Shown here one piece after another: positions 1 to 64,000 of a stretch of DNA of 64,000 nt. This stretch comes from Nitrospinales bacterium. Lineage in GTDB: Bacteria > Nitrospinota > Nitrospinia > Nitrospinales > JAJDAT01. The DNA lies in assembly GCA_046757665.1 (NCBI GenBank), contig JBHHYO010000005.1, forward strand, positions 8,983-72,982, in the 5' to 3' direction. The notes beneath the pieces were generated by a model. That model had not been told where the DNA came from and did no database searches. It saw only the letters and a list, made by a program, of their open reading frames with translations. A program made the position numbers and the translations under genes. How positions within the stretch are numbered: position 1 is the stretch's first letter; each line of letters begins with the position of its first letter.

Positions 1-315
1 GGTCAGCATCCCCATTTGCCGCCCGGTGAGGGAAACCGCCGGACAGCCCAGGGCGTGCAGTGCCAGGGTGAGCAGAGCGCAGGAAATACGCTCGCCCGAC
101 GACAGCAGTAAATCGATTTCGCGCTGGCTGGGAGTTGCGGAAATCTCGTGAGCCAAGCCCAGCAATTTGTTGGTTTCGCCGGACATGGCGGAAACCACGA
201 CAACAATGTCCCGTCCCGACCGCCGGGTGGCCGCGACCTTGGCGGCTACGGACTTTATTTTTTGCGTGTCGGCCACCGAGGTGCCGCCGAACTTTTGCAC
301 CACCAAACCCGGCAT
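1..315 (-). CDS. lysC: Aspartate kinase, N-terminal part (runs off window edge)
   Basis: Manual translation from ATG at 315: [16 protein letters not shown]...[15 protein letters not shown]...LLSSGERIS, with the KFGGTS and VVSAM motifs. Start overlaps the stop of the upstream gene. Not in the ORF track because it is truncated. Confidence 0.93.
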
Positions 316-1511
316 CACAGCTCTCCCTTGAAAAAGGCGTCCATCAACGCCGGTCCGCCCGCGAAATGTTCACTGCCTTCCGTAACGATTGCCTCGTCGA
401 ACCGCCGGACGGAGTCGGCTCCCGAGACCGCGGGGAATACCGCGAAGGGCACGGGGTCCCGGGTATACTTCATGAGGTTCGCCGAACACATATGGTTGAC
501 CGTCAACAATATCTTAACATCTTTGCCGTCCGGCAGTGCCTGAAGAATTGCGCCCACGACATGCCGGTCGAAATCCTCCACCGCCAGCACCTTGTCGTCC
601 ACCCGGCCCTGCATGGAAACCATTTCCGGAGCGGAAACGTGCAGGTAAACGAGGTCCCGGTTTTCAAGTTCGCGCAAGGCGGCATCGACCTTGCCGCGGT
701 AATCGGTGTCCATGAATCCCGTTGCTCCCGCCACGGCCACCGGGTGCAAGCCGGCGCACTGGCCCACGCCCAGGAAAAGCGGCGAGGCCGCGACCACCGC
801 CCCGTTCAATCCACGGCGTCCGGAAAAAGACGGCAGAGCCGGACGCGGACCGTTGCCCGACAGCCAGATACTATTCACCGTGTCCCGGCCCTTTCTCTTG
901 CGTATTTTGTTGTAAGCGTGGTTATGCAAAATAATCTGCGCCTGGCTCATAATGGAAACCAGCTCCGGCGCGCCGGACGGCATATACTGCCTGATCCCCT
1001 CGCCGATCAACTCGTCGGGCGGCGTCAATCCGTTTTTGAGCGGCGGATTTTTGAGGGTCAGGACGTTGCGGTATCCCCGGGCCGAATGAAACGCGGCGCC
1101 CGCATCGGCGATTTGCTCTTGCAGTGCATTCAGCAATACCCCCGCGTCCTCGCTGGAAATCTGCCCCGCCGTGTAATCCTTCATGACCATATCGTTATGG
1201 CTGGACTGCAGGTTGACAAAGTCGCAACATAAGGATATTTCATCTTCTTTCGGAGCGATCCCCAGTCCGGCGGCCACGAACTCACCGGCGCCGGCGGAAT
1301 ATTTTTCCGGGTCGTATCCCAGCAGGGAGAGCAGAGAAACCTCGTTGCCGGGGGCGCGGTTTTCCGGAACGGTTTGCACGGACCCCGTCCGGCCCTCCGC
1401 CGCCAGGCGGTCGAGGTTCGGCGTCTCGGCCATTTGCAAAACGGTCTTGTTGTCTTTGTGCGCGATCGGCTGGTCGGTCAAGCCGCTACCGATAATTACC
1501 AGGTATTTCAT
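315..1511 (-). CDS. apgM: Cofactor-independent phosphoglycerate mutase (ApgM) family protein, apparently catalytically degenerate
   Basis: Family motifs TPNLD, GYDP, NSIWLSG, GATG.DTDY.GK and DPVPF; context next to lysC. Metal ligands and nucleophile are substituted (see findings). Confidence 0.8.
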
Positions 1512-1621
1512 CTCAAAGTTCGCCGTGGGCCGTTAATTGGCGGTTGAAATTATGGATTATAACGTATATTCGATTAAAAGCATTGCCTAAAAGAATTCCC
1601 TTTAACGACTTGGAGGAAAGC

Positions 1622-1891
1622 ATGAAAGAGCTTTGGATCGTGTTTGTTACGGTTTTTCTCGCCGAACTGGGCGACAAGACGCAAGTGGCGACGCTTCTGT
1701 TTGCCTCGGACGACAAGCTGAGCCGGGCGGGCGTGTTCGGCGCCGCCTCTCTCGCCCTGGTCCTCAGCAGTTTGCTGGCGGTCGTTTTCGGGACCTCCCT
1801 TGCCGGGTTCATCTCGCCGGAAAAAATCAAGTGGCTGGCCGGCGCGGGGTTTATCGCCGTCGGTATCTGGACCCTGATGGACGCCGGGTAA
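1622..1891 (+). CDS. TMEM165/GDT1 (UPF0016) family small membrane protein
   Basis: FLAELGDKTQ signature, three hydrophobic helices, GGAGG RBS before ATG 1622. Confidence 0.88.
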   Translation: MKELWIVFVTVFLAELGDKTQVATLLFASDDKLSRAGVFGAASLALVLSSLLAVVFGTSLAGFISPEKIKWLAGAGFIAVGIWTLMDAG

Positions 1892-2103
1892 ACCTCCGCG
1901 ATGGGATTTCAATTTCAGTGTACCGATTGACTTTGGCGATAAGCTGTTTTAGCCTATTAGGAAAAAAAAGGACACCGGGCTTGCGGATTGGTTTATTCTT
2001 CTTTCTGTTAACTACATCCACTCCGGGCCTGCAACAGGTTTTCCGCACACTTTCCACCGTTCTTATTTTCGGTTGAAGTGGCCCAGAAAACAAGGGATCG
2101 GCC

Positions 2104-2994
2104 ATGGTGAAAATCAATGAAATCCTGAAAAACGGTGACCCTCTACCCTTGACCACCGACGACGGTCATTTGCGCATCATTTTTATTGGGGTCGGTTCCG
2201 CGTTTGCCAAACGCAACCGCCAGTCCAACATACTCATCATCCAGGGCGACCATCACATTCTGGTGGACTGCGGCACCCAGGGGCCGTTGGCGCTGGACGA
2301 CCTGGGGCTGGACGTTCTCCAGGTGCGATGCTACCTGCCCACCCACAGCCACGCCGACCACATCGGCGGGTTGGAGGAAGTCGCCCTGACCAACCGGTAC
2401 ATAGCCCACAATAACGGCAAACCGCAGATGATTATCCTGCACGATTATCAGGACCTGCTGTGGACCAAGAGCCTGTCCGGCGGCGCGGAGTTTTGCGAGG
2501 CCAACCATGGGAAGTACCTGCAACTCAGCGATTTCTTCGATATCCTGCGTCCCTATCCCGTTCAGGTCAAGGGCCGGAAATTCTGGGTTTACAAACACGG
2601 CCCCATAGAAATCATGATCATGAAGACCCGGCACGCCCCGGGCTCCGCGCTCAATATAGACGAATCGCAATGGTGTTGCGGCGTATTCGTCAACCGCCGC
2701 GTATGGATTTCCGGCGACACCATGTTCGACGCCGAGTATCCGACCCGGTTCGCCCAGGATGCGGAAGTCATGTTTCACGATACGCAAATGTTTGTCGGCG
2801 GCGTACACGCCTCCTACAGTGAATTGACGACCCTGCCGCCCGAAATTCGGGCCAAGATGTATCTCTACCACTATGACGACAACTGGGACCACCCGGAAAA
2901 GTGGGTTAAAGACTCCGATCCCTTTACCGGCAACCCCGTCAAGGACGGTTTTCTGGGTTGGGCCCGGCAACAAGTCGCCTACGACTTCGACTGA
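2104..2994 (+). CDS. MBL-fold metallo-hydrolase
   Basis: GVGSAF, LVDCG, THSHADH (HxHxDH), SGDT, FHD and HY motifs. Confidence 0.88.
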   Translation: MVKINEILKNGDPLPLTTDDGHLRIIFIGVGSAFAKRNRQSNILIIQGDHHILVDCGTQGPLALDDLGLDVLQVRCYLPTHSHADHIGGLEEVALTNRYIAHNNGKPQMIILHDYQDLLWTKSLSGGAEFCEANHGKYLQLSDFFDILRPYPVQVKGRKFWVYKHGPIEIMIMKTRHAPGSALNIDESQWCCGVFVNRRVWISGDTMFDAEYPTRFAQDAEVMFHDTQMFVGGVHASYSELTTLPPEIRAKMYLYHYDDNWDHPEKWVKDSDPFTGNPVKDGFLGWARQQVAYDFD

Positions 2995-3032
2995 CCGGCA
3001 GAACACAAAGTGGGCCGATTGAGGATAAGTGA

Positions 3033-4004
3033 ATGATTGTCGTAACCGGCGGCGCGGGGTTTATCGGTAGCGCCCTGACCGCCGAACTCAATGCCCGCGG
3101 CCTCTCCGACATTCTGCTGGTGGACCAGGTTGACCACCCGGAAAAAGAGAAAAACCTGGCGCCCCTCGCATTCCGGGAACTGCGCTCGAAGGAACAGTTC
3201 CTCCAGGATGTCTTGACCCGTTCCCTGCGCGGCGTGGACGTCCTTTTTCATCTGGGGGCGTGTTCCTCCACCACGGAAACCGACGAAGCCTACCTGCGAA
3301 AAAACAACTTCGAATATACCCGCGATCTTGCCGGCTATGCGCTGGAGAACGACGTCCGGTTCATTTACGCCTCCAGCGCCGCCACCTACGGCGACGGCAG
3401 TCTCGGCTACGCCGACGACGAATCCCGGCTCGAAACCCTGCGGCCGCTCAATTCCTACGGCAACAGCAAACAGATGTTCGACCTGTGGGCGCACCGGCAA
3501 AACATCCTGCACCGGATCGTCGGACTAAAATATTTCAATGTGTACGGGCCCAACGAGTACCACAAGGAGGAGATGCAGAGCCTGGTTCGTAAAGGATTTT
3601 TCCAGATTCGGGAGACCGGCAAGGTGCGGTTGTTCAAATCCTACAAGCCCGAATACCCGGACGGCGGCCAGGTGCGGGACTTCATCTATATCAAGGACGC
3701 CGTGGCCATGACCCTGTTTTTTGCCGACCACCCCGGCCTGGGCGGGATATTCAACGTCGGCGCCGGAACCGCCCGCAGTTGGAACGAGTTGGCGCAAGCC
3801 CTGTTCACCGCCCAGGGCCGCGACACCCATATTGAATACATCGAAATGCCGGAATCCATCCGCCCCCAATATCAATATCACACCTGCGCGGAGATGGACA
3901 AGATCCGCCGGGCGGGGTACACCGCGCCTTGCCTGTCGCTGGAGGCGGGGGTCGCGGATTATGTGCAAAATTACCTCCTGCCCGGCAAATACCTGGGCGA
4001 ATAA
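3033..4004 (+). CDS. hldD: ADP-glyceromanno-heptose 6-epimerase
   Basis: VTGGAGFIGS, HLGACSSTTE, YASSAATYG, YGNSK, YFNVYGPNEYHK. Confidence 0.95.
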   Translation: MIVVTGGAGFIGSALTAELNARGLSDILLVDQVDHPEKEKNLAPLAFRELRSKEQFLQDVLTRSLRGVDVLFHLGACSSTTETDEAYLRKNNFEYTRDLAGYALENDVRFIYASSAATYGDGSLGYADDESRLETLRPLNSYGNSKQMFDLWAHRQNILHRIVGLKYFNVYGPNEYHKEEMQSLVRKGFFQIRETGKVRLFKSYKPEYPDGGQVRDFIYIKDAVAMTLFFADHPGLGGIFNVGAGTARSWNELAQALFTAQGRDTHIEYIEMPESIRPQYQYHTCAEMDKIRRAGYTAPCLSLEAGVADYVQNYLLPGKYLGE

Positions 4005-4192
4005 AACACGCCCGCCAACCCGTCACCGGCAGTCGCACCCCCCTCCCACCGGCCCGGCAAAAAAAAATGGCGGGCCGCAACCCGCGAACCTATATTAAAT
4101 ATTAAGAGGAAATCCGGGTTAAATTCCCGTAGCGAAAAAAGCCTCGGCAAACCCGCTCTTCAACGATCCACTTTTTCATCGGGAGGTGGACA

Positions 4193-4600
4193 ATGGATGA
4201 CACCATGCAGGAAATCGGCCATTACATGAGTTCGCCCGTACTGAGCATAGAGTCCGAGGCAACCGTCCAGGAAGCGGCACAGTACATGCGCGCCCAGCAT
4301 GTCGGCGCGCTTCTGGTCAAGGAATTCGACGAGTATGTGGGCATCATCAGCGAATCGGATTTGAGCCACCGGGTTATCGGCGGCGGATTGAACCCCGAAA
4401 CCACCCTGGTTTCAACGGTCATGACCCGGACCATACATTCCATGGACCGCTACCTGCCCGCGGAAGAGGCTGACGAGTTCATGCGCAAACACAAGATTCA
4501 CCATCTCGCCATCACTCAGGAGGACAAAATCGTCGGTATGGTTTCCATCAAGGATTTTATTTCCTTCTACTACACCCGATCCTTCCAGATGATGGAATAG
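4193..4600 (+). CDS. Stand-alone CBS-domain pair protein
   Basis: Two CBS repeats (YMSSPV...VGIISESD; VMT...IVGMVSIKD); GGAGGT RBS. Confidence 0.88.
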   Translation: MDDTMQEIGHYMSSPVLSIESEATVQEAAQYMRAQHVGALLVKEFDEYVGIISESDLSHRVIGGGLNPETTLVSTVMTRTIHSMDRYLPAEEADEFMRKHKIHHLAITQEDKIVGMVSIKDFISFYYTRSFQMME

Positions 4601-4779
4601 CCCTCCCTGGCGCGGACCGGAACACGGGTTCCTCCTGTCCGGTCCGCGGACGAAGCCATCTTCCCACCTCGGAACAATCGCCACAGCGCTTGCCGGGAAA
4701 ATCCTTCAAGGTGGCTCGTTTTGTTTTATACTGGTTATGTTCATTAATGCACGCCAATCCATCGGTAGAGGAGCGCCTT

Positions 4780-5934
4780 GTGAAAGCCCTGGTTCTGGAC
4801 ATCAAGCGGGAAGACTGGGAGCGCACTACGGGATTGACCCTAACCCGCATGAGCGAGCCGCGGCTGAGTGAATCCAAACACCCGGAAGACGCCGACAAGG
4901 TTATCGTCAAACCCCGGTTTACGGGCTTTTGCGGATCGGACAAGGGAATATGGTTTCGCCACGCCTTCAAGGACATGATTTTCGATTCGCTGGAGGCGAA
5001 TGGCCAGCCGTACCGCATTTGCGGACACGAGCTTTTGGGAGAGATTGTCGATGCCGGTTCGACGGCCTCGAAGGCTTATGGGTGCCAACCCGGCGACATG
5101 GTTTCCGCCGAGTCGCATATCTTTTGCGGCCATTGCCACCAGTGCCGGATCGGCGATGCCCACGTCTGCGCCAATCACTTGATTATCGGTATCTCCACCG
5201 ACGGTTGCTTCGCGGAATACGTGAAACTGCCCGCCCGGGAGCTTTGGAAAACGGACACGGAGCGCATCCGTCCGGAAGTGGCGGCGATACAGGAGCCGCT
5301 GGGCAATGCGGTCCATGCCTGCTCGCGGGTGGACCTGCGCGGCAGGACCGTCGCGGTGTTCGGTTGCGGCACCATCGGCTTGTTGACTATTCTGGTGGCG
5401 CGCGCCATGGGCGCCGCCTTCATCGTCGGCGTTGACCCCAACACCGCCAACCTGGAGCTGGCGCAAAAACTGGACGTGGATTTGGCCCTGCGCGTCGCGG
5501 CGCCTGAAAACGCCCGTTGCCTCCCCGACCGGGAAATCGTCGAGCGGATCAAACAAAACTGCTTCGGCGAAGGCGTCGATCTGGCCCTGGAAATGTCCGG
5601 CAGCAACCAGGCGCTGAACACCGCCATCGCCGCCACCCGCGCCGGCGGCGACGTCATCCTTTTCGGCATCTCCGCGGGCGACTACACCATAACCGATTTC
5701 CAGCAGATCATCATGTATGGGAAAACCCTGCACAGCGTCGTCGGCAGAAAAGTGTTTCAAACCTGGTACACCCTGAGCAACTTGCTTCAGTCCCGGGGCC
5801 ATAATCTCCAGGACAAAATTTACGAGGTGATTCTGAACCGGGGCCGCGGAACCATTTTCCCTTTCCGAAAATTTGAAAAGGAAACATTCGAGCAGGCCCT
5901 CCGGAAACACCCGAAAATCATTTTGCAATATTGA
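4780..5934 (+). CDS. tdh: Zn-dependent L-threonine 3-dehydrogenase-like protein
   Basis: CGSD, GHE, CGHCHQC...C zinc motifs, EPLGNAVH, GCGTIG; GTG start after AGGAG; adjacent to kbl. Confidence 0.85.
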   Translation: MKALVLDIKREDWERTTGLTLTRMSEPRLSESKHPEDADKVIVKPRFTGFCGSDKGIWFRHAFKDMIFDSLEANGQPYRICGHELLGEIVDAGSTASKAYGCQPGDMVSAESHIFCGHCHQCRIGDAHVCANHLIIGISTDGCFAEYVKLPARELWKTDTERIRPEVAAIQEPLGNAVHACSRVDLRGRTVAVFGCGTIGLLTILVARAMGAAFIVGVDPNTANLELAQKLDVDLALRVAAPENARCLPDREIVERIKQNCFGEGVDLALEMSGSNQALNTAIAATRAGGDVILFGISAGDYTITDFQQIIMYGKTLHSVVGRKVFQTWYTLSNLLQSRGHNLQDKIYEVILNRGRGTIFPFRKFEKETFEQALRKHPKIILQY

Positions 5935-5954
5935 AATTTATTAGGTGATTCGTC

Positions 5955-7139
5955 GTGGCAGACCCTTTCCTCGATATGATCCGGGCGGAACTGGAGCAGA
6001 TCCGCCAGGCGGGGTTGTACAAGGACGAGCGCGTCCTGCAATCGCCGCAACAAACGCATATCACGGTTCCCGGTGGAGAGGTCATCAACTTTTGCGCCAA
6101 CAATTATCTCGGCCTCGCCAACCATCCGGAAATCCTGCGCGCCGCAAAAGACGCTCTGGACCGTTTCGGATACGGCATGGCGTCGGTGCGGTTCATTTGC
6201 GGAACCCAGGAAGCGCACAAACGGCTCGAGCGGAAAATTTCCGGGTTTTTGCGAACCGAGGACACGATTCTTTACTCGTCCTGCTTTGACGCCAACGCCG
6301 GTTTGTTCGAGGCTTTATTGAGCGAAAAAGACGCCGTTATCAGCGACAAATTGAATCACGCCAGCATTATCGACGGCATCCGGTTGTGCAAAGCCGAGCG
6401 GCGGCGTTTCCGGCACGCGGATATGGGTCACCTGGAAACGCAATTGAAAAAACCGGCCCGATTCCGTTTGATCGCCACCGACGGCGTGTTCAGCATGGAT
6501 GGCGACGTGGCGGACCTTGCCGGCATCTGCGCCCTGGCGGAGCAATACGGCGCCCTGGTGATGGTGGACGACTCGCACGCCACGGGGTTTTTCGGCCCCA
6601 CCGGCCGCGGCAGTATCGAATACCGCGGCGTCATGGGCCGGGTCGATCTCATCACCTCCACGTTCGGCAAGGCGCTCGGCGGCGCCTCCGGCGGTTTTGT
6701 CTCCGGCAAACGGGAGATTGTCGAATACCTGCGCCAGCGGTCGCGGCCCTATCTGTTTTCCAACTCCCTGTCCCCCGTGATCGCCGCCACCACGTCGGCG
6801 GCCATTGATTTGATCACGCGGTCCGGGGAGCTGATTCAAAAACTCCAGAGCAACGTCGGTTATTTTCGGGACAAGATCGGCCAGGCCGGATTCGACATCC
6901 GGCCCGGCGACCATCCGATTATTCCCATCATGCTGGGCGAGGCTCGCCTGGCGCATGACATGGCCGGCGCATTGCTGAAGGAGGGGATTTACGTCATCGG
7001 CTTCAGCCATCCCGTGGTTCCGCGGAACCAGGCGCGTATCCGCATCCAGATTTCCGCCGCCCACGAGCGCGAGGACCTGGACCGCGCCGTGGCCGCCTTC
7101 CGCAAGGTAGGGAAACAACTCAATGTCCTCGCCCGCTGA
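5955..7139 (+). CDS. kbl: Glycine C-acetyltransferase (2-amino-3-ketobutyrate CoA ligase)
   Basis: [51 protein letters not shown]. Confidence 0.95.
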
Positions 7140-7247
7140 ACGCAACTCCATTCCGGGAAATGGCGGCAAAGCTTTCCTTGTAATGAGCGCGGAGGGGATT
7201 TATATTAACCTCATGCCTTCACAAACACGTTCCTTGCGGGAAAAACC

Positions 7248-8144
7248 ATGAACCGTTTGTGCGCGGGTTTGGCGTTGCTGGCCTGGCTGGTGTCCTGCGC
7301 CACGGCGCCGGAGCGTCTGCCGCGTGCGTGGAAATCCCCAGGCACCGGCAATCCCGCCAGCTCTGTCCAGTCCGTGTTACCACGCGACCGGGAACCCGTT
7401 TTCCCGAATGAAGCAAGATTGCTACGCAACGCGGAAAAAGTCCTGCAAGACATGACCGCCCGCTCCCGGCCGGGGATTCCCTTCAAATTGCGAATCCATG
7501 CAAAAGCCGTCGTTGTGATCCCCCGCCTGGCGCAAGTGCCTGCGGGCGCAAGGCGCGGCAAGGTGAGAGGCATTGCCGTGATGCGTTCGCCGAAAACCGG
7601 AAAATGGGGCCGTCCGATGTTCGTCAAAACATCCGCCGCCGGCTGGGAACTGCCCGCGGACGCCCGCGTGGCCAAACTCGCGTTGCTGGCCGTTACCCCA
7701 AAGGGCGCCGAACACCTGCTCAACGCCTCCTTCAACCAGGCTCCCGGCCCCAAAATCGCCCTCGGCCCCCGCGGCGCCACCGGCCAATTGAATATACAGC
7801 AACTGCAACTGGCGAATGACATTTACGCCTATGCCCAGGTGGATGGCGCCTATGTCGGACTGGCGTTCCACGCGCCATCCCTGGTGGCCGACAGGGATTC
7901 CGACGACAGGTTTTACGGTCCCGGCGCCCTGCGCGGCGCAAGCTTCGATTCCCGGCGGCAAAGACTGCCGGAAGCGGCCGAACATTTGATGGCCCTGCTG
8001 GACAAAATCGCTCCACCTTCGCGAAAAGTTTTCCGGACGGTGCGGGCGTCGAGCCCGCGGGAGCGCGTTTCTCCACCCGCCTTCGACCGGCCCACCATGC
8101 CCTTCACGAAAAATAGAAATCGCTCTAAAAATATTTACAACTAA
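7248..8144 (+). CDS. Lipoprotein with divergent SYLF/Ysc84-like domain
   Basis: Lipobox LVSC; AKAVVVIP, WGRPMF and IYAYA...FYG segments resemble the SYLF domain. Confidence 0.6.
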   Translation: MNRLCAGLALLAWLVSCATAPERLPRAWKSPGTGNPASSVQSVLPRDREPVFPNEARLLRNAEKVLQDMTARSRPGIPFKLRIHAKAVVVIPRLAQVPAGARRGKVRGIAVMRSPKTGKWGRPMFVKTSAAGWELPADARVAKLALLAVTPKGAEHLLNASFNQAPGPKIALGPRGATGQLNIQQLQLANDIYAYAQVDGAYVGLAFHAPSLVADRDSDDRFYGPGALRGASFDSRRQRLPEAAEHLMALLDKIAPPSRKVFRTVRASSPRERVSPPAFDRPTMPFTKNRNRSKNIYN

Positions 8145-8210
8145 CTGAATCCTTTTGAAGCACCCGGCATCTCAATAATTAATAGGCAGTTCGAGTTTTC
8201 TCCTCGTTTA

Positions 8211-8243
8211 AAAGGGACGTCCCCCCCCGGGCGTCCCTTTTTT
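8211..8243. terminator. Probable bidirectional intrinsic terminator
   Basis: AAAGGGACG...CGTCCCTTTTTT hairpin between convergent genes. Confidence 0.75.
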
Positions 8244-8253
8244 CATTTGCCGG

Positions 8254-9129
8254 TCAAACGAACCGATTAACAATGCGTTCCACCGAGGAGAGGTAGGAGC
8301 CGCCGAACAGGTTGAGGTGGTTGAGCAGATGGTAAAGGTTAAACAAGTCCTTCCGTTCATCATAGCCGGGGTTCAGGGGAAAAGCTTCGTCATAGGCGTT
8401 GTAGAAACTTTGGGGGAGTCTGCCGAACAGTTCCGTCATGGCCAAATCGGCCTCCCGCAGGCCGAAGTGGGCGGCGGGATCGAAGATGCACGGGGCCTGG
8501 CCCGGCCCGGCAAAACAGTTCCCCGACCACAAATCGCCATGCAGGAGCGCCGGACGTTCGCCGGTAACGTCGAGCAGGCCGTCCAGTTTTTCGCAAAGTT
8601 TGTCGAGTTTCCGGTCCAGCCCGGCGGGCAATAACCGCGATTTTCTAGCCAGTTCCTGCTGAAAGCGGATGCGGCGCTCCCGGAAAAAGACGATCGGGTC
8701 TTTTTCCGGCGTGTTTTTTTGCGGAGTTTTACCGATAAAGTTATCCCGGTCAAGACCGTACCGGTCCTGTGTTTTGCGGTGCAGTGCGGCCAGGGCGCGG
8801 CCGAAATTCACATAAAAATCCTTGCCCGGCGGTTCTTCCGGCAGATATTCCAGCACGATAAAGCGTGGGTTGGGGGCGGACGGCAAGGCCAGAACGGCGG
8901 GAACGCGGGGCGCGCCAACGGCGCTTCGCAACAGATCCAGCCCCTCGGCCTCGCGGCGAAAAAAATCCTGCGGCGGGCGCGGATGCGATTTAAAAAAAAC
9001 CCGCCGGCCGTTGGACAGGGAAAGGATTTCCGTCCGGCTGATACAGCCACCGCCGCCGGCAACGCTCGTCAAAATCCGAATGGGTTCGGCAAGGGTTTGC
9101 GAAAGCAGTGTCTGGATTTCGTCTTTCAC
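8254..9129 (-). CDS. Fructosamine kinase family protein
   Basis: GGGCI, EAEGL, LHGDLWSGN, FDPA, EADLAMTELFG, LYHLLNHLNLFG. Confidence 0.92.
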   Translation of the reverse strand: MKDEIQTLLSQTLAEPIRILTSVAGGGGCISRTEILSLSNGRRVFFKSHPRPPQDFFRREAEGLDLLRSAVGAPRVPAVLALPSAPNPRFIVLEYLPEEPPGKDFYVNFGRALAALHRKTQDRYGLDRDNFIGKTPQKNTPEKDPIVFFRERRIRFQQELARKSRLLPAGLDRKLDKLCEKLDGLLDVTGERPALLHGDLWSGNCFAGPGQAPCIFDPAAHFGLREADLAMTELFGRLPQSFYNAYDEAFPLNPGYDERKDLFNLYHLLNHLNLFGGSYLSSVERIVNRFV

Positions 9130-9626
9130 GGCGACAGGGAAAACCGTTTTTTCACATAGTCGAGAATGTTGGGACAGGTGCGGTTGACGATGTGAAACAC
9201 CGTGTCGAAGCCATTTGCACCGCCGTAATAAGGATCGGGGACATCCAGCCCATTCCCCTTGACCGGATCGAACGACCGGAAGAGTTTCAGTTTTTCGCCG
9301 GCCTCGCCGGTGGGGCAGATCGACCTCAAGCTGTCCAGGTTGATCCGGTCCATGGCAATGACCAGGTCGAACCGCTTGAAATCTCCGGGCGTAAACTGAC
9401 GGGCTCTGGAGTTGAGAATGACACCTTTTTTCATGGCCGTTTCGCTCATTCGGGAATCGGCCGGTTCGCCGACGTGCCAGGCGCCCGTGCCGGCGGAATC
9501 GGTGAGAATTTTTCCCGCCAGCCCCTGCCGGTCCACCAGGGCTTCAAATACGCCATGCGCCAATGGCGACCGGCAAATATTGCCGAGGCAGACAAAGCAA
9601 ACCCGTACGGTTTTGGTTGTTTTCAT
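9126..9626 (-). CDS. Low-molecular-weight protein-tyrosine phosphatase
   Basis: CLGNICRS P-loop, DSAGT, DVPDPYYG. Confidence 0.95.
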   Translation of the reverse strand: MKTTKTVRVCFVCLGNICRSPLAHGVFEALVDRQGLAGKILTDSAGTGAWHVGEPADSRMSETAMKKGVILNSRARQFTPGDFKRFDLVIAMDRINLDSLRSICPTGEAGEKLKLFRSFDPVKGNGLDVPDPYYGGANGFDTVFHIVNRTCPNILDYVKKRFSLSP

Positions 9627-9741
9627 TTCGTCAATTGATTTAATCGAGGTTTCTGTTTAATATGCCCCTTGCCGGACGTTTCCATTGTATAGAACCGTTT
9701 CGGCCGCATCAACCCCGCAGAAATCACGACGGAGAAGAAAC

Positions 9742-11034
9742 TTGATCAGCCGCTACACGCTTCCGGAGATGGCCGCGGTTTGGGAACCGGAAAGCAAATT
9801 CGCTCTCTGGTTGAAAATCGAAATCCACGCCTGCGAGGCCCTGGCGGCTCGGGGGAAGATTCCCAGGGCCGCCGTGGCCGAGATCAAACGAAAAGCAAAA
9901 TTCGATGTCGCCCGGATCGACGCCATCGAAAAAGAAACGCGCCACGACGTCATCGCGTTCACCACCTGCGTGGCGGAATACGTCGGCGAGGCGGCGCGTT
10001 ACATTCATCTGGGGCTGACCTCGTCGGACGTGGTGGACACCGCTTTCGCCGCGCAATTGAAACAGGCCGCCAACCTGATCCTGCGGCAGTTGCGGCAATT
10101 CCACCGGGTTCTTAAAACACGCGCCCTGCAACACAAGGGCGCCGTCATGATCGGCCGGTCGCACGGCATCCACGGGGAGCCGATCACCTTCGGATTGAAG
10201 CTGGCCAACTGGTACGCGGAAACCGGACGCAATATCGAAAGGATGACGCGCGCCCGCGCCGCAATCAGCGTCGGGCAAATCTCCGGCGCGGTGGGGACGT
10301 TCGCCAACGTCGAACCGGAAGTCGAGGCTTACGTCTGCAAAAAACTCGGCTTGAAACCCGCGCCGATCTCCAACCAGGTGATCCAGCGGGACCGCCATGC
10401 GGAATATTTTGCGACGCTTGCCGTGATCGCCGGCTCCCTCGAAAAATTCGCGCTGGAAATCCGCCACTTGCAACGCACGGAGGTTCTGGAGGCGGAAGAG
10501 TTTTTTGCCGCCGGGCAGAAAGGCTCCTCCGCCATGCCGCACAAAAGGAATCCGGTGGTCTCCGAGCAGATGTGCGGGCTGGCCCGGGTGGTGCGCGCCA
10601 ATGCCGGCGCCGCCATGGAAAACATGGCGCTTTGGCACGAGCGCGACATCAGCCATTCCTCCGTCGAACGGGTCATCGCCCCGGACAGCACCATTCTCGT
10701 GCATTACATGCTGACGAAGATGACCGGCCTGATCGACCGGTTGATCGTGTATCCTGAAAACATGCGCCGCAACCTGGAAAAAACCGGCGGCCTGATTTTT
10801 TCCCAAAACGTTCTTCTCGCGCTCACGCGCAAGGGTGTCACGCGGGAAGACGCCTACCGCATGGTGCAGAGAAACGCCATGGAGACCTGGAAAAAAGGCG
10901 GCAAATTCCTCGCCCGCCTGAAAAAGGACCGTGACATCAAACGGCACTTGTCTGTCAGCGAATTGAACGCGGCGTTTGATCTGCAAGGCCACCTCAAAAA
11001 CATCGATCACATTTTCAAAAGAGTTTTTGGATAA
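9742..11034 (+). CDS. purB: Adenylosuccinate lyase
   Basis: MISRY start (TTG 9742), HLGLTSSD, GRSHGIHGEP, GSSAMPHKRNP. Confidence 0.96.
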   Translation: MISRYTLPEMAAVWEPESKFALWLKIEIHACEALAARGKIPRAAVAEIKRKAKFDVARIDAIEKETRHDVIAFTTCVAEYVGEAARYIHLGLTSSDVVDTAFAAQLKQAANLILRQLRQFHRVLKTRALQHKGAVMIGRSHGIHGEPITFGLKLANWYAETGRNIERMTRARAAISVGQISGAVGTFANVEPEVEAYVCKKLGLKPAPISNQVIQRDRHAEYFATLAVIAGSLEKFALEIRHLQRTEVLEAEEFFAAGQKGSSAMPHKRNPVVSEQMCGLARVVRANAGAAMENMALWHERDISHSSVERVIAPDSTILVHYMLTKMTGLIDRLIVYPENMRRNLEKTGGLIFSQNVLLALTRKGVTREDAYRMVQRNAMETWKKGGKFLARLKKDRDIKRHLSVSELNAAFDLQGHLKNIDHIFKRVFG

Positions 11035-11056
11035 ATCCGGGAGGGTGAAGAGCTTT

Positions 11057-11770
11057 ATGGAAGCATTGGAAAAACTTTACGAAGGCAAGGCCAAGATACT
11101 TTACGCCACCAAGGACCCCGACCGGGTCATCCAGTATTTCAAGGATGACGCTTCCGCGTTTAACGGAATCAAGAAAGGCACGATCGCGGATAAGGGCATC
11201 ATCAACAATCAGGTCTCTTGCCGGATTTTTCAACACCTGGAGGACAAGGGCATTCCCACCCACTTTGTAAAATCGCTGAGCGACCGGGAGATGCTGGTCA
11301 AAAAGCTGGACATGATTCCCGTGGAGGTTGTCATGCGCAATGTCGCGGCGGGCAGTTTGTGCAAGCGCATGGGGGTGCCGGAGGGAACGCCGTTGAAGCA
11401 GTCTATCATGGAATTCTATTACAAGGATGACGCCCTGGGCGACCCGATGATCAACGAAAACCACATCGCCGCGTTTGAGCTGATGGCGCGGGACGACGTC
11501 GAGGTGATCAAATCCCTGGGATTCAAGATCAACGAATTGATGAGCGAATTTTTCCGGGCGCGCAAGATTCTTCTTGTGGATTTCAAGCTGGAATTCGGCC
11601 GCCACAAGGGCCGGATATTGCTGGGCGATGAAATCAGCCCCGACGCCTGCCGGTTATGGAACCGGGAAACGCATGAAAAGCTGGACAAGGACCGGTTTCG
11701 CTTTGACCTGGGGCAGGTTGCGGAAAAATACCGCGAACTCCATCAACTCGTCTGCGGAGAAGAAAAATAG
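11057..11770 (+). CDS. purC: SAICAR synthetase
   Basis: LYEGKAK, FKDDASAF, LVDFKLEFG, DEISPD, LDKDRFR. Confidence 0.96.
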   Translation: MEALEKLYEGKAKILYATKDPDRVIQYFKDDASAFNGIKKGTIADKGIINNQVSCRIFQHLEDKGIPTHFVKSLSDREMLVKKLDMIPVEVVMRNVAAGSLCKRMGVPEGTPLKQSIMEFYYKDDALGDPMINENHIAAFELMARDDVEVIKSLGFKINELMSEFFRARKILLVDFKLEFGRHKGRILLGDEISPDACRLWNRETHEKLDKDRFRFDLGQVAEKYRELHQLVCGEEK

Positions 11771-11785
11771 AACGGCACGGTCCCG

Positions 11786-12052
11786 TTACAAGTTTTTACA
11801 GACGACTTTTACGGGCGGGGTGTTGCTACACTCGATATTTTCCGTCCTCCCACTGGCCGCGCCTCCACACGCGGTGCTGACCCCCATCATCACGGTTTCC
11901 TGTTTTTCCATGCCGGTGACTTTCTGGCATACTTCCTTGTCGTTGTACACAATACAGACCTCGCACTCATACCTGGCGCTTGTCATCAATGAATAGGAAA
12001 TGTAGACGATGAATGCCAGAAACCCGACTGTCAGTATGGCGCCTTTTTTCAT
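11786..12052 (-). CDS. Small membrane-anchored six-Cys hypothetical protein
   Basis: N-terminal TM helix, YECEVC plus four more Cys; downstream of orn in the same orientation. Confidence 0.7.
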   Translation of the reverse strand: MKKGAILTVGFLAFIVYISYSLMTSARYECEVCIVYNDKEVCQKVTGMEKQETVMMGVSTACGGAASGRTENIECSNTPPVKVVCKNL

Positions 12053-12203
12053 GGAAACCTTTGCATAACCCGAGATTCTTCGCTACCCCCGGTGTCATCG
12101 CGAGCCGCGACAAGCGGCGTGGCGATCCAGCCTTCTGGATTGCTTCGTCGGCTTCGCCTCCTCGCAATGACGATCAAACAAGGATACTTATGCAAAAGCT
12201 TCC
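12053..12203. mobile_element. 151-bp MITE-like element with 16-bp terminal inverted repeats and 7-bp target-site duplication
   Basis: Left end GGAAACCTTTGCATAA; right end TTATGCAAAAGCTTCC (14/16 inverted match); flanked by TTTTCAT at 12046-12052 and 12204-12210. Confidence 0.8.
12094..12172. repeat. CGTC-tagged REP/RPE-like palindromic repeat inside the MITE
   Basis: GTCATCGCGAG...GCGATCCAG-CCTT-CTGGATTGC...CTCGCAATGACG nested hairpin. Confidence 0.8.
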
Positions 12204-12233
12204 TTTTCATGGGCAAAATTCCGCACTGCGGGG

Positions 12234-12794
12234 TTAGTGATGGTTGTTGGCAATAAAATAATGTTTGCGATAAAACTTCAACTCCTCGATCGATTCCCGA
12301 ACATCCGTCAACGCCAGGTGCAAATCGCTTTTCTTGGGCAGTTTCACCCCATTCGGATACCAGCGGGTGATCAATTCCTTGATGGACGTGACATCAATAT
12401 TACGATAATGCAGGTAATCGTGCAGAGTCTTCATGTATTTGGCAAGAAATTTTCTGTCGTGGCTGATGGTATTGCCGCATAAAGGCACCGCATGAGGCGG
12501 GCAATGTTTTTTGATGAAGTTCAACGTCGCTTGCTCCGCCTCGGAGACGGTAATGCGGGATTCCTTCACCCGTTGCCACAGGCCAGACGCCGTATGTTGC
12601 TTCTTGTTCCAGTCATCCATCCGGGACAGAATTGCCTCACCTTGATGAATGACCATGGCGGGGCCTTCTTCCAGAATATTCAGGCTACTGTCCGTGACGA
12701 TCGTGGCGATTTCAATAATCACCTCGGTTTCCACGTCGAGGCCGGTCATTTCCAGGTCCAACCACACCAGGTTTTTCGAGCTTTTTCTACCCAT
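12234..12794 (-). CDS. orn: Oligoribonuclease
   Basis: LVWLDLEMTGL, IIEIATIVTD, LCGN, HYRNIDV, H.AL.D.RES..EL..YR. Confidence 0.95.
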   Translation of the reverse strand: MGRKSSKNLVWLDLEMTGLDVETEVIIEIATIVTDSSLNILEEGPAMVIHQGEAILSRMDDWNKKQHTASGLWQRVKESRITVSEAEQATLNFIKKHCPPHAVPLCGNTISHDRKFLAKYMKTLHDYLHYRNIDVTSIKELITRWYPNGVKLPKKSDLHLALTDVRESIEELKFYRKHYFIANNHH

Positions 12795-12853
12795 CGTTTT
12801 TCCAGTCAAGAGCCAGGGGATATCAAGAAAATAACACGGGAGGGAGTTTCACT

Positions 12854-13387
12854 TTACTGGGCTTTTTCCAAGAGTTTTCCTAGTGTTTTGTTTCTCATCA
12901 GAGATTGAATCTTTGGATCGGTGGCCAGGCGTTCCAGGTCCTGACGGTCAATGGCGCGCATCAGTTCCCGGTCCTTGAGGATGCCCTTCACCGAGGGATC
13001 GTTGCTGAGCGATTGAATAAGGCGCAGGGCATCGGGGTCCTGCATCAGCCGATCGGTCATTTCCCGGACTTGCTGTTGAACCGGTTGTCCGCCGGTAGCC
13101 GAAAAATTACCTCCCGGAACATTCCGGGAAGACGCGCCCCGCGGCGGACTGTTGGCGCTCCCGGACTGTTTAAACCGAATGGAGCGGATTTTTTTCTCGT
13201 CGATGGAAAAGACGCCCAGGGTATTCGACTTGAGCCGGTAAATGCCGTTCGAAAAAGATAACACTTCCGCTTGAATAACGCTTCCGTCGGTGAGTTCGAT
13301 TTCTTTCGGCGTCCCGCCGCCGGCATGGGCAAACGAAACCAGCCAAACCATCAGGCAGGCAATGGCTACCGGGTATTTTGCTTTCAT
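12854..13387 (-). CDS. Secreted hypothetical protein
   Basis: Signal peptide ending AHA, IELTDGS.I beta-motif, C-terminal DP-repeat helices. Confidence 0.7.
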   Translation of the reverse strand: MKAKYPVAIACLMVWLVSFAHAGGGTPKEIELTDGSVIQAEVLSFSNGIYRLKSNTLGVFSIDEKKIRSIRFKQSGSANSPPRGASSRNVPGGNFSATGGQPVQQQVREMTDRLMQDPDALRLIQSLSNDPSVKGILKDRELMRAIDRQDLERLATDPKIQSLMRNKTLGKLLEKAQ

Positions 13388-13582
13388 GGGAATTCCATTT
13401 TTCGGGTTAAAGGGCGGAAACCTGGCAATCACCGCTCTCCCTGATTGTACCCCATTTCGGAGCAAGTATTGAATTAAATCCCGTTGTTGCAGAAGTTTAT
13501 TTTCTTATTGCGTGAGGGCAGGAAGGGAGGGGTGCGGCAAAACAACCAAAAACGAACGGTTAACCGCCGGAGCGCCAGGGAT

Positions 13583-16309
13583 TCAAACCACTTCGACGGG
13601 CTCTTCCCATAAAATCGACTGCGGGTTTTTCAGCCGGTTTAACGCCTGCCGGAGTTTGTTTTTAAAATTTTCTTCTCCAAGGATGATTTGCCGGACATCC
13701 CGCGGCCTGAGGTAGAAAATATTGGATGCGGTTTCCTGGTGTGTGTGCAGGACCGCCCGTTGAACCTCCAGGTTCAGATCGGAAAAAACCTTGGTTTCCA
13801 TCATAAAAGTTCCCAGGGCATCGTGGGTTTCTATGCTGATGGAACGGCCGATGATCGTGATCTTGAGTTTGCCGTCGTCGTACCGGGCGGCCTTGGCCTT
13901 TGTGGCCAGGCGCCGGCCCTTGTAGATTGACGATATGGGCTGGTGGTCCACGAGGATTTTGCGCAACTCCTCCTTGATCTTTTTCTGCAGGAAATAGTAA
14001 TTGGAAAATTCGATGGGCGCGCCCGAAGCGTCATACACCTTAAACACGTCGAACACATTGTTTCCCCGTGTATGAATCTTGGCTTCGACGATGCTCATCT
14101 GGTTAAAAAAGAGGACCGTAGCAACCTTGAACAGCACGCCTTTCATGTCGGGCAGGCAGATGACCAGGTCGCAAGCCTGACCGGGTTTAAAAAACATTTC
14201 CACGGCGAACTTTTCCCGGGAGCGCAGAAACTCGTTGTAAATTTCCAATTGCGATTGCAGGTCCCGCGGCAGGTGAATCATATCCATAAACTCCATCTTG
14301 ACGGAGTTCGGAATGCTTTGCCGTTTTTTATGTTGCAGGGTGTACTGGTAAAAATTCCGGAGTTGTTCGATCTGGCCGGCGGACATGTTCATTTTTGTTC
14401 CTCCGCGGTCGGCGTAGGTCAGCAGGATCAACATTTTTAACCGCTCCTGATCGTTGTCCACCAGGTCCCAGATCATTTCATTGGTTTCGTCCTCTTCCGG
14501 GTCCAGGAACATGAGGTCTTTCATGGTCAGGTGTTTTTCGACCAGAAACGCCACATCCCTGATACGTTTTTTTTGTTTGTGGCGGTATCCGAGATTTTCC
14601 AGAATACCCGGCGCCATCTCGGCTCCCAGCATCTCTTCATTTTGTCCCGGCGCCTTTGCGCCCTTGCCGATGTCGTGCAACAAAACCGCGAGTTTCAGCG
14701 CCGTTTTGTCCTTTAAGGATTGATACAGCTCGACGAGGAAGGGGTCCGCATCCATGCCCAGTTCCAGTTCGTTGAGAACGTCCAGCGCAAAAAGCACGTG
14801 GATATCCGTCGGAAATTTGTGGACGTAAATATCCTGCAACAGTCCGCAAAGATCCTTGAATTCGGGAATGAAATACTGTTGCAGAAGCCCGAATTCATGC
14901 AACAGGCGAATGGCCTTGGCGAAATATTTGCCCTTGATGATCGTTTTAAACTGGGTTCGGATTTCCTTCTTCTTGCCTTCCGTCAGGAAAATGGGGCCTA
15001 TCCGGTTGGTGCTTTGTTCGATGGCGCGAATGACGGGAAGGGACAAAACATAATTTCCCCGGGCCACCCAGACGGGAATTTGAAACATGGCTTCGGGGTA
15101 CTCTTCAAGGTATTGTTCTCCGCCCGGCAGAAAGATGATTTGTTTGCCCGCATTCACCGCGAGAAACTGATTCAGGTCCTTAACTTTTTTCGGATCAACA
15201 CTGGTCAACTCCAGGAAGAGGTTGCGGCTGTACTTTTTCAGGGGATAGGCGGCTTCGTAATAATATTCCCGGTAAAACTGTTTCAACTCGAATCCCATCG
15301 ACTTCGCCACCTGTTCCCGGACTTCGAAACACAGCACATCGCGTTGCGTGCCTTTCTGACTGCAATGCAGTAACAACCGGACTTTCGATAAAAAGTTGAG
15401 ACAGTTCTGCATGTTTTTGAACGTGATCCCGCTCAAATGACCATTGTTGTACAGTTCCTGAAGCAATTCAAACGAGTTGGTTTTTTCGAGTTTGTACCGG
15501 ATTCGTGCCAGGAACAACGCCCAATACAGCCGGCGCATTTCCGTTTTCACATTGGGTTCCTGGTTGAAAACCGTGTTTTGAACGTCGTAATAGCTTTTGT
15601 GGGTTTTGCAGTAATCCAGAATTTTTTCCTGATTGAGAAGGCTTGCCGTCTTGACCAAACTTTTAAATTCGTTGTAAACCCAGATATTGCCCGCAACAAA
15701 CCGGTGCTCCATCTGGGAGATCAGCGTGCTGGGGATTTGCGGATCAAATTCGATATCCTCGCCGGGGATGTGCGAATGCGCGACACTGCTCGCCGCCGGG
15801 AAGATGTCCTGATGAACAAACAGGTACTCGAAGTATTCGAGAATTTTTGCCAGGGCATCGTCCTGGTCCGCGCCGAATTTGGAAACGACCTGGATGTCCA
15901 CGTCGGAGCGGAAATACATTTCCTCCCGTCCATAGCCGCCCCGGGCGACAACGGCTATCGCAACGTCGTTGTCGCGCAGTTCGGTTTGATGGTTGCGGTT
16001 GTAAAACCACAAGGCGGTTTTGAAGCTGGTTTTTATCACCGCATCCACCAGGGCCGTGTGTTTCAGCAAAATGAGGTGGCAGTTGCCGCCATGGACGATC
16101 TCGTTTTTTAATTGTTCGGTTTCGCGGTTCGCCAGGGCGGTGACCCGCTTTTTGAATTCCAGATAAAACGCCTGCGACTCGATATCGCCCGCGGGAGTGA
16201 ATTCTTCCGGACGGATCGAGGCATCCAGGGTATTTAAAAGTTCTTGCTGGTAGTTTTGGGCCTGGGTTCTGTTGGCGAGGAAAAAATCAAGCATGGGGTT
16301 GACGCTCAT
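13583..16309 (-). CDS. glnD: GlnD-like PII uridylyltransferase/uridylyl-removing enzyme (NTase, HD, ACT)
   Basis: GGYGREEM...SDVD NTase motif, LLHDIGK HD motif, LTYAD, C-terminal ACT-like domains. Start chosen at MSVNP. Confidence 0.78.
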   Translation of the reverse strand: MSVNPMLDFFLANRTQAQNYQQELLNTLDASIRPEEFTPAGDIESQAFYLEFKKRVTALANRETEQLKNEIVHGGNCHLILLKHTALVDAVIKTSFKTALWFYNRNHQTELRDNDVAIAVVARGGYGREEMYFRSDVDIQVVSKFGADQDDALAKILEYFEYLFVHQDIFPAASSVAHSHIPGEDIEFDPQIPSTLISQMEHRFVAGNIWVYNEFKSLVKTASLLNQEKILDYCKTHKSYYDVQNTVFNQEPNVKTEMRRLYWALFLARIRYKLEKTNSFELLQELYNNGHLSGITFKNMQNCLNFLSKVRLLLHCSQKGTQRDVLCFEVREQVAKSMGFELKQFYREYYYEAAYPLKKYSRNLFLELTSVDPKKVKDLNQFLAVNAGKQIIFLPGGEQYLEEYPEAMFQIPVWVARGNYVLSLPVIRAIEQSTNRIGPIFLTEGKKKEIRTQFKTIIKGKYFAKAIRLLHEFGLLQQYFIPEFKDLCGLLQDIYVHKFPTDIHVLFALDVLNELELGMDADPFLVELYQSLKDKTALKLAVLLHDIGKGAKAPGQNEEMLGAEMAPGILENLGYRHKQKKRIRDVAFLVEKHLTMKDLMFLDPEEDETNEMIWDLVDNDQERLKMLILLTYADRGGTKMNMSAGQIEQLRNFYQYTLQHKKRQSIPNSVKMEFMDMIHLPRDLQSQLEIYNEFLRSREKFAVEMFFKPGQACDLVICLPDMKGVLFKVATVLFFNQMSIVEAKIHTRGNNVFDVFKVYDASGAPIEFSNYYFLQKKIKEELRKILVDHQPISSIYKGRRLATKAKAARYDDGKLKITIIGRSISIETHDALGTFMMETKVFSDLNLEVQRAVLHTHQETASNIFYLRPRDVRQIILGEENFKNKLRQALNRLKNPQSILWEEPVEVV

Positions 16310-16344
16310 CGCTTCATGGCTTTCAGCCCGGCGGGCTGTCGATT

Positions 16345-17361
16345 CTACAAGCTCCTGCCCATCAGCGCGGCAAGGGGTTTCAGTTTTTTCACCAGCGCGG
16401 CGAATTTTTTGGGTTTCAGGGATTGCGGACCGTCCGACAAGGCATTTGCAGGATCGGGGTGCACCTCGATCATCAGCCCATCGGCGCCGGCGGCGATGGA
16501 CGCGCACGACATGGCGGCCACCAAGTCCCAATGCCCCGTGGCGTGGCTGGGATCGACGAGGATGGGAAGATGGCTTTCTTTTTTCAATACCGGAATGGCA
16601 TTGATGTCCAGCGTATTGCGGGTCAGGGTTTCAATGGTGCGGATTCCCCGTTCGCACAGGATAACTTCCTTGTTGCCGGCGGACAAAACGTATTCGGCGG
16701 ACATGAGATATTCCTTGATGGTGATCATCATGCCGCGTTTCAGGAGGATGGGCTTTGGGATGCCGCCCAGCTCCTTCAACAGGGAAAAATTTTGCACATT
16801 GCGCGCCCCCACTTGCAGAACGTCGGCGTATTGCGCGACCAGTTCCACCTCTTTCGGATTCATCACTTCCGTGACGATGGGGAGACCGGTTTGCCTTTTC
16901 GCCTCCAGCAGTAGCTTGAGGCCTTCCTCCTCCAAGCCCTGGAAACTGTAAGGCGAGGTTCGGGGTTTGAAGGCGCCGCCGCGCAGAAAATGGGCTCCCG
17001 CCTCCTTGACCAACTCGGCCGTCGCGCAAATCTGTTCTTTGCTCTCCACCGAGCAGGGGCCGGCAATCAAGACGATCCGCTCACCGCCGACCGGCATTCC
17101 GTCAATCTGGATCACCGTGTCCTCCGGCTTGAACTCGCGGCTCGCCAGCTTGTACGGTTTGAGTATGGAAATGGTCGTCTCGACGCCGGGCATGGTCTCC
17201 ACCGCTTGCAGTTGCTCCTTGAACCGCTCGTCTCCCACGGCGCCCACTATTTTCCGTTCGACTCCGGCGATCTCATGAGGCGTGTAACCCAGCAACCGGA
17301 TTTTATCCTCTACGGCCCGGATTTCTTCCGGAGTAGCATTTTTTTTGAAAACAATGACCAT
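16345..17361 (-). CDS. aroF: DAHP synthase, class I-beta
   Basis: [45 protein letters not shown]. Confidence 0.95.
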
Positions 17362-17489
17362 CGTTCAACCTGTTTCATAGATCAGGCAAGTCCGACCGGG
17401 GCGGCGCCAATTTTTAGATTACCCTTATTTCCAAAAAGATGCCAACATTTTCGGCACGTCCGGGCCACAAGCGCGCTACAAATATAATT

Positions 17490-17518
17490 TTGACAGTTTT
17501 TTTGATTTGTGCTAAAAA
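17490..17518 (+). promoter_or_regulatory. Possible sigma70 promoter for dnaN
   Basis: TTGACA-N17-TAAAAA preceded by TG (extended -10-like). Confidence 0.4.
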
Positions 17519-17568
17519 AATCAGTTAGCATTAACCCCGCCTTACAGCCGTCCAGGGAGAATTGCCAA

Positions 17569-18675
17569 ATGGAAATCAGGATCAACCGCGAAAATTTACT
17601 CGCCGGCGTGCAACGTGTTCAGGGAATCGTCGAGGTCAAGGGCGCAATGCCCATTCTCTCTTATCTCCTTATTTCCACCGATAAAGAAGGCATCTATATT
17701 CAGGCCACCGACCTGGAAATCGGCATCAAGGGTTATTACTCCGCCAATGTAACGGTGCCGGGGAAAGTGGCCCTGAACGCCAGAAAACTGCACGACATTA
17801 TCCGGGAACTTCCCGACCATAAGGAAATCCACCTGGTGCGGGAGGAAAACGACTGGGTCACCCTGAAATGCGAGAAGTCCGTGTTTCGTCTGCCGGGCCT
17901 GCCCGCCGCCGACTTCCCCGTGCTCCCCGATTACAGCGAGGAAAGCCTGATAGAGTTCAAGGGCTCCTTCCTGAAGGAAATGATCCGCAAAACGGCTTTT
18001 GCCGTTTCCCCGGACGAAACCCGAAAGGGCATCAGCGGCCTGTTGCTGGAAATGGACAACGGCCACGCCACCATGGTGGGAACCGACGGGCACCGGCTGG
18101 CGTTCATCACCCGGCCCTTGTTGAAATCCACCGTTTCGGAAAAAACCCCTTTCATCCTGCCCAAAAAAACGCTGGCCGAGCTTGTCAAGCTCATGGATGA
18201 AGACGACTCCACCTGCTCCTTCTCCGTCAAGAAAAACCACTTCGCCTTCATCCAGGACCGGCAGGTGATCGTGTCCCGGGCCATTGACGGCAAGTTCCCC
18301 AATTATCAACAGGTGATTCCCACCGACAATAATGTTCAGGTCGTGGTCAACAGGGACAACCTGCTTCATGCCCTGAGGCGGGTCGCCCTGCTCGCGGACG
18401 AACAATCCAAAATGGTCCGTTTTGAAATCAAAACGGGAACCCTGACCCTCATTTCCGACAGCACCGAACTGGGCGCCGCAAACGAGGAAATCGCCGCCAA
18501 GCACGAAGGCGAGGAAATCTGCATCGGACTCAACGCAAGATACGTTCTGGAAATCTTGGGCGTGATTGACGAAGAAGAGATCGTCATTCATCTAAAAGAC
18601 AAAGACCACTCCTGCCTCATCAAAGTCAATGAGGACCAAAACTTTCTCGGCCTCGTCATGCCCATGCGGCTGTAA
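17569..18675 (+). CDS. dnaN: DNA polymerase III beta sliding clamp
   Basis: PILS, ATDLEI, GTDGHRLA, DGKFPNYQQVIP, C-terminal LVMPMRL. Confidence 0.96.
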   Translation: MEIRINRENLLAGVQRVQGIVEVKGAMPILSYLLISTDKEGIYIQATDLEIGIKGYYSANVTVPGKVALNARKLHDIIRELPDHKEIHLVREENDWVTLKCEKSVFRLPGLPAADFPVLPDYSEESLIEFKGSFLKEMIRKTAFAVSPDETRKGISGLLLEMDNGHATMVGTDGHRLAFITRPLLKSTVSEKTPFILPKKTLAELVKLMDEDDSTCSFSVKKNHFAFIQDRQVIVSRAIDGKFPNYQQVIPTDNNVQVVVNRDNLLHALRRVALLADEQSKMVRFEIKTGTLTLISDSTELGAANEEIAAKHEGEEICIGLNARYVLEILGVIDEEEIVIHLKDKDHSCLIKVNEDQNFLGLVMPMRL

Positions 18676-18725
18676 CCTGCCTGACCCTGCCCGTCTTCGC
18701 CACAGGAGAAACGGGCATCCCTTTC

Positions 18726-19052
18726 CTACATTGCGAGTGCGGCGCGCAATAAAGCATCGATCGCCCGCTTGAGTACAGCCGTGTCGCGCCCGCGCGATTC
18801 CGCACGGTCGTGCCGGGGATCGTCCTCCAGGGAAATTACCCCGGAACCCAGGTAATTGCAGTAAAATGAACCCAAGGGAGCCAGTTTCCCCAAACCGCCC
18901 GCATCGGCATTAACAACGACCATCGCACGGTCTTGCCTTTCGGGGTCGGAATACACCTCGAAGAGCCCGCCGGTTTGCGTTGTGCGCGCGCGGCAATAGG
19001 CCAGGATGCGTTCCAGGTCCTCGGGAGACACTCTTTTATAGATAACCTGCAT
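18726..19052 (-). CDS. Hypothetical protein
   Basis: About 108-aa ORF from MQVIYK filling the gap between genes; no family recognised. Confidence 0.55.
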   Translation of the reverse strand: MQVIYKRVSPEDLERILAYCRARTTQTGGLFEVYSDPERQDRAMVVVNADAGGLGKLAPLGSFYCNYLGSGVISLEDDPRHDRAESRGRDTAVLKRAIDALLRAALAM

Positions 19053-19077
19053 TCGACAACCTGAACCGGGTGACACC

Positions 19078-19713
19078 ATGAGCAGAGCAAACGCTGAAGA
19101 CAAGTTTCTCGAATTGATGAAAAAAATCAAACGGCTGGAAGATGAACTGGCCTTTGAAATCCAGAAAAAAGAAGACGAGTTTTTTTACGAAATTCATGCC
19201 AAAAGGGTCAAGTTCCAGCGCACGGCGAAAATCCACCATAAACTTCTGATCAAAAAAATACGTTACTATTTGCGCGACGCCGCCGTCATGAACATCGTCA
19301 CGGCGCCGGTGATTTATGCCGTGGTCGTTCCGGCCTTTTTTCTCGACCTGTTTATCACCCTTTATCAATCGATCTGTTTCCCGATTTACGGCATCCCCAA
19401 GGTCCGGCGGCAGGACTATATCGTAACGGACCGCAAATATCTTCACTACCTGAATTTGATCGAAAAAATCAATTGCTACTATTGCGGCTATTTTAACGGC
19501 TTGATGGGCTACACCCAGGAAATAGCCGGCAGGACCGAGCAGTACTGGTGCCCCATCAAACACGCCCGGAAACTGGCGTTCATTCACGGCCGCTACCGGA
19601 AATTTTTTGAGTACGGCGATGCCGATACCTACCGCGAAAACCTGGAAAAAGTCCGGCGGGAGTTTGACGATCTTCTCCCCGGCAAAAACCCGGTTGACAA
19701 GTCCGGCAAATAA
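19078..19713 (+). CDS. Hypothetical membrane protein with Cys/His motifs
   Basis: One TM segment, INCYYCGYFNG and EQYWCPIKH motifs. Confidence 0.75.
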   Translation: MSRANAEDKFLELMKKIKRLEDELAFEIQKKEDEFFYEIHAKRVKFQRTAKIHHKLLIKKIRYYLRDAAVMNIVTAPVIYAVVVPAFFLDLFITLYQSICFPIYGIPKVRRQDYIVTDRKYLHYLNLIEKINCYYCGYFNGLMGYTQEIAGRTEQYWCPIKHARKLAFIHGRYRKFFEYGDADTYRENLEKVRREFDDLLPGKNPVDKSGK

Positions 19714-19764
19714 GTTGACCATGCGGTTTTTCGTTGCCCGCCGACAACGTTTGAAAGGAGAGCC

Positions 19765-20670
19765 GTGAATTTTCAGGATGTCATATTAAGCTTGCAGAAT
19801 TTCTGGGGCGCCCGCGGATGCCTGATCCACCAACCTTACGATATCGAAGTGGGCGCCGGCACCTTTAATCCCAGCACCTTTTTCCGGGCGCTCGGCCCGG
19901 AACCCTATCGGGCCGCCTACGTCGAACCGTCCCGCAGACCCACGGACGGGCGATACGGCGAAAACCCCAATCGGCTTCAGCATTATTACCAGTTCCAGGT
20001 GATCGTCAAACCCTCGCCGAACGATATCCAGGACCAGTATCTGCAAAGCCTCTCCGAGCTGGGCATCGACCCCCTGCAACACGACATCCGGTTCGTCGAG
20101 GATGACTGGGAGTCGCCCACCCTGGGCGCATGGGGACTGGGTTGGGAGGTCTGGCTCGACGGAATGGAAATCACCCAGTTCACCTATTTCCAGCAGGTCG
20201 GCGGCATCGACCTTTCGCCGGTGACGGTGGAGTTGACCTACGGCCTCGAACGCATCGCCATGTACCTGCAAGACATCGACAACGTGTTTGAACTGAAATG
20301 GAACGACCACCTCAAATACGGCGACGTGCACCTGGAAACGGAAAAACAGTTTTCCCGCTACAACTTCGAGGAATCCAGCAAGGACCGCTTGTTTCAATGG
20401 TTCGACATGTACGAGAAAGAAGCCGAGGCCCTGCTCGAAAAAGACCTGGTCTTGCCGGGCTACGATTACACCCTGAAATGCTCCCACACCTTCAACCTGC
20501 TGGATGCCCGCGGCGCCATCAGCGTGACCGAGCGCACCGGGTTTATCACCCGAGTGCGAAAACTGGCGCGCCTGTGCGCGGAAGGCTACGTCCGCCACCG
20601 CGAAACCCTGGGACACCCTCTGCTCCACCGCTGGAACAAGTCCCCGGCAACCCATCCCCCATCCACCTGA
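19765..20670 (+). CDS. glyQ: Glycine--tRNA ligase alpha subunit
   Basis: [50 protein letters not shown]. Confidence 0.97.
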
Positions 20671-20753
20671 CCCGATACCGCCGGCGCATCTCACTCCGAC
20701 CTTAAGGGGTGGGTATCACATGAGCCTGCCGAAGCACCCAAACTTTTTTGTGG

Positions 20754-20782
20754 TTGACATCGTCCTTCCACATTTAGATAAT
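20754..20782 (+). promoter_or_regulatory. Sigma70 promoter of the AT-rich islet
   Basis: TTGACA-N17-GATAAT. Confidence 0.65.
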
Positions 20783-20985
20783 TCTATACTTTCTTTTTTG
20801 TCTTTGCTCATATGCGCTACCCAAGCCACAACATGCGAAGACCACTCAAGTTAAACAAAAGTCCACAGCACAAACCACGCAAGACACGCCTAAGCTGAAA
20901 CGTGAATATTTCTATGCCTTTTTTTGGGACGGCGTAGTTGTTTTTGGAATAGACTATTTATAGGAAAACAATTGGAGGTCGGGCC

Positions 20986-21192
20986 ATGACAAAACCAGAA
21001 GACTTAGATTACATCCCAGAGGAGGATCGTGAAATGGTAGCAGAATTGGTTACCACAGGGGCTTTAAATGGAGAGATGGCGGCATCACACACAACCAGCA
21101 ATAGCTGGGATGATGGCGACTACCCAGAGATCAAAGAGGAAATCTTCTCCGCTATAGCTGACCGATTGCTGGGAAAAAGGAAAGATGCGTAA
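20986..21192 (+). CDS. Small acidic hypothetical protein (AT-rich islet)
   Basis: GGAGGT RBS; 68 aa, D/E-rich; overlaps the next gene by 8 nt. Confidence 0.7.
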   Translation: MTKPEDLDYIPEEDREMVAELVTTGALNGEMAASHTTSNSWDDGDYPEIKEEIFSAIADRLLGKRKDA

Positions 21193-21784
21193 GTCCATTA
21201 CAGAGGACTATGGAATACAGTTCAACAAGTCCCACGAAGAAACACTAAAATCCTCGGAAGCTGAAAAATGGAGAAACTGGGCATTAAAGATTACTGTTTG
21301 GGGTTATAAATCAATCCTGGAAAGAACCCCTGATCAAACTAAGGAAGTTTTGCGGTTAGATTATAGAATCGTCATAGAATCTTTAAACTCTGCCTACTTG
21401 GGACTGCAACAGTTTAAGCAATTTCACAAAATACAAAATCATATTGCCCCAGCTAACAAGGCGGCGGCGTACACTTGTTGGATAAACAGATTTTGCCCGA
21501 TTCAATTCACTGGTAAGTGGCTGGGGAAAGAACCTCTTTTCTACAACTCTATTCTCGCTTTAGAAGTAGGTTATGCGATAGTGATAGCCCATCAGGAAGC
21601 TTATGCAGGCGGTATTCCTATAAGCGAAATAAAGAAATTGCCCGACACGATTTTAGGCCATTATCGTAAAAATTCGCTTATTTACGCTTTGATGTGGCGT
21701 AACCCAAGTTTTAAAGAACTCCAAATAATTTTCGAGCTATTGACCAATAGCGACGCAGATAGAAAAAGGTCTGATAACCGCTGA
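21185..21784 (+). CDS. Hypothetical protein (AT-rich islet)
   Basis: 199-aa ORF in AT-rich DNA, overlapping the upstream ORF; motif FH...NKAAAYTCWINRFCPIQ. Confidence 0.75.
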   Translation: MRKSITEDYGIQFNKSHEETLKSSEAEKWRNWALKITVWGYKSILERTPDQTKEVLRLDYRIVIESLNSAYLGLQQFKQFHKIQNHIAPANKAAAYTCWINRFCPIQFTGKWLGKEPLFYNSILALEVGYAIVIAHQEAYAGGIPISEIKKLPDTILGHYRKNSLIYALMWRNPSFKELQIIFELLTNSDADRKRSDNR

Positions 21785-21882
21785 AAACATAATTGCCTTC
21801 CAAGCACAGATCAAGGCTGTCACACCCCAATTACCGCCGAACGTTGAACACTTTGAAGCCATAGATAATCGCGATCTGTGCC

Positions 21883-22398
21883 TCAATCCTCATCGTCCGC
21901 GTAGCCGTAATCGAACTCTTCGATCTCGTCCAGGAACAGGTGGCAGAGCCGGGTGCGGCATTTGGCTTTTTTCAGGGCTTCGATACCTTCCCGGCGCACG
22001 CGGTTATTGTTCAAGTACAGGTAGGTCAGTTTCGACAGGGTGGCGGATTCGGCGATGGCAATAGCGCCTTCGTCCTCCACCAGGTTGCCGAACAGTCCCA
22101 GCTTTTTCAGTTTGCCGAGGTGAGGCGAGCCGGCGACGGCCTTGACTCCTTCATCGCCGATCACGTTGCCGTACAGTTCCAGGTCGGTGAGGTTCCGGAA
22201 GGTTTCGGAGCCGGCAATCGCCGCCAGCCCCTCGTCGCCGATATTGTTGTTGGGCAGGCTCAAGCGCCGGAGTTTCGACAGGCTTTTGGCCCTTGCCAGG
22301 CCGGCGGCGCCCTTGTCGCCGAAATTGAAATTGCTCAAGTCCAGGCTTCTTTTGTCCGGACTCAGGTATTGCTTGATCAGGTATTCGATGCTTGCCAC
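21883..22398 (-). CDS. Leucine-rich repeat protein
   Basis: Repeated L..L.L..N.IGDEG..AIA.S units of about 28 aa. Confidence 0.9.
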   Translation of the reverse strand: MASIEYLIKQYLSPDKRSLDLSNFNFGDKGAAGLARAKSLSKLRRLSLPNNNIGDEGLAAIAGSETFRNLTDLELYGNVIGDEGVKAVAGSPHLGKLKKLGLFGNLVEDEGAIAIAESATLSKLTYLYLNNNRVRREGIEALKKAKCRTRLCHLFLDEIEEFDYGYADDED

Positions 22399-22415
22399 GG
22401 TAATCGCTCCGCCGG

Positions 22416-25043
22416 TTACAGGTTGAGAAACCGCGTTTTCACCAACGCCGTTTCGTCTTCCCGGTTTTTCACCTGGCCGTTCAGCCGCGCCTCGCGCAGG
22501 GCGGCAAAAACATCCTGAAAAACCGGGCCGGGTTTTAATCCCAATTGCACCAGGTCGTCGCCCGTCAGGTCGGGAACGGTGGCGTCCCGGTACTGCGTAA
22601 AATAAGCCAAGGCGTACTGGTTCATCCGGTCGCTGTCGGCGACGGCCATCAGAAACACCACAGCCTCGGACGAAAGCCCGGAAAATACGCGGTAGATATC
22701 CGCCGGCTGGGGATTTTTATTTTCCCTGAAAACCCGCAAGGCCTCGCGGCATCCTGCCAGATCATTTTGCAGGCGGGCGCGCATTTTCGCGGGTATTTGC
22801 AACCGGTCGGCGGCCTCCCGGAATGCCGTGCCGTCCAGCGAATCGAACAAGGCGAGACCGCAAACGAACCAGGCCTCGGGTTCCGGTTCCAGCGGCACGA
22901 TTTTCCAGCCGGCCAGCGCCTTCTCCGCCTTCGCCAGGGTTTCCCAATCGCGCCGGGACGAAAGCAGTTGCGGATGAATGCACCGCAAAAGGCCGCAATC
23001 CGCCATCCGCCGGAGACAGCGGAGCGGTTTGCGTTCCTTGAGGATCAGGATCAATTCGTTCCACAACCGATGCCCGCTCAACTGGTCGATCAAGCCTTTT
23101 TTGACGGCGCTTTTCAAAAACGCCTCCGTCTGTTTGCCGATGACGAACCGAAAACGCTGTTCAAAACGGATGGCGCGAAACGCCCGGCAGGGGTCTTCGA
23201 CAAAACTCAGATTGTGAAGCGTCCGAATCACTTTGTCCTTCAGGTCCCTTTGCCCGTTGAAAAAATCGATGAGGCAAAAAGCGTCATGGCCGTTCAGTTT
23301 AACGGCCAGGCTGTTGATGGAAAAATCGCGCCGGAACAGGTCGGACTTGATCGAGCTTTTCTCCACGGTGGGCAGGGCGCCGGGGTGTTTGTAATATTCC
23401 ATGCGGGCGGTGGCGACATCGATTTTGAAGCCGTCCGGCAGTACAATCACGGCCGTGCGGAACTTGGCGTGACTGCGCACCCGGCCGCCGAGTTTCGCTC
23501 CCAGCTTGTTGGCGAAGACAATGCCGTCCCCTTCGACGACGATGTCCAGGTCGAAATTTTCAATGCCGATGAGCAGGTCGCGGACAAAGCCGCCCACCAC
23601 GTAGGCGGACATGGCCGCCTTGTCGGCGGTGGCCGCGGTCACCTCCAGCAGGCGGATGATATGTTTTGGCAGTCGCTCCTTGATCAGGCTTTTCAGGTTT
23701 TTCAAGGCCGGCGCGCTTTCCCCGAACAAGGGAGCGTCAAGGTCTCCCTCCTGGCTCTGCATATCGCTGTACAACACGCGCAACAAGTCGCCCCGGCTGA
23801 TGACCCCCACCAGACCGCCGGACTCATCCACCACCGGAATCAACTTTTGCTTGTCCTCGATGACGATGGGCACGGCGGTTTTGAAAAACGACTCCGGAGC
23901 AGTCACCGAAAATTCCCGGATCATGAACTCCTCCGCCGGCTCGCCGCCCATCTTGTGATGAATCGCCTTTTCCACGATCTGCCGGGTGATCAGTCCCGCG
24001 GGTTTCCCCTCCGCGACAACCGGCAGAGTGTTCAGGTTAAACCGGGTCAACACCGTTTCAACGGTTTCGATCGAGTCGGTTTTTTTTACGGCAACCACGG
24101 GGAAGTGCATGATATCCCTGACCCGCCGCAACGGGCGCGCTTTTTCGCCCAACACGGCGATCAGTTTTTCCTTGACTTGGACGGGCGTCATATCGCGGAT
24201 GCTGGCAGACGCCGCCTGCTGGTGCCCGTTGCCGCCGAAGCACCGCGCGATTTCCGCGACGTCCATCTCCCGGCCCCGGGAACGCGCAATGAGGTACACC
24301 CGGCGCTCCATGCCCACCACCGCAAACAACGCGGCAAGGTTTTCCAACTCCCGAATCTTGTGCACCGCGAACGCCAGGTCATCGACATAATGATCGACCT
24401 CCGCCGAGGCCAGCGCCACATCGATCCCGTTAAAATTGTGCACCTTCAGATCGCGGATCAATTCATTCATCACATCGATCTGCTCGCGGCTCAAGCGGGG
24501 CACGACAAAGCGGGACACCCGATCCAAATCCGCGCCCATTTCCAGCAACCTGCCGACGGCAAAACAATCCGCCGCGGTCGTGGAGCCCGCCGACAACGAA
24601 TGGGTGTCCTCGTAGATACCCAGAACCAGCAAAGTGCAATCCTCCGGCGTGAGCGGGATTTTTTTTTCGGCCAGGATTTCATACAAAACCGTTGCCGAGG
24701 CGCCGCGCGGCGCCACCACGGCCCGGTGCGCGGGAATGGTCTCCGTCACACCGGGATGATGGTCATACACATGAACCTGCACGCCGGGTTTCCCCAGCAG
24801 GCTCTTGAATACGCCGATCCGGTCGGCATTCTGCGTATCGACAACCACCAGGAGCCGCACTTGCTCCAGGTCGATTTCCTTGATCCGGCAAACAGGATAT
24901 TCCGCGTGGCGCAAAAATGCGCTCACCCGTTTTTCCATGGAGCCGGAGAACACCATCTTTGCGCCGGGGTATAGTTTCCTTGCGGCGACCATGGAGGCCA
25001 GGCAGTCGAAGTCGGCATTCAAATGGGTGGTGATGATTTGCAT
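22416..25043 (-). CDS. DHH + CBS + tRNA nucleotidyltransferase (A-adding enzyme architecture)
   Basis: H.NADFD, VVD and DHH motifs, CBS pair, VVGGFVRDLL, DLDIVVEG, DLFRRDFSIN, EDP.R..RAIRF. Confidence 0.9.
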   Translation of the reverse strand: MQIITTHLNADFDCLASMVAARKLYPGAKMVFSGSMEKRVSAFLRHAEYPVCRIKEIDLEQVRLLVVVDTQNADRIGVFKSLLGKPGVQVHVYDHHPGVTETIPAHRAVVAPRGASATVLYEILAEKKIPLTPEDCTLLVLGIYEDTHSLSAGSTTAADCFAVGRLLEMGADLDRVSRFVVPRLSREQIDVMNELIRDLKVHNFNGIDVALASAEVDHYVDDLAFAVHKIRELENLAALFAVVGMERRVYLIARSRGREMDVAEIARCFGGNGHQQAASASIRDMTPVQVKEKLIAVLGEKARPLRRVRDIMHFPVVAVKKTDSIETVETVLTRFNLNTLPVVAEGKPAGLITRQIVEKAIHHKMGGEPAEEFMIREFSVTAPESFFKTAVPIVIEDKQKLIPVVDESGGLVGVISRGDLLRVLYSDMQSQEGDLDAPLFGESAPALKNLKSLIKERLPKHIIRLLEVTAATADKAAMSAYVVGGFVRDLLIGIENFDLDIVVEGDGIVFANKLGAKLGGRVRSHAKFRTAVIVLPDGFKIDVATARMEYYKHPGALPTVEKSSIKSDLFRRDFSINSLAVKLNGHDAFCLIDFFNGQRDLKDKVIRTLHNLSFVEDPCRAFRAIRFEQRFRFVIGKQTEAFLKSAVKKGLIDQLSGHRLWNELILILKERKPLRCLRRMADCGLLRCIHPQLLSSRRDWETLAKAEKALAGWKIVPLEPEPEAWFVCGLALFDSLDGTAFREAADRLQIPAKMRARLQNDLAGCREALRVFRENKNPQPADIYRVFSGLSSEAVVFLMAVADSDRMNQYALAYFTQYRDATVPDLTGDDLVQLGLKPGPVFQDVFAALREARLNGQVKNREDETALVKTRFLNL

Positions 25044-25059
25044 GACATGAATTGTCGGC

Positions 25060-25626
25060 CTACTGAACCCGTGCGGCAACGACTCGAACCGCGGTTTGAA
25101 AAAGCGCTTCCCGGGGCAGGTAACAGACCTTGTTGTCGCACAGCCGGTAGATCAGGGTTCCAGCGATGGGGAAAACTCCCGGAGCCAGGTCCCGGGGCGC
25201 CTGCATCCGCAAGCTGAATTCCGCCGTTTTCTCGTGAGTCTTGACGAGGCTTTGCAAAACCCCGTCCATGGCCATTGTTGGAGGAGATTCCTCCCACTCG
25301 CCCTGCCGGGCAAAGCGGGTTGTCTCCAGCTCGATCCGCGTCGGCAGAGTGTCCCGCCGACCCTCCAGCGAATAAATATGCCATTCGGCCGGCAGTTGAA
25401 CCCGCACGTAAAGGGTAAAACGACCGCCCGGCTCGACCGGGTCCGGCAGGACGGCGGCGGTAACCGCTACAATGATTTCCCGGCCGCCGTGCTTGAACTC
25501 CTCAAACGATTGGAAATTCGTAAGCGGCTGGGCGAAAACCGTCGTGGCGAACATCAGCCCTATGACAAGGGCCGGCGGAACCAACCTCTTGACGACGAAA
25601 AATTTGTCTGCGGTTGCCATGGCCAT
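25060..25626 (-). CDS. Stand-alone DsbD N-terminal (Ig-like) domain protein
   Basis: Signal peptide, WHIYS motif, C-terminal LCDNKVCYLP; start uncertain. Confidence 0.75.
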   Translation of the reverse strand: MAMATADKFFVVKRLVPPALVIGLMFATTVFAQPLTNFQSFEEFKHGGREIIVAVTAAVLPDPVEPGGRFTLYVRVQLPAEWHIYSLEGRRDTLPTRIELETTRFARQGEWEESPPTMAMDGVLQSLVKTHEKTAEFSLRMQAPRDLAPGVFPIAGTLIYRLCDNKVCYLPREALFQTAVRVVAARVQ

Positions 25627-25652
25627 CGGCGGCGGGTTCGGGTGGCGGGAGG

Positions 25653-26711
25653 TCAGCCCTTGGGCGCGGCCCGGGATAGAGAAAGATACTTTTCGATCAT
25701 CCGGACGAACTTGTCCTCGGATACCGCGCCGGAAAACATCTCGCCGCTTACGGTCGCGGATTTGGAATCGTAAATCCCCACAACAAACGTCGGAGTAGCT
25801 TGAACTCCGATCTGGTTGCCTTCCTCCCAATCCGCAAACACCCGGTCCTTGTATTTTCCCTCGCTCCAGCAAGTTTCAAAATCGTCCAGATTGCTGATGC
25901 CCACTTTGCGGGCAAGTTTCAGGATATAGGCTTTGTTCAGATTCCTGGGAGCGTTTTTGTAAATCACGGACTGAAGTTGCCAGAAACGGTTCTGCTCCCG
26001 GGCGCATTCGACGGCTTCCGCCAACTTGTGCGCTTCCTTGTGAATGGGCAGGGGAAAATGCCGGTAACCGAATTGCACATTGTCGGCAAAACGGACGCGC
26101 AGTTTGCTCAGCGTGCCCTGCACCAGCTTGCAAAAGGGGCACTGAAAATCGGAATACTCCAGGACAAACACTTTCCTCGCCGGCGGCTTGGTTTCATCAA
26201 ACCACAACATGGCGGAACCCAGGCTGGTTACCACGGTGAAATCGTTCGGCGCCTTCAGATAATCCTCAATCCAGCCTTTGCTCACGGCTCGTTTATAAAT
26301 TTTCTCGATATAGGTCTGCTCATACATTCTGACCAGGTAGTCGTGGATTTCATCCTTCATTTTCTTGAAACTGCCCATCTCGCTGATGCCGGGAGTGCTT
26401 TTGTAAAAATGAAACACGTCGCCGGGGGTCACCTTGGAAACCAGCTCCTTTTTCAGTTCCGGATGCTCCACCAGAAGCAACTTGACGGCTTTCTGCTTCA
26501 GATTATGCTTTTGCATCTGATGAAGCTGAAGCATGGCGTCGTGCATCTTGGCGTTCTTCAAATCGTCCAGCATGACGGGCTTCCCATCCACCGTGGCGAC
26601 GACGGGATTGTTATTATATTTGGCTGAGGCCACGGGGTCCGCGGCGGCGGGAACCGAAGGAAGAAAAAAACAAGCGGCGAAAAACATCGCGGATAACAAC
26701 AGGTTCATCAT
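25653..26711 (-). CDS. DsbA-family thioredoxin-domain protein
   Basis: EYSDFQCPFC, YRHFPL, GVQATPTF; signal peptide. Confidence 0.88.
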   Translation of the reverse strand: MMNLLLSAMFFAACFFLPSVPAAADPVASAKYNNNPVVATVDGKPVMLDDLKNAKMHDAMLQLHQMQKHNLKQKAVKLLLVEHPELKKELVSKVTPGDVFHFYKSTPGISEMGSFKKMKDEIHDYLVRMYEQTYIEKIYKRAVSKGWIEDYLKAPNDFTVVTSLGSAMLWFDETKPPARKVFVLEYSDFQCPFCKLVQGTLSKLRVRFADNVQFGYRHFPLPIHKEAHKLAEAVECAREQNRFWQLQSVIYKNAPRNLNKAYILKLARKVGISNLDDFETCWSEGKYKDRVFADWEEGNQIGVQATPTFVVGIYDSKSATVSGEMFSGAVSEDKFVRMIEKYLSLSRAAPKG

Positions 26712-26779
26712 TTGCCTAACCCTAAGGATTCATGATTAGTAGATTAGCGGGTGACGGGAAGATACGATTGGGAGCCCTC

Positions 26780-27685
26780 TCAACCAGCCTTGAGCGATTC
26801 TTCCGGATTTAAAAACTTGTGGCAATTGTCGGCCAGTTCCAGAAAGGCTTTGGCCGCCGGCGAATCCGGCCGGGACAGCACGACGGGGTCTCCCTGATCC
26901 GACTGGACGGTAATGTCCCGATCCAGGGGAATGGATCCCAAATAAGGCAACACCATCTCCTCGGCCAGGCGCTTGCCGCCGCCGGTTTTGAAAACATCGA
27001 TTTCCCCGGAACAGTGAGGGCAAGTCATGACGCTCATGTTTTCGATGATGCCGACGATGGGAACATTGCTGTCCATGGAAAAGGAAATCATCTTTCTGGC
27101 ATCGAGGAGCGCCAGGTCCTGCGGGGTGGTCACAATGACCGCGCCGCCCACGTCGCCGATAAAATCGATGATGGTGATCTGCTCGTTGCCCGTGCCGGGA
27201 GGCAGGTCGACCAGCAGGTAATCCAGCTCTCCCCAGTCGATGTTTCCCAGCAACTCGATGATAAAATCGTATTTGACCGCGTCGCGCCAGGCGATGTGCA
27301 TGTTGGGGTCCTCGATCAGGAAACCCAGGGAAGCCACGCGCACTCCATTTGCGGTTTTAAAGGGCACGATCCCGGATTCCTCGGCGCGCAGGCGGACGTT
27401 TTCGGCTTTCAGCAGTTTGGGAATGTTGGGGCCGTGCAAATCCGCATCCGCCAGGCCGACCTGAAAACCCTTCTCCGCCAAAGCGCAGGCCAAATTGGTA
27501 GTGACGGTGCTTTTGCCAACACCGCCCTTGTTACTGCCGACCAGAATCTTGTGCTTGATTCCGTCCATTCGCTTATTGACCAACCAGCGATTGTGCTCGT
27601 TGTGATCGGCTTTGCAGTCCGTTTCATTGTTGTATTCACACATCTCGCAGGTATGGAGAAACCTGCATTCTCCCGTAATCGCCAC
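26780..27685 (-). CDS. mrp: Mrp/NBP35/ApbC Fe-S cluster carrier ATPase
   Basis: KGGVGKST, DADLHGPN, DLPPGTG, VTTPQ, ENMS...CPHC; GTG start at 27685 after AGGGAGG. Confidence 0.92.
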   Translation of the reverse strand: MAITGECRFLHTCEMCEYNNETDCKADHNEHNRWLVNKRMDGIKHKILVGSNKGGVGKSTVTTNLACALAEKGFQVGLADADLHGPNIPKLLKAENVRLRAEESGIVPFKTANGVRVASLGFLIEDPNMHIAWRDAVKYDFIIELLGNIDWGELDYLLVDLPPGTGNEQITIIDFIGDVGGAVIVTTPQDLALLDARKMISFSMDSNVPIVGIIENMSVMTCPHCSGEIDVFKTGGGKRLAEEMVLPYLGSIPLDRDITVQSDQGDPVVLSRPDSPAAKAFLELADNCHKFLNPEESLKAG

Positions 27686-27921
27686 GGAAACCTCCCTGAG
27701 GATATTTTTCCCAACCGGTTTGAAATATTCTCTGACAGCCCCTTCCGGAGCCGCAATCAAACTTTAAAAGGGTACTTAACGAGATTAAGTAACAATGTTT
27801 TCCATGTCAAGAAAAATAGGCCCCTGAGGCCGCAAATTAACCCTCCGGCCCGCAAGCCGTCCGTTGACTTTTCCTTTTTCTTGCCGCTCCCGCCGCAACC
27901 GATTAAACTGAAAACAACGAG

Positions 27922-28809
27922 ATGAAAATTACCGAAGTCCGGTGCCGTTCCATCCTCACCCGCGCCGGCGGATATTTGAAACCCGTCGTTTCCCATTCGC
28001 TGAATCCCTATGTCGGATGCGGGTTCGGACGGTCGGCCTGCGGCGTCGCCTGCTATGTCCGGCACAATCCCTGGCTAAGCCGCGGCCGCGTCTGGGGAGA
28101 ATTCGTCGATGTCAAAACCAACGCGGCGGAAGTGTACTTGCGAACCTGCGGGGTGGAGAAATCCTGGGCGCATAAACGGTCCCGGCCTTTCGCGATTTTC
28201 TTCTCCAGCTCCACCGACCCCTGGCAACCGCTGGAGCAAACGTACCGGATCACCCGCGGCCTGTTGCAGGCGATGCGGGAGCGCCCGCCGGACCGGTTGA
28301 TCCTGCAAACCCACGGCACGGCGGTGCGCGAGGATTTTTCGCTCATTGCCGAACTTGCACGGCAGTGCGACCTGGCGGTGCACGTATCCGTCGAGGGTGA
28401 CCGGGAGCGGCTTCCCGGTCTGCCGCCGCCGCCCTGCTCGCTGGCGAGCCGCCTGCATCTGCTGAGCGAGCTGGCCGCCGCGGGCATCAACGCCGTGGCC
28501 TGCCTGTCGCCGCTGTATCCCATGAAAAACCCGGAAGCGTTTTTTGCGTCCCTGGCGAAAACAGGCATCCGCGGCGTGGTCATCGACCACTTTATCCGGG
28601 GCGACGGCACGCCGGACGGCGCGCGCACCCGCCAAACCGCACTGCCGGCGGCCATGGCGGCCGTCGATGCCGAATCGACGCAACTGGACTACCGGGACAA
28701 AATCGCGCGCATTGCCGTCCGCTATCTGCCGGTGGGAATTTCATCGTCGGGCTTCGCGGGAAACTTCGCCGCGCCGGGTTCCCGGCCCTCGCCTACCTTC
28801 TTACCGTAA
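27922..28809 (+). CDS. Radical SAM protein, spore photoproduct lyase-like family
   Basis: SLNPYVGC...C...[23 protein letters not shown]. Confidence 0.8.
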
Positions 28810-29629
28810 CGCCCCTGGAGTGCAGGTAGTCCTTGGTTTCGGGAATGGTGTATTCCTTGAAATGAAAAATGGAAGCGGCCAGCACGGCATCGGCCTTGCC
28901 CCGGTCGAGCGCTTCGTAGAGGTGCTCCAGCGTTCCGGCGCCGCCGGAGGCGATCACGGGGATGGACACGGCCTCCGCCACGACGCGGTTGAGCGGGATG
29001 TCGTACCCCTGTTTGGTGCCGTCACGGTCCATGCTGGTCAGCAGAATTTCCCCGGCGCCGTAACACTCCATCAGTTTCGCCCACTTGACGGCGTCGATAC
29101 CCATGGGGTTGCGTCCGCCGTGGGTGTACACCTCCCAGGCGGGTTGGGGAACGGGTTCGGCGAAAAACAGTTCCGGATGCCGTTCCCGCCAGTCCAGCGA
29201 AGCCGGGGTTGGCGCGGCGCCGGGAGAAACTTGCTTGGCGTCGATGGCCACGACGATGCACTGACTGCCGAAACGCTCGGCGGCGCGGCGGACGAATTCC
29301 GGGTCGTGCACGGCGGCGGTGTTGATGCCTACCTTGTCGGCTCCGGCTTTCAACAGGGCGCGAATATCGTCCGGCGTACGGACGCCGCCGCCGACGGTCA
29401 GCGGCATGAACACTTTCTCCGCCGTACGCGCCACCACGTCGAGGATGATGCCGCGTTTTTCGTGCGAGGCGGTGATGTCCAGAAACGTCAACTCATCGGC
29501 GCCTTCCCGTTCGTAGGCGGCGGCGATCTCCACCGGGTCTCCGGCGTCGCGCAACTTCACGAAGTTGACGCCCTTCACCACCCGCCCGTCCTTGACGTCG
29601 AGGCAGGGAATGATTCTTTTAGCCAGCAT
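28793..29629 (-). CDS. hisF: Imidazole glycerol phosphate synthase cyclase subunit
   Basis: [43 protein letters not shown]. Confidence 0.96.
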
Positions 29630-30353
29630 GATCGCGGATGAGTTTCAGGGCTTCCTTGAAATCGAGAGTTTTGTCGTAAAGCGCCTTGCCAACGATGATG
29701 CCGGCCACCCCAGCGGGTTTCAGGGTGAGCAGGGCGGCGATATCCTGCAAACAGCCCACGCCGCCGGAGGCGATGACCGGCAGGCGGGTACTTTCGGCAA
29801 AATCGCGGATGGCGTCGATGTTCGGTCCCCGCAACATGCCGTCGCGGCGGATATCGGTGAAAACGAATCCGGCGACGCCCGCGGATTCCAGGGTGCGGGC
29901 GAGATCGACGGCCTTGCGTTCGGAAACCTCCACCCAGCCCTTGACGGCAACGCAACCGTCACGCGCATCAATGCCGACGACGATTTTCCCCGGGAAGCGT
30001 TTGCAGGCATCCGCCACGAATTGCGGGTTCCGCAAGGCCACGGTTCCCAGGACGACCCGTGACACGCCGTAATCGACGTAGGTGGCGATGGCTTCGAGAG
30101 TGCGGATGCCGCCGCCGACCTGGATACCCGCCGAGCTGGAATTGACGATGGCCTTGATCAACCCGGCGTTCACCGGCTGGCCCGAAAACGCGCCGTCCAG
30201 GTCCACCACGTGGATCAAGCCGGCTCCCACTTCGTCCCAGTGGCAGGCCATGGAAACCGGGTCGTCCGAGTAAACCGTTTCCTGGTCGGCCTGGCCCTGG
30301 GCCAGCCGGACGCACCGGCCTCCCTTGATGTCAACGGCGGGAATCAATCGCAT
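29619..30353 (-). CDS. hisA: ProFAR isomerase
   Basis: [39 protein letters not shown]. Confidence 0.96.
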
Positions 30354-30504
30354 GGGATTTCTTTGTTCGGCAAGAATGAGTTTCCGGTTTGCAAAAGTAG
30401 ATTATAGGCGGTTGCGGCAGTCCAGTCAATTTTCCATTGCCCGGGGGAGCCGGAAAACAAGGAGCGCTTGATAAATGGGACGGCGAAAGGGTAGGATTGA
30501 CGCC

Positions 30505-31692
30505 ATGGAACGCACCGTCCGCATATTGGACCGAATCATTGAGGCGAGTTTGCTGGCATTCGCGGCGTTTTCTCTGTTTTCCATCAGCGTCACCCAGATC
30601 AGCTTCACCCTCGGCGCCCTCGCCTGGCTGGCCAAGGTGCAGATCACCCATTCCTGGAGCCAGGTGAAACGCCCCCTGGGATGGGCCTTCCTGTTTTTTG
30701 TTCTCGCCTCGGCGCTGGCCGTCATTACCGCCGTCGAACCGGGGCACAGTTTCAAATCCCTCAAAAAACTGTTGCAGATCATTATTTTCTTCTGGGTGGT
30801 CAACAGTATCAAGGACGACAGGCAAACGGAGCGGCTGGTCGCGGTGCTGATCGCCGCCGCCTGCGTGGCGTCGTTGTACGGGTTTTACCAGGCGCTGACT
30901 CAGGGCGTGAGCACCTTCTCCCGGGTGGCGGGCACCATGAGCATTTACATGACCTTCGCCGGACTCGTCATGCTGGTGGCGCTGATGGCGTTGAGCCGCT
31001 TTCTGTTCCAGCGACCGCGCGAAAAATGGCTTGGGGCCGCCGTGGTTCTCCTCATCACCTGCCTGCTCCTGACCCTGACCCGGCAGGCCTGGCTGGGTTG
31101 CCTGGCGGGATCGGCTTTGCTCCTGTGGATTTACCAACGCAAACTGCTGATCGCCCTGCCGGGGGTTTTGATCGCGATCCTGCTCCTGGCTCCCGTCCCG
31201 GTGAAAGACCGGGTGCTGAGCGCCGTCGATTTCAAGGAAGACCAGACTTTTTTGATCCGCGTGAAACTGTGGAGCGCCGGCTGGCTGATCTTCAAGGATC
31301 ATCCTCTGACGGGGTGCGGCTTCAAATGCGTGGACTCGGTCTATCAGGATTATCCGGAGTACGCCAACATCCTTTACAAATATTTGGGGATGCACAATAA
31401 TCTTGTGCAGATCGCCGTGGACACGGGGATGGTGGGTTTATGCGCCTGGCTGGCAATCTGGGTCGGCTATTTTTTTTCCCTGTACCGGCAAAGCGTTTCC
31501 GGCGCGGGAAATTCCAGGCGATGGGTTATACTGGGAAGCGCCGCTACCGTCACCGGGTTTCTGGCGGGAGGAATTTTCGAGGTGAACTTTTACGATTCCG
31601 AGGTCGCCATGCTACTGTATTTTCTCATGGCACTGCCGTTCGCCGCGCCCGCGGAACGGTTGAATAATCCACAAAGCGAAGGCACGACATGA
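30505..31692 (+). CDS. O-antigen ligase (Wzy_C) family membrane protein
   Basis: Many TM helices, LT.TRQAWLG, R..LW...HPLTGCG, HNN..Q. Confidence 0.85.
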   Translation: MERTVRILDRIIEASLLAFAAFSLFSISVTQISFTLGALAWLAKVQITHSWSQVKRPLGWAFLFFVLASALAVITAVEPGHSFKSLKKLLQIIIFFWVVNSIKDDRQTERLVAVLIAAACVASLYGFYQALTQGVSTFSRVAGTMSIYMTFAGLVMLVALMALSRFLFQRPREKWLGAAVVLLITCLLLTLTRQAWLGCLAGSALLLWIYQRKLLIALPGVLIAILLLAPVPVKDRVLSAVDFKEDQTFLIRVKLWSAGWLIFKDHPLTGCGFKCVDSVYQDYPEYANILYKYLGMHNNLVQIAVDTGMVGLCAWLAIWVGYFFSLYRQSVSGAGNSRRWVILGSAATVTGFLAGGIFEVNFYDSEVAMLLYFLMALPFAAPAERLNNPQSEGTT

Positions 31693-32246
31693 AAGTCGAA
31701 CCCACATCCCTCGAAGGCGTGTTACTGATTCATCCCCGGGTTTTCCGCGACCCGCGCGGGCTGTTCCTGGAAAGCTATACCAAGAAGAAGTACCAGGACA
31801 TCGGCATCGGCGTGGAGTTTGTCCAGGACAACCATTCCGTATCGGAGAAAAACGTCGTCCGCGGGCTTCATTACCAGGCGCGCAACGCCCAGGACAAACT
31901 GGTGCGGGTGACGAAGGGGGAAATTTTCGACGTCGCCGTGGACCTGCGGCCCGGGTCGCCGACGTTCGGGAAATGGACCGGGCACCGGCTCTCCGCCGAC
32001 AACATGCTACAAATGTTCATCCCCGCCGGGTTAGCGCACGGCTTTGCCGTCCTGAGCGACATCGCCGAACTCCAGTACAAATGCTCCGATTATTATTCCC
32101 CCGCCGACGAACGCGGCATCATCTGGAACGACCCGGACCTTGCCATCGACTGGCCCGTTGACGATCCGATTCTTTCCGAGAAAGACAGCCGCTACCCCCG
32201 CCTGCGTGACCTGTTCGATTTGCAACAACCGCCTCTCAAGACTTGA
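31689..32246 (+). CDS. rmlC: dTDP-4-dehydrorhamnose 3,5-epimerase
   Basis: D.RG.F.E, FVQDNHS.S, RGLHYQ, DVAVDLR, AHGF, WNDP. Confidence 0.95.
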   Translation: MKVEPTSLEGVLLIHPRVFRDPRGLFLESYTKKKYQDIGIGVEFVQDNHSVSEKNVVRGLHYQARNAQDKLVRVTKGEIFDVAVDLRPGSPTFGKWTGHRLSADNMLQMFIPAGLAHGFAVLSDIAELQYKCSDYYSPADERGIIWNDPDLAIDWPVDDPILSEKDSRYPRLRDLFDLQQPPLKT

Positions 32247-32247
32247 G

Positions 32248-33261
32248 TCAGAACTGTTTCAGGAACCGCAGGTCATTTTCAAAAAATAATCGAATGTCGT
32301 TGATGCCGAATTTAAGCATGGCGATGCGTTCGATGCCCAGCCCGAAAGCGAAGCCGGTCCATTTTTCGGGATCGTAATTCACCGCCTGAAACACGGCGGG
32401 GTCCACCATGCCGGCGCCCAGGATTTCCAGCCAGCCCGTGTTCGAGCAGACCCGGCACCCCGTGCCGGAACACATGACGCATTGAATATCCACCTCGGCG
32501 CTGGGGCTGGTGAAAGGAAAAAAACTGGGCCGGAACCGCAGGGCCGTTTGCTCTCCGAAAATCCGGTGAAGGAATATCTCCATGACGCCCTTGAGGTCGC
32601 TGAAGGAAACATTCTCGTCCACCATCAGCCCTTCGATCTGGTGGAACATGGGCGTGTGCGAAACGTCCGAATCGCAACGGTAAACCTTGCCGGGGGCAAT
32701 GATGCGCAGGGGCGGCGACTGGCGCTCCATCGTGTGAATCTGCACCGGTGAGGTGTGGGTCCGCAGGAGGGCCGAGCCGCCGATGTAAAACGTGTCCTGC
32801 ATGTCCCGAGCCGGATGGTCGGGAGGAATGTTGAGAGCCTCGAAATTATAATAATCGCTTTCGATTTCCGGACCTTCCTCCACCTGAAATCCCAAACCAA
32901 AAAACACCTCTATGATCTCATCCATCACCTGGGTGATGGGATGCAGTGAGCCGGCGGTTTCCTTTCTGCCCGGCAGGCTGATGTCGAACGCGCCTTCTTC
33001 TCCGGCCGCGACGGATTGGCGCGTCAGTTCCCGCGTCTTTTCCTGGAGCCGGGTTTCGACCCGTTGCTTGAAGGTGTTGATATGTTTCCCCAGCAGGGGT
33101 TTTTCCTCGGGCGGCACCTCGCGCAAGCCTTTCATCATCGAGGGAATGCACCCCTTGCGGCCCAGATACTCGGTTTTCAACTGCTTGATTTCGTCGAGGG
33201 AGGACGCCCCGGCGATAGCCGAGTCGAATCGGGTCTGATGTTTTTTCAGGGTTTCGATCAT
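32248..33261 (-). CDS. pheS: Phenylalanine--tRNA ligase alpha subunit
   Basis: HPARDMQDTF, LRTHTSPVQ, FHQIEG, FRPSFFPFT, GFAFGLGIER. Confidence 0.97.
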   Translation of the reverse strand: MIETLKKHQTRFDSAIAGASSLDEIKQLKTEYLGRKGCIPSMMKGLREVPPEEKPLLGKHINTFKQRVETRLQEKTRELTRQSVAAGEEGAFDISLPGRKETAGSLHPITQVMDEIIEVFFGLGFQVEEGPEIESDYYNFEALNIPPDHPARDMQDTFYIGGSALLRTHTSPVQIHTMERQSPPLRIIAPGKVYRCDSDVSHTPMFHQIEGLMVDENVSFSDLKGVMEIFLHRIFGEQTALRFRPSFFPFTSPSAEVDIQCVMCSGTGCRVCSNTGWLEILGAGMVDPAVFQAVNYDPEKWTGFAFGLGIERIAMLKFGINDIRLFFENDLRFLKQF

Positions 33262-33318
33262 GGGAGGCCGGGACGCCGGTCACCCGGCCGGCGGATGTTT
33301 CGGTGGGTCGTTTCGCCG

Positions 33319-33681
33319 CTAACCGGCGGCGATTTTCACACGCGCGGTTTCCAGCAGGGTTTTGAAGGAATCTTCATTCCGGATCGCCAGATCGGACAAC
33401 ACTTTCCGGTCCAATTCGATCTCCGCCAGTTTCAAGCCGTGCATGAACTGGCTGTAGGTCAACCCGCCCTGTCGGGCGGCGGCGTTGATTCGGGCGATCC
33501 ACAGGCGGCGGAAATCACGTTTCCTGGCGCGCCGGTCACGGTAGGCATAACACAAGGCCTTTTCCACCGTCTCCCGCGCCGCGCGGTAATGTTTGCGGCG
33601 AGCGCCGCGAAACCCCTTGGCGAGCTTTAAGATTTTCTTTCTCCGGTTCCTCGCCACCGTTCCATTGACAGCTCTTGGCAT
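33319..33681 (-). CDS. rplT: 50S ribosomal protein L20
   Basis: AKGFRG, AYRDRR..KR.FR.LWI.RINA, LDRKVL. Confidence 0.97.
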
Positions 33682-33708
33682 GAATCTTTTCTCCTGGTAA
33701 AGACTGCT

Positions 33709-33903
33709 TTAATGAGGCAGTAGTATTTTCATTCGTTTTTGGTCGCCGGACCCCATGGTCCTGGATTTTCTCAGGTTTCGCTTCCGCTTCGTGGTCTTGC
33801 TACTGAGGATGTGGCTTCTGAAAGCGGAAAACCGTTTGATCTTCCCCGTTCCGGTTTTCTTGAAGCGCTTGGCGGCGCCGCGGTTCGTTTTCATCTTTGG
33901 CAT
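33709..33903 (-). CDS. rpmI: 50S ribosomal protein L35
   Basis: [21 protein letters not shown]. Confidence 0.97.
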
Positions 33904-33982
33904 GTCTGGCCTCTTTCGATTTAAAACCGGCGGTGCGCCGCCGGGTTCTTGTGTTTTTGGTTGATAACGCCGCCAACGCGCT

Positions 33983-34504
33983 TCAGGGTTTCTTTTTCTT
34001 GGCCTTCGGCGCAAGCACCATGACCAGAGTGCGCCCCTCTTTCTTGGCCGGTTGTTCGATAACCCCGACGTCCTCAATGGCCGCGGCAACACGCTCCAGA
34101 ATCTTTACCCCCTGTTCCGGATGAATGATTTCACGGCCCTTGAAAAAAATCACGACCTTGGCTTTGTCGCCCTGCTCCAGAAACCGCTGTACGTGTTTCA
34201 GTTTGAAATCGTAATCATGGTCGTCCGTCTTGGGCCGGAACTTGACCTCCTTGAGGTGAACGACTTTTTGATTCTTCTTCGCTTCGTGCGCCCGTTTGCT
34301 TTGCTTGTATTTGAATTTGCCGTAATCCATGATCTTGCAGACGGGAGGGTTGGCGAATGGCGCAACTTCCACCAGGTCCAGGCTTTGTTCCCGCGCCATG
34401 TTCAAGGCGTCGCGGGTCGAAAAAACCCCCATGGGCTCTCCCTCGTCACTGATAACAGTCACTTCCTTAACGCGGATCATGGAATTGATGCGTTGTTTTT
34501 TAAT
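33983..34504 (-). CDS. infC: Translation initiation factor IF-3 (AUU start)
   Basis: [40 protein letters not shown] followed by in-frame ATT at 34504. Confidence 0.95.
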
Positions 34505-34577
34505 AAAACCTCCTTCGATATCCCGCCATTGCGGCTATGTGTTTCAATCCGTTCCTCCCTCGTTGATTGTCATTTTT

Positions 34578-36320
34578 CTAAACCTTGTCTTGAATCTCGC
34601 TGTGCAACTCACTCATAAAAGCGTCGAGGTCCAGAGTCCGGGTTTCCTTGGAGCGGCGTCTTCTCGCCGCAACGGTTTGCGATTCGACTTCTTTTTCTCC
34701 CAGAACCAGCATATAGGGAATCTTGGCGATTTGAGCTTCTCTAATTTTGAAGCCAATCTTTTCATTTCGCAAGTCTTTTTCGACGCGAATATCCGCCTTG
34801 GCCAGCCGTTGCCGGATTTTTTCCGCATAATCGTGCTGTTTGTCCGTAATGGGAAGCAGAATCACCTGCACCGGAGCCAGCCACAAGGGAAACGCCCCGG
34901 CATAATGCTCGATGAGGCAACCGAAAAACCGCTCGATCGACCCCATCAGGGCACGGTGAATCATGATCGGGCGGTGCGGTCGGCTGTCCTCGCCAATGTA
35001 ACTGATTTCAAACCGCTGGGGAAGGTTGAAATCCACCTGAATCGTGGAAACCTGCCAGTACCGGCCCAGGCTGTCCTTGATTTTGATGTCGATTTTAGGC
35101 CCGTAAAATACGCCCTCACCGGGGTCCACCTGGTAATCGAGCTTGATCTTCTCCAAACCGTTCTTGAGGGCGGCAGTGGCCCGCTCCCACTCCTCTTCCG
35201 AGCCAACGAACTTTTCCGGCCGGGTGCTCAGATACACTTTGTATTCGTCAAACCCGAATGCCTTGAGGATGAACAGCACAAAGTCGATGACCTTGACAAT
35301 TTCATCCTCCAGCTGGTCCGGACGGCAGAACAGATGCGCGTCGTCCTGGGTGAACCCGCGCACCCGCAACAGCCCGTGCAGGACGCCGGAGCGCTCGTAC
35401 CGGTAAACCGTCCCCAGTTCCGCCCAGCGCAAGGGCAGGTCGCGGTAGCTCCGCAAACCCGTCTTGTAAATCTGGATATGAAACGGGCAGTTCATCGGCT
35501 TGAGAATGTACTCCTTGCCCTCGACCTCCATGCCGGAGAACATGTTGTCCTTGTAAAAATCCGTATGCCCGCTGGTGTGCCACAGATCGATTTTTGCGGT
35601 ATGGGGGCTGGCGACTAGGTCATAGCCGTTCCGGTAATGTTCCTTTTTCCAGAATTCCTCGATCAGGTAACGCACCCGGGCGCCCTTGGGATGCCACAGG
35701 ATAAGGCCGGGGCCGACCTCTTCCGAAACGGTGTACAGGTCCAGCTCCTTGCCCAGTTTGCGGTGGTCCCGTTTCTTGGCTTCTTCCAGCCGGTTCAGGT
35801 ACGCCTTGAGTTCTTTCGGGTTGTGCCAGCAGGTGCCGTAAATCCTTTGCAGACCCGCCTTGGTTTCATCGCCGCGCCAGTAGGATGCCGACGTGTGCAG
35901 TAACTTGAACGCCTTGATGAATTTCGTGGAAGGCACGTGCGGCCCCTCGCACAGGTCGGTGAACTCGCCCTGGCTGTAAGTCGAAACCACGTCGCTGTCG
36001 ATGCCGTCGAGAATTTCTTTTTTGAACGGTTCGCCCGCTTCCTCGAAAAACTGGTATGCCTTTTCCTTGCTGATCTCCCGGCGCTCGATTTCCAGTCCCT
36101 GCTTGGCGATTTCCCGCATCCGGTTTTCGATTTTTTCCAGATCTTCGGGGACAAAGGGCGTGTCCCGCTGAAAATCGTAGTAAAACCCGTCCTCGATGGT
36201 CGGGCCGATGGTCAGCCGGGTTTCCGGAAACAACTGTTTCACCGCCTGCGCCATTAAATGGGCGGCGCTGTGCCGAAGAGTATCCAGATCGATGCTATTT
36301 GGGTTGACGTTTTGTTTCAT
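34578..36320 (-). CDS. thrS: Threonine--tRNA ligase (short form without TGS domain)
   Basis: RHSAAHLMA, DLC.GPH, RDHRKLG, KPMNCP, RVRGFTQDDAH, FYGPKID. Confidence 0.97.
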   Translation of the reverse strand: MKQNVNPNSIDLDTLRHSAAHLMAQAVKQLFPETRLTIGPTIEDGFYYDFQRDTPFVPEDLEKIENRMREIAKQGLEIERREISKEKAYQFFEEAGEPFKKEILDGIDSDVVSTYSQGEFTDLCEGPHVPSTKFIKAFKLLHTSASYWRGDETKAGLQRIYGTCWHNPKELKAYLNRLEEAKKRDHRKLGKELDLYTVSEEVGPGLILWHPKGARVRYLIEEFWKKEHYRNGYDLVASPHTAKIDLWHTSGHTDFYKDNMFSGMEVEGKEYILKPMNCPFHIQIYKTGLRSYRDLPLRWAELGTVYRYERSGVLHGLLRVRGFTQDDAHLFCRPDQLEDEIVKVIDFVLFILKAFGFDEYKVYLSTRPEKFVGSEEEWERATAALKNGLEKIKLDYQVDPGEGVFYGPKIDIKIKDSLGRYWQVSTIQVDFNLPQRFEISYIGEDSRPHRPIMIHRALMGSIERFFGCLIEHYAGAFPLWLAPVQVILLPITDKQHDYAEKIRQRLAKADIRVEKDLRNEKIGFKIREAQIAKIPYMLVLGEKEVESQTVAARRRRSKETRTLDLDAFMSELHSEIQDKV

Positions 36321-36344
36321 AACAAAATTGTTCAAAGACCCGTT

Positions 36345-36381
36345 AAAAAAAAGGGCATCATGAGGATGGCGCATGATGCCC
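36345..36381 (-). terminator. Intrinsic terminator between tRNA-Val and thrS
   Basis: Minus strand GGGCATCATG-loop-CATGATGCCC followed by T8. Confidence 0.75.
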
Positions 36382-36436
36382 GAGCCTGATCACGACCAAA
36401 TTTGTATGCTGTAACCGTAACGGTTAACGATGGCAA

Positions 36437-36508
36437 TAGGCACGGGCGGTTTCGAACCGCCGACCCCTTGCATGTCAAGCAAGTACTCTACCCCTGAGCT
36501 ACGCGCCT
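36437..36508 (-). tRNA. tRNA-Val(GAC), 3' CCA not encoded
   Basis: AGGCGCG/CGTGCCT acceptor stem, TAGCTCAG D-arm, CTTGC-TTGACAT-GCAAG anticodon arm, GGTTCGAAACC T-arm. Confidence 0.95.
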
Positions 36509-36525
36509 GTTTTTCATATTCTCCT

Positions 36526-36553
36526 ATTCTATTTCGCGGCGCGGATTTGTCAA
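36526..36553 (-). promoter_or_regulatory. Sigma70 promoter for tRNA-Val
   Basis: TTGACA-N16-TAGAAT on the minus strand just upstream of the tRNA. Confidence 0.7.
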
Positions 36554-36746
36554 GAAGAAAGACGCGGCGCAAACCCGTCTCCCGCCTCACCGGAAAATTT
36601 CGACAACGGCGGATTTTGTGGTACCATGGCCGAGACGGTCGATGCCGGAATCATCCGGCGCCCGTCGCGGCGGGCGACAGCCTGCCCCGCATGTGCGGTT
36701 CGTCCGTGTCCGAACAACATCCCGTTTGCCTTCCTTCGAGTCAACC

Positions 36747-38186
36747 ATGAGACGCACCCTCAACAAACTGGCCGACGACCTGATCCGGGAAGCCCGCGCC
36801 CCATTCACCGCGGAGGATTTCCTGCGCCGCATCCAGGCTCGCTGGGGCCGGAAAATTTCCGCGTCCACGCTGGACCGGCTCAAAAAAAACCTGCCGCAAC
36901 ACCAGGGCCTGATCGGTATGGAGTCCGATGACTTTCTGCCGTGCCGCGCCGTGCTGGAAAAAATGGGCCATATCCCCCTGGCCGTTCCCCTCAGCCCGCT
37001 GGAACTGCAAGAGCAAATTTTGATCCCCGGTTGCCGCCTGATCCCGCTCCTCTCGGGCGAACTGTCCGAAGACCGCTTGACGTTTCTCGACGGCCGGGGG
37101 AACAAAATCCCCAAACGGCAACAAACGTTTTTACTGGAAGAAGTCTTCGATTTTTACCGCTACTCGAACGAACAGCACTTTCCCGAACCCATCAAGATCA
37201 ATGAATGGATTCCCGGCAAGAGTTCGCTGACGGTGACGGTTTGGAACATGCGCGAAGTGTTTGCCGACTTTCACTGCCGTCCGGGAGACAGTCTGCTGGC
37301 GGAGCTGGCGGATTACGGCCGCGGCGTCTTTCGCCTGCGCCCCTACCCCGCCGGGCTGGAACGCCGGCACCGGCTGAAAATGCGCTCCCTGCATGTCCGC
37401 CTGGAGGAGATGTTGATTCACCTGAGCCGCCGTTACGACTTCTCTTCCGACAGCATGGAAAAACAACTGTTGCGCGCCTTTTACAATCTGCAAGCGGCGG
37501 ATTTGCAAGTCCCCGCGTTTTCCCTGAACCGGTTTCTCGACTTCCTGGAAAAACTGTCCGTCGTCGGCAGTGAGTGGGGCTATCCCCGATTCATGCCCGC
37601 CGGCAAATTCAAGCGCTGGGAACTGTCCCTGGAGCTGGCCCCAAAAAAACTCGCCGGGCGATGCAACTCCCTCAATCAAATTCTGGAAGACCTGGGGATG
37701 CCCTTTGACGCCGCCGAGTTCCGGGCCATCCTGCGCAGCACAATCGCCAGGAACGACGATATGGAACTGCTGGTCGATCTTTTGTTCGGCGGCAAGGGAG
37801 ACCTGTTTTGCAACAAAAAACAGGAAACCGCCTTTTACCGGCTTCTCAGAAAAATGATGACCGCCCTGCACCAGGAGGTCGAAAGCCCCGAACTGCGAAT
37901 CGTCTCCGAACTCAGGCGAAAAACCGTGCAGGTGAAACTGGGTTTGATCCGCATCCTCAAAATCCTGGAAGTCAACGACCTGGACCTGGCCGACCTGCCG
38001 CTGGACCTGCTGGACCAGGTGATTGACCTGGACAGCTTCTGCGTCGAAACCCTGTATTTTCTGGAGGAGCATGGAAGGCCCATGGACCTGAAAACGATCC
38101 GCGACATCCAGCAGGCCCACAAAATCATCGGCCCCAAACTGGCGGCCCTGGAAGAAGACGTGCTCTACGAACTGGGAATCGACTGA
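36747..38186 (+). CDS. Hypothetical protein (about 479 aa)
   Basis: Long ORF with host-like codon usage; start chosen at MRRTL; no family recognised. Confidence 0.8.
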   Translation: MRRTLNKLADDLIREARAPFTAEDFLRRIQARWGRKISASTLDRLKKNLPQHQGLIGMESDDFLPCRAVLEKMGHIPLAVPLSPLELQEQILIPGCRLIPLLSGELSEDRLTFLDGRGNKIPKRQQTFLLEEVFDFYRYSNEQHFPEPIKINEWIPGKSSLTVTVWNMREVFADFHCRPGDSLLAELADYGRGVFRLRPYPAGLERRHRLKMRSLHVRLEEMLIHLSRRYDFSSDSMEKQLLRAFYNLQAADLQVPAFSLNRFLDFLEKLSVVGSEWGYPRFMPAGKFKRWELSLELAPKKLAGRCNSLNQILEDLGMPFDAAEFRAILRSTIARNDDMELLVDLLFGGKGDLFCNKKQETAFYRLLRKMMTALHQEVESPELRIVSELRRKTVQVKLGLIRILKILEVNDLDLADLPLDLLDQVIDLDSFCVETLYFLEEHGRPMDLKTIRDIQQAHKIIGPKLAALEEDVLYELGID

Positions 38187-38208
38187 CTCCCCAGCACACC
38201 GTTTTCTT

Positions 38209-41007
38209 CTAAATCTTATTACACTTACCCAAAATCTCAGCAATGTCCGAAGGCGCAAACGAGACGCCCCACATCCATTTGCCAAACCCACCGTGCTGGT
38301 TAACAGCCTTCACCCACTCATCCAACGCATTTCTTTTCGTTTTTTCTTTTTGGGTGTCCTGTCCCTTAACCTCAAGCACAAGCATCTCTCCATTTGTCAG
38401 CCGAATCAGGAAATCGGGCCGGTACTTGTGAACAACTCCTTTATAAACATAATGTATCTCAAAACCGAGATGGTCGTTTTTGACCCACGCCGCAACATTC
38501 TTTTTATCATTTTCAATGTGGAAGGCTTCCGTGGATTCCCACGCGCTGTCAAACACACAAAAATTAATATGCGACCGTTTAGTACGCTCGCACGGCTTTC
38601 CTGAATACCAGGGAAGCATGTCTCCCGTTGACCGAATCGGGTTTTCGGAATCGAATACGGGAATCAACTCCAGTGAGTTATCAAAATTAATCGTCTCCCA
38701 AATATGATGCACCAGATTAGTCATGCGAAGAATCAAAAGAATTCGCTTTCTCATGGGGTCCTGATTGAACAGAGGAGGGGTGATTTCTACTCTGTCGGAA
38801 TTGATGAATTTTTCCACCAGACAGATGACCTGGCCCAGCAAATATTCCCGGTTCCCCTTTTCTTTCCAGCCGGATTTCATTTGGTCAAAGATGCTCGCCG
38901 ATACTTTGAATATGATCCTCTGTAGTCGGGATTCCCGCCCTAATTTCTCAAGGGCAATTTGGCTTATTTTGGTTACGTCCGGCTTTCCCGCAATGGTAGG
39001 GGCCATTTCCGCCAGTTCTATGATTTTGCTGGCGTCAATTCGCAAAAGGTCAACCTTTTCCAAGTCAAGTTCCAGTTTCGGCTTGTAAACATGGTTGATC
39101 CGGATAATATTCGGCCAGGATATTTCAAATTCCTTTTTCTCCACAACAGGTTCGATCCTGGTTTTAGGAGTCGGGGGCGGTGGCGGCGGACCGTCGCCTT
39201 CCTCATGCGGCAAAAATGTAAAAGGGACTCCAAAGATATTCACATATTCCGCTTGAAACAAACCATCGGAGCCAACCTCATACGATGTTCTTCTTAACCC
39301 GCGCCCTATCACTTGTTCACAAAGCAACTGGCTGGAAAACGCTCTCAGTCCCATAATATGCGTGACGGTTTTTGTGTCCCATCCCTCCGAAAGCATTCCC
39401 ACGGAAATCACGTTTTGTATCTTTCCCCCAAGCTTGCCAATATCCCCGATGGTATTAACTTTTTGACGAAGTATTTCCGCCGCTTTCTGTTTGGTTATTT
39501 TCGGTTTGAATTTTTCGTCCGTCCCCTCATCGCCGTCGTCGCCATTAAAAAATACCGGCTCTTCCACTTCCTCCGCTTTTTTTAAGACACTGGAATCAAT
39601 ATGAAGAGTTAAATCCGGATTGCATAATTCATCGATATCGATCTTTCCTTTATCGAATGAATATTTTATCCGCGCCGCGGTTTCAGTGCGATTGGCTACC
39701 GTAATCATTACGGGAGGAGCCTCCAGTTTGCTCTTCTTCCAACTTTTTGCCGTTTCCCTCCAATCCAGCCCCAACAAAAGATAGGCATTCAAAACGAGGT
39801 CGGGAAGCGGCTCCTGTTCTTCTGCTTTCTTGTTTAGGCCATCCTTGACTTCATCGGCCATGTAAAGGTGGTACAGTTTGGATTTATACGTTTTGGCGTC
39901 GGGGACGGCATCGTCCCGCACCACCACTCTGGGGGTTTTTACCAGCCCGGATTCAATAGCGTCGTTCAGTCCAAAATCGCTGACAACCCAGGGAAACAAA
40001 GCCTCTTCCCGCGCCTGTTTGCCGGAAGGGGCGAAAGGGGTGGCGGAAAGATCATAACAGGTCAATATCCCCCTGGCCTTATGGATTCGGTCCAGCCCGC
40101 CGAGCCACTTGGTAGCCTCCTCAATTTCTTCCTTCTTCACATCGCGAATCTTCGATTCGGCGGGAACCCGCCAGGCGTGATGGGCTTCGTCGTTAATCAC
40201 CAAAATGTTGCGGGCATTGGCCATGTCGCCCAAAACTTCCCGCACATAGGCTTCATCACTTTTAGCTCCCCGCTTATCGACGCCTTTTTTCCTGGCGATT
40301 CTTTCTTCCTCTTCCCAGTTAAGCTTATGCCAGTTGTGAATGCGTATTTTCCCCTGCCGCAGTTTTTCCCGAAGACCCAGCGGAACGATATTAAATTCAT
40401 CGTAATAATTGCCTTCTCCCGAATGATGTAAAACCTGCAAACGGCTTTTGACCGTCAGGCCGGGGGCCACGATGAAAACATATTTTGAGAATCGCTTGTC
40501 TTGCGGGTAGGTGACTTTATTGATGACTTGCCAGGCGATCATCATTGCCATGACAATGGTTTTGCCGGAACCGGTCGCCATCTTGGAGCAAAGGCGGGTG
40601 AAAGGACCGCCGTCATCGGGGACCGCAATCCCCTGCCTTTCCGCCGCCGGGGCTTCATTGAGCCAGATCAGGGTTTCAATGGCTTCCAGTTGGCAGAAGA
40701 AGAATTTACGATGATCCCGCTCCTCCTCATTTCGCCAATGCTCCAGTAGCCTTTTGGTGATGCCGGTAACTCCGGGATACCCCGCCTCCCGCCACGCCTT
40801 TATACGGGGTCTGATTTTATTAACCAGGGGAAGCTCAATGAATTGGCCGGGATCGTCGAAGGACTTGGAGCCGGGCGTGGCGACTACATATCCGGCGGGC
40901 CGCCGCCCTTCTTCCTTGGAGAATAAACGGGTCTCGCGGTCGTATTTCCAATACCTGGCAGGCTCTTTGTACGGAGAGTTGATAATGAGTTGGTCAATTT
41001 GTTTCAC
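38209..41007 (-). CDS. res: Type III restriction enzyme Res subunit (DEAH helicase + PD-(D/E)xK nuclease)
   Basis: FFCQLEAIET, KMATGSGKT, INDEAHH, SATP, MLSEGWD, EQVIGRGLRR, YRPDFL...LEVKG. Confidence 0.9.
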   Translation of the reverse strand: MKQIDQLIINSPYKEPARYWKYDRETRLFSKEEGRRPAGYVVATPGSKSFDDPGQFIELPLVNKIRPRIKAWREAGYPGVTGITKRLLEHWRNEEERDHRKFFFCQLEAIETLIWLNEAPAAERQGIAVPDDGGPFTRLCSKMATGSGKTIVMAMMIAWQVINKVTYPQDKRFSKYVFIVAPGLTVKSRLQVLHHSGEGNYYDEFNIVPLGLREKLRQGKIRIHNWHKLNWEEEERIARKKGVDKRGAKSDEAYVREVLGDMANARNILVINDEAHHAWRVPAESKIRDVKKEEIEEATKWLGGLDRIHKARGILTCYDLSATPFAPSGKQAREEALFPWVVSDFGLNDAIESGLVKTPRVVVRDDAVPDAKTYKSKLYHLYMADEVKDGLNKKAEEQEPLPDLVLNAYLLLGLDWRETAKSWKKSKLEAPPVMITVANRTETAARIKYSFDKGKIDIDELCNPDLTLHIDSSVLKKAEEVEEPVFFNGDDGDEGTDEKFKPKITKQKAAEILRQKVNTIGDIGKLGGKIQNVISVGMLSEGWDTKTVTHIMGLRAFSSQLLCEQVIGRGLRRTSYEVGSDGLFQAEYVNIFGVPFTFLPHEEGDGPPPPPPTPKTRIEPVVEKKEFEISWPNIIRINHVYKPKLELDLEKVDLLRIDASKIIELAEMAPTIAGKPDVTKISQIALEKLGRESRLQRIIFKVSASIFDQMKSGWKEKGNREYLLGQVICLVEKFINSDRVEITPPLFNQDPMRKRILLILRMTNLVHHIWETINFDNSLELIPVFDSENPIRSTGDMLPWYSGKPCERTKRSHINFCVFDSAWESTEAFHIENDKKNVAAWVKNDHLGFEIHYVYKGVVHKYRPDFLIRLTNGEMLVLEVKGQDTQKEKTKRNALDEWVKAVNQHGGFGKWMWGVSFAPSDIAEILGKCNKI

Positions 41008-41351
41008 GTTTCTTTGGTTCGAAGAATTTTTTCAAGTTCATCCGCCAAGGGCGGCAGGTCCTGGATCACCGTATTCCACACCACGTCCAGGTTGATGTCG
41101 AAATAGGCATGGATCAGCCGGTTTCTCATGGTAACGATATTGTCCCAGGGGATACGGGGAAATTTCTCCCGGCATTCCTTGCTCAACCGAGACGCCGCCT
41201 CGCCGGTAATTTCAATGGACTTGACCAGGGCCAGCGCCAGCATCCTATCCGTGTCAAGCTCTTCCCGGCTCCTGTTGTGGGCAAAGGAAACCGCTTCCCT
41301 GGAGGCATCAAGCATGTGTTGCAGGCGGACCAGGTCCTTCCTATCGCACAT
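41004..41351 (-). CDS. HEPN/DUF86 (HepT-like) RNase toxin
   Basis: IEITGEAA, IPW..I..MRNRLIHAY (Rx4HxY), VW. Confidence 0.9.
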   Translation of the reverse strand: MCDRKDLVRLQHMLDASREAVSFAHNRSREELDTDRMLALALVKSIEITGEAASRLSKECREKFPRIPWDNIVTMRNRLIHAYFDINLDVVWNTVIQDLPPLADELEKILRTKET

Positions 41352-41649
41352 ACAGCGCCTCCGCGGATTCCACGACCTCCTTGCGGAAGTACCGGCTCAA
41401 GTCCTCGGGCGTTCTCAAGTCCACTTTTCGCCCGACGATTCCGCCCAGCTCGATTTCCATGCCGGAAAGTTCGATCAGGCCCGGAACGTGGCCGGGCTCG
41501 AACTCCACCAGCACGTCAACATCGCTTTCCGGACGAAAATTTTCGCCCAGAATCGAGCCAAACAGCGAAAGCTTGCGGATATGATTTCGCTTGCAGAAGG
41601 GAGCAACCTTGTCCTGGGGAATACGGATTTTTTTGCTTGCCGAAATCAT
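41341..41649 (-). CDS. Minimal nucleotidyltransferase (MNT, MntA-like) antitoxin
   Basis: LFGSILGENFRPESDVDVLVEF (GSx10DxD), GRKVDL. Confidence 0.9.
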   Translation of the reverse strand: MISASKKIRIPQDKVAPFCKRNHIRKLSLFGSILGENFRPESDVDVLVEFEPGHVPGLIELSGMEIELGGIVGRKVDLRTPEDLSRYFRKEVVESAEALYVR

Positions 41650-44600
41650 GCCTCTACCTTTAATATCTTCAAGCTCTCGATTCCCCGGTCATCGACGATC
41701 TTGACCGCCACCTGCCCGTGCTTTCCGGGTTCAAATGGCAGGGATACCGTTCCCCGGTAGGCTTCGATCAGTTCCTCGTCAATCTCGGCCCTTAAATTTT
41801 TCGCCAGCCGCGACCAGCCGTCTTTTTCGCCGGACATGGGGAAGAATACTTGCCGGGGGTACAGGCTCCTTTCATCGTAATCCATGTCCAGCATCCACAG
41901 GGCGATCTTCCCGGTGTCGCCCGACTCAATGGCTCCGGTCCTGGTGTTGTAGTAATCGAATCCATGCACTTCCACCTCGAATTTTCCCTTGTCCTCCCCC
42001 TTGCCGATTCGGCGAAGCTCCACGTCCGGCTGGCCGATCAGCCAGAACGACTGGTTGCCGGAGCGTCTCTTTTTGAGGTCGTCGGTCAGCAAGTCGGTGT
42101 TCATTTGCACCTTGAGGAAGATCATACCGGTTTTTTCTTCCGTCAGTTCGTCAATGTCTTTTGCCGCTTCCGGATCAAACTGGAACGATGCGAAGAGGAT
42201 GATGGCGGGCTTGGGAATCAGGGCCCGGGCTTCATGCCAGGCCATCTCCACCTGTTTCTGCTCCAGCGGCGCGTGTTCCGGACCGTAGGAAATGACCACC
42301 CTCTGCGGCTTGCCGTAGATGACATCTTTTTCCTTGACCGTATCCTTGCCCTTGTCGTTGGGCCGGGTCTCGGCGTCGGCATGGAGCCAGCGCGTGCCGG
42401 CCAGCGGCTCGACGCGGGAGAACAAAATCATCTGCCCGTTCTTGCCGCGCACCCCGGTTTTTAGCAATTCGCTCCGCCATTCATCATGACGTTGCGTTTC
42501 TCCCGATCTTGCAACCGACTCATCGGCGTCAAATCCCCTCTCCCCATGGGAGAGGGTTGGGGTGAGGGCATCATAAATACTCTGCAACACCCCTTCTGTC
42601 TGGGCGAACACCTCGTTATTCCAGAATCGCAGGACATGAACACCTTTTTGCTCGAAAAAAGCCGTGCGTTTCCGGTCGTCGGCCTCCCTTTTCGGCTCGT
42701 TGTGTTGACCACCGTCGAGTTCGATGCCCAAGCGCGCCTCGTGGCAGTAAAAATCCAGAACATAGGGATCAACCGGGTGTTGCCGCCGAAATTTGCATCC
42801 CGCCAGGCGGCGGTCGCGCAACAGCGCCCAAAGCAGTTGTTCCGCCTGCGTTTGTTCCTTGCGGAGTTTGCGCGCAAATTCCAGAAGATCGGCGGGCAGG
42901 GGTTTCTTCCCCTCACCCTTCCCCCTCTCCCCATGGGAGAGGGTTGGGGTGAGGGCTTCCTCTAATGGTTTGACCATCGGGGCGGGCACGGCCTCGACGG
43001 TGAACGGGCCGGTGACCCTGGCGCGGGATTTATCCAGTTCAGGCTGATCGTACAGGGTTTCCCGTCCAGGCGGCTCGTTGTTAGCGATGGATTTCAGGGT
43101 GATGTGCGGCACCGTCTTGTAAACGAACCCGCTCCCCACCCCCTCGTCCGGGTGCGCCAGCTTGTAATAGTCGTACAAGGCCGTCATGATCCTCTGCTTG
43201 GCCAGCGTGACGGCAACTCGTGAAGTATCGCAGGTAATCCACCGCCGCCCCCACTGCTCCGCCACGTACGCCGTCGTTCCCGAACCGCAAGTCGGATCGA
43301 ACACCAAATCGCCGGGGTCCGTCGTCATGAGGAGGCAACGCTGGATTACCTTGGTCGAAGTCATCACAACATACCGGACACCTTCATTAAATCTAAATAC
43401 CGTGGTGTCCTCCCATAAATGGGAAAGTCCTTGATATGGAAAATCTTCGATATAACGTTTATAACAAAGGCGTTTTTCGCCACGAATCACTAATCTTTTT
43501 AATTGCTTTAATCTATCTAGGCCCTCGATAGAACAGCTCCAGTGTCTGTCTTTCCCGGGGTGAAAACATTTGTCCTTGTATTCATAATTAGTGGTTCTAT
43601 TTGGAGAAGGATTTTGGGAAGTAAGGTCAGACATCCAAAAACGCTTTCCATTGGGAATTGGTTCAAAACCCTCCAACTGTTTTTTAGTAAGCGCACACCA
43701 TGTACCATTCGGCTTTTCCACATATTTATAATTTTCCAGAATGGCATCCCTGGGTTTTGGAATGAAAAGCGAACGATACTTCACATGTTTTTTTTCCTTT
43801 CCATACCAAAGAACATAATCCATAACTGTAGGGATGAGGTTTGATGTTGCGCTACTGGTTTTTACAAATTGGATTTGGGAACAAAAATTTTTTACCCCAA
43901 AAACCTCATCCATCAAATTTCGCACGAGGTGCACATTCTCGTCGCTGATCTGCACGAAGCACGAGCCGCTTTCGTGGAGCAGTTCGCGGGCCAGCAGTAA
44001 GCGGTCGCGCAGGTAAGTCAAATACGAGTGAATCCCCAGTTCCCAGGTGTCGCGGAAGGCGCGGATCATTTCCGGCTCCTGGTTCAAGTCGTCGTCCTTG
44101 CCGTCCTTCACGTCCCGCTTATTGACGAACGGCTGGAAATTGGAGCCGTATTTGATGCCGTAAGGCGGGTCGATATAGACCATCTGCACCTGTCCCGCCA
44201 TGCCCTCCTTCTCCAGCAGGGAGTTCATGACCAGCAGGGAATCCCCGGCAATCAACCGGTTCGACCAGTTATGGGCGTGTTTGTAAAAGTCCAGAGCTTC
44301 TCTTAATGGCGGGTTTTCCTCCGGCGACTCGAACAATCCCATTTGCCCGTGGTCGTTGCCGTTGCGCCTTTTAACGGCTTCCATGACGGTTTTGGGGTCC
44401 ATGCGTTCATGAACGTGCAGGGAGACGGTGGGGACTTCAAAACTGGTATGCTCGGTTTTCCCTGCCCATTGCAGGGCGGGGTCGAGGTGGGGATCGTAGG
44501 AGTATTTCTTCTTGCCCGATTCTTTATCCGTGGCGGGAGTGACGAGTCCTACCGGAGGGTTGTTCTTCCGCTTCTTGTCCTCATGGCCGTATTGTTCGAT

Positions 44601-44651
44601 GGGTTTTTTGGAAGATTTAACTTTGGATTTGACATTCTTTTGGCGAGCCAT
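41646..44651 (-). CDS. mod: Type III R-M Mod methyltransferase with in-frame DUF559 endonuclease insertion
   Basis: NRLIAGDSL, YIDPPY, FDPTCGSGTT (beta-class order), C-terminal VKIVDDRG; DUF559 motifs FRRQH, DFYC, IELDG.QH, VLRFWN. Confidence 0.9.
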   Translation of the reverse strand: MARQKNVKSKVKSSKKPIEQYGHEDKKRKNNPPVGLVTPATDKESGKKKYSYDPHLDPALQWAGKTEHTSFEVPTVSLHVHERMDPKTVMEAVKRRNGNDHGQMGLFESPEENPPLREALDFYKHAHNWSNRLIAGDSLLVMNSLLEKEGMAGQVQMVYIDPPYGIKYGSNFQPFVNKRDVKDGKDDDLNQEPEMIRAFRDTWELGIHSYLTYLRDRLLLARELLHESGSCFVQISDENVHLVRNLMDEVFGVKNFCSQIQFVKTSSATSNLIPTVMDYVLWYGKEKKHVKYRSLFIPKPRDAILENYKYVEKPNGTWCALTKKQLEGFEPIPNGKRFWMSDLTSQNPSPNRTTNYEYKDKCFHPGKDRHWSCSIEGLDRLKQLKRLVIRGEKRLCYKRYIEDFPYQGLSHLWEDTTVFRFNEGVRYVVMTSTKVIQRCLLMTTDPGDLVFDPTCGSGTTAYVAEQWGRRWITCDTSRVAVTLAKQRIMTALYDYYKLAHPDEGVGSGFVYKTVPHITLKSIANNEPPGRETLYDQPELDKSRARVTGPFTVEAVPAPMVKPLEEALTPTLSHGERGKGEGKKPLPADLLEFARKLRKEQTQAEQLLWALLRDRRLAGCKFRRQHPVDPYVLDFYCHEARLGIELDGGQHNEPKREADDRKRTAFFEQKGVHVLRFWNNEVFAQTEGVLQSIYDALTPTLSHGERGFDADESVARSGETQRHDEWRSELLKTGVRGKNGQMILFSRVEPLAGTRWLHADAETRPNDKGKDTVKEKDVIYGKPQRVVISYGPEHAPLEQKQVEMAWHEARALIPKPAIILFASFQFDPEAAKDIDELTEEKTGMIFLKVQMNTDLLTDDLKKRRSGNQSFWLIGQPDVELRRIGKGEDKGKFEVEVHGFDYYNTRTGAIESGDTGKIALWMLDMDYDERSLYPRQVFFPMSGEKDGWSRLAKNLRAEIDEELIEAYRGTVSLPFEPGKHGQVAVKIVDDRGIESLKILKVEA
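42535..42569. repeat. 35-bp palindromic direct repeat, copy 1
   Basis: CCCCTCTCCCCATGGGAGAGGGTTGGGGTGAGGGC; encodes ALTPTLSHGERG on the minus strand. Confidence 0.95.
42910..42956. repeat. 35-bp palindromic direct repeat, copy 2 (42922-42956), extended into a full hairpin
   Basis: Identical 35-mer, plus CCCTCACCC at 42910-42918 pairing with GGGTGAGGG at 42947-42955. Confidence 0.95.
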
Positions 44652-44717
44652 CCCAGTATCTCCAGTGGGACACGATTTTAACTTCAGGCTGATTAAACTA
44701 CACGGGCGGGTGGAAAG

Positions 44718-46070
44718 TCAACAAGGAGCTTCGGCGTTCCGACCGGCAAGGCAAGCGCCCTTGAGGACGTGGCCGGAGGCCTCTTGCACCTTGACGGTCA
44801 CGAAGTCGCCGGGTTTGAGGGCGCCGGTTGCGCCGTTGACATGCACCATCCAGTAGTGTGCGTTGCGGCCCTTGAAGTCGGCGCCGTCACGGCCGGCGCG
44901 TCCCTCGATCAACACCTCCACCTCACCGCCGACGTACTTGGCGCCGTTTTGCGCCGTCAGGCGTTTTTGCAGTTCGAGGACGGTTTGCAGGCGTTCCTTC
45001 TTCACCGCGTCGGGCACGGTGTCCGGCAGGTTCTCCGCCGGCGTGCCGGGGCGCGGGCTGTAGGCGAACATATAACTGCTGTCGTAACCGACGCGCTCCA
45101 TCAGGCGCAATGTCTCCCGAAACTCCGCGTCGGTTTCGCCGGGGAAGCCGACGATGATGTCGGTGGACAGGGCGATATCCGGGACGGCGGATTTCAGGTC
45201 ATCGACGAGCCGCAGGTATTCCGCCGACGTGTAACCGCGGCGCATCGCCCGCAGAACCCGGTCGCCGCCGCACTGCACGGGCAGGTGAAGGTGGTTCGCC
45301 AAGACGCCGAGGTCGCGGTAGGCGCGGACGGTTTGCGGCGTGAAATCATTGGGATGGCTGGTGGTGAAGCGCAATCGCTCGACGCCGGGGATTGCCGCCA
45401 CGCCGTACAGCAGTTCGTGAAACGCCGTGGGCCGGCGCAGGCCGTGTTTGCCGTAGGCGTTGACGTTTTGCCCCAGCAAAATGATTTCGCGCGCGCCGCG
45501 GCGCACCAACTGCCGCGCTTCGGCGTAAATTTCCCCGGCCTCCCGCGACTTCTCCCGCCCGCGGGTCAGCGGCACAATGCAGAAGCTGCAAAACTTGTCG
45601 CAACCTTTGATGATGTTGACGAACGCCGACGGCCCCGGCGTCCGCGGGCCTTCCAGCGCCGGGATGGAATATTCTTTTTCCTTGTCGAACTCCGTCCAGA
45701 CCAGCGGCCGGCTCCGGGTTTGCACCCGGTCGATGGCCGTGGCGATGCGTTCCACCGTGTCCGGCCCCAAAACGAAATCCAGCCAGGGAAATTTCCTGAC
45801 CAGCCGGTCGCCCTCCTGTTGCGCCAGGCACCCCGTCAGCCCCAGCATCAATCCGGGATTGCTCTTCTTGAGCGGTCGAAAACTGCCCAGCAGTGACACG
45901 ATTTTGTGCTCGGCCTTTTCCCGCACGGAGCAGGTGTTGACCAGAATAAGATCCGCGTCTTCCTTGCGGAGCGTGCGCAGGTAACCGGAATGGAACAGCA
46001 GAAGCTCCATACGGTCGGTGTCCGCCACGTTCATCTGGCAACCGAAAGTTTGCAGGTAAACTTGTTTCAT
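44718..46070 (-). CDS. miaB: tRNA methylthiotransferase MiaB
   Basis: TFGCQMN, NTCSVREKAE, GCDKFCSFC, LLGQNVN, FTTSHP, DIIVGFPGET, YSPRPGT, TRAM domain. Confidence 0.95.
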   Translation of the reverse strand: MKQVYLQTFGCQMNVADTDRMELLLFHSGYLRTLRKEDADLILVNTCSVREKAEHKIVSLLGSFRPLKKSNPGLMLGLTGCLAQQEGDRLVRKFPWLDFVLGPDTVERIATAIDRVQTRSRPLVWTEFDKEKEYSIPALEGPRTPGPSAFVNIIKGCDKFCSFCIVPLTRGREKSREAGEIYAEARQLVRRGAREIILLGQNVNAYGKHGLRRPTAFHELLYGVAAIPGVERLRFTTSHPNDFTPQTVRAYRDLGVLANHLHLPVQCGGDRVLRAMRRGYTSAEYLRLVDDLKSAVPDIALSTDIIVGFPGETDAEFRETLRLMERVGYDSSYMFAYSPRPGTPAENLPDTVPDAVKKERLQTVLELQKRLTAQNGAKYVGGEVEVLIEGRAGRDGADFKGRNAHYWMVHVNGATGALKPGDFVTVKVQEASGHVLKGACLAGRNAEAPC

Positions 46071-46108
46071 ACGAGACGAGTGAGAGGAAATTATCGGACC
46101 CGGGCGGG

Positions 46109-46606
46109 TTATTTCCCGGAGACCGCTATGCGACCGGCCAGCAGAGGGGTGTCCTTGGCAAACACTTTCGCCGAAACGATTTTTTCCTGGTTCAGGACAA
46201 AAATCAAATGGCGCTTCGGATAACGGGCCACGCCGGATTTAAACGACTCCGGCACGCCGTATTTTTCGATCATGGTTTTAAAACTGTCGCCAATCTTGAT
46301 CCCGGCGGCAAAACGGCCCGCGAATCTCAGGCTCACCTCGATACCCTCGACTACGCTTCCCTTGTTTACGGCATGGATGACGACTCCGTGGTCTACATAC
46401 GCAATGGCGATGCCGTCGGATAAGCGGTCGGTTCCCCGTCTCACCTGGATTCTTTTGGGAAGGCCCAACAGTTTAAAAGCATCCGTCAGGGGCATACCGA
46501 CTTTCAGGTTTTCCCCGACGACCAACTCGTTTTCGTTTTCAGCCCCGGCGGGAATCGCGGAACAAGCAACAAACAGCGCAAGGAAAATCAGTTTGACGAA
46601 TTTCAC
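46109..46606 (-). CDS. Secreted hypothetical protein
   Basis: Signal peptide; two internal repeats (LKVGM...LGLP and IKIGD...YGVP); GAGGGAG RBS. Confidence 0.7.
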   Translation of the reverse strand: MKFVKLIFLALFVACSAIPAGAENENELVVGENLKVGMPLTDAFKLLGLPKRIQVRRGTDRLSDGIAIAYVDHGVVIHAVNKGSVVEGIEVSLRFAGRFAAGIKIGDSFKTMIEKYGVPESFKSGVARYPKRHLIFVLNQEKIVSAKVFAKDTPLLAGRIAVSGK

Positions 46607-46776
46607 GGGTTCTCCCTCGGAATATGGCGTTGATCACCGATGCCGCTAGCGGCGCGGCTTTTTATTATAACCCCTGACGGGCGTTTTACTAAAAAATTAG
46701 AGTCTGTCATTTTACCAAAAGAAGCCCCGCATTGGCGACATGAAAAATCCGCGGCGCTTTTCCCTCCTTTTGTTCG

Positions 46777-48102
46777 CTACGAGAATGGTTCTCCCATGTT
46801 TTTCCGGCGGTCGCGTTTCTTTTTGGTTTTGTCTTTTTGATATTTCCGCCATTGAGCCGGGTCGTCTTTTTTGGAAACGGCGATTTCCTCCGAAACGCTT
46901 GCCAGAACCGGCGGCGGGACTTTGCGCGCCGGGGCCCTGGGTTTGCGGATCGCGTATTTTCTTTTGCCCTCGCACTCCTTGAGCGTCAGGCCGGACTCCA
47001 TTTCATACAGGTCCTTGAGCGCCGGGGAGCGCCGTTTGGCGAACAGGGCTTCGCCGCGGCTTTTGATTTCCCCGGCGTTGACGAGCCCCGTCCGCCAGTC
47101 CCGCGGAATGCGCGCAAACCCGTAAAGCGCCCCGGCGAGGGCTCCGGTCACCGCGCCCAGCCTGTCCGCCTCGCCCCCCCGGTTGAGGACAGAAGTCAGG
47201 ACGGGGGCAAAACCGTTCCCGGCTTGCAACAGCGTGGCCACGGCCAAGGGCAACAGGGTCAGCGTATACCCCTGGGCCGCGTGGGAGACGGGTTGCCGGG
47301 TAAAGTCCGAGGCGTAGCGGCAGATCAGGCGGGCAAGCTCCGGCAGTTCCACTCGTCCGAGGTTTTCTTCCAGCAGGCTGAATACGCCGTCCAGCGCCAG
47401 GCTTTCCTTGTCCTGCATGTCGTTGCCCAGTCGGGTTTGCAGGCCGGCGCGGATTTCCCGGCAAAACGCCGCCGCCGCCGGCAGAACGCCTTCCAGAGCT
47501 GTCGCCGGCGCCTCTTCCGGGCCGATTTCCAGGGGCAAAAACCGGTTGATGAGAAAAGCGGTCAGCGCCACGCCCATCAATTCCACGGGGTTCCGGGTCA
47601 GCAGTATACCGAGGTCCAGGCAACGCTCGCGGATGACGCCGGGCCGCCCGCGGTAGTAGAGCGCAATGGGAACGGCCAGGGCGAGATACGCGCCGTTACA
47701 CACGTTCGCATCTGCCCGCGTCAGGTCATCCCGCCGGGACAGCTCTTCCGCCGTCTTGCGAAACCAGGCGTCCGGGTTGCGGTAAACGCCGAAATAAGTT
47801 TCCGGTCCGCCCTGGCTCAACTCCTGAAAGCGGCCGGCGGCTTCCGGCAAATCGATACCCTTGTGCTGAAGAAGCGTATCGCAAACGACCAGGGCCATCT
47901 GCGTCTGCCAGCCGTAGAGCCCCTGCATCCTGTAATGGCGAACGCCCCGGCCGAGGAACGGACGCACGTCCTTGTACCCGTCCATCACGCGGAAACACTG
48001 AGCGATGGTCGCCGGCTTGAGGCCACGCGCTGTCGAGCCCATGGCATCGCCCACCGCCATGCCGAACCAGCTTCCCAACACCTTGTCCTGGGTTGTTTTC
48101 AT
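46777..48102 (-). CDS. ADP-ribosylglycohydrolase (DraG/ARH) family protein with degenerate active site
   Basis: G.AVGDAMG, TQMAL, NG, GG.AD..GA.TGALAGA.YG...IP..W. Confidence 0.82.
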   Translation of the reverse strand: MKTTQDKVLGSWFGMAVGDAMGSTARGLKPATIAQCFRVMDGYKDVRPFLGRGVRHYRMQGLYGWQTQMALVVCDTLLQHKGIDLPEAAGRFQELSQGGPETYFGVYRNPDAWFRKTAEELSRRDDLTRADANVCNGAYLALAVPIALYYRGRPGVIRERCLDLGILLTRNPVELMGVALTAFLINRFLPLEIGPEEAPATALEGVLPAAAAFCREIRAGLQTRLGNDMQDKESLALDGVFSLLEENLGRVELPELARLICRYASDFTRQPVSHAAQGYTLTLLPLAVATLLQAGNGFAPVLTSVLNRGGEADRLGAVTGALAGALYGFARIPRDWRTGLVNAGEIKSRGEALFAKRRSPALKDLYEMESGLTLKECEGKRKYAIRKPRAPARKVPPPVLASVSEEIAVSKKDDPAQWRKYQKDKTKKKRDRRKNMGEPFS

Positions 48103-48120
48103 GAAATCATCCCCGCGATT

Positions 48121-48885
48121 TCAGCGGATGGCGAGAAGGTCCGTGGGCCGGTCCTGCCGGGCCAGAATCATGTCCGCGGAGCTTCGTTGCAGACTCTGCC
48201 GCACCGTCACTTCCGCGATGGCGGGATGGTTGTTCTTCTCGCTCAGGTGCATCAAAACCACCGTTTGCAGGCCGTCGTGGTTGACCGCGGACAAAAGGTC
48301 GGCGCAGGCTTCATTGGAAAGGTGCCCCAGGTCGCTTTTGATCCTTCTCTTCAAAGCCCAGGGGTAGGCTCCGGCGTCGAGCATTTCGACATCGTGGTTG
48401 GCCTCCAGCAGAAGCGCGTCGGCGTTTTTCAGTTTTTCGCGCACCAGCGGGGTGACGGAGCCCAGGTCGGTGGCGTGTCCCAGCTTGCGGTTTCCGCAAC
48501 CGATAACGAAGGCCACCGGTTCCGCCGCGTCGTGAGGGGTGGCGTAGGCCTCCACGCACAGGTCACCGATCATGACCCGGCACGAGGGTTTCAGTACCCG
48601 CCGGTCGGCAATGTTCTGCTTGCCGGTTTCCTGGTGCGTTCCCGCCGTGCCATAAACAGGCAAGCGATATTTCCGCGTCACCGGGCCAAGCCCCTTGACG
48701 TGGTCGCTGTGTTCGTGCGTCAGAAACACCGCGTCCACATCCTCCGGCGCGCGGCCGATGGCCTGAAGCCTGGCGGTCAACTCCTTCTGGCTCAGCCCGG
48801 CGTCGATCAGGATTCGCGAGCCGGGAGATTCGACATAGATGCAGTTGCCCTTGCTACCGCTGGAAAGTACGGAGAATCTGAAAAT
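48121..48885 (-). CDS. MBL-fold metallo-hydrolase (YycJ/WalJ-like), probable AUU start
   Basis: FSVLSSGSKGNC, LIDAG, THEHSDH, HDA, TDLG, EANHD, GHLSN, HLS..NN. Homology extends 35 codons upstream of the ORF-track start. Confidence 0.88.
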   Translation of the reverse strand: MFRFSVLSSGSKGNCIYVESPGSRILIDAGLSQKELTARLQAIGRAPEDVDAVFLTHEHSDHVKGLGPVTRKYRLPVYGTAGTHQETGKQNIADRRVLKPSCRVMIGDLCVEAYATPHDAAEPVAFVIGCGNRKLGHATDLGSVTPLVREKLKNADALLLEANHDVEMLDAGAYPWALKRRIKSDLGHLSNEACADLLSAVNHDGLQTVVLMHLSEKNNHPAIAEVTVRQSLQRSSADMILARQDRPTDLLAIR

Positions 48886-48951
48886 GACGTCTCCTTAAGG
48901 TTGTGGGGGTTGACGGCGCCCGGCGCAACGGACGCGGCGGGGGAAACCGGT

Positions 48952-50436
48952 TCAGTCCTCGATCTGCGCTTTCTGAAGTGTGCCGCTGTAATCCACGTAC
49001 ACCGATTTCCATTCGGTAAAAATGTCCAGGGCCGCCGTGCCGGCTTCGCGGTGGCCGTTGCCGGTTCCCTTGGTTCCTCCGAAGGGAAGCTGGATTTCCG
49101 CGCCGATGGTGGATGAGTTGATATAAACGATGCCCGTGTCCAGGCGCTCCATCGCCCGAAACGCCCGGTTCACATCCTGAGTATAAATCGCCGAGGACAG
49201 GCCGTACCGGGAGTCGTTAACAATTTCCACGGCGTGTTCCAGCGATTTGCAGGAGATCAGGCCCAGAACGGGGCCGAAAATTTCCTCCTGGGCGATGCGC
49301 ATTTTCGGATGCACGTCGGCGAACAGCGTCGGTTTGTAAAAATAGCCTGCCTTGCATTCCTTGCCGCCGTGGTAGCCGCCGCCGACCAGCAACTCTGCGC
49401 CCTCTTCCTTGCCGAGGACGACATAGCGGTGAACTCTTTCCCGTTGCGTCGCGTTGATCAGGGGGCCGACGTCGGTTTTCGGGTTCAGTCCGTCGCCGCA
49501 TTTCAGGGTTTTGACGCGCCGCACCAGCAGGTCGGTGAATTTTTTAATGATCTTCCGGCTGACGATGACGCGGCTACAAGCGGTGCACCGTTGTCCCGTG
49601 GTTCCGAAAGCGCCCCAGACCACGCCTTCGACGGCGGACTCCAGATTGGCATCTTCCAAAACGATGATGGCGTTCTTGCCCCCCATTTCCAGCGAAAACT
49701 GTTTCATCTGCCGGGCGCAGTCACTGGCAATCGCGCCGCCGGTTTCCGTCGAACCGGTGAACGACACCAGATTGACTTCCGGATGGTTGACCAGGGGCAC
49801 GCCGACATGCTCTCCCGATCCTGTGACCAGGTTCAACACGCCGGGCGGCAGGCCGGCTTCCTCGAACAGCTTGACGAAATTGCAGGCGGAGAGCGGCGTA
49901 TCGCTGGCGGGCTTGAACACCACGGTGTTGCCGGTCACCAAGGCGGGAATCAGTTTCCACGACGGGATGGCGATGGGAAAATTCCAGGGGGTAATGGCGG
50001 CGGCCAGGCCGACCGGCATCCGCACCGACAGGCAAAACTTGTTCGTCAACTCGGAGGGGCAAGTCTGCCCGTGCAACCGCCTTCCCTCGCCGGCGGTGAA
50101 ATAGGCCAGGTCGATGCCTTCCTGAACGTCGCCGCGGGTTTCTTTGAGGATTTTCCCCATTTCGCGGGTCATTTGTTGGGCGAGGGGTTCTTTTTGCCGC
50201 GCCAGCATCTCGGCAACGCGGTAAAGAATTTCGGCGCGTTTGGGAGCCGGGGTGTTGCGCCAGGAGGCGCGCGCCTGCGCTGCGGCGGCGACGGCCATAT
50301 TGACGTCCTCCGCCGTCGATTGCTGAAACCGGCCCAGCACCTCCTGGTGGTTGGCGGGGTTTCTGTTCTCAAACGTTTCGCCGCCGGCGGACGGGCGCCA
50401 CTCACCGTTGATAAAATTGTGATAGGTCTTGGTCAT
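48952..50436 (-). CDS. Aldehyde dehydrogenase family protein
   Basis: [41 protein letters not shown]. Confidence 0.95.
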
Positions 50437-50467
50437 CCTCGGCAGAATAGCAAATGCCCCTAGGTTG

Positions 50468-51691
50468 TCAAGTCGATTGCCCGCCCTCCCCGCTTGCCCC
50501 GGCGGGCCGTGGTTTTGCGGGGAAACCGGGGACGGCGCACCGGCTCAACAAGCTGAACGCGATCAGGCCCACCAGCATTGTGGGAGCAATATGCGCCGGG
50601 AAATTGACCGTCGCTGAACCGCCGAACAAAAGAAGTGAACACAGCAAAATCCATTTCTCCCGGTTCAACGGTTTCAAGTTTCCCAAAGGAATGGCCACGG
50701 CGCCGACCAGCAAGATCATGCCCACAAGGCCCGCCTCATACAGGAATTGCAGGAAATCGTTGTGCGCGTAGGTGAAGACGCCGTACGTCTTCATTTTCTG
50801 TTGCCGCGGAAATTGTTCCTTGAACGTGCCCAGACCATGGCCCAGGAGCCAATGGGTTTTGTATTGCTCAAGGATTTCGGCGTAAATGATTTTGCGGATT
50901 TTGATGGATTGAATCGGCCCGGCTTCCCGGTTCACGCCGCGGCCCGCGGCGGGCGAATATTTTTCCGCAATCACTGCCGCCAGCACGGCCGTCATGACGA
51001 CCCCCGCCACCAGGGCGCGCTTCTTGTTCAGGAAAAAAAAGACGAAAGGGAAACCGACCAGGACAAAACTCATCCAGTCGTTGGGGTTGCCGAATACTCC
51101 GTTGACCCGCAAATGCGGAACCACCTCGGGCAGTTGCAGGTCCATGGCGACATCCATGCGGTCGCCGACTTTCCGGTAAGTGATTTTTTTGAGATAGTTG
51201 TTGCCCGGCACCGCGTGCTCCCCTTCCTCGAGTTTTCCGGCGCGGATCAGTTCGTCGGTGTATTGCTTGACATACCGTGCGCTGTCATAGCGAATCGCCG
51301 CGTTCACCACGGAAAGAATGGGATGCAGGTGGAAATACTGAAGAGCGCCGTACCCCAGCACCACGCAGAACGACAGGGCGACGGCTTTTTTCAGCCAGTG
51401 AAAATCGTCCTCGGCCCACTGGATGAACAGGTAGAGGCCGGAGAAAGCCAGCACCGGGATCAACGCGGCGAAGGACACGTCGTTGTCACGGAAAACGGAA
51501 AAGAGGTCGAGGTAGGCGAGCAGGCAGGCGTAACTTTTGTTGTAAAACCAGATGCCATAAACCAGGAGGAGGGCCAGGATGCCGACAACGGCTTTCTCCT
51601 TGACCTGCCGGCTCCAGTCGCCCTCCATGGGCATGGAAAATATCCACGGCGAAAGGAGCACGGCGGCGGCGATGACGTATTTGTAGAACAT
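50468..51691 (-). CDS. O-antigen ligase-like membrane protein (possible pilin oligosaccharyltransferase)
   Basis: Multi-[29 protein letters not shown]. Confidence 0.75.
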
Positions 51692-51708
51692 GGGGGACGG
51701 GCCCCGGC

Positions 51709-52353
51709 CTAAAAAACCTTCACGATCAGGGAGGCGACTGTATCCTGCGACTGGGCGGTGAAAATCGCCGATCCGGTTTCCGCGCCTGTTAAGGTAACCG
51801 AGAAAATGACTTCCCGTGTCGTCTCGCCGGGGATCGTGGCTACCGGGGGCGAGGCGCTGGGAACGGCCCTCGTCCCCTCTGCCAGGGTAAGCGTGTTCGT
51901 GTTCTGGGAAATCGTCGCCGCCGGCGATATGGAATAGTTGGCGGTAACAGACGTTGACTTCTGCGGCGAGGCGGCGGTCGTGTCAAACTCTGTGGGCCGG
52001 GCCGCAAAGACCAGCGTTCCAAGCGCCCCGGAACTGAGCGTGCAGTCCTTCTTGTTGGTGTCGATGTTGCTGGCGGAGGTGGCGCAAATACAGTCCTTGC
52101 TGTCGACGCTGGTGCAGGTCAGGGACACCGTGATCAAGGCGGTGTCCTTTACCTTGACCTCGTTGCGGTTGGTGGTCGTCAACTTGATCGTGCGGTCGCC
52201 TCCCACCGCGATGGTCCCGCCCACGGTGGTGGTCACGCTACCGTCCACTCCGCTTGCTTCGTTCTTAACCGACCCGCACCCGGAAACCGCGCCCATCAGG
52301 GAAAAGACGAGCACGGCAATTCCCCAACTTCGGCTTGATTGGCTGATCTTCAT
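51709..52353 (-). CDS. Thr/Ser-rich lipoprotein
   Basis: Lipobox VSGC; beta-rich, four further Cys; GAGGG RBS. Confidence 0.75.
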   Translation of the reverse strand: MKISQSSRSWGIAVLVFSLMGAVSGCGSVKNEASGVDGSVTTTVGGTIAVGGDRTIKLTTTNRNEVKVKDTALITVSLTCTSVDSKDCICATSASNIDTNKKDCTLSSGALGTLVFAARPTEFDTTAASPQKSTSVTANYSISPAATISQNTNTLTLAEGTRAVPSASPPVATIPGETTREVIFSVTLTGAETGSAIFTAQSQDTVASLIVKVF

Positions 52354-52370
52354 AACGCAAACCCTCTCAT

Positions 52371-53447
52371 TTAATTTTCCAACACTTTTTTCAAGACCGC
52401 ATCCGGGACCTGGTCCACAATTTCGACGGCGCCGATTTCCTTTGCCAGGACAAATCGTATGCGTTCGTCGTGGGACTTTTTATCCAGGTGCATGGATTCG
52501 ATTAATTGCCTGGCCGGCAAATCCGGCACACGGGACGGCAGGCCGAATTTTTCCACCAGGGAGGCCAGTCGGCGGCACACCGTATCCGGACACAGCCCCA
52601 TTTCCCGGGAAAGCCTGGCCGCGTAAACCATGCCGATGGCTATGGCCTCGCCGTGTTTATAGACCGCATAATTCGTTACAGCTTCAATCGCATGTCCCAG
52701 AGTATGGCCAAAGTTAAGGATCATCCGCAAACGGTTTTCCTTTTCGTCTCTTTGCACCACCCGGCCCTTGATGGCACAGGAGGTTTCGACAATATGCTCC
52801 AGGCACGCGGGGTCCCGTTGCAGGATATTTTCCGCATGGTCGTCGAGATAGTCGAACAATTGGGCGTCGGCGATGACGCCATACTTGATGACCTCGGCCA
52901 GCCCCGCCCGGAATTCCTCCTGGGGCAGGGTGTTCAGGGTGTCGAGGTCGATGACAACCGCCCTGGGCTGATAAAAGACGCCGATCATGTTTTTCCCCAG
53001 AGAATGATTGACGGCGGTTTTGCCGCCGACACTGCTGTCCACCTGGGCCAGGAGGGTGGTGGGCGCCTGGATGAAAGGGATTCCTCTCATGAACGTCGCC
53101 GCCACAAACCCGGTGAGGTCGCCGATCACACCGCCGCCGAGAGCCACCAGCACCGACCGGCGGTCGCAATTCAATTCCAGAAGCCGGCCAAACAGTTTTT
53201 CCGCCTCTCCCAGGGATTTGTGCTCTTCTCCCTCGGGCACCTGGATGCAATCCGTTTTCAATCCCGCACGGTGCAGGCCGCCGACGGTTTTCTCGCCATG
53301 CAACCGGTCGATGGACGGATGCGTCACCACCACCGCCCGCGAGGTTTGCACCGCTTCGCACAGCAAGCGCCCGGTGTGTTCCAAAAGGCCCTGGCCGATC
53401 AGTATTTCATAACTTCTTTCTCCCAGATCGACGTTCAACCGCTTCAT
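52371..53447 (-). CDS. aroB: 3-dehydroquinate synthase
   Basis: GEEHKS, ALGGGVIGDL.GF, PTTLLAQVDSSVGGKT, LNFGHT.GHAIE, HGEA. Confidence 0.97.
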   Translation of the reverse strand: MKRLNVDLGERSYEILIGQGLLEHTGRLLCEAVQTSRAVVVTHPSIDRLHGEKTVGGLHRAGLKTDCIQVPEGEEHKSLGEAEKLFGRLLELNCDRRSVLVALGGGVIGDLTGFVAATFMRGIPFIQAPTTLLAQVDSSVGGKTAVNHSLGKNMIGVFYQPRAVVIDLDTLNTLPQEEFRAGLAEVIKYGVIADAQLFDYLDDHAENILQRDPACLEHIVETSCAIKGRVVQRDEKENRLRMILNFGHTLGHAIEAVTNYAVYKHGEAIAIGMVYAARLSREMGLCPDTVCRRLASLVEKFGLPSRVPDLPARQLIESMHLDKKSHDERIRFVLAKEIGAVEIVDQVPDAVLKKVLEN

Positions 53448-55351
53448 CGAGACGCCGGCAGTTCGATGTTTTCGACAATCGTCGGAGTGATGAAAATCAA
53501 CAGTTCGTTGACGACATCCTGGTTGGATTGACGCCGGAACAACGCACCCAGCAAGGGAATCTTGCCGAACAAGGGAACCATGTCGCGGGTTTCGTTGACG
53601 GTGTTTTCATAGAGTCCGCCAAGCACCGTGGTCTCGCCGTTTTTCACCAGGACTTCGGTCTGCGCTTCCTTGGTCGTAATGGACGGCACGTTGTCGACGG
53701 ACATGGCAAAGTCGGCGGCGTTCTTGGTCGCCAGGATTCTCATGTAAATATTGCCGTCCGCCGTAATATGCGGCGTAACCGTCAGACTGATATCGGCGTC
53801 GACGAACTGGATTTGCGTGCCGTCCTGGGAGACCGTTTTGAAAGGGATTCTGCGGCCGCTACGTATGACGGCCTTCCGGTTGTTGAGCGTGGTGACTTTG
53901 GGACTGGACAGGATTCTTCCTTTTCCCTGCGTTTCGATGGCGGACAATTGAATATCCAACTGGGTATTGCCGACAAAACTGCCCAGCGCCAGCCCCAGTC
54001 CCCCGGCGGTGCCGGCGGTTGACGGCAAATCCACGATGAATCCGGAAGGAGTCAGGGACGTGCCTGCCGTTCCCAGGCTGGGCGGCCCCAGGTTGACGGT
54101 ATTGGGGAACTCGTTGGGCGTGATGCGCGTCAACCGCCCCCCCCACTGGATGCCCAGGCTTTGCACAAAATTTTTGTTGACCTCGACGATCCGCGCCTCG
54201 ATCATCACCTGCCCCATACGCACGTCCAATGTTTCGATCAACGCCGCCATGCGGTCGATTCGGGCTTGCGTATCGGTCAGAATGATGGTGTTGGTCTGCT
54301 TGTCCATGGTGATCTTCCCGCGGGGGGATGTCATCGGTTTCAGATTTTTGATCAACGCCAGGATATCGGCATAATTGATGCGCACGGTCTGGGTAATCAT
54401 GTCGGCGGAGTCTTTTCCCGTCTGGACGGCGAGCGTACGCGCCTGCTCCACCGTTGCGCGGGTGGCGGCTTCCTGGTCCAGCGTGCTTTGCGTGGCGACT
54501 CTCAGAATGCCGTTAAAGCATTCGCGGCCGAGACCGTTATTCCTCATGACGGTGTTCAAGGCGACGTTCCACGGAACATTGATCAGTTTCATGGTGATGG
54601 TTCCCGCCACTTCCGGGGAAATCACGAGATTCAAGCCGCTTGTTTCGGCAATGATTCTCAGGATATTGCGCAAATCGGCCTGTTGGAAATCGAATGAGAT
54701 TTTTCCCTTTTCGCCGTTGCCGGCCAGGATGGGATCGCAGGGGTCTCCGGTCGGGTTTTGCTCCGCCACGGCGCCGCGTTCGTCATTCGGGCGCGCCAGT
54801 TGTCCAACCACTTCCGTTGAGATGGGCACTGCGGGTTCCGCCACGGATTTTTTTGCCGGGGGTGATTGCCCGGCTTCCTGCGCCACCGGTTGCAACCTGA
54901 TCAACAACCGGTTCTGCTTCGGTTGGCTGATCGAGTAGGACACCCGGCTGTTCAGGGAAACTTCCAGCCGCAACACTTCGGCTTCCTTGAAAAAAATCGG
55001 ATGTATCGATTGGACGACGCCCCGGTTGACTTCCATGGGCCGGGTTAAAATTCCTTCCCGCATTCGCGGCAGGTCCATGATCAGGCGAATGGGATTGGAA
55101 AGCTTGAAGGCGGTGTATTGGATGGCGTCCGAGGCCTCGATGCTGATCGAGACGTTTTCTCCATCCTGCTCGGTAGTCAGGCCGGTAATCGCCCGTACCG
55201 CTTCCGTTTTCGGCGCGGGTTGGGCGGCATTTTGCGCCATCCGCTCATCCAAGGAAGCCGTTTTTTGCGCCGCGAAAACCAGGGGAATCCACATCGCACA
55301 AAGGCTGAATGCTAAACAACGCAATAGTCTTTTCAATGTATTGGCGCTCAA
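53444..55351 (-). CDS. pilQ: Type IV pilus secretin PilQ (AMIN, N0, N-domain, secretin)
   Basis: AMIN (NPIRLIMDLP), ISFDFQ.AD...VPW, QVMIEARIVE, SSPKV.T, VTPHIT, VP..GKIP.LG.LFR, ELLIFITP. Confidence 0.93.
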   Translation of the reverse strand: MSANTLKRLLRCLAFSLCAMWIPLVFAAQKTASLDERMAQNAAQPAPKTEAVRAITGLTTEQDGENVSISIEASDAIQYTAFKLSNPIRLIMDLPRMREGILTRPMEVNRGVVQSIHPIFFKEAEVLRLEVSLNSRVSYSISQPKQNRLLIRLQPVAQEAGQSPPAKKSVAEPAVPISTEVVGQLARPNDERGAVAEQNPTGDPCDPILAGNGEKGKISFDFQQADLRNILRIIAETSGLNLVISPEVAGTITMKLINVPWNVALNTVMRNNGLGRECFNGILRVATQSTLDQEAATRATVEQARTLAVQTGKDSADMITQTVRINYADILALIKNLKPMTSPRGKITMDKQTNTIILTDTQARIDRMAALIETLDVRMGQVMIEARIVEVNKNFVQSLGIQWGGRLTRITPNEFPNTVNLGPPSLGTAGTSLTPSGFIVDLPSTAGTAGGLGLALGSFVGNTQLDIQLSAIETQGKGRILSSPKVTTLNNRKAVIRSGRRIPFKTVSQDGTQIQFVDADISLTVTPHITADGNIYMRILATKNAADFAMSVDNVPSITTKEAQTEVLVKNGETTVLGGLYENTVNETRDMVPLFGKIPLLGALFRRQSNQDVVNELLIFITPTIVENIELPASR

Positions 55352-57120
55352 GACTTCTCCTGTGCTTCATGCGATTCATGGCTTTCGTGGGAAAGTTCCA
55401 TTTCCCGTGTAGTGGACGTGATGTTTCCGAGGTAATCCCTTGCACGTTCCACAATGATCAGTTTTTCCGGTTCAATCAATTCAACCACGCCGAAATGGGG
55501 TCCGATGAGAGTTCCCGGTTTAACGGTATGACCTCTCGCGTCCTCGGTTTCGATCAGCGCAACCGGTTCCATTCCGCCCCAGAGGACCCCGACGAAGCGC
55601 ATCGATTCCAGTTTCCTCGCCTGCAAAGGCGACTGCGGCATACTGGCAACCCGCCCGTTGGCCTTGTCTATCAGTTGTCCGTAAAACTTGACGAGGCTGA
55701 TGTAACTCTTCCTTTCCATGACCTGTAGCCGGGATTTTTCCCGGAACAATTTCGCGTAGTGTTCCAGGTCGGCGTAGAGCCGCGGGTCGTTTTCCCGGAT
55801 ATCCCGATAGAGTTCAAAGGGAATGGGTTTGAGCGCATTGAGTTCGTTGTCGAACCGTCTGGCTTGCCGGGCTTTCTCCGCCGCCAGCCTGGCGTTTTCC
55901 GCCCGCGTCCGTTCCGCCGCCAGAAGGTCCTTTTCTTCCTGCGCCAGAATACTCCGCGAAGCAATCCGGATGATGTTGTCGGAACATTCCTGAGCGAGGC
56001 CGGTGTTTTTCAGGATCATGAACAAAGCCAGATTCCAGGGAACGTCCGTAAGCTTCATGGTCAACGTTCCCTTGACATCGGGCGAGATCACCAGGTTAAA
56101 ACCGCCGATTTCGGAAATGAACCGCAAGGTATTGCGTAAGTTGGCTTGTTTGAAGTCGAACGAAATCTTGCTTTTGTTGCCGAGCAAGATCCCCTGGCAA
56201 TTATCGCTGGTGGTCGTCTCCACAACGGCGGCCTTGGCGAGCACTTCCGCTTCACGTTTCAGGTCATCGCGCGTGGCGACGCGGACCACCGTATCGAAAC
56301 ACTCGCGGCCAAGCCCATTGTTCTTCAGGATTTTGCTGAAGGCCCGGTTCCAGGGAACGTCGATCAGCCGCATGGCCAAAGTTCCGGAAACTTTCGGCGC
56401 AAAAACCAGGTTGAAGCCTCCGGTCTCCGCGATGAGTTGCAGGATGCGCCGCAGGTCGGCGCGATGGAAGTCGAGGGAGATTTTTTCTTTGTCACCGGAG
56501 AAAATTTTATCGCAGGGGTCTTCCATATCGGAATGTTGCACCGCGGGCCCCCCTGCCGGCGGTTTTTCCAGGGCCAACCGCACCGTTTTGCCATCGGTCG
56601 CTCCTCGTTCAGAGGCGCTCCGGGAAGCCTGCATCAGGGTGATCAGCAATTTGTTTTTCTGCGGCTTGGAGATTTTATAGGGAACTTCCCGGTTCAGCTC
56701 AATCTCCAGGCGCAACACTTGCGCCTCGGAAAAATACATTGGCTGGATGGCGCTGACGGCCCCCTGACCGATTTTGATTGGGCCGGTGATCACCCCTTCC
56801 TCCATTTGCGGCAAATCCAGAACCAGGCGAAGAGGGTTGTACAGCTTGAAGGCGGTATACTGGATTTTGTCCGTCGCCTCGATGCTGATGGAGACCTCTG
56901 CCTCTTCTTGCCGCGTGGTGAGGCCGGTGATGCGCGCCAAGGCAGGCTCCAGGTTTTGCGAAGGCGCCTCCGGCTGTCTGCCGGCGTCTTCGGTGGCCGC
57001 CTTTTGCTCCATCGCCGCGGACGGCGATTTTTCCTCGGCGGCAACCACGGCTACCCCCGCCGCGACGCAAAAACCAGCGACCCAAAAAAGCAGTATTGAG
57101 GTAAACCTTTTTTTGTTCAA
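55348..57120 (-). CDS. Secretin-less PilQ N-terminal region (AMIN + two N0/STN) fused to a PilP domain
   Basis: N-terminal part aligns by eye with PilQ at 53444-55351; C-terminal part aligns with PilP at 57117-57920. Confidence 0.85.
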   Translation of the reverse strand: MNKKRFTSILLFWVAGFCVAAGVAVVAAEEKSPSAAMEQKAATEDAGRQPEAPSQNLEPALARITGLTTRQEEAEVSISIEATDKIQYTAFKLYNPLRLVLDLPQMEEGVITGPIKIGQGAVSAIQPMYFSEAQVLRLEIELNREVPYKISKPQKNKLLITLMQASRSASERGATDGKTVRLALEKPPAGGPAVQHSDMEDPCDKIFSGDKEKISLDFHRADLRRILQLIAETGGFNLVFAPKVSGTLAMRLIDVPWNRAFSKILKNNGLGRECFDTVVRVATRDDLKREAEVLAKAAVVETTTSDNCQGILLGNKSKISFDFKQANLRNTLRFISEIGGFNLVISPDVKGTLTMKLTDVPWNLALFMILKNTGLAQECSDNIIRIASRSILAQEEKDLLAAERTRAENARLAAEKARQARRFDNELNALKPIPFELYRDIRENDPRLYADLEHYAKLFREKSRLQVMERKSYISLVKFYGQLIDKANGRVASMPQSPLQARKLESMRFVGVLWGGMEPVALIETEDARGHTVKPGTLIGPHFGVVELIEPEKLIIVERARDYLGNITSTTREMELSHESHESHEAQEKS

Positions 57121-57920
57121 GATTTCTCCCGTTTCGCTTTGAGGTTTTTGATGAGTTGAATTTTCCGGATCCGTGACTTGACGTCGCCGCGAAAATCCCT
57201 ATCGCGCTCCAACACGGTAATATAATCGTGGCTGATGGATTGGACCACGCCGAAACGAGACCCCACAAGCATTCCCTGGCGCACAGTATGCCCTTTGTGG
57301 CCCGATGTTTCAACCAGGGCCACCGGTTTCGCTCCTCCCCAAACGATTCCGACCAGCCTCAAGCTTTTCAAGTCCGTCTGCAACGGCGTTTTGGCCAGCC
57401 GTTTGCCAAATTCGTTGGCCTTGTTGATCAGCCGCTTGTAGACCCCGACCGTTTTCAAATAATCTTCGATGGTCAATTTTCGCAAACCGGTCTTTTCGCG
57501 GAACAGGCGGCTGTAATGGTCGAGATCGGCGTACAGGACAGGTGCGCGTTTCGCAATTTCCCGGTAAAGTTCGACGGGAATGAGGCCGAGAGATTTGACC
57601 TCCTTGCCAAATTCGGTGAATCTCTTGATTTTTCTCGCCTGCCTTTGCGAAGCCGCTTGTTGGCGGATTCTTTTGGCTCTTTTGACTTCGCTTTCGGTTT
57701 CGGTTTCCGTCACCAGGGGAACGAAGGGATCGCGTTTGGTCTGAGTCAGGTACTTTGGATGCAAAACGTAATCTCCGGTCCGGGATATCTTGTCCCGGTT
57801 GGCGGCCATCACCAGGGAAGACGGGGCTCCCAGCTTGACCGACCAGTCGACGGCGTGGAATCCAGATGTTGTCATCATGGCAAACATCGCCAGTACAAGG
57901 TGTTTTGTCGATTGGCGCAT
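57117..57920 (-). CDS. pilP: Type IV pilus assembly protein PilP-like
   Basis: KRDPFVP, TPLQ.DL.SLRLVGIVWG..PVALVE...GHTV..G..VG..FG.V. Confidence 0.82.
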   Translation of the reverse strand: MRQSTKHLVLAMFAMMTTSGFHAVDWSVKLGAPSSLVMAANRDKISRTGDYVLHPKYLTQTKRDPFVPLVTETETESEVKRAKRIRQQAASQRQARKIKRFTEFGKEVKSLGLIPVELYREIAKRAPVLYADLDHYSRLFREKTGLRKLTIEDYLKTVGVYKRLINKANEFGKRLAKTPLQTDLKSLRLVGIVWGGAKPVALVETSGHKGHTVRQGMLVGSRFGVVQSISHDYITVLERDRDFRGDVKSRIRKIQLIKNLKAKREKS

Positions 57921-57940
57921 GGGTTGCTGGGTCGCCGTGT

Positions 57941-58570
57941 TTATGTGTTCTTCTTTTTCGGTTTGGTGGCGGGCCGGTCCTCGGCGCCCTCAACATAACT
58001 GTAGGCCACCGCCACGGAACTGGTTGTTAACGGTTTTAACTTCGCACCTTCGGGCCCAATACTCTCAATCTTCATCTGGGTCAGATTGACCAGGTGGAGC
58101 AAATTCTGCACGGCGTCCAGGAAACCCATGGTTTTGTAAAACCCACCCTGCACGTCGATCTTTATCGGGGTCTCCTTGTAAAAATCGTTAGTCTCCTCCG
58201 GCAACGAACGAATGAGCACAATGTTCAATCCCAGGGACGTGCCGATTTCGGACACCTGCCTGAGGAAATTGACGATTTCCTGCCGGCTCGGCAGTTGGCT
58301 TTTGATTTGCGCCAGTTCCCCCTGCGCGGCGGCCAGTTTGGCGCGCATCTCGTCCTCTTTTTCGATGAGAGCCCGGTAATTTTTCAGCTTGTCTTCCGTC
58401 TGGGACTTTTTGGTCTGCAATGAATCGAACTCGATCTGAAGCAAACCGTACAGGGTCAAATGAAAAGCAACAAACAAAAGCACTCCCAGACCAAAGGCTC
58501 CCGCAAGCAAATGGGTAAATTTGATGTTGCTTAATTTATCATAAGGCAACTTGTCAAACAATTTTTCCAT
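57941..58570 (-). CDS. pilO: Type IV pilus assembly protein PilO
   Basis: N-terminal TM, coiled coil, QLPS..EI..FL, FY.E.PI.I.V.G.F; position in the pil cluster. Confidence 0.88.
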   Translation of the reverse strand: MEKLFDKLPYDKLSNIKFTHLLAGAFGLGVLLFVAFHLTLYGLLQIEFDSLQTKKSQTEDKLKNYRALIEKEDEMRAKLAAAQGELAQIKSQLPSRQEIVNFLRQVSEIGTSLGLNIVLIRSLPEETNDFYKETPIKIDVQGGFYKTMGFLDAVQNLLHLVNLTQMKIESIGPEGAKLKPLTTSSVAVAYSYVEGAEDRPATKPKKKNT

Positions 58571-58590
58571 ACCGGTCACACTCGAAAAAG

Positions 58591-58614
58591 CGCGACGCGA
58601 CGCGACGCGACGCG
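58591..58614. repeat. Pentanucleotide simple sequence repeat (CGCGA)4CGCG
   Basis: Perfect tandem tract 20 nt upstream of the pilO ATG. Confidence 0.9.
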
Positions 58615-58687
58615 CGGTCAAACTGCAAACGCCTGTACATGTCTTTGCCGCGGCATGGTTGGTCCCGCTCCTGCCGCCGCCTGAGTT

Positions 58688-59782
58688 TCATATTTTGTAA
58701 TCGAACCTCCGGGTGGCCAGCCCCAGGGCCACGGTAGCGACGGGGGCCAGCTCCGCAATACACGCCAGATCGAATTTCTTGCGGTTGACTGTCACGGATT
58801 TCAAGGGGTCCTGTATCTCCACGGGCAAGTCCAGCCGGTCGGCAAACAAACCGTCCACGCCGCGGATCAAAGCGCCTCCCCCGCTTAACAGCACCCGCTC
58901 GACCGACGTCCCCATGGTGTTTTTAAAACTCTCCAGGGCGGTTTTAATTTCTTCGAAGACGGGCTCAAACGATTCGACAATGACCTTGATGACTGCATCC
59001 TTGTCGGTCTTCCCGGGAATTTCTCCTTTTTTGCAGGCATTTGCCTCTTCAAAAGAGATGCCCAGATCGGCCATCAGCTTTTCGGTACACTGAACGCCAC
59101 CAATATGAAAATCCCGGGTAAAATAGATATCGCCCCGGTACAACAGATTGATATGGGTAAAGGAGGCCCCCAGGTCGACCAGGGCCACCGCGCCCAGGCG
59201 CTCCAGGTTGGTCGACAGGCCGGCGGCATTCATCATGGCAAAAACATCCAGGTCGACGATCACCGGCTTCAGACCTGCCTCTCCAAGAATCTCCATCCGG
59301 TTGTCTATGGTTTCCTTTTGCGCGGCGACAAGGAGAACTTCCATCAGGTCCTGGTCGGAATCATCCGAATCGTCCGGCCGCGCGGTTTTCTGATCCACGG
59401 TCTTGAGGATTTGATAATCCATGCTGACATCATCGATATTGAATGGAATATACTGTTCCGCCTCTTCGCGGATTTTCTCGCTAAGCTCTTCGGAGGACAT
59501 GATCGGCAGTTTGATTTTTTTGATGATCACCGTTTCTCCGGAAACCGAGGCCACGGCATGTCGGGTTTTGATATTTTCGGCTTTTACGAGCCGGGCCAGG
59601 GCATCCACGACATGGTCCATGTCCTTGACAGCGCCATCGGTAATCGACTCGGGGGAAAGGGGCATCATGCCAAAACTCAACAGCTCGTACGCATTATTAC
59701 GCAAACGCCCCAATTGCGCCAATTTTATGGAATAAGAACCAATATCCACCGCGACCAGGGGCGTTTTTTCGGAAAGAAACAT
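58688..59782 (-). CDS. pilM: Type IV pilus assembly protein PilM
   Basis: VDIGS.SIK, EAEQYIPF.IDDV..DY, VLLVAA, VDLGAS, LSGGGA, A.GLA.R. Confidence 0.93.
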   Translation of the reverse strand: MFLSEKTPLVAVDIGSYSIKLAQLGRLRNNAYELLSFGMMPLSPESITDGAVKDMDHVVDALARLVKAENIKTRHAVASVSGETVIIKKIKLPIMSSEELSEKIREEAEQYIPFNIDDVSMDYQILKTVDQKTARPDDSDDSDQDLMEVLLVAAQKETIDNRMEILGEAGLKPVIVDLDVFAMMNAAGLSTNLERLGAVALVDLGASFTHINLLYRGDIYFTRDFHIGGVQCTEKLMADLGISFEEANACKKGEIPGKTDKDAVIKVIVESFEPVFEEIKTALESFKNTMGTSVERVLLSGGGALIRGVDGLFADRLDLPVEIQDPLKSVTVNRKKFDLACIAELAPVATVALGLATRRFDYKI

Positions 59783-60024
59783 GATGTCGTTCCCAGTGCT
59801 AGAGTAACAGCCCAAATGCTAACGAAAGTAGCATACTTTGACAAGCATAGAATGAAATAATTTTTTATTTACCAAGCGGTTGTCGAAAGGCGGGAAACAC
59901 GCGAATCCTCCCGGCAACGGTCCCGCACCCCTGCTTCACAATGCTCATTGGACCGTCGAAGCGCGAGAGTTCATACGCGAACACCAGCAGGCAACGCCGG
60001 AACGGTTTTTCAACTCTCTTGAAA

Positions 60025-60040
60025 AGCAAGCATTGTGCCA
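60025..60040 (-). promoter_or_regulatory. Sigma54 (-24/-12) promoter upstream of pilM
   Basis: Minus strand TGGCAC-AATGC-TTGCT matches the TGGCAC-N5-TTGC consensus. Confidence 0.75.
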
Positions 60041-60261
60041 CCGCAGGAAACGGCATAACCAATGAAAATTCAATTGGTTTTATGGGAGGGATGTTCCGGG
60101 GGAATGGTTGGCGCGGTCCTGAATCAAAACATCGTCTACAAAACTGCACACCCGGTTCCCGGACTTGAGCCATTGCTCCGGGCATTGCAACATGAAAAAT
60201 CCCGGTTCGGGAGACGTCCTCCGGATTCACTCCGCCAGCCGTCTGTTCGTTCCGGGAACGG

Positions 60262-60504
60262 TTATCGCGCCAGCCGGGCAGGTTTTCCGCTTTTGTTCTC
60301 GGTATTGTTGTCGGAAAAAATCTTCGCCCGGTCGGTCAATTTGTAACCCAGCGCCGTGATGATTTTTCGTTTGGTGTCCAGCCGGCAGTCATTACCCTTC
60401 TCGATGCGGTCAATGGTTTGCACGGTAACACTTGCCTTCCGCGCAAGTTCAGCTTTGCTCATCATTTTCGACTCACGAATTTTTTTGACACTATTCATGA
60501 CCAT
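60262..60504 (-). CDS. XRE-family helix-turn-helix protein
   Basis: VKKIRE...MSKAELARKASVTVQTIDRIEKG; GAGGAG RBS. Confidence 0.88.
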   Translation of the reverse strand: MVMNSVKKIRESKMMSKAELARKASVTVQTIDRIEKGNDCRLDTKRKIITALGYKLTDRAKIFSDNNTENKSGKPARLAR

Positions 60505-60591
60505 AGTCGTATCCGCTCCTCAGCTAAAGGTTCACTTCGCGAAAAAGACGAGCCGTAACTCGCCGTACCAGTTTTTTATGGATTAGGCCCA

Positions 60592-60620
60592 ATAGTAATA
60601 AAACCGGCGAAGTCTGTCAA
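60592..60620 (-). promoter_or_regulatory. Sigma70 promoter for the HTH gene
   Basis: TTGACA-N17-TACTAT on the minus strand. Confidence 0.7.
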
Positions 60621-60640
60621 CAAAATTTTTATTAATAATA

Positions 60641-60680
60641 TAAATTTAATTAAATTTAGTCAAATTTAATTAAATTTAAT
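60641..60680. repeat. Four tandem 10-bp AT-rich repeats
   Basis: TAAATTTAAT TAAATTTAGT CAAATTTAAT TAAATTTAAT. Confidence 0.9.
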
Positions 60681-60745
60681 AAGCGCTTCTCCGCACCGCG
60701 GAACCGTTTTCATCCCTCAGCTCCGGCATTTCAAGTATGCCGAAT

Positions 60746-63433
60746 TTACCCGGATTGTTTCGTGCCGGAAATCGGTTGGGCGGCCGCGGAGAAATCCGAC
60801 CGCGAGGAAAGGTGGCGGATGGCGGCCTGGGCGGCGGCCAGACGGGCCGTCGGCACACGAAAGGGCGAACAACTGACGTAATCCATCCCCGCCTTGTCGC
60901 AAAAGGCGATGGATGCCGGGTCGCCCCCGTGTTCGCCGCAAATACCCACATGCAAATCCTTGCGAACTTGCCGTCCCTTGCGCACGGCGATTTCGATCAA
61001 CTGGCCAAGGCCGGCCTGGTCCAGGGTGACAAACGGATCCTCGGCAAGCAGTCCCTTTTCTATGTATTCCGGAAGAAAACTGCCGGCATCGTCGCGGCTC
61101 AAGCCGAACAGGGTTTGGGTCAGGTCGTTGGTGCCGAAGGAAAAGAAATCGGCTTCGCGGGCAATTTCGTCCGCGGTGAGGGCGGCGCGTGGCAGTTCGA
61201 TCATGGTGCCGACGCGGTAATCCAGCTTCACACCGGCTTTTTTGATGACTTCCTGAGCCACTTCCGTCACCAGTTGGCGGGTGACGCGAAACTCGTTGAC
61301 GTGGCTGACCAGGGGAATCATGATCTCCGGAAAAACTTTCAGCCCTTTTTTAACGAGCTTGCAAGCGGCCTCGATAATGGCCCGGGCTTGCATCTGATAA
61401 ATTTCCGGAAAGGTGATTCCCAGGCGGCAACCCCGGTGGCCGAGCATGGGATTGATTTCCTTGAGGGAGTTCACTTTTTTGTTGAGGGCGGTCTGGGAAA
61501 TACCCATCTGTTTGGCCAGCGCCTTGATCTCGCCCGGCTTGCCGGGCAAAAACTCGTGCAACGGCGGGTCTAGCAAGCGAATGGTCACCGGCAACCCCTC
61601 CATGACCTTGAAAATTTCGAAAAAATCGCTTCTCTGGATGGGCAGAAGTTTTTTCAGCGGCGCTTGCCGTGCCTTGCGGTTTTCCGCGAGGATCGTCGCG
61701 CGAATATAAAGAATACGCTCGTCGTTGAAAAACATGTGTTCGGTGCGGCACAACCCAATACCCTGCGCGCCAAAATCGCGGGCGACCAGCGCGTCGTGCG
61801 GAGTGTCGGCATTGGCTCGTATTTGCAGTGTCCGCATGTCGTCGGCCCATTTCATCACCTGGGTGAACACCATGGTCAACCGGGGCAGGGTCAATTTGGC
61901 GGCGCCCTGGATGACCTTGCCGGAGGAGCCGTCGATGGTGAGAGTGTCGAATTCCTTGAACTTCATCCCGCCCAGGGCGAGCGTCTTTTTCTTCTCGTCG
62001 ATGAACAGGCCGCGGCATCCGGAGACGCAGGGTTTGCCCATGGCGCGCGCCACGACGGCGGCGTGCGAGGTCATGCCGCCCTTCGCCGTCAGAATACCCT
62101 GGGCGGCGTTCATGCCCTGGATGTCTTCGGGCGAGGTTTCCATCCGCACCAGAACGATTTTTCCCTTTTTTTCGGCCATGGCCTGGGCGCGTTCCGGGGT
62201 GAACACGATTTTTCCCGAAGCCGCTCCGGGCGAGGCGCCCAGCCCACGGGCCAGCACCTTGACCTTGGCCTTGGGGTCGATCATGGGATGAAACACCTGC
62301 TCCAGCTGGTCGCAGGGGATGCGCATCAACGCCGCCTGTTTGCTGATCAAACCTTCCTGTACCATATCGACGGCGATCTTGATCGCCGCCCGCGCCGTCC
62401 GCTTGCCGGAACGGGTTTGCAGGAGGTAGAGTTGCTTGTCCTGCACGGTGAACTCCATGTCCTGCATGTCCTGGTAGTGTTTCTCCAGCTTCTGGAAAAT
62501 GTCCACCAGGGACCGGTAGACCTCCGGCATGGCTTTTTCCAACTGGGCAACCGGCTCCGGTGTGCGTATGCCGGCGACGACGTCTTCCCCCTGGGCGTTT
62601 ATGAGATACTCGCCGAAAAATTTCTTCTCGCCGGACGCCGGGTTGCGGGTGAACACCACGCCGGTGCCGGAGGTGTCGCCCATATTGCCGAACACCATGG
62701 CCTGGACGTTGACGGCGGTTCCCCATTCGTTGGGGATATTGTTGATCTTGCGGTATTCCACGGCGCGGTCGGCGTTCCAGGAGTCGAACACCGCCTCGAT
62801 GGCCATGCGGAGCTGCACCGTGGGGTCCTCGGGAAAATCCGAACCGCTGACTTTTTTGATCAGCCGCTTGTAATCCTTGATCAGCGCCTTGAGGTCCCGG
62901 ACGGTCAAATCGGTATCGTGTTCGGTGCCGCGTTTTTTCTTTTTCAGGGCCAGCCGGCTCTCGAACCGGTCTCCCGGTATCCCCAGAACCACATTGCCGA
63001 ACATGGAAATAAACCGGCGGTAACAGTCGAACGCAAAGCGCTCGTTCTGGGTGATGACGGCCAGAGCCCGGACGGTTTCCTCGTTCAGACCCAGGTTGAG
63101 GACGGTGTCCATCATGCCGGGCATGGAAACCCGCGCACCGGAGCGCACGGCGACCAGCAAGGGATTGAGCCGGTCACCGAACTTTTTGTCCATGCAGGTT
63201 TCCAGCGTTTTCAAACGGGCGAACACCTGGTCCCAGACCGAGCGAGGCAGAGAGTGATCGTTGTCAAAGTAACAACCGCAGGCTTCCGTGGTGATGGTGA
63301 ACCCCGGCGGCACGTTGATGCCCAAACGGGTCATTTCCGCCAGACCGGCGCCCTTGCCGCCCAAAAGGTCCTTCAGGCCACCGTTACCTTCAGTCTGCTC
63401 CTTGCTGAAAAAATAAACGTATTTTTGCGCCAT
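60746..63433 (-). CDS. ppdK: Pyruvate, phosphate dikinase
   Basis: LLGGKGA.LAEM, VRSGA..SMPGMMDT, GGMTSHAAVVAR, GIGLCRTEHMF, FSFGTNDLTQ, GICGEHGGDP. Confidence 0.97.
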   Translation of the reverse strand: MAQKYVYFFSKEQTEGNGGLKDLLGGKGAGLAEMTRLGINVPPGFTITTEACGCYFDNDHSLPRSVWDQVFARLKTLETCMDKKFGDRLNPLLVAVRSGARVSMPGMMDTVLNLGLNEETVRALAVITQNERFAFDCYRRFISMFGNVVLGIPGDRFESRLALKKKKRGTEHDTDLTVRDLKALIKDYKRLIKKVSGSDFPEDPTVQLRMAIEAVFDSWNADRAVEYRKINNIPNEWGTAVNVQAMVFGNMGDTSGTGVVFTRNPASGEKKFFGEYLINAQGEDVVAGIRTPEPVAQLEKAMPEVYRSLVDIFQKLEKHYQDMQDMEFTVQDKQLYLLQTRSGKRTARAAIKIAVDMVQEGLISKQAALMRIPCDQLEQVFHPMIDPKAKVKVLARGLGASPGAASGKIVFTPERAQAMAEKKGKIVLVRMETSPEDIQGMNAAQGILTAKGGMTSHAAVVARAMGKPCVSGCRGLFIDEKKKTLALGGMKFKEFDTLTIDGSSGKVIQGAAKLTLPRLTMVFTQVMKWADDMRTLQIRANADTPHDALVARDFGAQGIGLCRTEHMFFNDERILYIRATILAENRKARQAPLKKLLPIQRSDFFEIFKVMEGLPVTIRLLDPPLHEFLPGKPGEIKALAKQMGISQTALNKKVNSLKEINPMLGHRGCRLGITFPEIYQMQARAIIEAACKLVKKGLKVFPEIMIPLVSHVNEFRVTRQLVTEVAQEVIKKAGVKLDYRVGTMIELPRAALTADEIAREADFFSFGTNDLTQTLFGLSRDDAGSFLPEYIEKGLLAEDPFVTLDQAGLGQLIEIAVRKGRQVRKDLHVGICGEHGGDPASIAFCDKAGMDYVSCSPFRVPTARLAAAQAAIRHLSSRSDFSAAAQPISGTKQSG

Positions 63434-63514
63434 ACAATTTTTTACTCATGCGCGACGGTTAACCAAAATCACGCAAGCCCTTGAGCAACCGCTTGTCCTG
63501 CCAGGGACAAAAGG

Positions 63515-64000
63515 TTAGTGTGTCACTTGTTTAGCATGATTCGTAGTAAGTCGGGTTTTCCCGTAAACAGGGATTGTTTTATTTTTGACCAAATGATTAT
63601 ATATGATTTTTGCCAAAAATTTATTTCCTTTGGGGGAAAAGTGATAAGGCTCCCGGTTGTATAATTCACTGGCATCAAGATTCTCTTGCGCTATCTCATA
63701 AAAAAAATCTATATAATCGAACCGGCCTTTTTCGAAAACTTTCTGAAAGCGGGATAATAGCGCGCCAAACCCCCCAAACTTTCTTACGAATTCTTGCGCG
63801 GCGTCTTCAGAACCTCTTTTTTCGACGATCGGTTTCATTAAAAAGGGCAACTTGTTATTTTTATTGCGAAGGCAAAAAGCCAAAGACGCTTTTTCCTTGT
63901 TGCAAGCCTGCAAAAGCAAATCATACAAGGTGGGATTTATTACAAATAATAACTGCGCATTGTTTTGATGGGTCAAATCATTTATTTTATCTAAAAGAGC
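63515..64000 (-). CDS. C-terminal part of an AT-rich protein, possibly SGNH/GDSL-like (truncated by window edge)
   Basis: Frame is open to position 64000; C-terminal PYHFSPKGN..LA..I resembles SGNH block V. Confidence 0.55.
   Translation of the reverse strand, partial: ALLDKINDLTHQNNAQLLFVINPTLYDLLLQACNKEKASLAFCLRNKNNKLPFLMKPIVEKRGSEDAAQEFVRKFGGFGALLSRFQKVFEKGRFDYIDFFYEIAQENLDASELYNREPYHFSPKGNKFLAKIIYNHLVKNKTIPVYGKTRLTTNHAKQVTH

Follow-up and report, generated by a model that had tools for sequence, protein, structure and literature searches.

Known Vsr-like (EDxHD) homing endonucleases are described as residing within group I introns or inteins, or between split inteins, and these introns and inteins are excised at the level of RNA or protein (PMC3239194, PMC2677866). 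Rickettsia palindromic elements are reported to lie in frame in unrelated genes and to be translated with them; they measure about 150 bp, occur in Rickettsia only and have no associated enzyme (PMC10969869). In REPIN-RAYT systems, an enzyme gene lies between its own palindromes and dispersed palindrome doublets constitute the non-autonomous units; the enzyme, RAYT, is reported to be an HUH/Y1 transposase whose gene is usually single-copy, extragenic and vertically inherited (PMC3337134; see also PMC3116915). The DUF559 domain, for its part, has been placed with Vsr in a survey of the PD-(D/E)xK nucleases (PMC3424549). In the literature covered, which included the YcjD passages of PMC1189080, we found no mobile role for DUF559 and no mention of a hairpin, and a search outside subscription journals and supplements retrieved no published DUF559 cassette that is bounded by hairpins or placed in frame.

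Here, we analyse such a cassette in the Mod subunit of a type III restriction-modification system, located in a window of 64,000 nucleotides (the whole stretch of DNA that was analysed) from a Nitrospinales bacterium. It resembles a single copy of a kind of selfish DNA that is widespread, seemingly undescribed, and translated within host proteins. With homing endonucleases of the I-Bth0305I type it shares a related catalytic fold (3r3p, E 1e-4, TM 0.78) and an occupancy polymorphism at one precise site that is discordant with the host tree, and DUF559 is also present in an apparent intein, recognised by eye, of a homologous Mod; unlike them, the cassette lacks any splicing element and remains part of the protein, its borders are conserved hairpins, it has ORF-less derivatives, and its cleavage activity is a proposed one. 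As an in-frame selfish insert that brings an endonuclease domain into host proteins, often those of conserved genes, it resembles inteins, but it starts with ALTPT and ends with GERG followed by F, has neither a Hint domain nor splice-junction residues, and sits not in an active-site motif but in a linker that is disordered. Its palindromes are in frame in unrelated genes and translated, as in Rickettsia, but they enclose a nuclease ORF and span many phyla. The arrangement also recalls REPIN-RAYT, from which it departs in that DUF559 is a PD-(D/E)xK nuclease, often multi-copy and often in frame in genes, and in that its hairpins lack the GTAG/CGTC tags named for that system (PMC3733652).

Results

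The host gene was assigned to a type III restriction-modification system by its N6_N4_Mtase domain (Pfam, Mod residues 155-485) and by the adjacent ResIII-helicase Res, which reaches 1101.9 bits against NF046055 (NCBIfam, BPTD_3080 family restriction endonuclease; cut-off 800). The features of the locus are collected in Table 1. According to the ORF and its translation, the Mod reading frame runs uninterrupted across the insert, whose junctions read E/ALTPT and GERG/FDA and which represents a net gain of 137 aa relative to the common 18-aa linker. Neither a start or stop nor any splicing motif is present in the cassette, so that it is translated as part of Mod.

Table 1. Coordinates of the cassette, its repeats and hairpins, and the surrounding genes in the window.
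Feature	Position	Strand	Description
Host gene mod	41646..44651	minus	beta-class N6/N4 DNA methyltransferase, 1001 aa, ORF translation
Cassette (repeat, DUF559 ORF, repeat)	42535..42956	minus	in frame; without its own start or stop
DUF559 (Vsr-like PD-(D/E)xK) domain	42564..42884	minus	Mod residues 590-696, Pfam
Repeat copy 5' of the nuclease (coding sense)	42922..42956		encodes ALTPTLSHGERG, Mod residues 566-577
Repeat copy 3' of the nuclease, tail-hairpin only	42535..42569		encodes ALTPTLSHGERG, Mod residues 695-706
Core hairpin, upstream copy	42923..42943		9-bp stems, 3-nt loop
Core hairpin, downstream copy	42536..42556		palindrome CCCTCTCCC-CAT-GGGAGAGGG
46-nt nested palindrome	42910..42955		tail-hairpin-tail: CCCTCACCCC .. 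hairpin .. GGGTGAGGGG
MNT/HepT toxin-antitoxin pair	41004..41649	minus	between mod and res; Pfam NTP_transf_2/Polbeta and HepT-like
MNT	41341-41649	minus	Pfam NTP_transf_2/Polbeta
HepT	41004-41351	minus	Pfam HepT-like
Partner restriction subunit Res	38209..41007	minus	ResIII helicase-nuclease, 932 aa, Pfam ResIII

The original prediction, made from the sequence alone, had described a DUF559 domain set in frame in Mod between identical palindromic repeats; the observation itself was confirmed, and the interpretation attached to it was supported in part. The positions and content it gave for the repeat proved correct. The 35-bp direct repeat is exact between the two copies (38 bp with one mismatch), which are 387 bp apart from start to start, and when the window was shuffled 100 times with dinucleotides preserved, no shuffle contained two or more matches to it. 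In the translation of Mod, ALTPTLSHGERG appears twice, with the predicted DUF559 motifs in between, and the palindrome CCCTCTCCC-CAT-GGGAGAGGG lies inside both copies. The claimed extension of one copy into a 46-nt hairpin was recovered as well, with a stability as single-stranded DNA of -20 kcal/mol (z -4.4; 0/200 shuffles as stable); the downstream repeat copy folds with -10.9 kcal/mol (z -2.3; 3/200 shuffles as stable). The word identical applies to the 35-bp copies but not to their flanks, the upstream arrangement being tail-hairpin-tail and the downstream one tail-hairpin. The core hairpins of the Mod locus are direct copies, and an imperfect inverted pair arises only from the hairpin plus its tail. 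Free of stops in any frame, the hairpin yields PSPxGRG, PLPxGEG or TLSxGER(G/E) depending on the frame in which it is read.

The site of the cassette is a hypervariable Mod linker that is predicted to be disordered: in the model of the full-length protein, residues 533-580 and 703-719 have pLDDT below 40, and the DUF559 domain 83-93. Across 68 metagenomic Mods, with linkers delimited by tblastn anchors, linker length ranges from 45 to 204 bp, and a solo hairpin is found at the cassette site in three of the 68 and also in the Mod homologue P0119.

The enclosed domain is a clear member of the DUF559/PF04480 proteins (YcjD-like, 3hrl), both by sequence and by fold. It matches PF04480 with an E value of 1.2e-37 and 128.6 bits (cut-off 20.6) over model positions 4-108 of 109, and all 12 family-invariant columns of a 31-sequence alignment are kept (W43, F56, R57, R58, Q59, D68, E79, D81, G82, H85, D94 and R110). 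The solved DUF559 protein 3hrl was retrieved by phmmer (E 6e-21) and, with a domain model of pLDDT 88.7, by Foldseek (E 4.6e-8, TM 0.89 on the target); the best PDB match after it in Foldseek is the catalytic domain of the homing endonuclease I-Bth0305I (3r3p, chains A and B; E 1e-4 to 3e-4, TM 0.75-0.78). At E<=1e-3, 25,638 cluster representatives match the cassette. Vsr, in contrast, is a distant fold match only (1vsr, E 0.08), and its model is absent from the Pfam matches of Mod at E<=0.01. With no Vsr Pfam match, a weak 1vsr fold and a host methylase of the N6/N4 type, an identity as a Vsr enzyme of very-short-patch repair found no support.

PF04480 is missing from 100 of the 120 best Mod homologues, the nearest three included, which bears out the claim that DUF559 is foreign to canonical Mod; insert-free orthologues measure roughly 850-880 aa. 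Nineteen Mods, the one at the locus (P0001) and 18 others, some of these on contigs of 2-5 Mb, hold DUF559 in the same alignment block. The empty site expected in orthologues was found: in P0002, P0005, P0007 and P0068 the linkers, of 18-20 aa, are clean, with no hairpin footprint. A peptide motif search of the 120 Mods detected the hairpin motifs at the linker site in the 19 carriers only. In P0119, a DUF559 domain lies within a 312-aa insert in the DPTC/GSGTT motif, and it is this insert that reads by eye as an intein. As for the cassette, its description as a non-splicing intein is a reasonable analogy, there being neither intein motifs nor a Hint domain in the insert.

On the Mod tree, P0001 groups with three insert-less Mods (node value 99) within a clade of 43 rows (node value 100), the other 42 members of which lack the insert. 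The other 18 carriers belong to a different clade, in which one insert-less Mod, P0068, is nested. With P0001 and these carriers in separate clades, at least three changes are needed on the tree. The proposed comparison of the DUF559 and Mod phylogenies came out as discordant, the carriers not being monophyletic: carrier monophyly was rejected by an AU test (delta lnL 255.9, p 8e-7) that used 44 of the 120 rows and a group named after the tree had first been seen. Over the 50 aa on each side of the insert, identity is 84-94% to the insert-less neighbours and 54-82% to the carrier clade. The Mod lineage at the locus acquired its cassette in an event of its own, apart from the other Mods with one at the same site, and such patchy presence at a single exact position, at odds with the host phylogeny, is the pattern of a homing endonuclease.

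Among the 150 closest relatives of the cassette, a list skewed toward relatives of the one at the Mod locus, 87 proteins of at least 250 aa contain DUF559, mostly in an internal position. Their other Pfam domains are HsdS (27), Mod (4), type IIG or N6_Mtase (6), type ISP (4), helicases (3), tRNA synthetases (8) and other enzymes (17), with no other domain in the remaining 18; hosts of a metabolic type include CobT, IGPS, OMP decarboxylase and MetH. In-frame residence, claimed from the single case, thus recurs, with the hairpin-DUF559 unit in frame within many unrelated host proteins. In a cassette tree that rests on 112 columns only, cassettes group by host gene (Mod 21/23, HsdS 23/27, tRNA synthetase 5/8), with 63 host-label changes vs a shuffled mean of 101 and no shuffle out of 200 as low. 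The cassette studied here is placed among the Mod-borne ones, with 75% identity to that of P0015. Its core shares 61-75% identity with other Mod-borne cassettes, a divergence about that of the host genes, its GC is 0.562 vs 0.56 for the window, and no close donor was found among the cassette relatives; taken together, these three points indicate that the insertion is old. In a viral collection, 53 loci were found (56/166 candidate stretches confirmed), mostly on short contigs and with a best identity of 55%, and they give no clear route for a spread by phage carriage.

Across phyla, the conserved flanking hairpin is CCCTCTCCC-loop-GGGAGAGGG, often with a GGGGTGAGGG tail. It lies at most 220 bp upstream of the DUF559 gene at 48 of 70 loci, downstream at 48 of the 70 and on both sides at 37, and it occurs in 7 of 255 control windows; stem variants agree between the two sides of one locus (e.g., L024, L012, L064, L048, L080). 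As this hairpin is found next to DUF559 genes across many phyla, hairpin and nuclease can be regarded as a recurring unit, as had been proposed. Recent mobility of this unit is indicated by one relative genome, G037: two of its loci, in unrelated surroundings, carry a 457-bp tail-hairpin-DUF559-hairpin-tail unit with 100% identity, and a second such pair shares 97% identity along 508 bp. The ends of the G037 unit are about 40 bp long, DUF559 is the sole ORF in these units, which contain no known transposase gene, and no target-site duplication is visible at the two insertions of the 457-bp unit. Hairpin matches reach 50 per genome vs 0-1 for a reversed control pattern, and 13 ORF-less doublets (G020, G017) align as tail-hairpin-12 nt-hairpin-tail. 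A REPIN-RAYT-like layout, with an enzyme gene flanked by palindromes and with dispersed doublets, is therefore present in relatives, but not in the source genome. The flanks of 74 loci are inverted in 30 (score >=20) and direct in 18. The direction of the tail is inconsistent: many loci have inward-facing tails, but those of the G037 unit and of the doublets point outward, which contradicts a simple TIR transposon with inward tails. No cleavage site was seen among the cassette loci compared.

The expected co-occurrence of hairpin and DUF559 in relatives held locally, at the 48 of 70 loci on each side, but not at the level of presence and absence: 19 of 41 related genomes have both, 9 the hairpin only (22 hairpins in G008, 25 in G015), 11 DUF559 only and 2 neither. 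With no such association across the 41 genomes, the link between hairpin and nuclease is local and not genome-wide. A pattern with a 3-nt loop (<=1 mismatch) matches 5 of the 41 relatives, since these use 5-nt loops, and a looser pattern matches 28. In the source genome, a metagenome bin of 160 contigs and 97.6% completeness, the suggested search for further copies came back empty, with no other DUF559 and no other hairpin (35-mer with up to 8 substitutions, hairpin core), so that nothing shows activity there. Read-level data were Logan unitigs from two runs holding the locus, both possibly of the source sample, with poor coverage over 42980-43400; the unitigs end exactly at the 35-bp repeat, whose length exceeds that of their words, and no joints between them were recorded.

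Discussion

The evidence presented here makes it very probable that the segment 42535-42956 is an inserted cassette derived from a mobile element. On balance, and with the moderate confidence that befits a reading taken whole, inferred mechanism included, we favour the view that it is a copy of a widespread selfish homing-like element that is read through unspliced. Such an element would consist of the ORF of a DUF559 nuclease of about 110 aa with a GC-rich hairpin on both sides and often a tail of the GGGGTGAGGG type. The nuclease would nick or cut its own hairpin or DNA close to it, or else the unoccupied allele, and repair from the occupied site would then copy the cassette in, in a homing-like gene conversion. 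Spread would take place mostly among alleles of one host gene; now and then the cassette might land at a new site, the survivors being in-frame landings in tolerant loops. The ORF-less hairpin doublets would be non-autonomous derivatives, and the two 35-bp direct repeats could permit an in-frame excision that leaves one hairpin behind. Only tentatively do we go further and suggest that DUF559 might be the sole protein of an unrecognised class of mobile elements, recognising its own hairpin in what could be called a 'protein-resident' transposon or homing element. This class would comprise hairpin-ended units of about 0.45 kb together with ORF-less doublets, in bacterial phyla and some archaea, and would often reside as a translated, non-splicing domain in working proteins.

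Instead of homing, the unit might undergo true transposition, with DUF559 working the hairpin ends as a transposon enzyme that excises or copies it, in the manner of RAYT on REPINs or of TnpA of IS200/IS605 on hairpins, and with in-frame residence as the residue left by selection. The identical 457-bp units at two unrelated loci of G037, the abundance of hairpin matches and ORF-less doublets next to the reversed control, the dozens of unrelated host genes with a cassette and the inverted ends, about 40 bp long, that 30 of the 74 loci possess all agree with such a process, and RAYT genes are likewise described as mostly bordered by several REPINs (PMC3337134). We consider it unlikely, however, given that the G037 insertions show no target-site duplication, that hairpin-rich genomes without DUF559 exist, and that the clustering of cassettes by host gene suits allele-to-allele homing better. 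Strand transfer by a lone PD-(D/E)xK nuclease is also not known, and TnsA carries out cleavage only.

A domesticated fusion, in which DUF559 would serve the restriction-modification enzyme as a working nuclease or nickase, or as a regulatory module, with the hairpins as relics of its arrival, would account for the retention of every invariant residue and the confidently predicted fold, for the persistence of the domain at the same site, with catalytic residues intact, through the 18-member Mod clade, and for the HsdS, Mod, type IIG or type ISP domains of 41 of the 87 long hosts. Yet the closest orthologues function in the absence of the domain, and cassettes also reside in tRNA synthetases, CobT, IGPS, OMP decarboxylase and MetH, where a nuclease role is not evident. 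Moreover, the 35-bp repeats are still perfect in a cassette at least 25% diverged from any relative, and the domain is tethered by linkers of predicted disorder. Domestication is in our opinion quite improbable.

The same flanking repeats would also allow the domain to be ancestral in Mod and to have been lost repeatedly and precisely by in-frame recombination between them, and both the insert-less P0068 inside the carrier clade and the solo hairpins seen at the site in P0119 and in three metagenomic Mods out of 68 are what such losses might leave. A deletion should, however, leave one hairpin, and P0002, P0005, P0007 and P0068 have no footprint; the hairpin peptide motifs are confined to the 19 carriers out of 120, and far more events would be required than for two gains, all of which makes this history very improbable. 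That a foreign cassette from the metagenome was joined to the Mod contig through the shared repeat during assembly can practically be dismissed: the source is a metagenome bin, unitigs break at the repeats and the same samples are rich in contigs from other organisms that bear the hairpin, but the cassette unitig, though somewhat shallower, follows the depth of the flank in both runs (13.8 vs 17.7 and 11.7 vs 13.6), the insert keeps the reading frame, and the same architecture is found in 18 other Mods, including those on megabase-sized contigs.

Returning to the reading of the cassette as a selfish, homing-like element, the perfect 35-bp repeats predict an in-frame excision of 387 bp at the Mod locus. 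A selfish, hairpin-linked lifestyle, if true, would provide a testable role for the very large DUF559 family, which lacks an assigned function. It would account for many odd 'DUF559 fusion' annotations, as well as for the low-complexity stretches PSPxGRG, PLPxGEG and TLSxGER in restriction-modification subunits, tRNA synthetases and metabolic enzymes. Beside introns and inteins, toleration in a loop would be a third way for an endonuclease gene to lodge in essential genes, and the family may represent a new source of sequence- or structure-specific nucleases.

Results

The Mod gene of the window encodes a beta-class DNA methyltransferase and carries a complete DUF559 domain, in frame, between two copies of an exact direct repeat (Table). 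Coordinates, translation and Pfam agree with the original prediction, which had described exact 35-bp repeats, a palindrome, a twice-encoded peptide and the complete domain. The repeat reaches 38 bp if one mismatch is allowed, two matches of it occurred in 0 of 100 shuffles, and both copies contain the palindrome CCCTCTCCC-CAT-GGGAGAGGG. The enlarged hairpin predicted at one copy is also present, with a computed fold of -20 kcal/mol as single-stranded DNA (z -4.4). This conserved element is arranged as tail-hairpin-tail upstream of DUF559 and tail-hairpin downstream; it has a stop codon in no frame, and its three reading frames give PSPxGRG, PLPxGEG and TLSxGER. A toxin-antitoxin pair lies between mod and res of the restriction-modification operon.

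Table. Features of the Mod gene and its operon
Feature	Position	Strand	Details
Mod ORF with both repeats	41646..44651	-	1001 aa
N6_N4_Mtase domain	upstream of DUF559 in Mod ORF		Pfam
Direct repeat, 35 bp	42535-42569 and 42922-42956		encodes ALTPTLSHGERG, residues 566-577 and 695-706
Nested hairpin, 46 nt	42910-42955		repeat copy 5' of the nuclease
DUF559 domain, complete	residues 590-696, between repeats		Pfam E 1.2e-37
MNT (nucleotidyltransferase)/HepT pair	41004-41649	-	toxin-antitoxin
Res, partner of Mod	38209-41007		ResIII helicase domain (Pfam); NCBIfam BPTD_3080 restriction endonuclease equivalog, above cut-off

The model of the cassette (pLDDT 88.7) matches best the DUF559 structure 3hrl (E 4.6e-8), followed by the catalytic domain of the homing endonuclease I-Bth0305I (3r3p, E 1e-4, TM 0.78), and the E. 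coli Vsr match is weak (E 0.08).

To what extent hairpin and nuclease travel together was assessed at 80 loci from species-representative genomes of Pseudomonadota, Chloroflexota, Nitrospirota, Verrucomicrobiota, candidate phyla and one Bathyarchaeia bin. At the 70 loci with full flanks, DUF559 is embedded in a long open frame in 27. Counted up to 220 bp from the gene, a hairpin is present upstream at 48 of them, downstream at 48, and at 37 it occupies both flanks, against 7 of 255 control windows ~1-2 kb away. Within a locus, the stem variants of the two flanks agree; of 74 loci, 30 have inverted and 18 have direct flanks with scores of at least 20. The hairpin also flanks free-standing DUF559 genes on both sides at 6 of 9 loci in genomes of the same order. 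Among 41 genomes of this order, 30 have DUF559 relatives and 28 the loose hairpin pattern (0-50 copies per genome, versus 0-1 for a reversed control pattern), and their presence is not associated (both 19, hairpin only 9, DUF559 only 11, neither 2), in a comparison where the hairpin pattern represents one variant only and the DUF559 search all subfamilies. The pairing proposed originally is shown at the local level only. The genomes G008, G015 and G016 have 7-25 hairpin matches and no detectable DUF559 relative; these may be non-autonomous copies left orphaned, or hairpins that rely on some other factor.

In a full phmmer scan, 25,638 representatives match the 141-aa cassette at E<=1e-3, 186 of them at E<=1e-30. 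Among the best 150 relatives, 87 are at least 250 aa long with a DUF559 domain, mostly internal, and regular expressions for the hairpin-frame peptides matched 111, generally both before and after the domain. By Pfam, the 87 long proteins comprise 27 HsdS, 4 N6_N4 Mods, 6 Eco57I/MmeI/N6_Mtase enzymes, 4 type ISP enzymes, 3 helicases (RecG, Mfd, DEAD), 8 class I tRNA synthetases or tRNA-binding domains thereof, 17 other enzymes (Maf, FtsJ, Ham1, EPSP synthase/NUDIX, CobT, class III aminotransferase, histidine kinase, IGPS, OMP decarboxylase, MetH, GNATs and others) and 18 with no second domain. P0130 (three, arranged in tandem), the Eco57I-like P0144 (two) and P0203 each carry several DUF559 domains.

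The empty site anticipated between the linker anchors was found on alignment with Mod orthologues, as PF04480 is absent from 100 of the 120 best homologues, which are ~850-880 aa long. The cassette-bearing block is a linker lying between ...VEAVPAPxVK and D(E/A)S(V/I)ARSGET, most commonly of 18 aa. In the 68 metagenomic Mod loci that contain both anchors it spans 45-204 bp, always a multiple of three, with DUF559 in none and a solo hairpin at the cassette site in three. The same linker holds other recurring peptides (e.g., ...ADFRHAATPLLDAS, ...GEGPAFSSS...) at the metagenomic loci L111, L113, L149, L168 and ~20 others, which suggests that other small repeats also exploit this permissive site.

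Several homologues show further insertions. In P0003 and P0004 the DUF559 domain is followed by 2-4 tandem copies of a ~17-aa unit (ALTPTLSQGEREFTAYD), which means that the 3' hairpin repeat is capable of tandem expansion; these Mods have further solo hairpin peptides after residues ~95, 502 and 882 (window numbering). P0119 has a solo hairpin peptide at the site of the window cassette, as well as a 312-aa insert (residues ~455-766) in the DPTC|GSGTT SAM-binding motif, which contains a DUF559 domain, begins after C and closes with HN ahead of another C; on visual inspection it resembles an intein bearing a DUF559-type endonuclease. In P0022, P0076 and P0098, an insert of ~120-140 aa with no Pfam annotation, near window-Mod residues 884-892, may be a different inserted element.

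Discussion

The most economical reading, and in our judgment a somewhat probable one, is a selfish cassette whose nuclease drives its own copying via break repair. The strongest signs of mobility come from related genomes. The complete genome G037 has a recently duplicated 457-bp unit, with 100% identity between two loci whose flanks are unrelated. The order within it is tail, hairpin, DUF559 (119 aa, starting at an ATG of its own), hairpin, tail, which supports the predicted minimal mobile unit of hairpin plus nuclease. In G020 and G017, 13 ORF-less doublets align as tail-hairpin-12 nt-hairpin-tail, that is, the same ends with the gene missing. Two more copies in G037 are 97% identical to each other over 508 bp. 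No target-site duplication was seen at the G037 copies. Several results count against the selfish reading: hairpin and DUF559 are unassociated at the genome level, tail orientation varies between loci rather than being uniform, and the window cassette is old, with a GC content like that of the genome and no donor found that is close to identical. Among the other readings, true transposition of such units seems to us unlikely, domestication of DUF559 as a functional domain distinctly improbable, ancestral presence followed by repeated loss very improbable, and an assembly artefact scarcely credible. Most of the 13 doublets (L094-L106) lie directly 3' of a terminator-like stem-loop, GAGCC-TTCG-GGCTC then TTTT, which either belongs to the element or marks a preference for terminator-adjacent sites.

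In the AlphaFold model of the full Mod protein, DUF559 is confident (pLDDT 83-93) and sits between stretches below 40 (533-580 and 703-719), while elsewhere the model is mediocre (mean pLDDT 63.5). A tree built from 172 cassette cores clusters by host gene, grouping 21 of 23 Mod, 23 of 27 HsdS and 5 of 8 synthetase cassettes, with 63 host-label changes versus a shuffled mean of 101 (0 of 200 shuffles as low), although it comprises only 112 columns with weak support and relatedness alone yields some host clustering. The window cassette is placed among Mod-borne ones (best identity 75%).

In the Mod tree of the 120 homologues, built with the insert columns left out, the window Mod is placed together with three proteins that lack the insert (99*), within a 43-member clade (100*) of which it is the sole carrier; the 18 remaining carriers make up a clade of their own, which includes one insert-less member, P0068, so that at least three changes are required. 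A single carrier clade was rejected (delta lnL 255.9, p-AU 8e-7; IQ-TREE), on 44 of the 120 rows picked to span clades and with the carrier group defined only after the first tree was seen. The boundaries of the insert are clean, since the 50 residues on each side are 84-94% identical to insert-less neighbours and only 54-82% to the carrier clade. No hairpin footprint was found in the empty neighbours or in P0068. DUF559 occupies the same alignment block in 19 of the 120 homologues, window Mod included. The source genome is a 2.97-Mb bin of 160 contigs from hydrothermal-vent metagenomes. Further copies of the 35-mer with DUF559, which the original prediction proposed to seek in this genome, did not materialize; beyond the cassette itself it has no second DUF559 gene and no second hairpin copy.

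The cassette is undescribed in the full-text literature on DUF559, Vsr-like nucleases and in-frame palindromic elements that we covered, most subscription journals lying outside this scope. Its nearest known kinds are inteins, Vsr-like homing endonucleases of introns and inteins (PMC3239194, PMC2677866), Rickettsia palindromic elements (PMC10969869) and REPIN-RAYT systems (PMC3337134), each sharing some features with it and failing in others. The analysis establishes the insertion polymorphism, the local unit of hairpin and nuclease, the recent duplication of that unit in a related genome, and the relationship in fold; for the selfish cassette, we infer cleavage, target and copying mechanism as follows. 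The DUF559 nuclease would promote copying of the cassette through break repair, mainly between alleles of one gene, which would explain the shared insertion site and the clustering by host. Now and then the cassette would arrive at a new location, which would account for the many hosts and the identical G037 copies. Those that land in tolerant loops would be translated through, because the hairpin is stop-free in every frame and the ORF depends on neither a start nor a stop that belongs to it.

Follow-up and report, generated by a model that had tools for sequence, protein, structure and literature searches.

In type IV pilus machines, the motor platform of the inner membrane is connected to the pore of the outer membrane through the contact between the HR domain of PilP and the N0 domain of the secretin PilQ; in type II secretion, the counterpart of this contact is GspC–GspD. 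The N-terminal part of PilP (lipoprotein signal/membrane-proximal) binds inner-membrane PilN/PilO in other species. In Thermus thermophilus PilQ, several stacked periplasmic N-domain rings lengthen the conduit. According to PMC3441751, the beta1–beta2 hairpin of HR meets the first strand and the first helix of N0 in the PilP–PilQ contact. Type II secretion has a second HR protein, GspB/OutB, which attaches to the secretin N0 as GspC does and is cross-linked to peptidoglycan (PMC9239104).

We analyzed a 64,000-nt stretch of DNA from a Nitrospinales bacterium (the window), in which a chimeric open reading frame, named X here, lies between pilP and pilQ. A preliminary description had reported an intact 590-aa frame overlapping each neighbor by 4 nt, and this was borne out by the sequence. 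The features of the locus are as follows.

55348..57120, minus strand: X, whole chimeric gene, 590 aa; signal peptide-AMIN-N0a-N0b-helical region-HR, with no secretin domain
57037..57120, minus strand: probable Sec signal peptide, aa 1-28 (by eye); TTG start after GGGAGA
56626..56943, minus strand: AMIN domain, aa 60-165, a copy of the PilQ AMIN (Pfam PF11741, 37.2 bits)
56221..56526, minus strand: N0a domain, aa 199-300, with Cys203/Cys274 and a C-terminal helix (BLASTP, NCBIfam, AF2)
55921..56211, minus strand: N0b domain, aa 304-400, with Cys308/Cys379 (Pfam STN/N0, BLASTP)
55915..55935, minus strand: approximate pilQ'::pilP' fusion junction, aa ~396-402, within the long helix after N0b
55645..55920, minus strand: helical region, aa 401-492, common to the middle of Nitrospinota PilP
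55381..55644, minus strand: PilP-type HR beta-domain, aa 493-580 (Pfam PF04351, 36.8 bits; Foldseek)
57117..57920, minus strand: pilP, 267 aa, source of the 3' half; 4-nt overlap with X
53444..55351, minus strand: pilQ secretin, 635 aa, AMIN-N0-N1-secretin, source of the 5' part; 4-nt overlap with X
57941..58621, minus strand: pilO (Pfam PF04350, 80.7 bits)
58688..59815, minus strand: pilM (Pfam PF11104, 229.5 bits)

The TTG start codon of X lies within the TGA-containing end of pilP, and the TGA of X lies within the TTG start of pilQ; both 4-nt overlaps share TCTTGA. By eye, a Shine–Dalgarno-like motif precedes the start of X (GGGAGA) and that of pilQ (AGGAGA). The N-terminus of X (MNKKR, a hydrophobic stretch and VVA/AEE) looks signal peptide-like by eye, in line with the preliminary description, and P0003, a homologue, begins in a comparable way. 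This stretch, followed by an A-x-A-type site, was the only hydrophobic segment noted by eye, and no canonical lipobox was seen in the same inspection. The public gene call of X, P0001, uses a later start and is 554 aa long, so that the signal peptide is missing from it.

A Pfam scan of X gave matches that all exceeded their respective cut-offs: AMIN (71–160, 37.2 bits), GspD-like N0 (322–356, 35.8 bits), STN (341–387, 39 bits) and PilP (495–576, 36.8 bits vs. a cut-off of 25.6). It showed no match to Secretin (PF00263) or to N1 (Secretin_N, PF03958), the latter being present in a variant from lineage g8. The NCBIfam PilQ model TIGR02515 matched X in two stretches, reaching 155 bits, below the cut-off of 284, and covering model positions 2–100 only, as expected for two N0 copies lacking a barrel. 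Neither the Pfam nor the NCBIfam scan revealed similarity to GspB. In BLASTP, residues 10–301 of X were 45% identical to the neighboring PilQ (2e-77), N0b aligned with the same PilQ N0 as N0a (2e-34), and residues 402–576 were 43% identical to the neighboring PilP over 175 aa (2e-47). The shared motifs that the preliminary description had quoted for AMIN, the two N0 copies and the diverged PilP C-terminal region in place of the secretin barrel are visible in these alignments. Lacking a barrel, X cannot form an outer-membrane pore.

The alignment to PilP begins at residue 402; residues 1–400 comprise the signal peptide, AMIN and the two N0 domains, and the N-terminal PilP segment (lipoprotein signal/membrane-proximal) is absent. 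X and PilP (PF04351) share the C-terminal HR beta-domain, with the N-terminal third of PilP swapped for a PilQ-derived AMIN-N0-N0. With PilQ, X shares AMIN, N0 and the Cys pair flanking N0, as well as a helix after N0 like that described for pilus secretins in PMC3441751, but N0 is duplicated and N1 (in this form) and the barrel are missing. The AMIN domain is 58% identical to that of PilQ (AF2 pLDDT >95), and the helical region is 47% identical to PilP 93–169, with the motif IPxELYRxI...LYADLxHYxxLFREK (pLDDT >90). The fusion junction was placed where the alignments to PilQ and PilP meet, within an AF2 helix spanning 389–421. The AF2 model as a whole has a mean pLDDT of 85.2, and every domain exceeds 90. 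Foldseek matched HR to the PilP structures 2y4x, 2lc4 and 2ivw (TM by target 0.59–0.83; 0.81–0.83 for 2y4x), N0 to the PilQ N0 structure 4ar0, and AMIN to the AmiC structure 4bin. The Cys pair noted earlier around each N0 copy was located at C203/C274 (N0a) and C308/C379 (N0b), and at C205/C278 in PilQ; both columns are invariant in all 57 Nitrospinota N0 domains examined.

X is neither an assembly artefact nor a dead remnant. Logan contigs from two DNA runs of one study cover 54800–58000 without a difference and span both junctions, although they perhaps derive from the source sample of X and are therefore not independent support. A search of sequencing runs listed no RNA run containing the sequence. 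Of the 14 carrier genomes, 13 have an open frame; only in G002 is the gene split (382 + 160 aa). The dN/dS of the chimera was 0.11–0.15 between orthologues of the sister genus g2, 0.16–0.22 in g3 and 0.12 in g8, similar to the values of the same genome pairs for pilP (0.13–0.26) and pilQ (0.08–0.20); the selection proposed in the preliminary description thus finds support. Among orthologues from family f1 (P0002, P0003 and P0004), N0b (81, 74 and 59% identity to X) and HR (86, 66 and 55%) are the best conserved domains. A functionless duplication remnant or assembly chimera, with which the split copy in G002 would agree, is contradicted by the open frames, by the low dN/dS (0.11–0.22 overall), by the retention of every domain in homologues at 48–73% identity, by the agreement of the contigs and by the confident prediction of all folds; we give it next to no credence. 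The domain make-up of X, its paralogy to both neighbors and its conservation under purifying selection are established.

The architecture is not unique to the window. A chimera of the N0...HR type is present in 14 of the 120 Nitrospinota genomes searched. Four copies of the AMIN type occur in public protein data, counting the window's own (P0001); P0002 (73% identity), P0003 (55%) and P0004 (48%) have the same full architecture as X. Related architectures are N0-N0-HR adjoining pilQ, orphan N0-N0-HR elsewhere, and AMIN-N0-N1-HR. The g2 and g3 forms, with two N0 domains and HR, lack AMIN, so wall anchoring is not essential to the chimera family. In f1 and g8 the gene lies between pilP and pilQ in the operon, with a 4-nt overlap with a neighbor. 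In g3, six copies are located outside the pil operon, in neighborhoods that vary, so a role outside the type IV pilus machine is possible. The source genome encodes two further secretins besides PilQ, three in total, which X might serve.

In an exhaustive HMMER search covering 1.84 billion proteins, no N0+HR protein outside these types was listed. In the ESM Atlas, no cluster combined N0 and PilP, and the feature matches (0.81 at most) are leads only. A word-based homologue search with residues 300–590, a method that reaches close relatives only, returned 7 proteins. Among partial-coverage matches of a genome-contig scan that resembled fusions and were labeled 'Deltaproteobacteria' or 'uncultured bacterium' (L076, L081, L092, L103, L104, L106 and L107), the two inspected, L107 and L081, were rejected as fusions, being ordinary pilP-pilQ pairs. 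No description of an N0-HR fusion was found in the limited literature collection searched. The only naming of the chimera family that we saw in public records is the NCBI label of P0003, 'PilP', which hides its special make-up. Secretin-less multi-STN/N0 repeat proteins (P0130, P0135, P0158 and P0165) resemble X in carrying N0/STN, often repeated, without a working barrel, but have TPR or FecR_C domains where X has the PilP HR.

In domain trees, the N0 domains of X group with family-f1 PilQ N0 and its HR groups with family-f1 PilP. More generally, each chimera groups with its own lineage's PilP and PilQ in the HR and N0 trees, and AU tests rejected a single clade of all chimeras for both HR (delta lnL 84.5, p 1.9e-5) and N0 (delta lnL 69.0, p 5.6e-6). 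The fusion junction also differs, falling after N0 in f1 and g3 and after N1 in g8. Together, the trees, the AU tests and the differing junctions make several separate origins through tandem duplication of pilP-pilQ probable, with the same kind of fusion apparently recurring in three lineages. One old origin followed by lineage-wise gene conversion, that is, concerted evolution, could mimic recurrent origin in the trees, but is made less likely by the differing junctions. Within the window, the longest DNA repeat between paralogous parts is 31 nt, which indicates that the duplication is old, and recent gene conversion was rejected on this ground. The origin by pilP-pilQ duplication put forward in the preliminary description is supported by the domain trees and by the 4-nt junction kept on both sides. 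Such an event would have run from mid-pilP to just beyond the N0 of pilQ, giving pilP - [pilQ 5' :: pilP 3'] - pilQ, and an internal duplication of the N0 domain in X would have followed.

From this make-up we infer how X may work. X would be an in-trans extension of the secretin periplasmic vestibule and, in addition, an adaptor. Its HR would dock edge-on onto the PilQ N0, as the HR domains of PilP and GspC/GspB do, displacing PilP from PilQ, while its N0 domain or domains would present an equivalent site to which the PilP HR could dock. The chain PilM/PilO - PilP - X - PilQ would thereby grow by one or two ring layers, and in the window's form AMIN would pin the added layer to peptidoglycan. 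In Thermus thermophilus PilQ the extra N domains are part of the secretin chain, whereas X would supply them in trans, together with an HR. To the reading as a whole, in which X is a genuine periplasmic component, kept by selection, of the type IVa pilus machine in some Nitrospinota, arose by tandem duplication and acts as vestibule extension and adaptor, we assign a probability of about 0.5.

The contact surfaces are consistent with this reading. By hand count, the HR hairpin is 57% identical to PilP and each N0 copy is 70% identical to PilQ in the contact stretches, compared with 43–45% overall. The best conserved parts include the HR beta1–beta2 hairpin and, in both N0 copies, the beta1/alpha1 edge. 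None of the three outcomes that the preliminary description had named as refuting came about: contigs span the junctions, the architecture recurs under low dN/dS, and this edge of N0 is conserved. A predicted complex of the PilP HR with X N0a-N0b gave an ipSAE of 0.35 (runs 0.27, 0.37 and 0.35) against 0.01 for the best of three controls, with at least 96% contact agreement between runs and a partner pLDDT of at least 77. Among solved complexes, 116 of 157 reach the mark applied, as do 2 of 215 mismatches; passes at 0.60 or below comprise 18 of the 157 solved complexes and both passing mismatches. As like complexes have already been solved, the pass may reflect memorization, and the verdict on the docking of PilP onto the adaptor N0, as envisaged in the preliminary description, was 'weak support'. 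Nothing was found in favor of its further premise of a wide periplasm: a search by term of three papers on Nitrospinota (PMC3578206, PMC8026999 and PMC10839748) gave no statement on an unusually wide periplasm or on pili. Of the earlier interpretation, the duplication origin and the selection are supported; the wide periplasm finds no support in these papers. Points that speak against the preferred reading include the unlinked g3 copies, the AMIN-less g2 and g3 forms, the split gene in G002, the two further secretins and the weak outcome of the complex prediction, obtained for a textbook-like pair.

GspB/OutB offers a functional comparison. There, too, a second HR protein stands beside a canonical one (GspC there, PilP here); N0 binding and contact with peptidoglycan, described for GspB/OutB in PMC9239104, are for X predicted from HR and AMIN. 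OutB has an inner-membrane anchor, neither N0 nor AMIN, and does not derive from the secretin gene, whereas X is, judging from its sequence, a soluble or wall-bound periplasmic protein with N0 domains of its own. X might nevertheless be a scaffold of this type and nothing else, with HR on the PilQ N0 and AMIN on peptidoglycan, aiding secretin assembly and centring in the wall; its N0 domains would then add to or stabilise the vestibule ring without docking PilP, and PilP and X would share or compete for the PilQ N0. OutB and OutC bind equivalent N0 interfaces through their HR domains, and in the wall the secretin is scaffolded by OutB (PMC9239104), X combines HR with an AMIN of the peptidoglycan-binding type, and the predicted docking of PilP on the X N0 is only weak. 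However, purifying selection maintains two N0 domains and HR in the AMIN-less g2 and g3 forms, N0b matches HR in conservation, including the strand/helix edge contacted by PilP in PilQ, and at least one N0 is retained in all three apparent origins. We therefore consider a pure scaffold unlikely.

X could be a decoy or brake, titrating PilP through N0 and/or capping the PilQ N0 through HR, which would uncouple the inner-membrane platform from the secretin and so lower or time pilus assembly. It has both partner domains but neither a pore nor the PilP N-terminus, and separate regulation is conceivable for the orphan g3 copies. Such a role would require neither two N0 copies nor AMIN or N1, and the in-operon position with 4-nt overlaps in f1 and g8 suggests that synthesis is coupled and roughly stoichiometric and not that expression is regulated; a decoy is distinctly improbable. 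As both halves of a known interaction are present in X, its HR might instead bind the N0 of the next X, giving a ring or head-to-tail stack of its own, maybe for another secretin. The three secretins in the genome and the g3 copies unlinked to pil genes would suit this, but the nearest relatives of its N0 and HR are the cluster's own PilQ and PilP, and the gene lies between pilP and pilQ in f1 and g8, which makes self-assembly very unlikely.

Extending the preferred reading, in which X lengthens the vestibule and links PilP to PilQ, we tentatively propose that Nitrospinota evolved a 'daisy-chain' module carrying both halves of the PilP–PilQ contact, at least twice and probably three times. This module may insert extra ring layers between platform and secretin, with the conduit tuned in trans and an invariant disulfide-type Cys pair stapling each N0, a broader proposal to which we give somewhat less than even odds. 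One protein here carries both halves of the contact linking the inner- and outer-membrane parts of the pilus machine, and X thereby poses a defined structural question, namely whether HR/N0 pairs stack like building blocks. That such a fusion is under selection and seemingly recurs within a single phylum suggests a simple way in which evolution can add layers to trans-envelope machines. If the proposal is true, the length or layering of a secretin conduit would be tunable in trans by duplicating and fusing the machine's own interface domains.

Between pilP and pilQ, the pil cluster of the window carries X, an open reading frame of 590 amino acids:

58688..59815 (-), pilM
57941..58621 (-), pilO
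57117..57920 (-), pilP, 267 aa
55348..57120 (-), X, 590 aa, TTG start
53444..55351 (-), pilQ, 635 aa
52371..53447 (-), aroB

X overlaps both pilP and pilQ by 4 nt; TCTTGA occurs at both junctions, and a Shine-Dalgarno-like hexamer was seen by eye 5' of each start. pilM and pilO are separated by a 66-nt gap (58622-58687), and this cluster has no pilN. By tblastn and a PF05137 search, a lone PilN-like gene (213 aa) lies near the end of contig C81 of the same genome (L057 1489..2130, (-)), and the order in the sister genus g2 is pilM-pilN-pilO-pilP-X-pilQ. Two more secretin genes, each with a PilN-like match nearby (contigs C2 and C45), and five T2SSE-type ATPase matches point to about three secretin-based machines in this genome. 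The two genes downstream of aroB encode a Thr/Ser-rich 214-aa protein that begins like a lipoprotein and has no Pfam assignment (51709..52353, (-)) and a 407-aa membrane protein of the Wzy_C/O-antigen-ligase type (50468..51691, (-)); a link of these two genes to pilin glycosylation is only a guess.

Pfam assigned AMIN (residues 71-160), STN/N0 (322-387) and PilP (495-576) domains to X, each above cut-off, and detected no Secretin domain. The NCBIfam PilQ model matched twice with no more than its first ~100 positions, scoring 155 bits vs a cut-off of 284. In BLASTP, residues 10-301 were 45% identical to the adjoining PilQ (2e-77), the second N0 aligned to the same PilQ N0 as the first (2e-34), and residues 402-576 were 43% identical to the adjoining PilP (2e-47). 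Together, these analyses recovered every element listed in the preliminary description, including the Cys pairs (C203/C274 and C308/C379 in X; C205/C278 in PilQ). X was also modeled with AlphaFold2 from a 65-row alignment of chimeras (proteins joining a PilQ-type N0 to the PilP-type HR beta-domain), N-terminal parts of PilQ and C-terminal parts of PilP (mean pLDDT 85.2, pTM 0.48):

X 1-55 and 168-196, disordered stretches
X 62-163, AMIN sandwich, confident
X 204-300 and 309-388, two alpha/beta N0 domains, confident, with a helix after each
X 389-421, long helix, confident
X 424-493, helical region, confident
X 508-576, beta-domain, confident

A Foldseek comparison of this model with the PDB retrieved PilQ (4av2_A, 3jc8_Qa), the N0 domain of N. 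meningitidis PilQ (4ar0, 33% identity), PilP structures (2lc4, 2y4x, 2ivw and 3jc8_Pa, TM by target 0.47-0.83) and E. coli AmiC (4bin). The Cys pair flanking N0 was invariant in all 57 Nitrospinota N0 domains from 26 genomes and metagenome proteins; M. xanthus PilQ lacks the second Cys at the corresponding alignment position, as V. cholerae PilQ apparently does too. The pair is probably a lineage-specific disulfide.

Logan contigs from two DNA runs (two samples of one study, recorded as hydrothermal vent metagenome) each spanned 54800-58000 in one piece with zero differences, covering both X junctions, as the preliminary description had proposed to check; this support is weak because the runs may be the source of the window DNA. 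The runs retrieved for this DNA included none of RNA. The gene is supported more strongly by three further public proteins, P0002, P0003 and P0004, which have the complete AMIN-N0-N0-HR architecture at 73%, 55% and 48% identity to X; the record of P0003 is labeled 'pilus assembly protein PilP [Nitrospinota bacterium]'. The public call of X (P0001, 554 aa) begins at a later ATG, 36 codons 3' of the TTG, and loses the signal peptide (window 57012..57120), which we judged by eye. We favor the TTG start because P0003 has a hydrophobic N-terminus comparable to that of X from TTG. The hydrophobic N-terminus is likewise missing from P0002 (548 aa) in the alignment, and its 5' end may have been cut off as in P0001.

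The gene order pilP - [pilQ 5' :: pilP 3'] - pilQ keeps on both sides the 4-nt pilP/pilQ overlap, also present in the Nitrospinota locus L016 and taken as ancestral. This layout is the expected product of one tandem duplication running from mid-pilP to just past the pilQ N0. The duplication origin proposed in the preliminary description is thus supported by gene order and overlaps, as well as by the N0 and HR trees. In the window, the longest DNA repeat between paralogous parts of pilP, X and pilQ measures 31 nt. The pil locus of Nitrospinota is duplication-prone. Genome G035 carries a tandem pair of full-length pilQ genes (L015 2316..4124 and 4178..5989), and in G026 a second, AMIN-less secretin gene (N0-N1-secretin) lies directly 3' of pilQ (L112 1506..3428 and 3406..4926).

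Using X residues 301-590, we searched 120 Nitrospinota genomes and mapped the ORFs and domains of fetched loci. Beyond the whole architecture in P0002-P0004, this comparison with related genomes revealed N0...HR chimeras in 14 of the 120, in three forms:

Form a (family f1), own genome and 4 of 5 genomes of g2, between pilP and pilQ: AMIN-N0-N0-HR in the own genome; signal peptide-N0-N0-HR without AMIN, 481-508 aa, in g2
Form b (genus g3, family f2), 6 of 23 genomes, away from pilOPQ: N0-N0-HR, 434-481 aa
Form c (genus g8, family f2), 3 of 3 genomes, between pilP and pilQ: AMIN-N0-N1-HR, 528-548 aa

Secretin_N was confirmed by Pfam in form c, and the neighborhoods of form b are mostly not conserved. 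In the g2 genome G002, the chimera is split into overlapping frames of 382 and 160 aa (L006/L024 1029..1511 and 1480..2628), reflecting either a frameshift or an assembly error; the fifth g2 genome (65% complete) gave zero matches to the query. In families f2, f3 and f4, PilP measures 460-512 aa and has a long N-terminal extension (L016 2231..3769, L019 3221..4717, L013 1979..3466, L010 2491..3879), which weakly matched DUF2059 in three of four scanned; in f1, where five of the six genomes searched have X, PilP is just 267-282 aa.

An exhaustive HMMER search of 1,835,955,588 representative proteins with a profile of N0b, helical region and HR gave 10,915 matches at E <= 0.001. Among the best 150 of these, P0125, P0121, P0002 and P0126 carried N0+HR and covered the full profile without a break, P0128 and P0129 were of the g8 type, and P0127 was a 237-aa fragment (profile positions 45-266) with PilP as its only Pfam domain; the remainder were PilP-only or N0-only. 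When one genome of each prokaryotic species was scanned, 51 loci were returned, 10 of them with near-full coverage; the titles of these 10 all name Nitrospinia, Nitrospinota, Nitrospina, Nitrospinaceae or Nitrospinales MAGs. Two partial-coverage matches with other taxon labels proved on inspection to be ordinary pilP-pilQ pairs and were rejected as fusions. As far as these searches reach, where any more distant fusions would rank below the best 150, the architecture is restricted to Nitrospinota, and the literature searched contained no description of an N0-HR fusion protein. Proteins with 3-8 STN/N0 repeats and no full secretin barrel were also encountered (P0130, P0135, P0158, P0165, P0171, P0183), some with TPR or FecR_C domains.

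Maximum-likelihood trees (IQ-TREE, LG+C20) were built for HR (42 rows x 169 columns) and N0 (57 rows x 98 columns) from 26 genomes and metagenome proteins, leaving out G002 and most PilP/PilQ of other genomes. In the HR tree, g3 chimeras formed a clade with g3 PilP (100/100), and the seven f1 chimeras with the four f1 PilP (97/92). In the N0 tree, every f1 copy grouped with f1 PilQ N0 (95/97), g3 N0a and N0b grouped together (98/86) adjoining f2 PilQ N0 (100/98), and the g8 copy stood beside g8 PilQ (91/81). N0b of the AMIN type and of the g2 type formed one clade (100/93), which points to a single origin of the two-N0 form in f1, AMIN having been lost afterward in g2. With chimera groups set by architecture ahead of tree building, AU tests rejected monophyly both of the chimeric HR domains (delta lnL 84.5, p 1.9e-5) and of the chimeric N0 domains (delta lnL 69.0, p 5.6e-6). 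The fusion junctions lie after N0 with a long helix in f1, after N0 with a short linker in g3, and after N1 in g8. The simplest reading is that chimeras arose independently at least twice, probably three times, and that N0 was internally duplicated independently in f1 and g3; a single ancient origin, with gene conversion later acting within each lineage, is a possible alternative.

dN/dS of the chimera and its parent genes (Nei-Gojobori, own script, codon alignments); ratios are rough because dS is 0.5-1.7, near saturation, and G015 pairs are mostly saturated
g2: chimera 0.11-0.15; pilP 0.13-0.18; pilQ 0.08-0.11 (5' part)
g3: chimera 0.16-0.22; pilP 0.15-0.26; pilQ 0.10-0.20
g8 (G031/G078): chimera 0.12; pilP 0.145; pilQ 0.11

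The chimera ratios (0.11-0.22) are clearly far below 1, and they bear out the selection suggested previously; for X of the window itself, presumed selection rests on intact orthologues with 48-73% identity. Across the f1 orthologues, conservation was highest in N0b and HR, lower in N0a and AMIN, and poor in the linkers.

PMC3441751 describes edge-on strand association of the PilP C-domain with PilQ N0, as in GspC-GspD, through the PilP beta1-beta2 hairpin and, on the N0 side, the first helix and strand. Counted from BLASTP, 19 of 27 residues of the N0 beta1/alpha1 stretch are identical to PilQ in both X copies, consistent with a retained PilP-binding surface, and 16 of 28 in the HR hairpin are identical to PilP; these predicted contact stretches are better conserved than the remainder. 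In a type II system, as PMC9239104 reports, OutB, a second HR protein, binds secretin N0 at a site equivalent to that of GspC, aids secretin assembly and is cross-linked to peptidoglycan; the same text points out that two HR domains would then compete for a single N0. X would resolve this conflict: if the HR of X took the PilQ N0, its N0 copies would replace the occupied site and restore a docking site for the PilP HR, which favors X as an adaptor or vestibule extension. We infer an arrangement in which PilP HR would bind X N0, X HR would bind PilQ N0, and AMIN would hold the wall.

A complex prediction of PilP HR with X N0a-N0b, each entered as an alignment, scored 0.35 vs 0.01 for the best of three controls (contact agreement between runs at least 96%, partner pLDDT at least 77), with the verdict 'weak support'. 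Among 157 solved complexes 116 also pass the mark, against 2 among 215 mismatches; passing scores <=0.60 came from only 18 of the 157 solved complexes and from both passing mismatches. Similar complexes have been solved, so the pass may reflect memory in the predictor. Rival readings of X are an OutB-like scaffold without PilP docking, a decoy, also raised in the preliminary description, and a self-assembling module, possibly for one of the genome's two other secretins. Since the literature searched on Nitrospinota contained no mention of pili or periplasm width, a wide periplasm as the reason for X stays a guess.

X is a putative accessory component of the type IVa pilus machine that consists of interface domains taken from the machine itself, and the apparent recurrent birth of such chimeras is the most interesting aspect of the finding.
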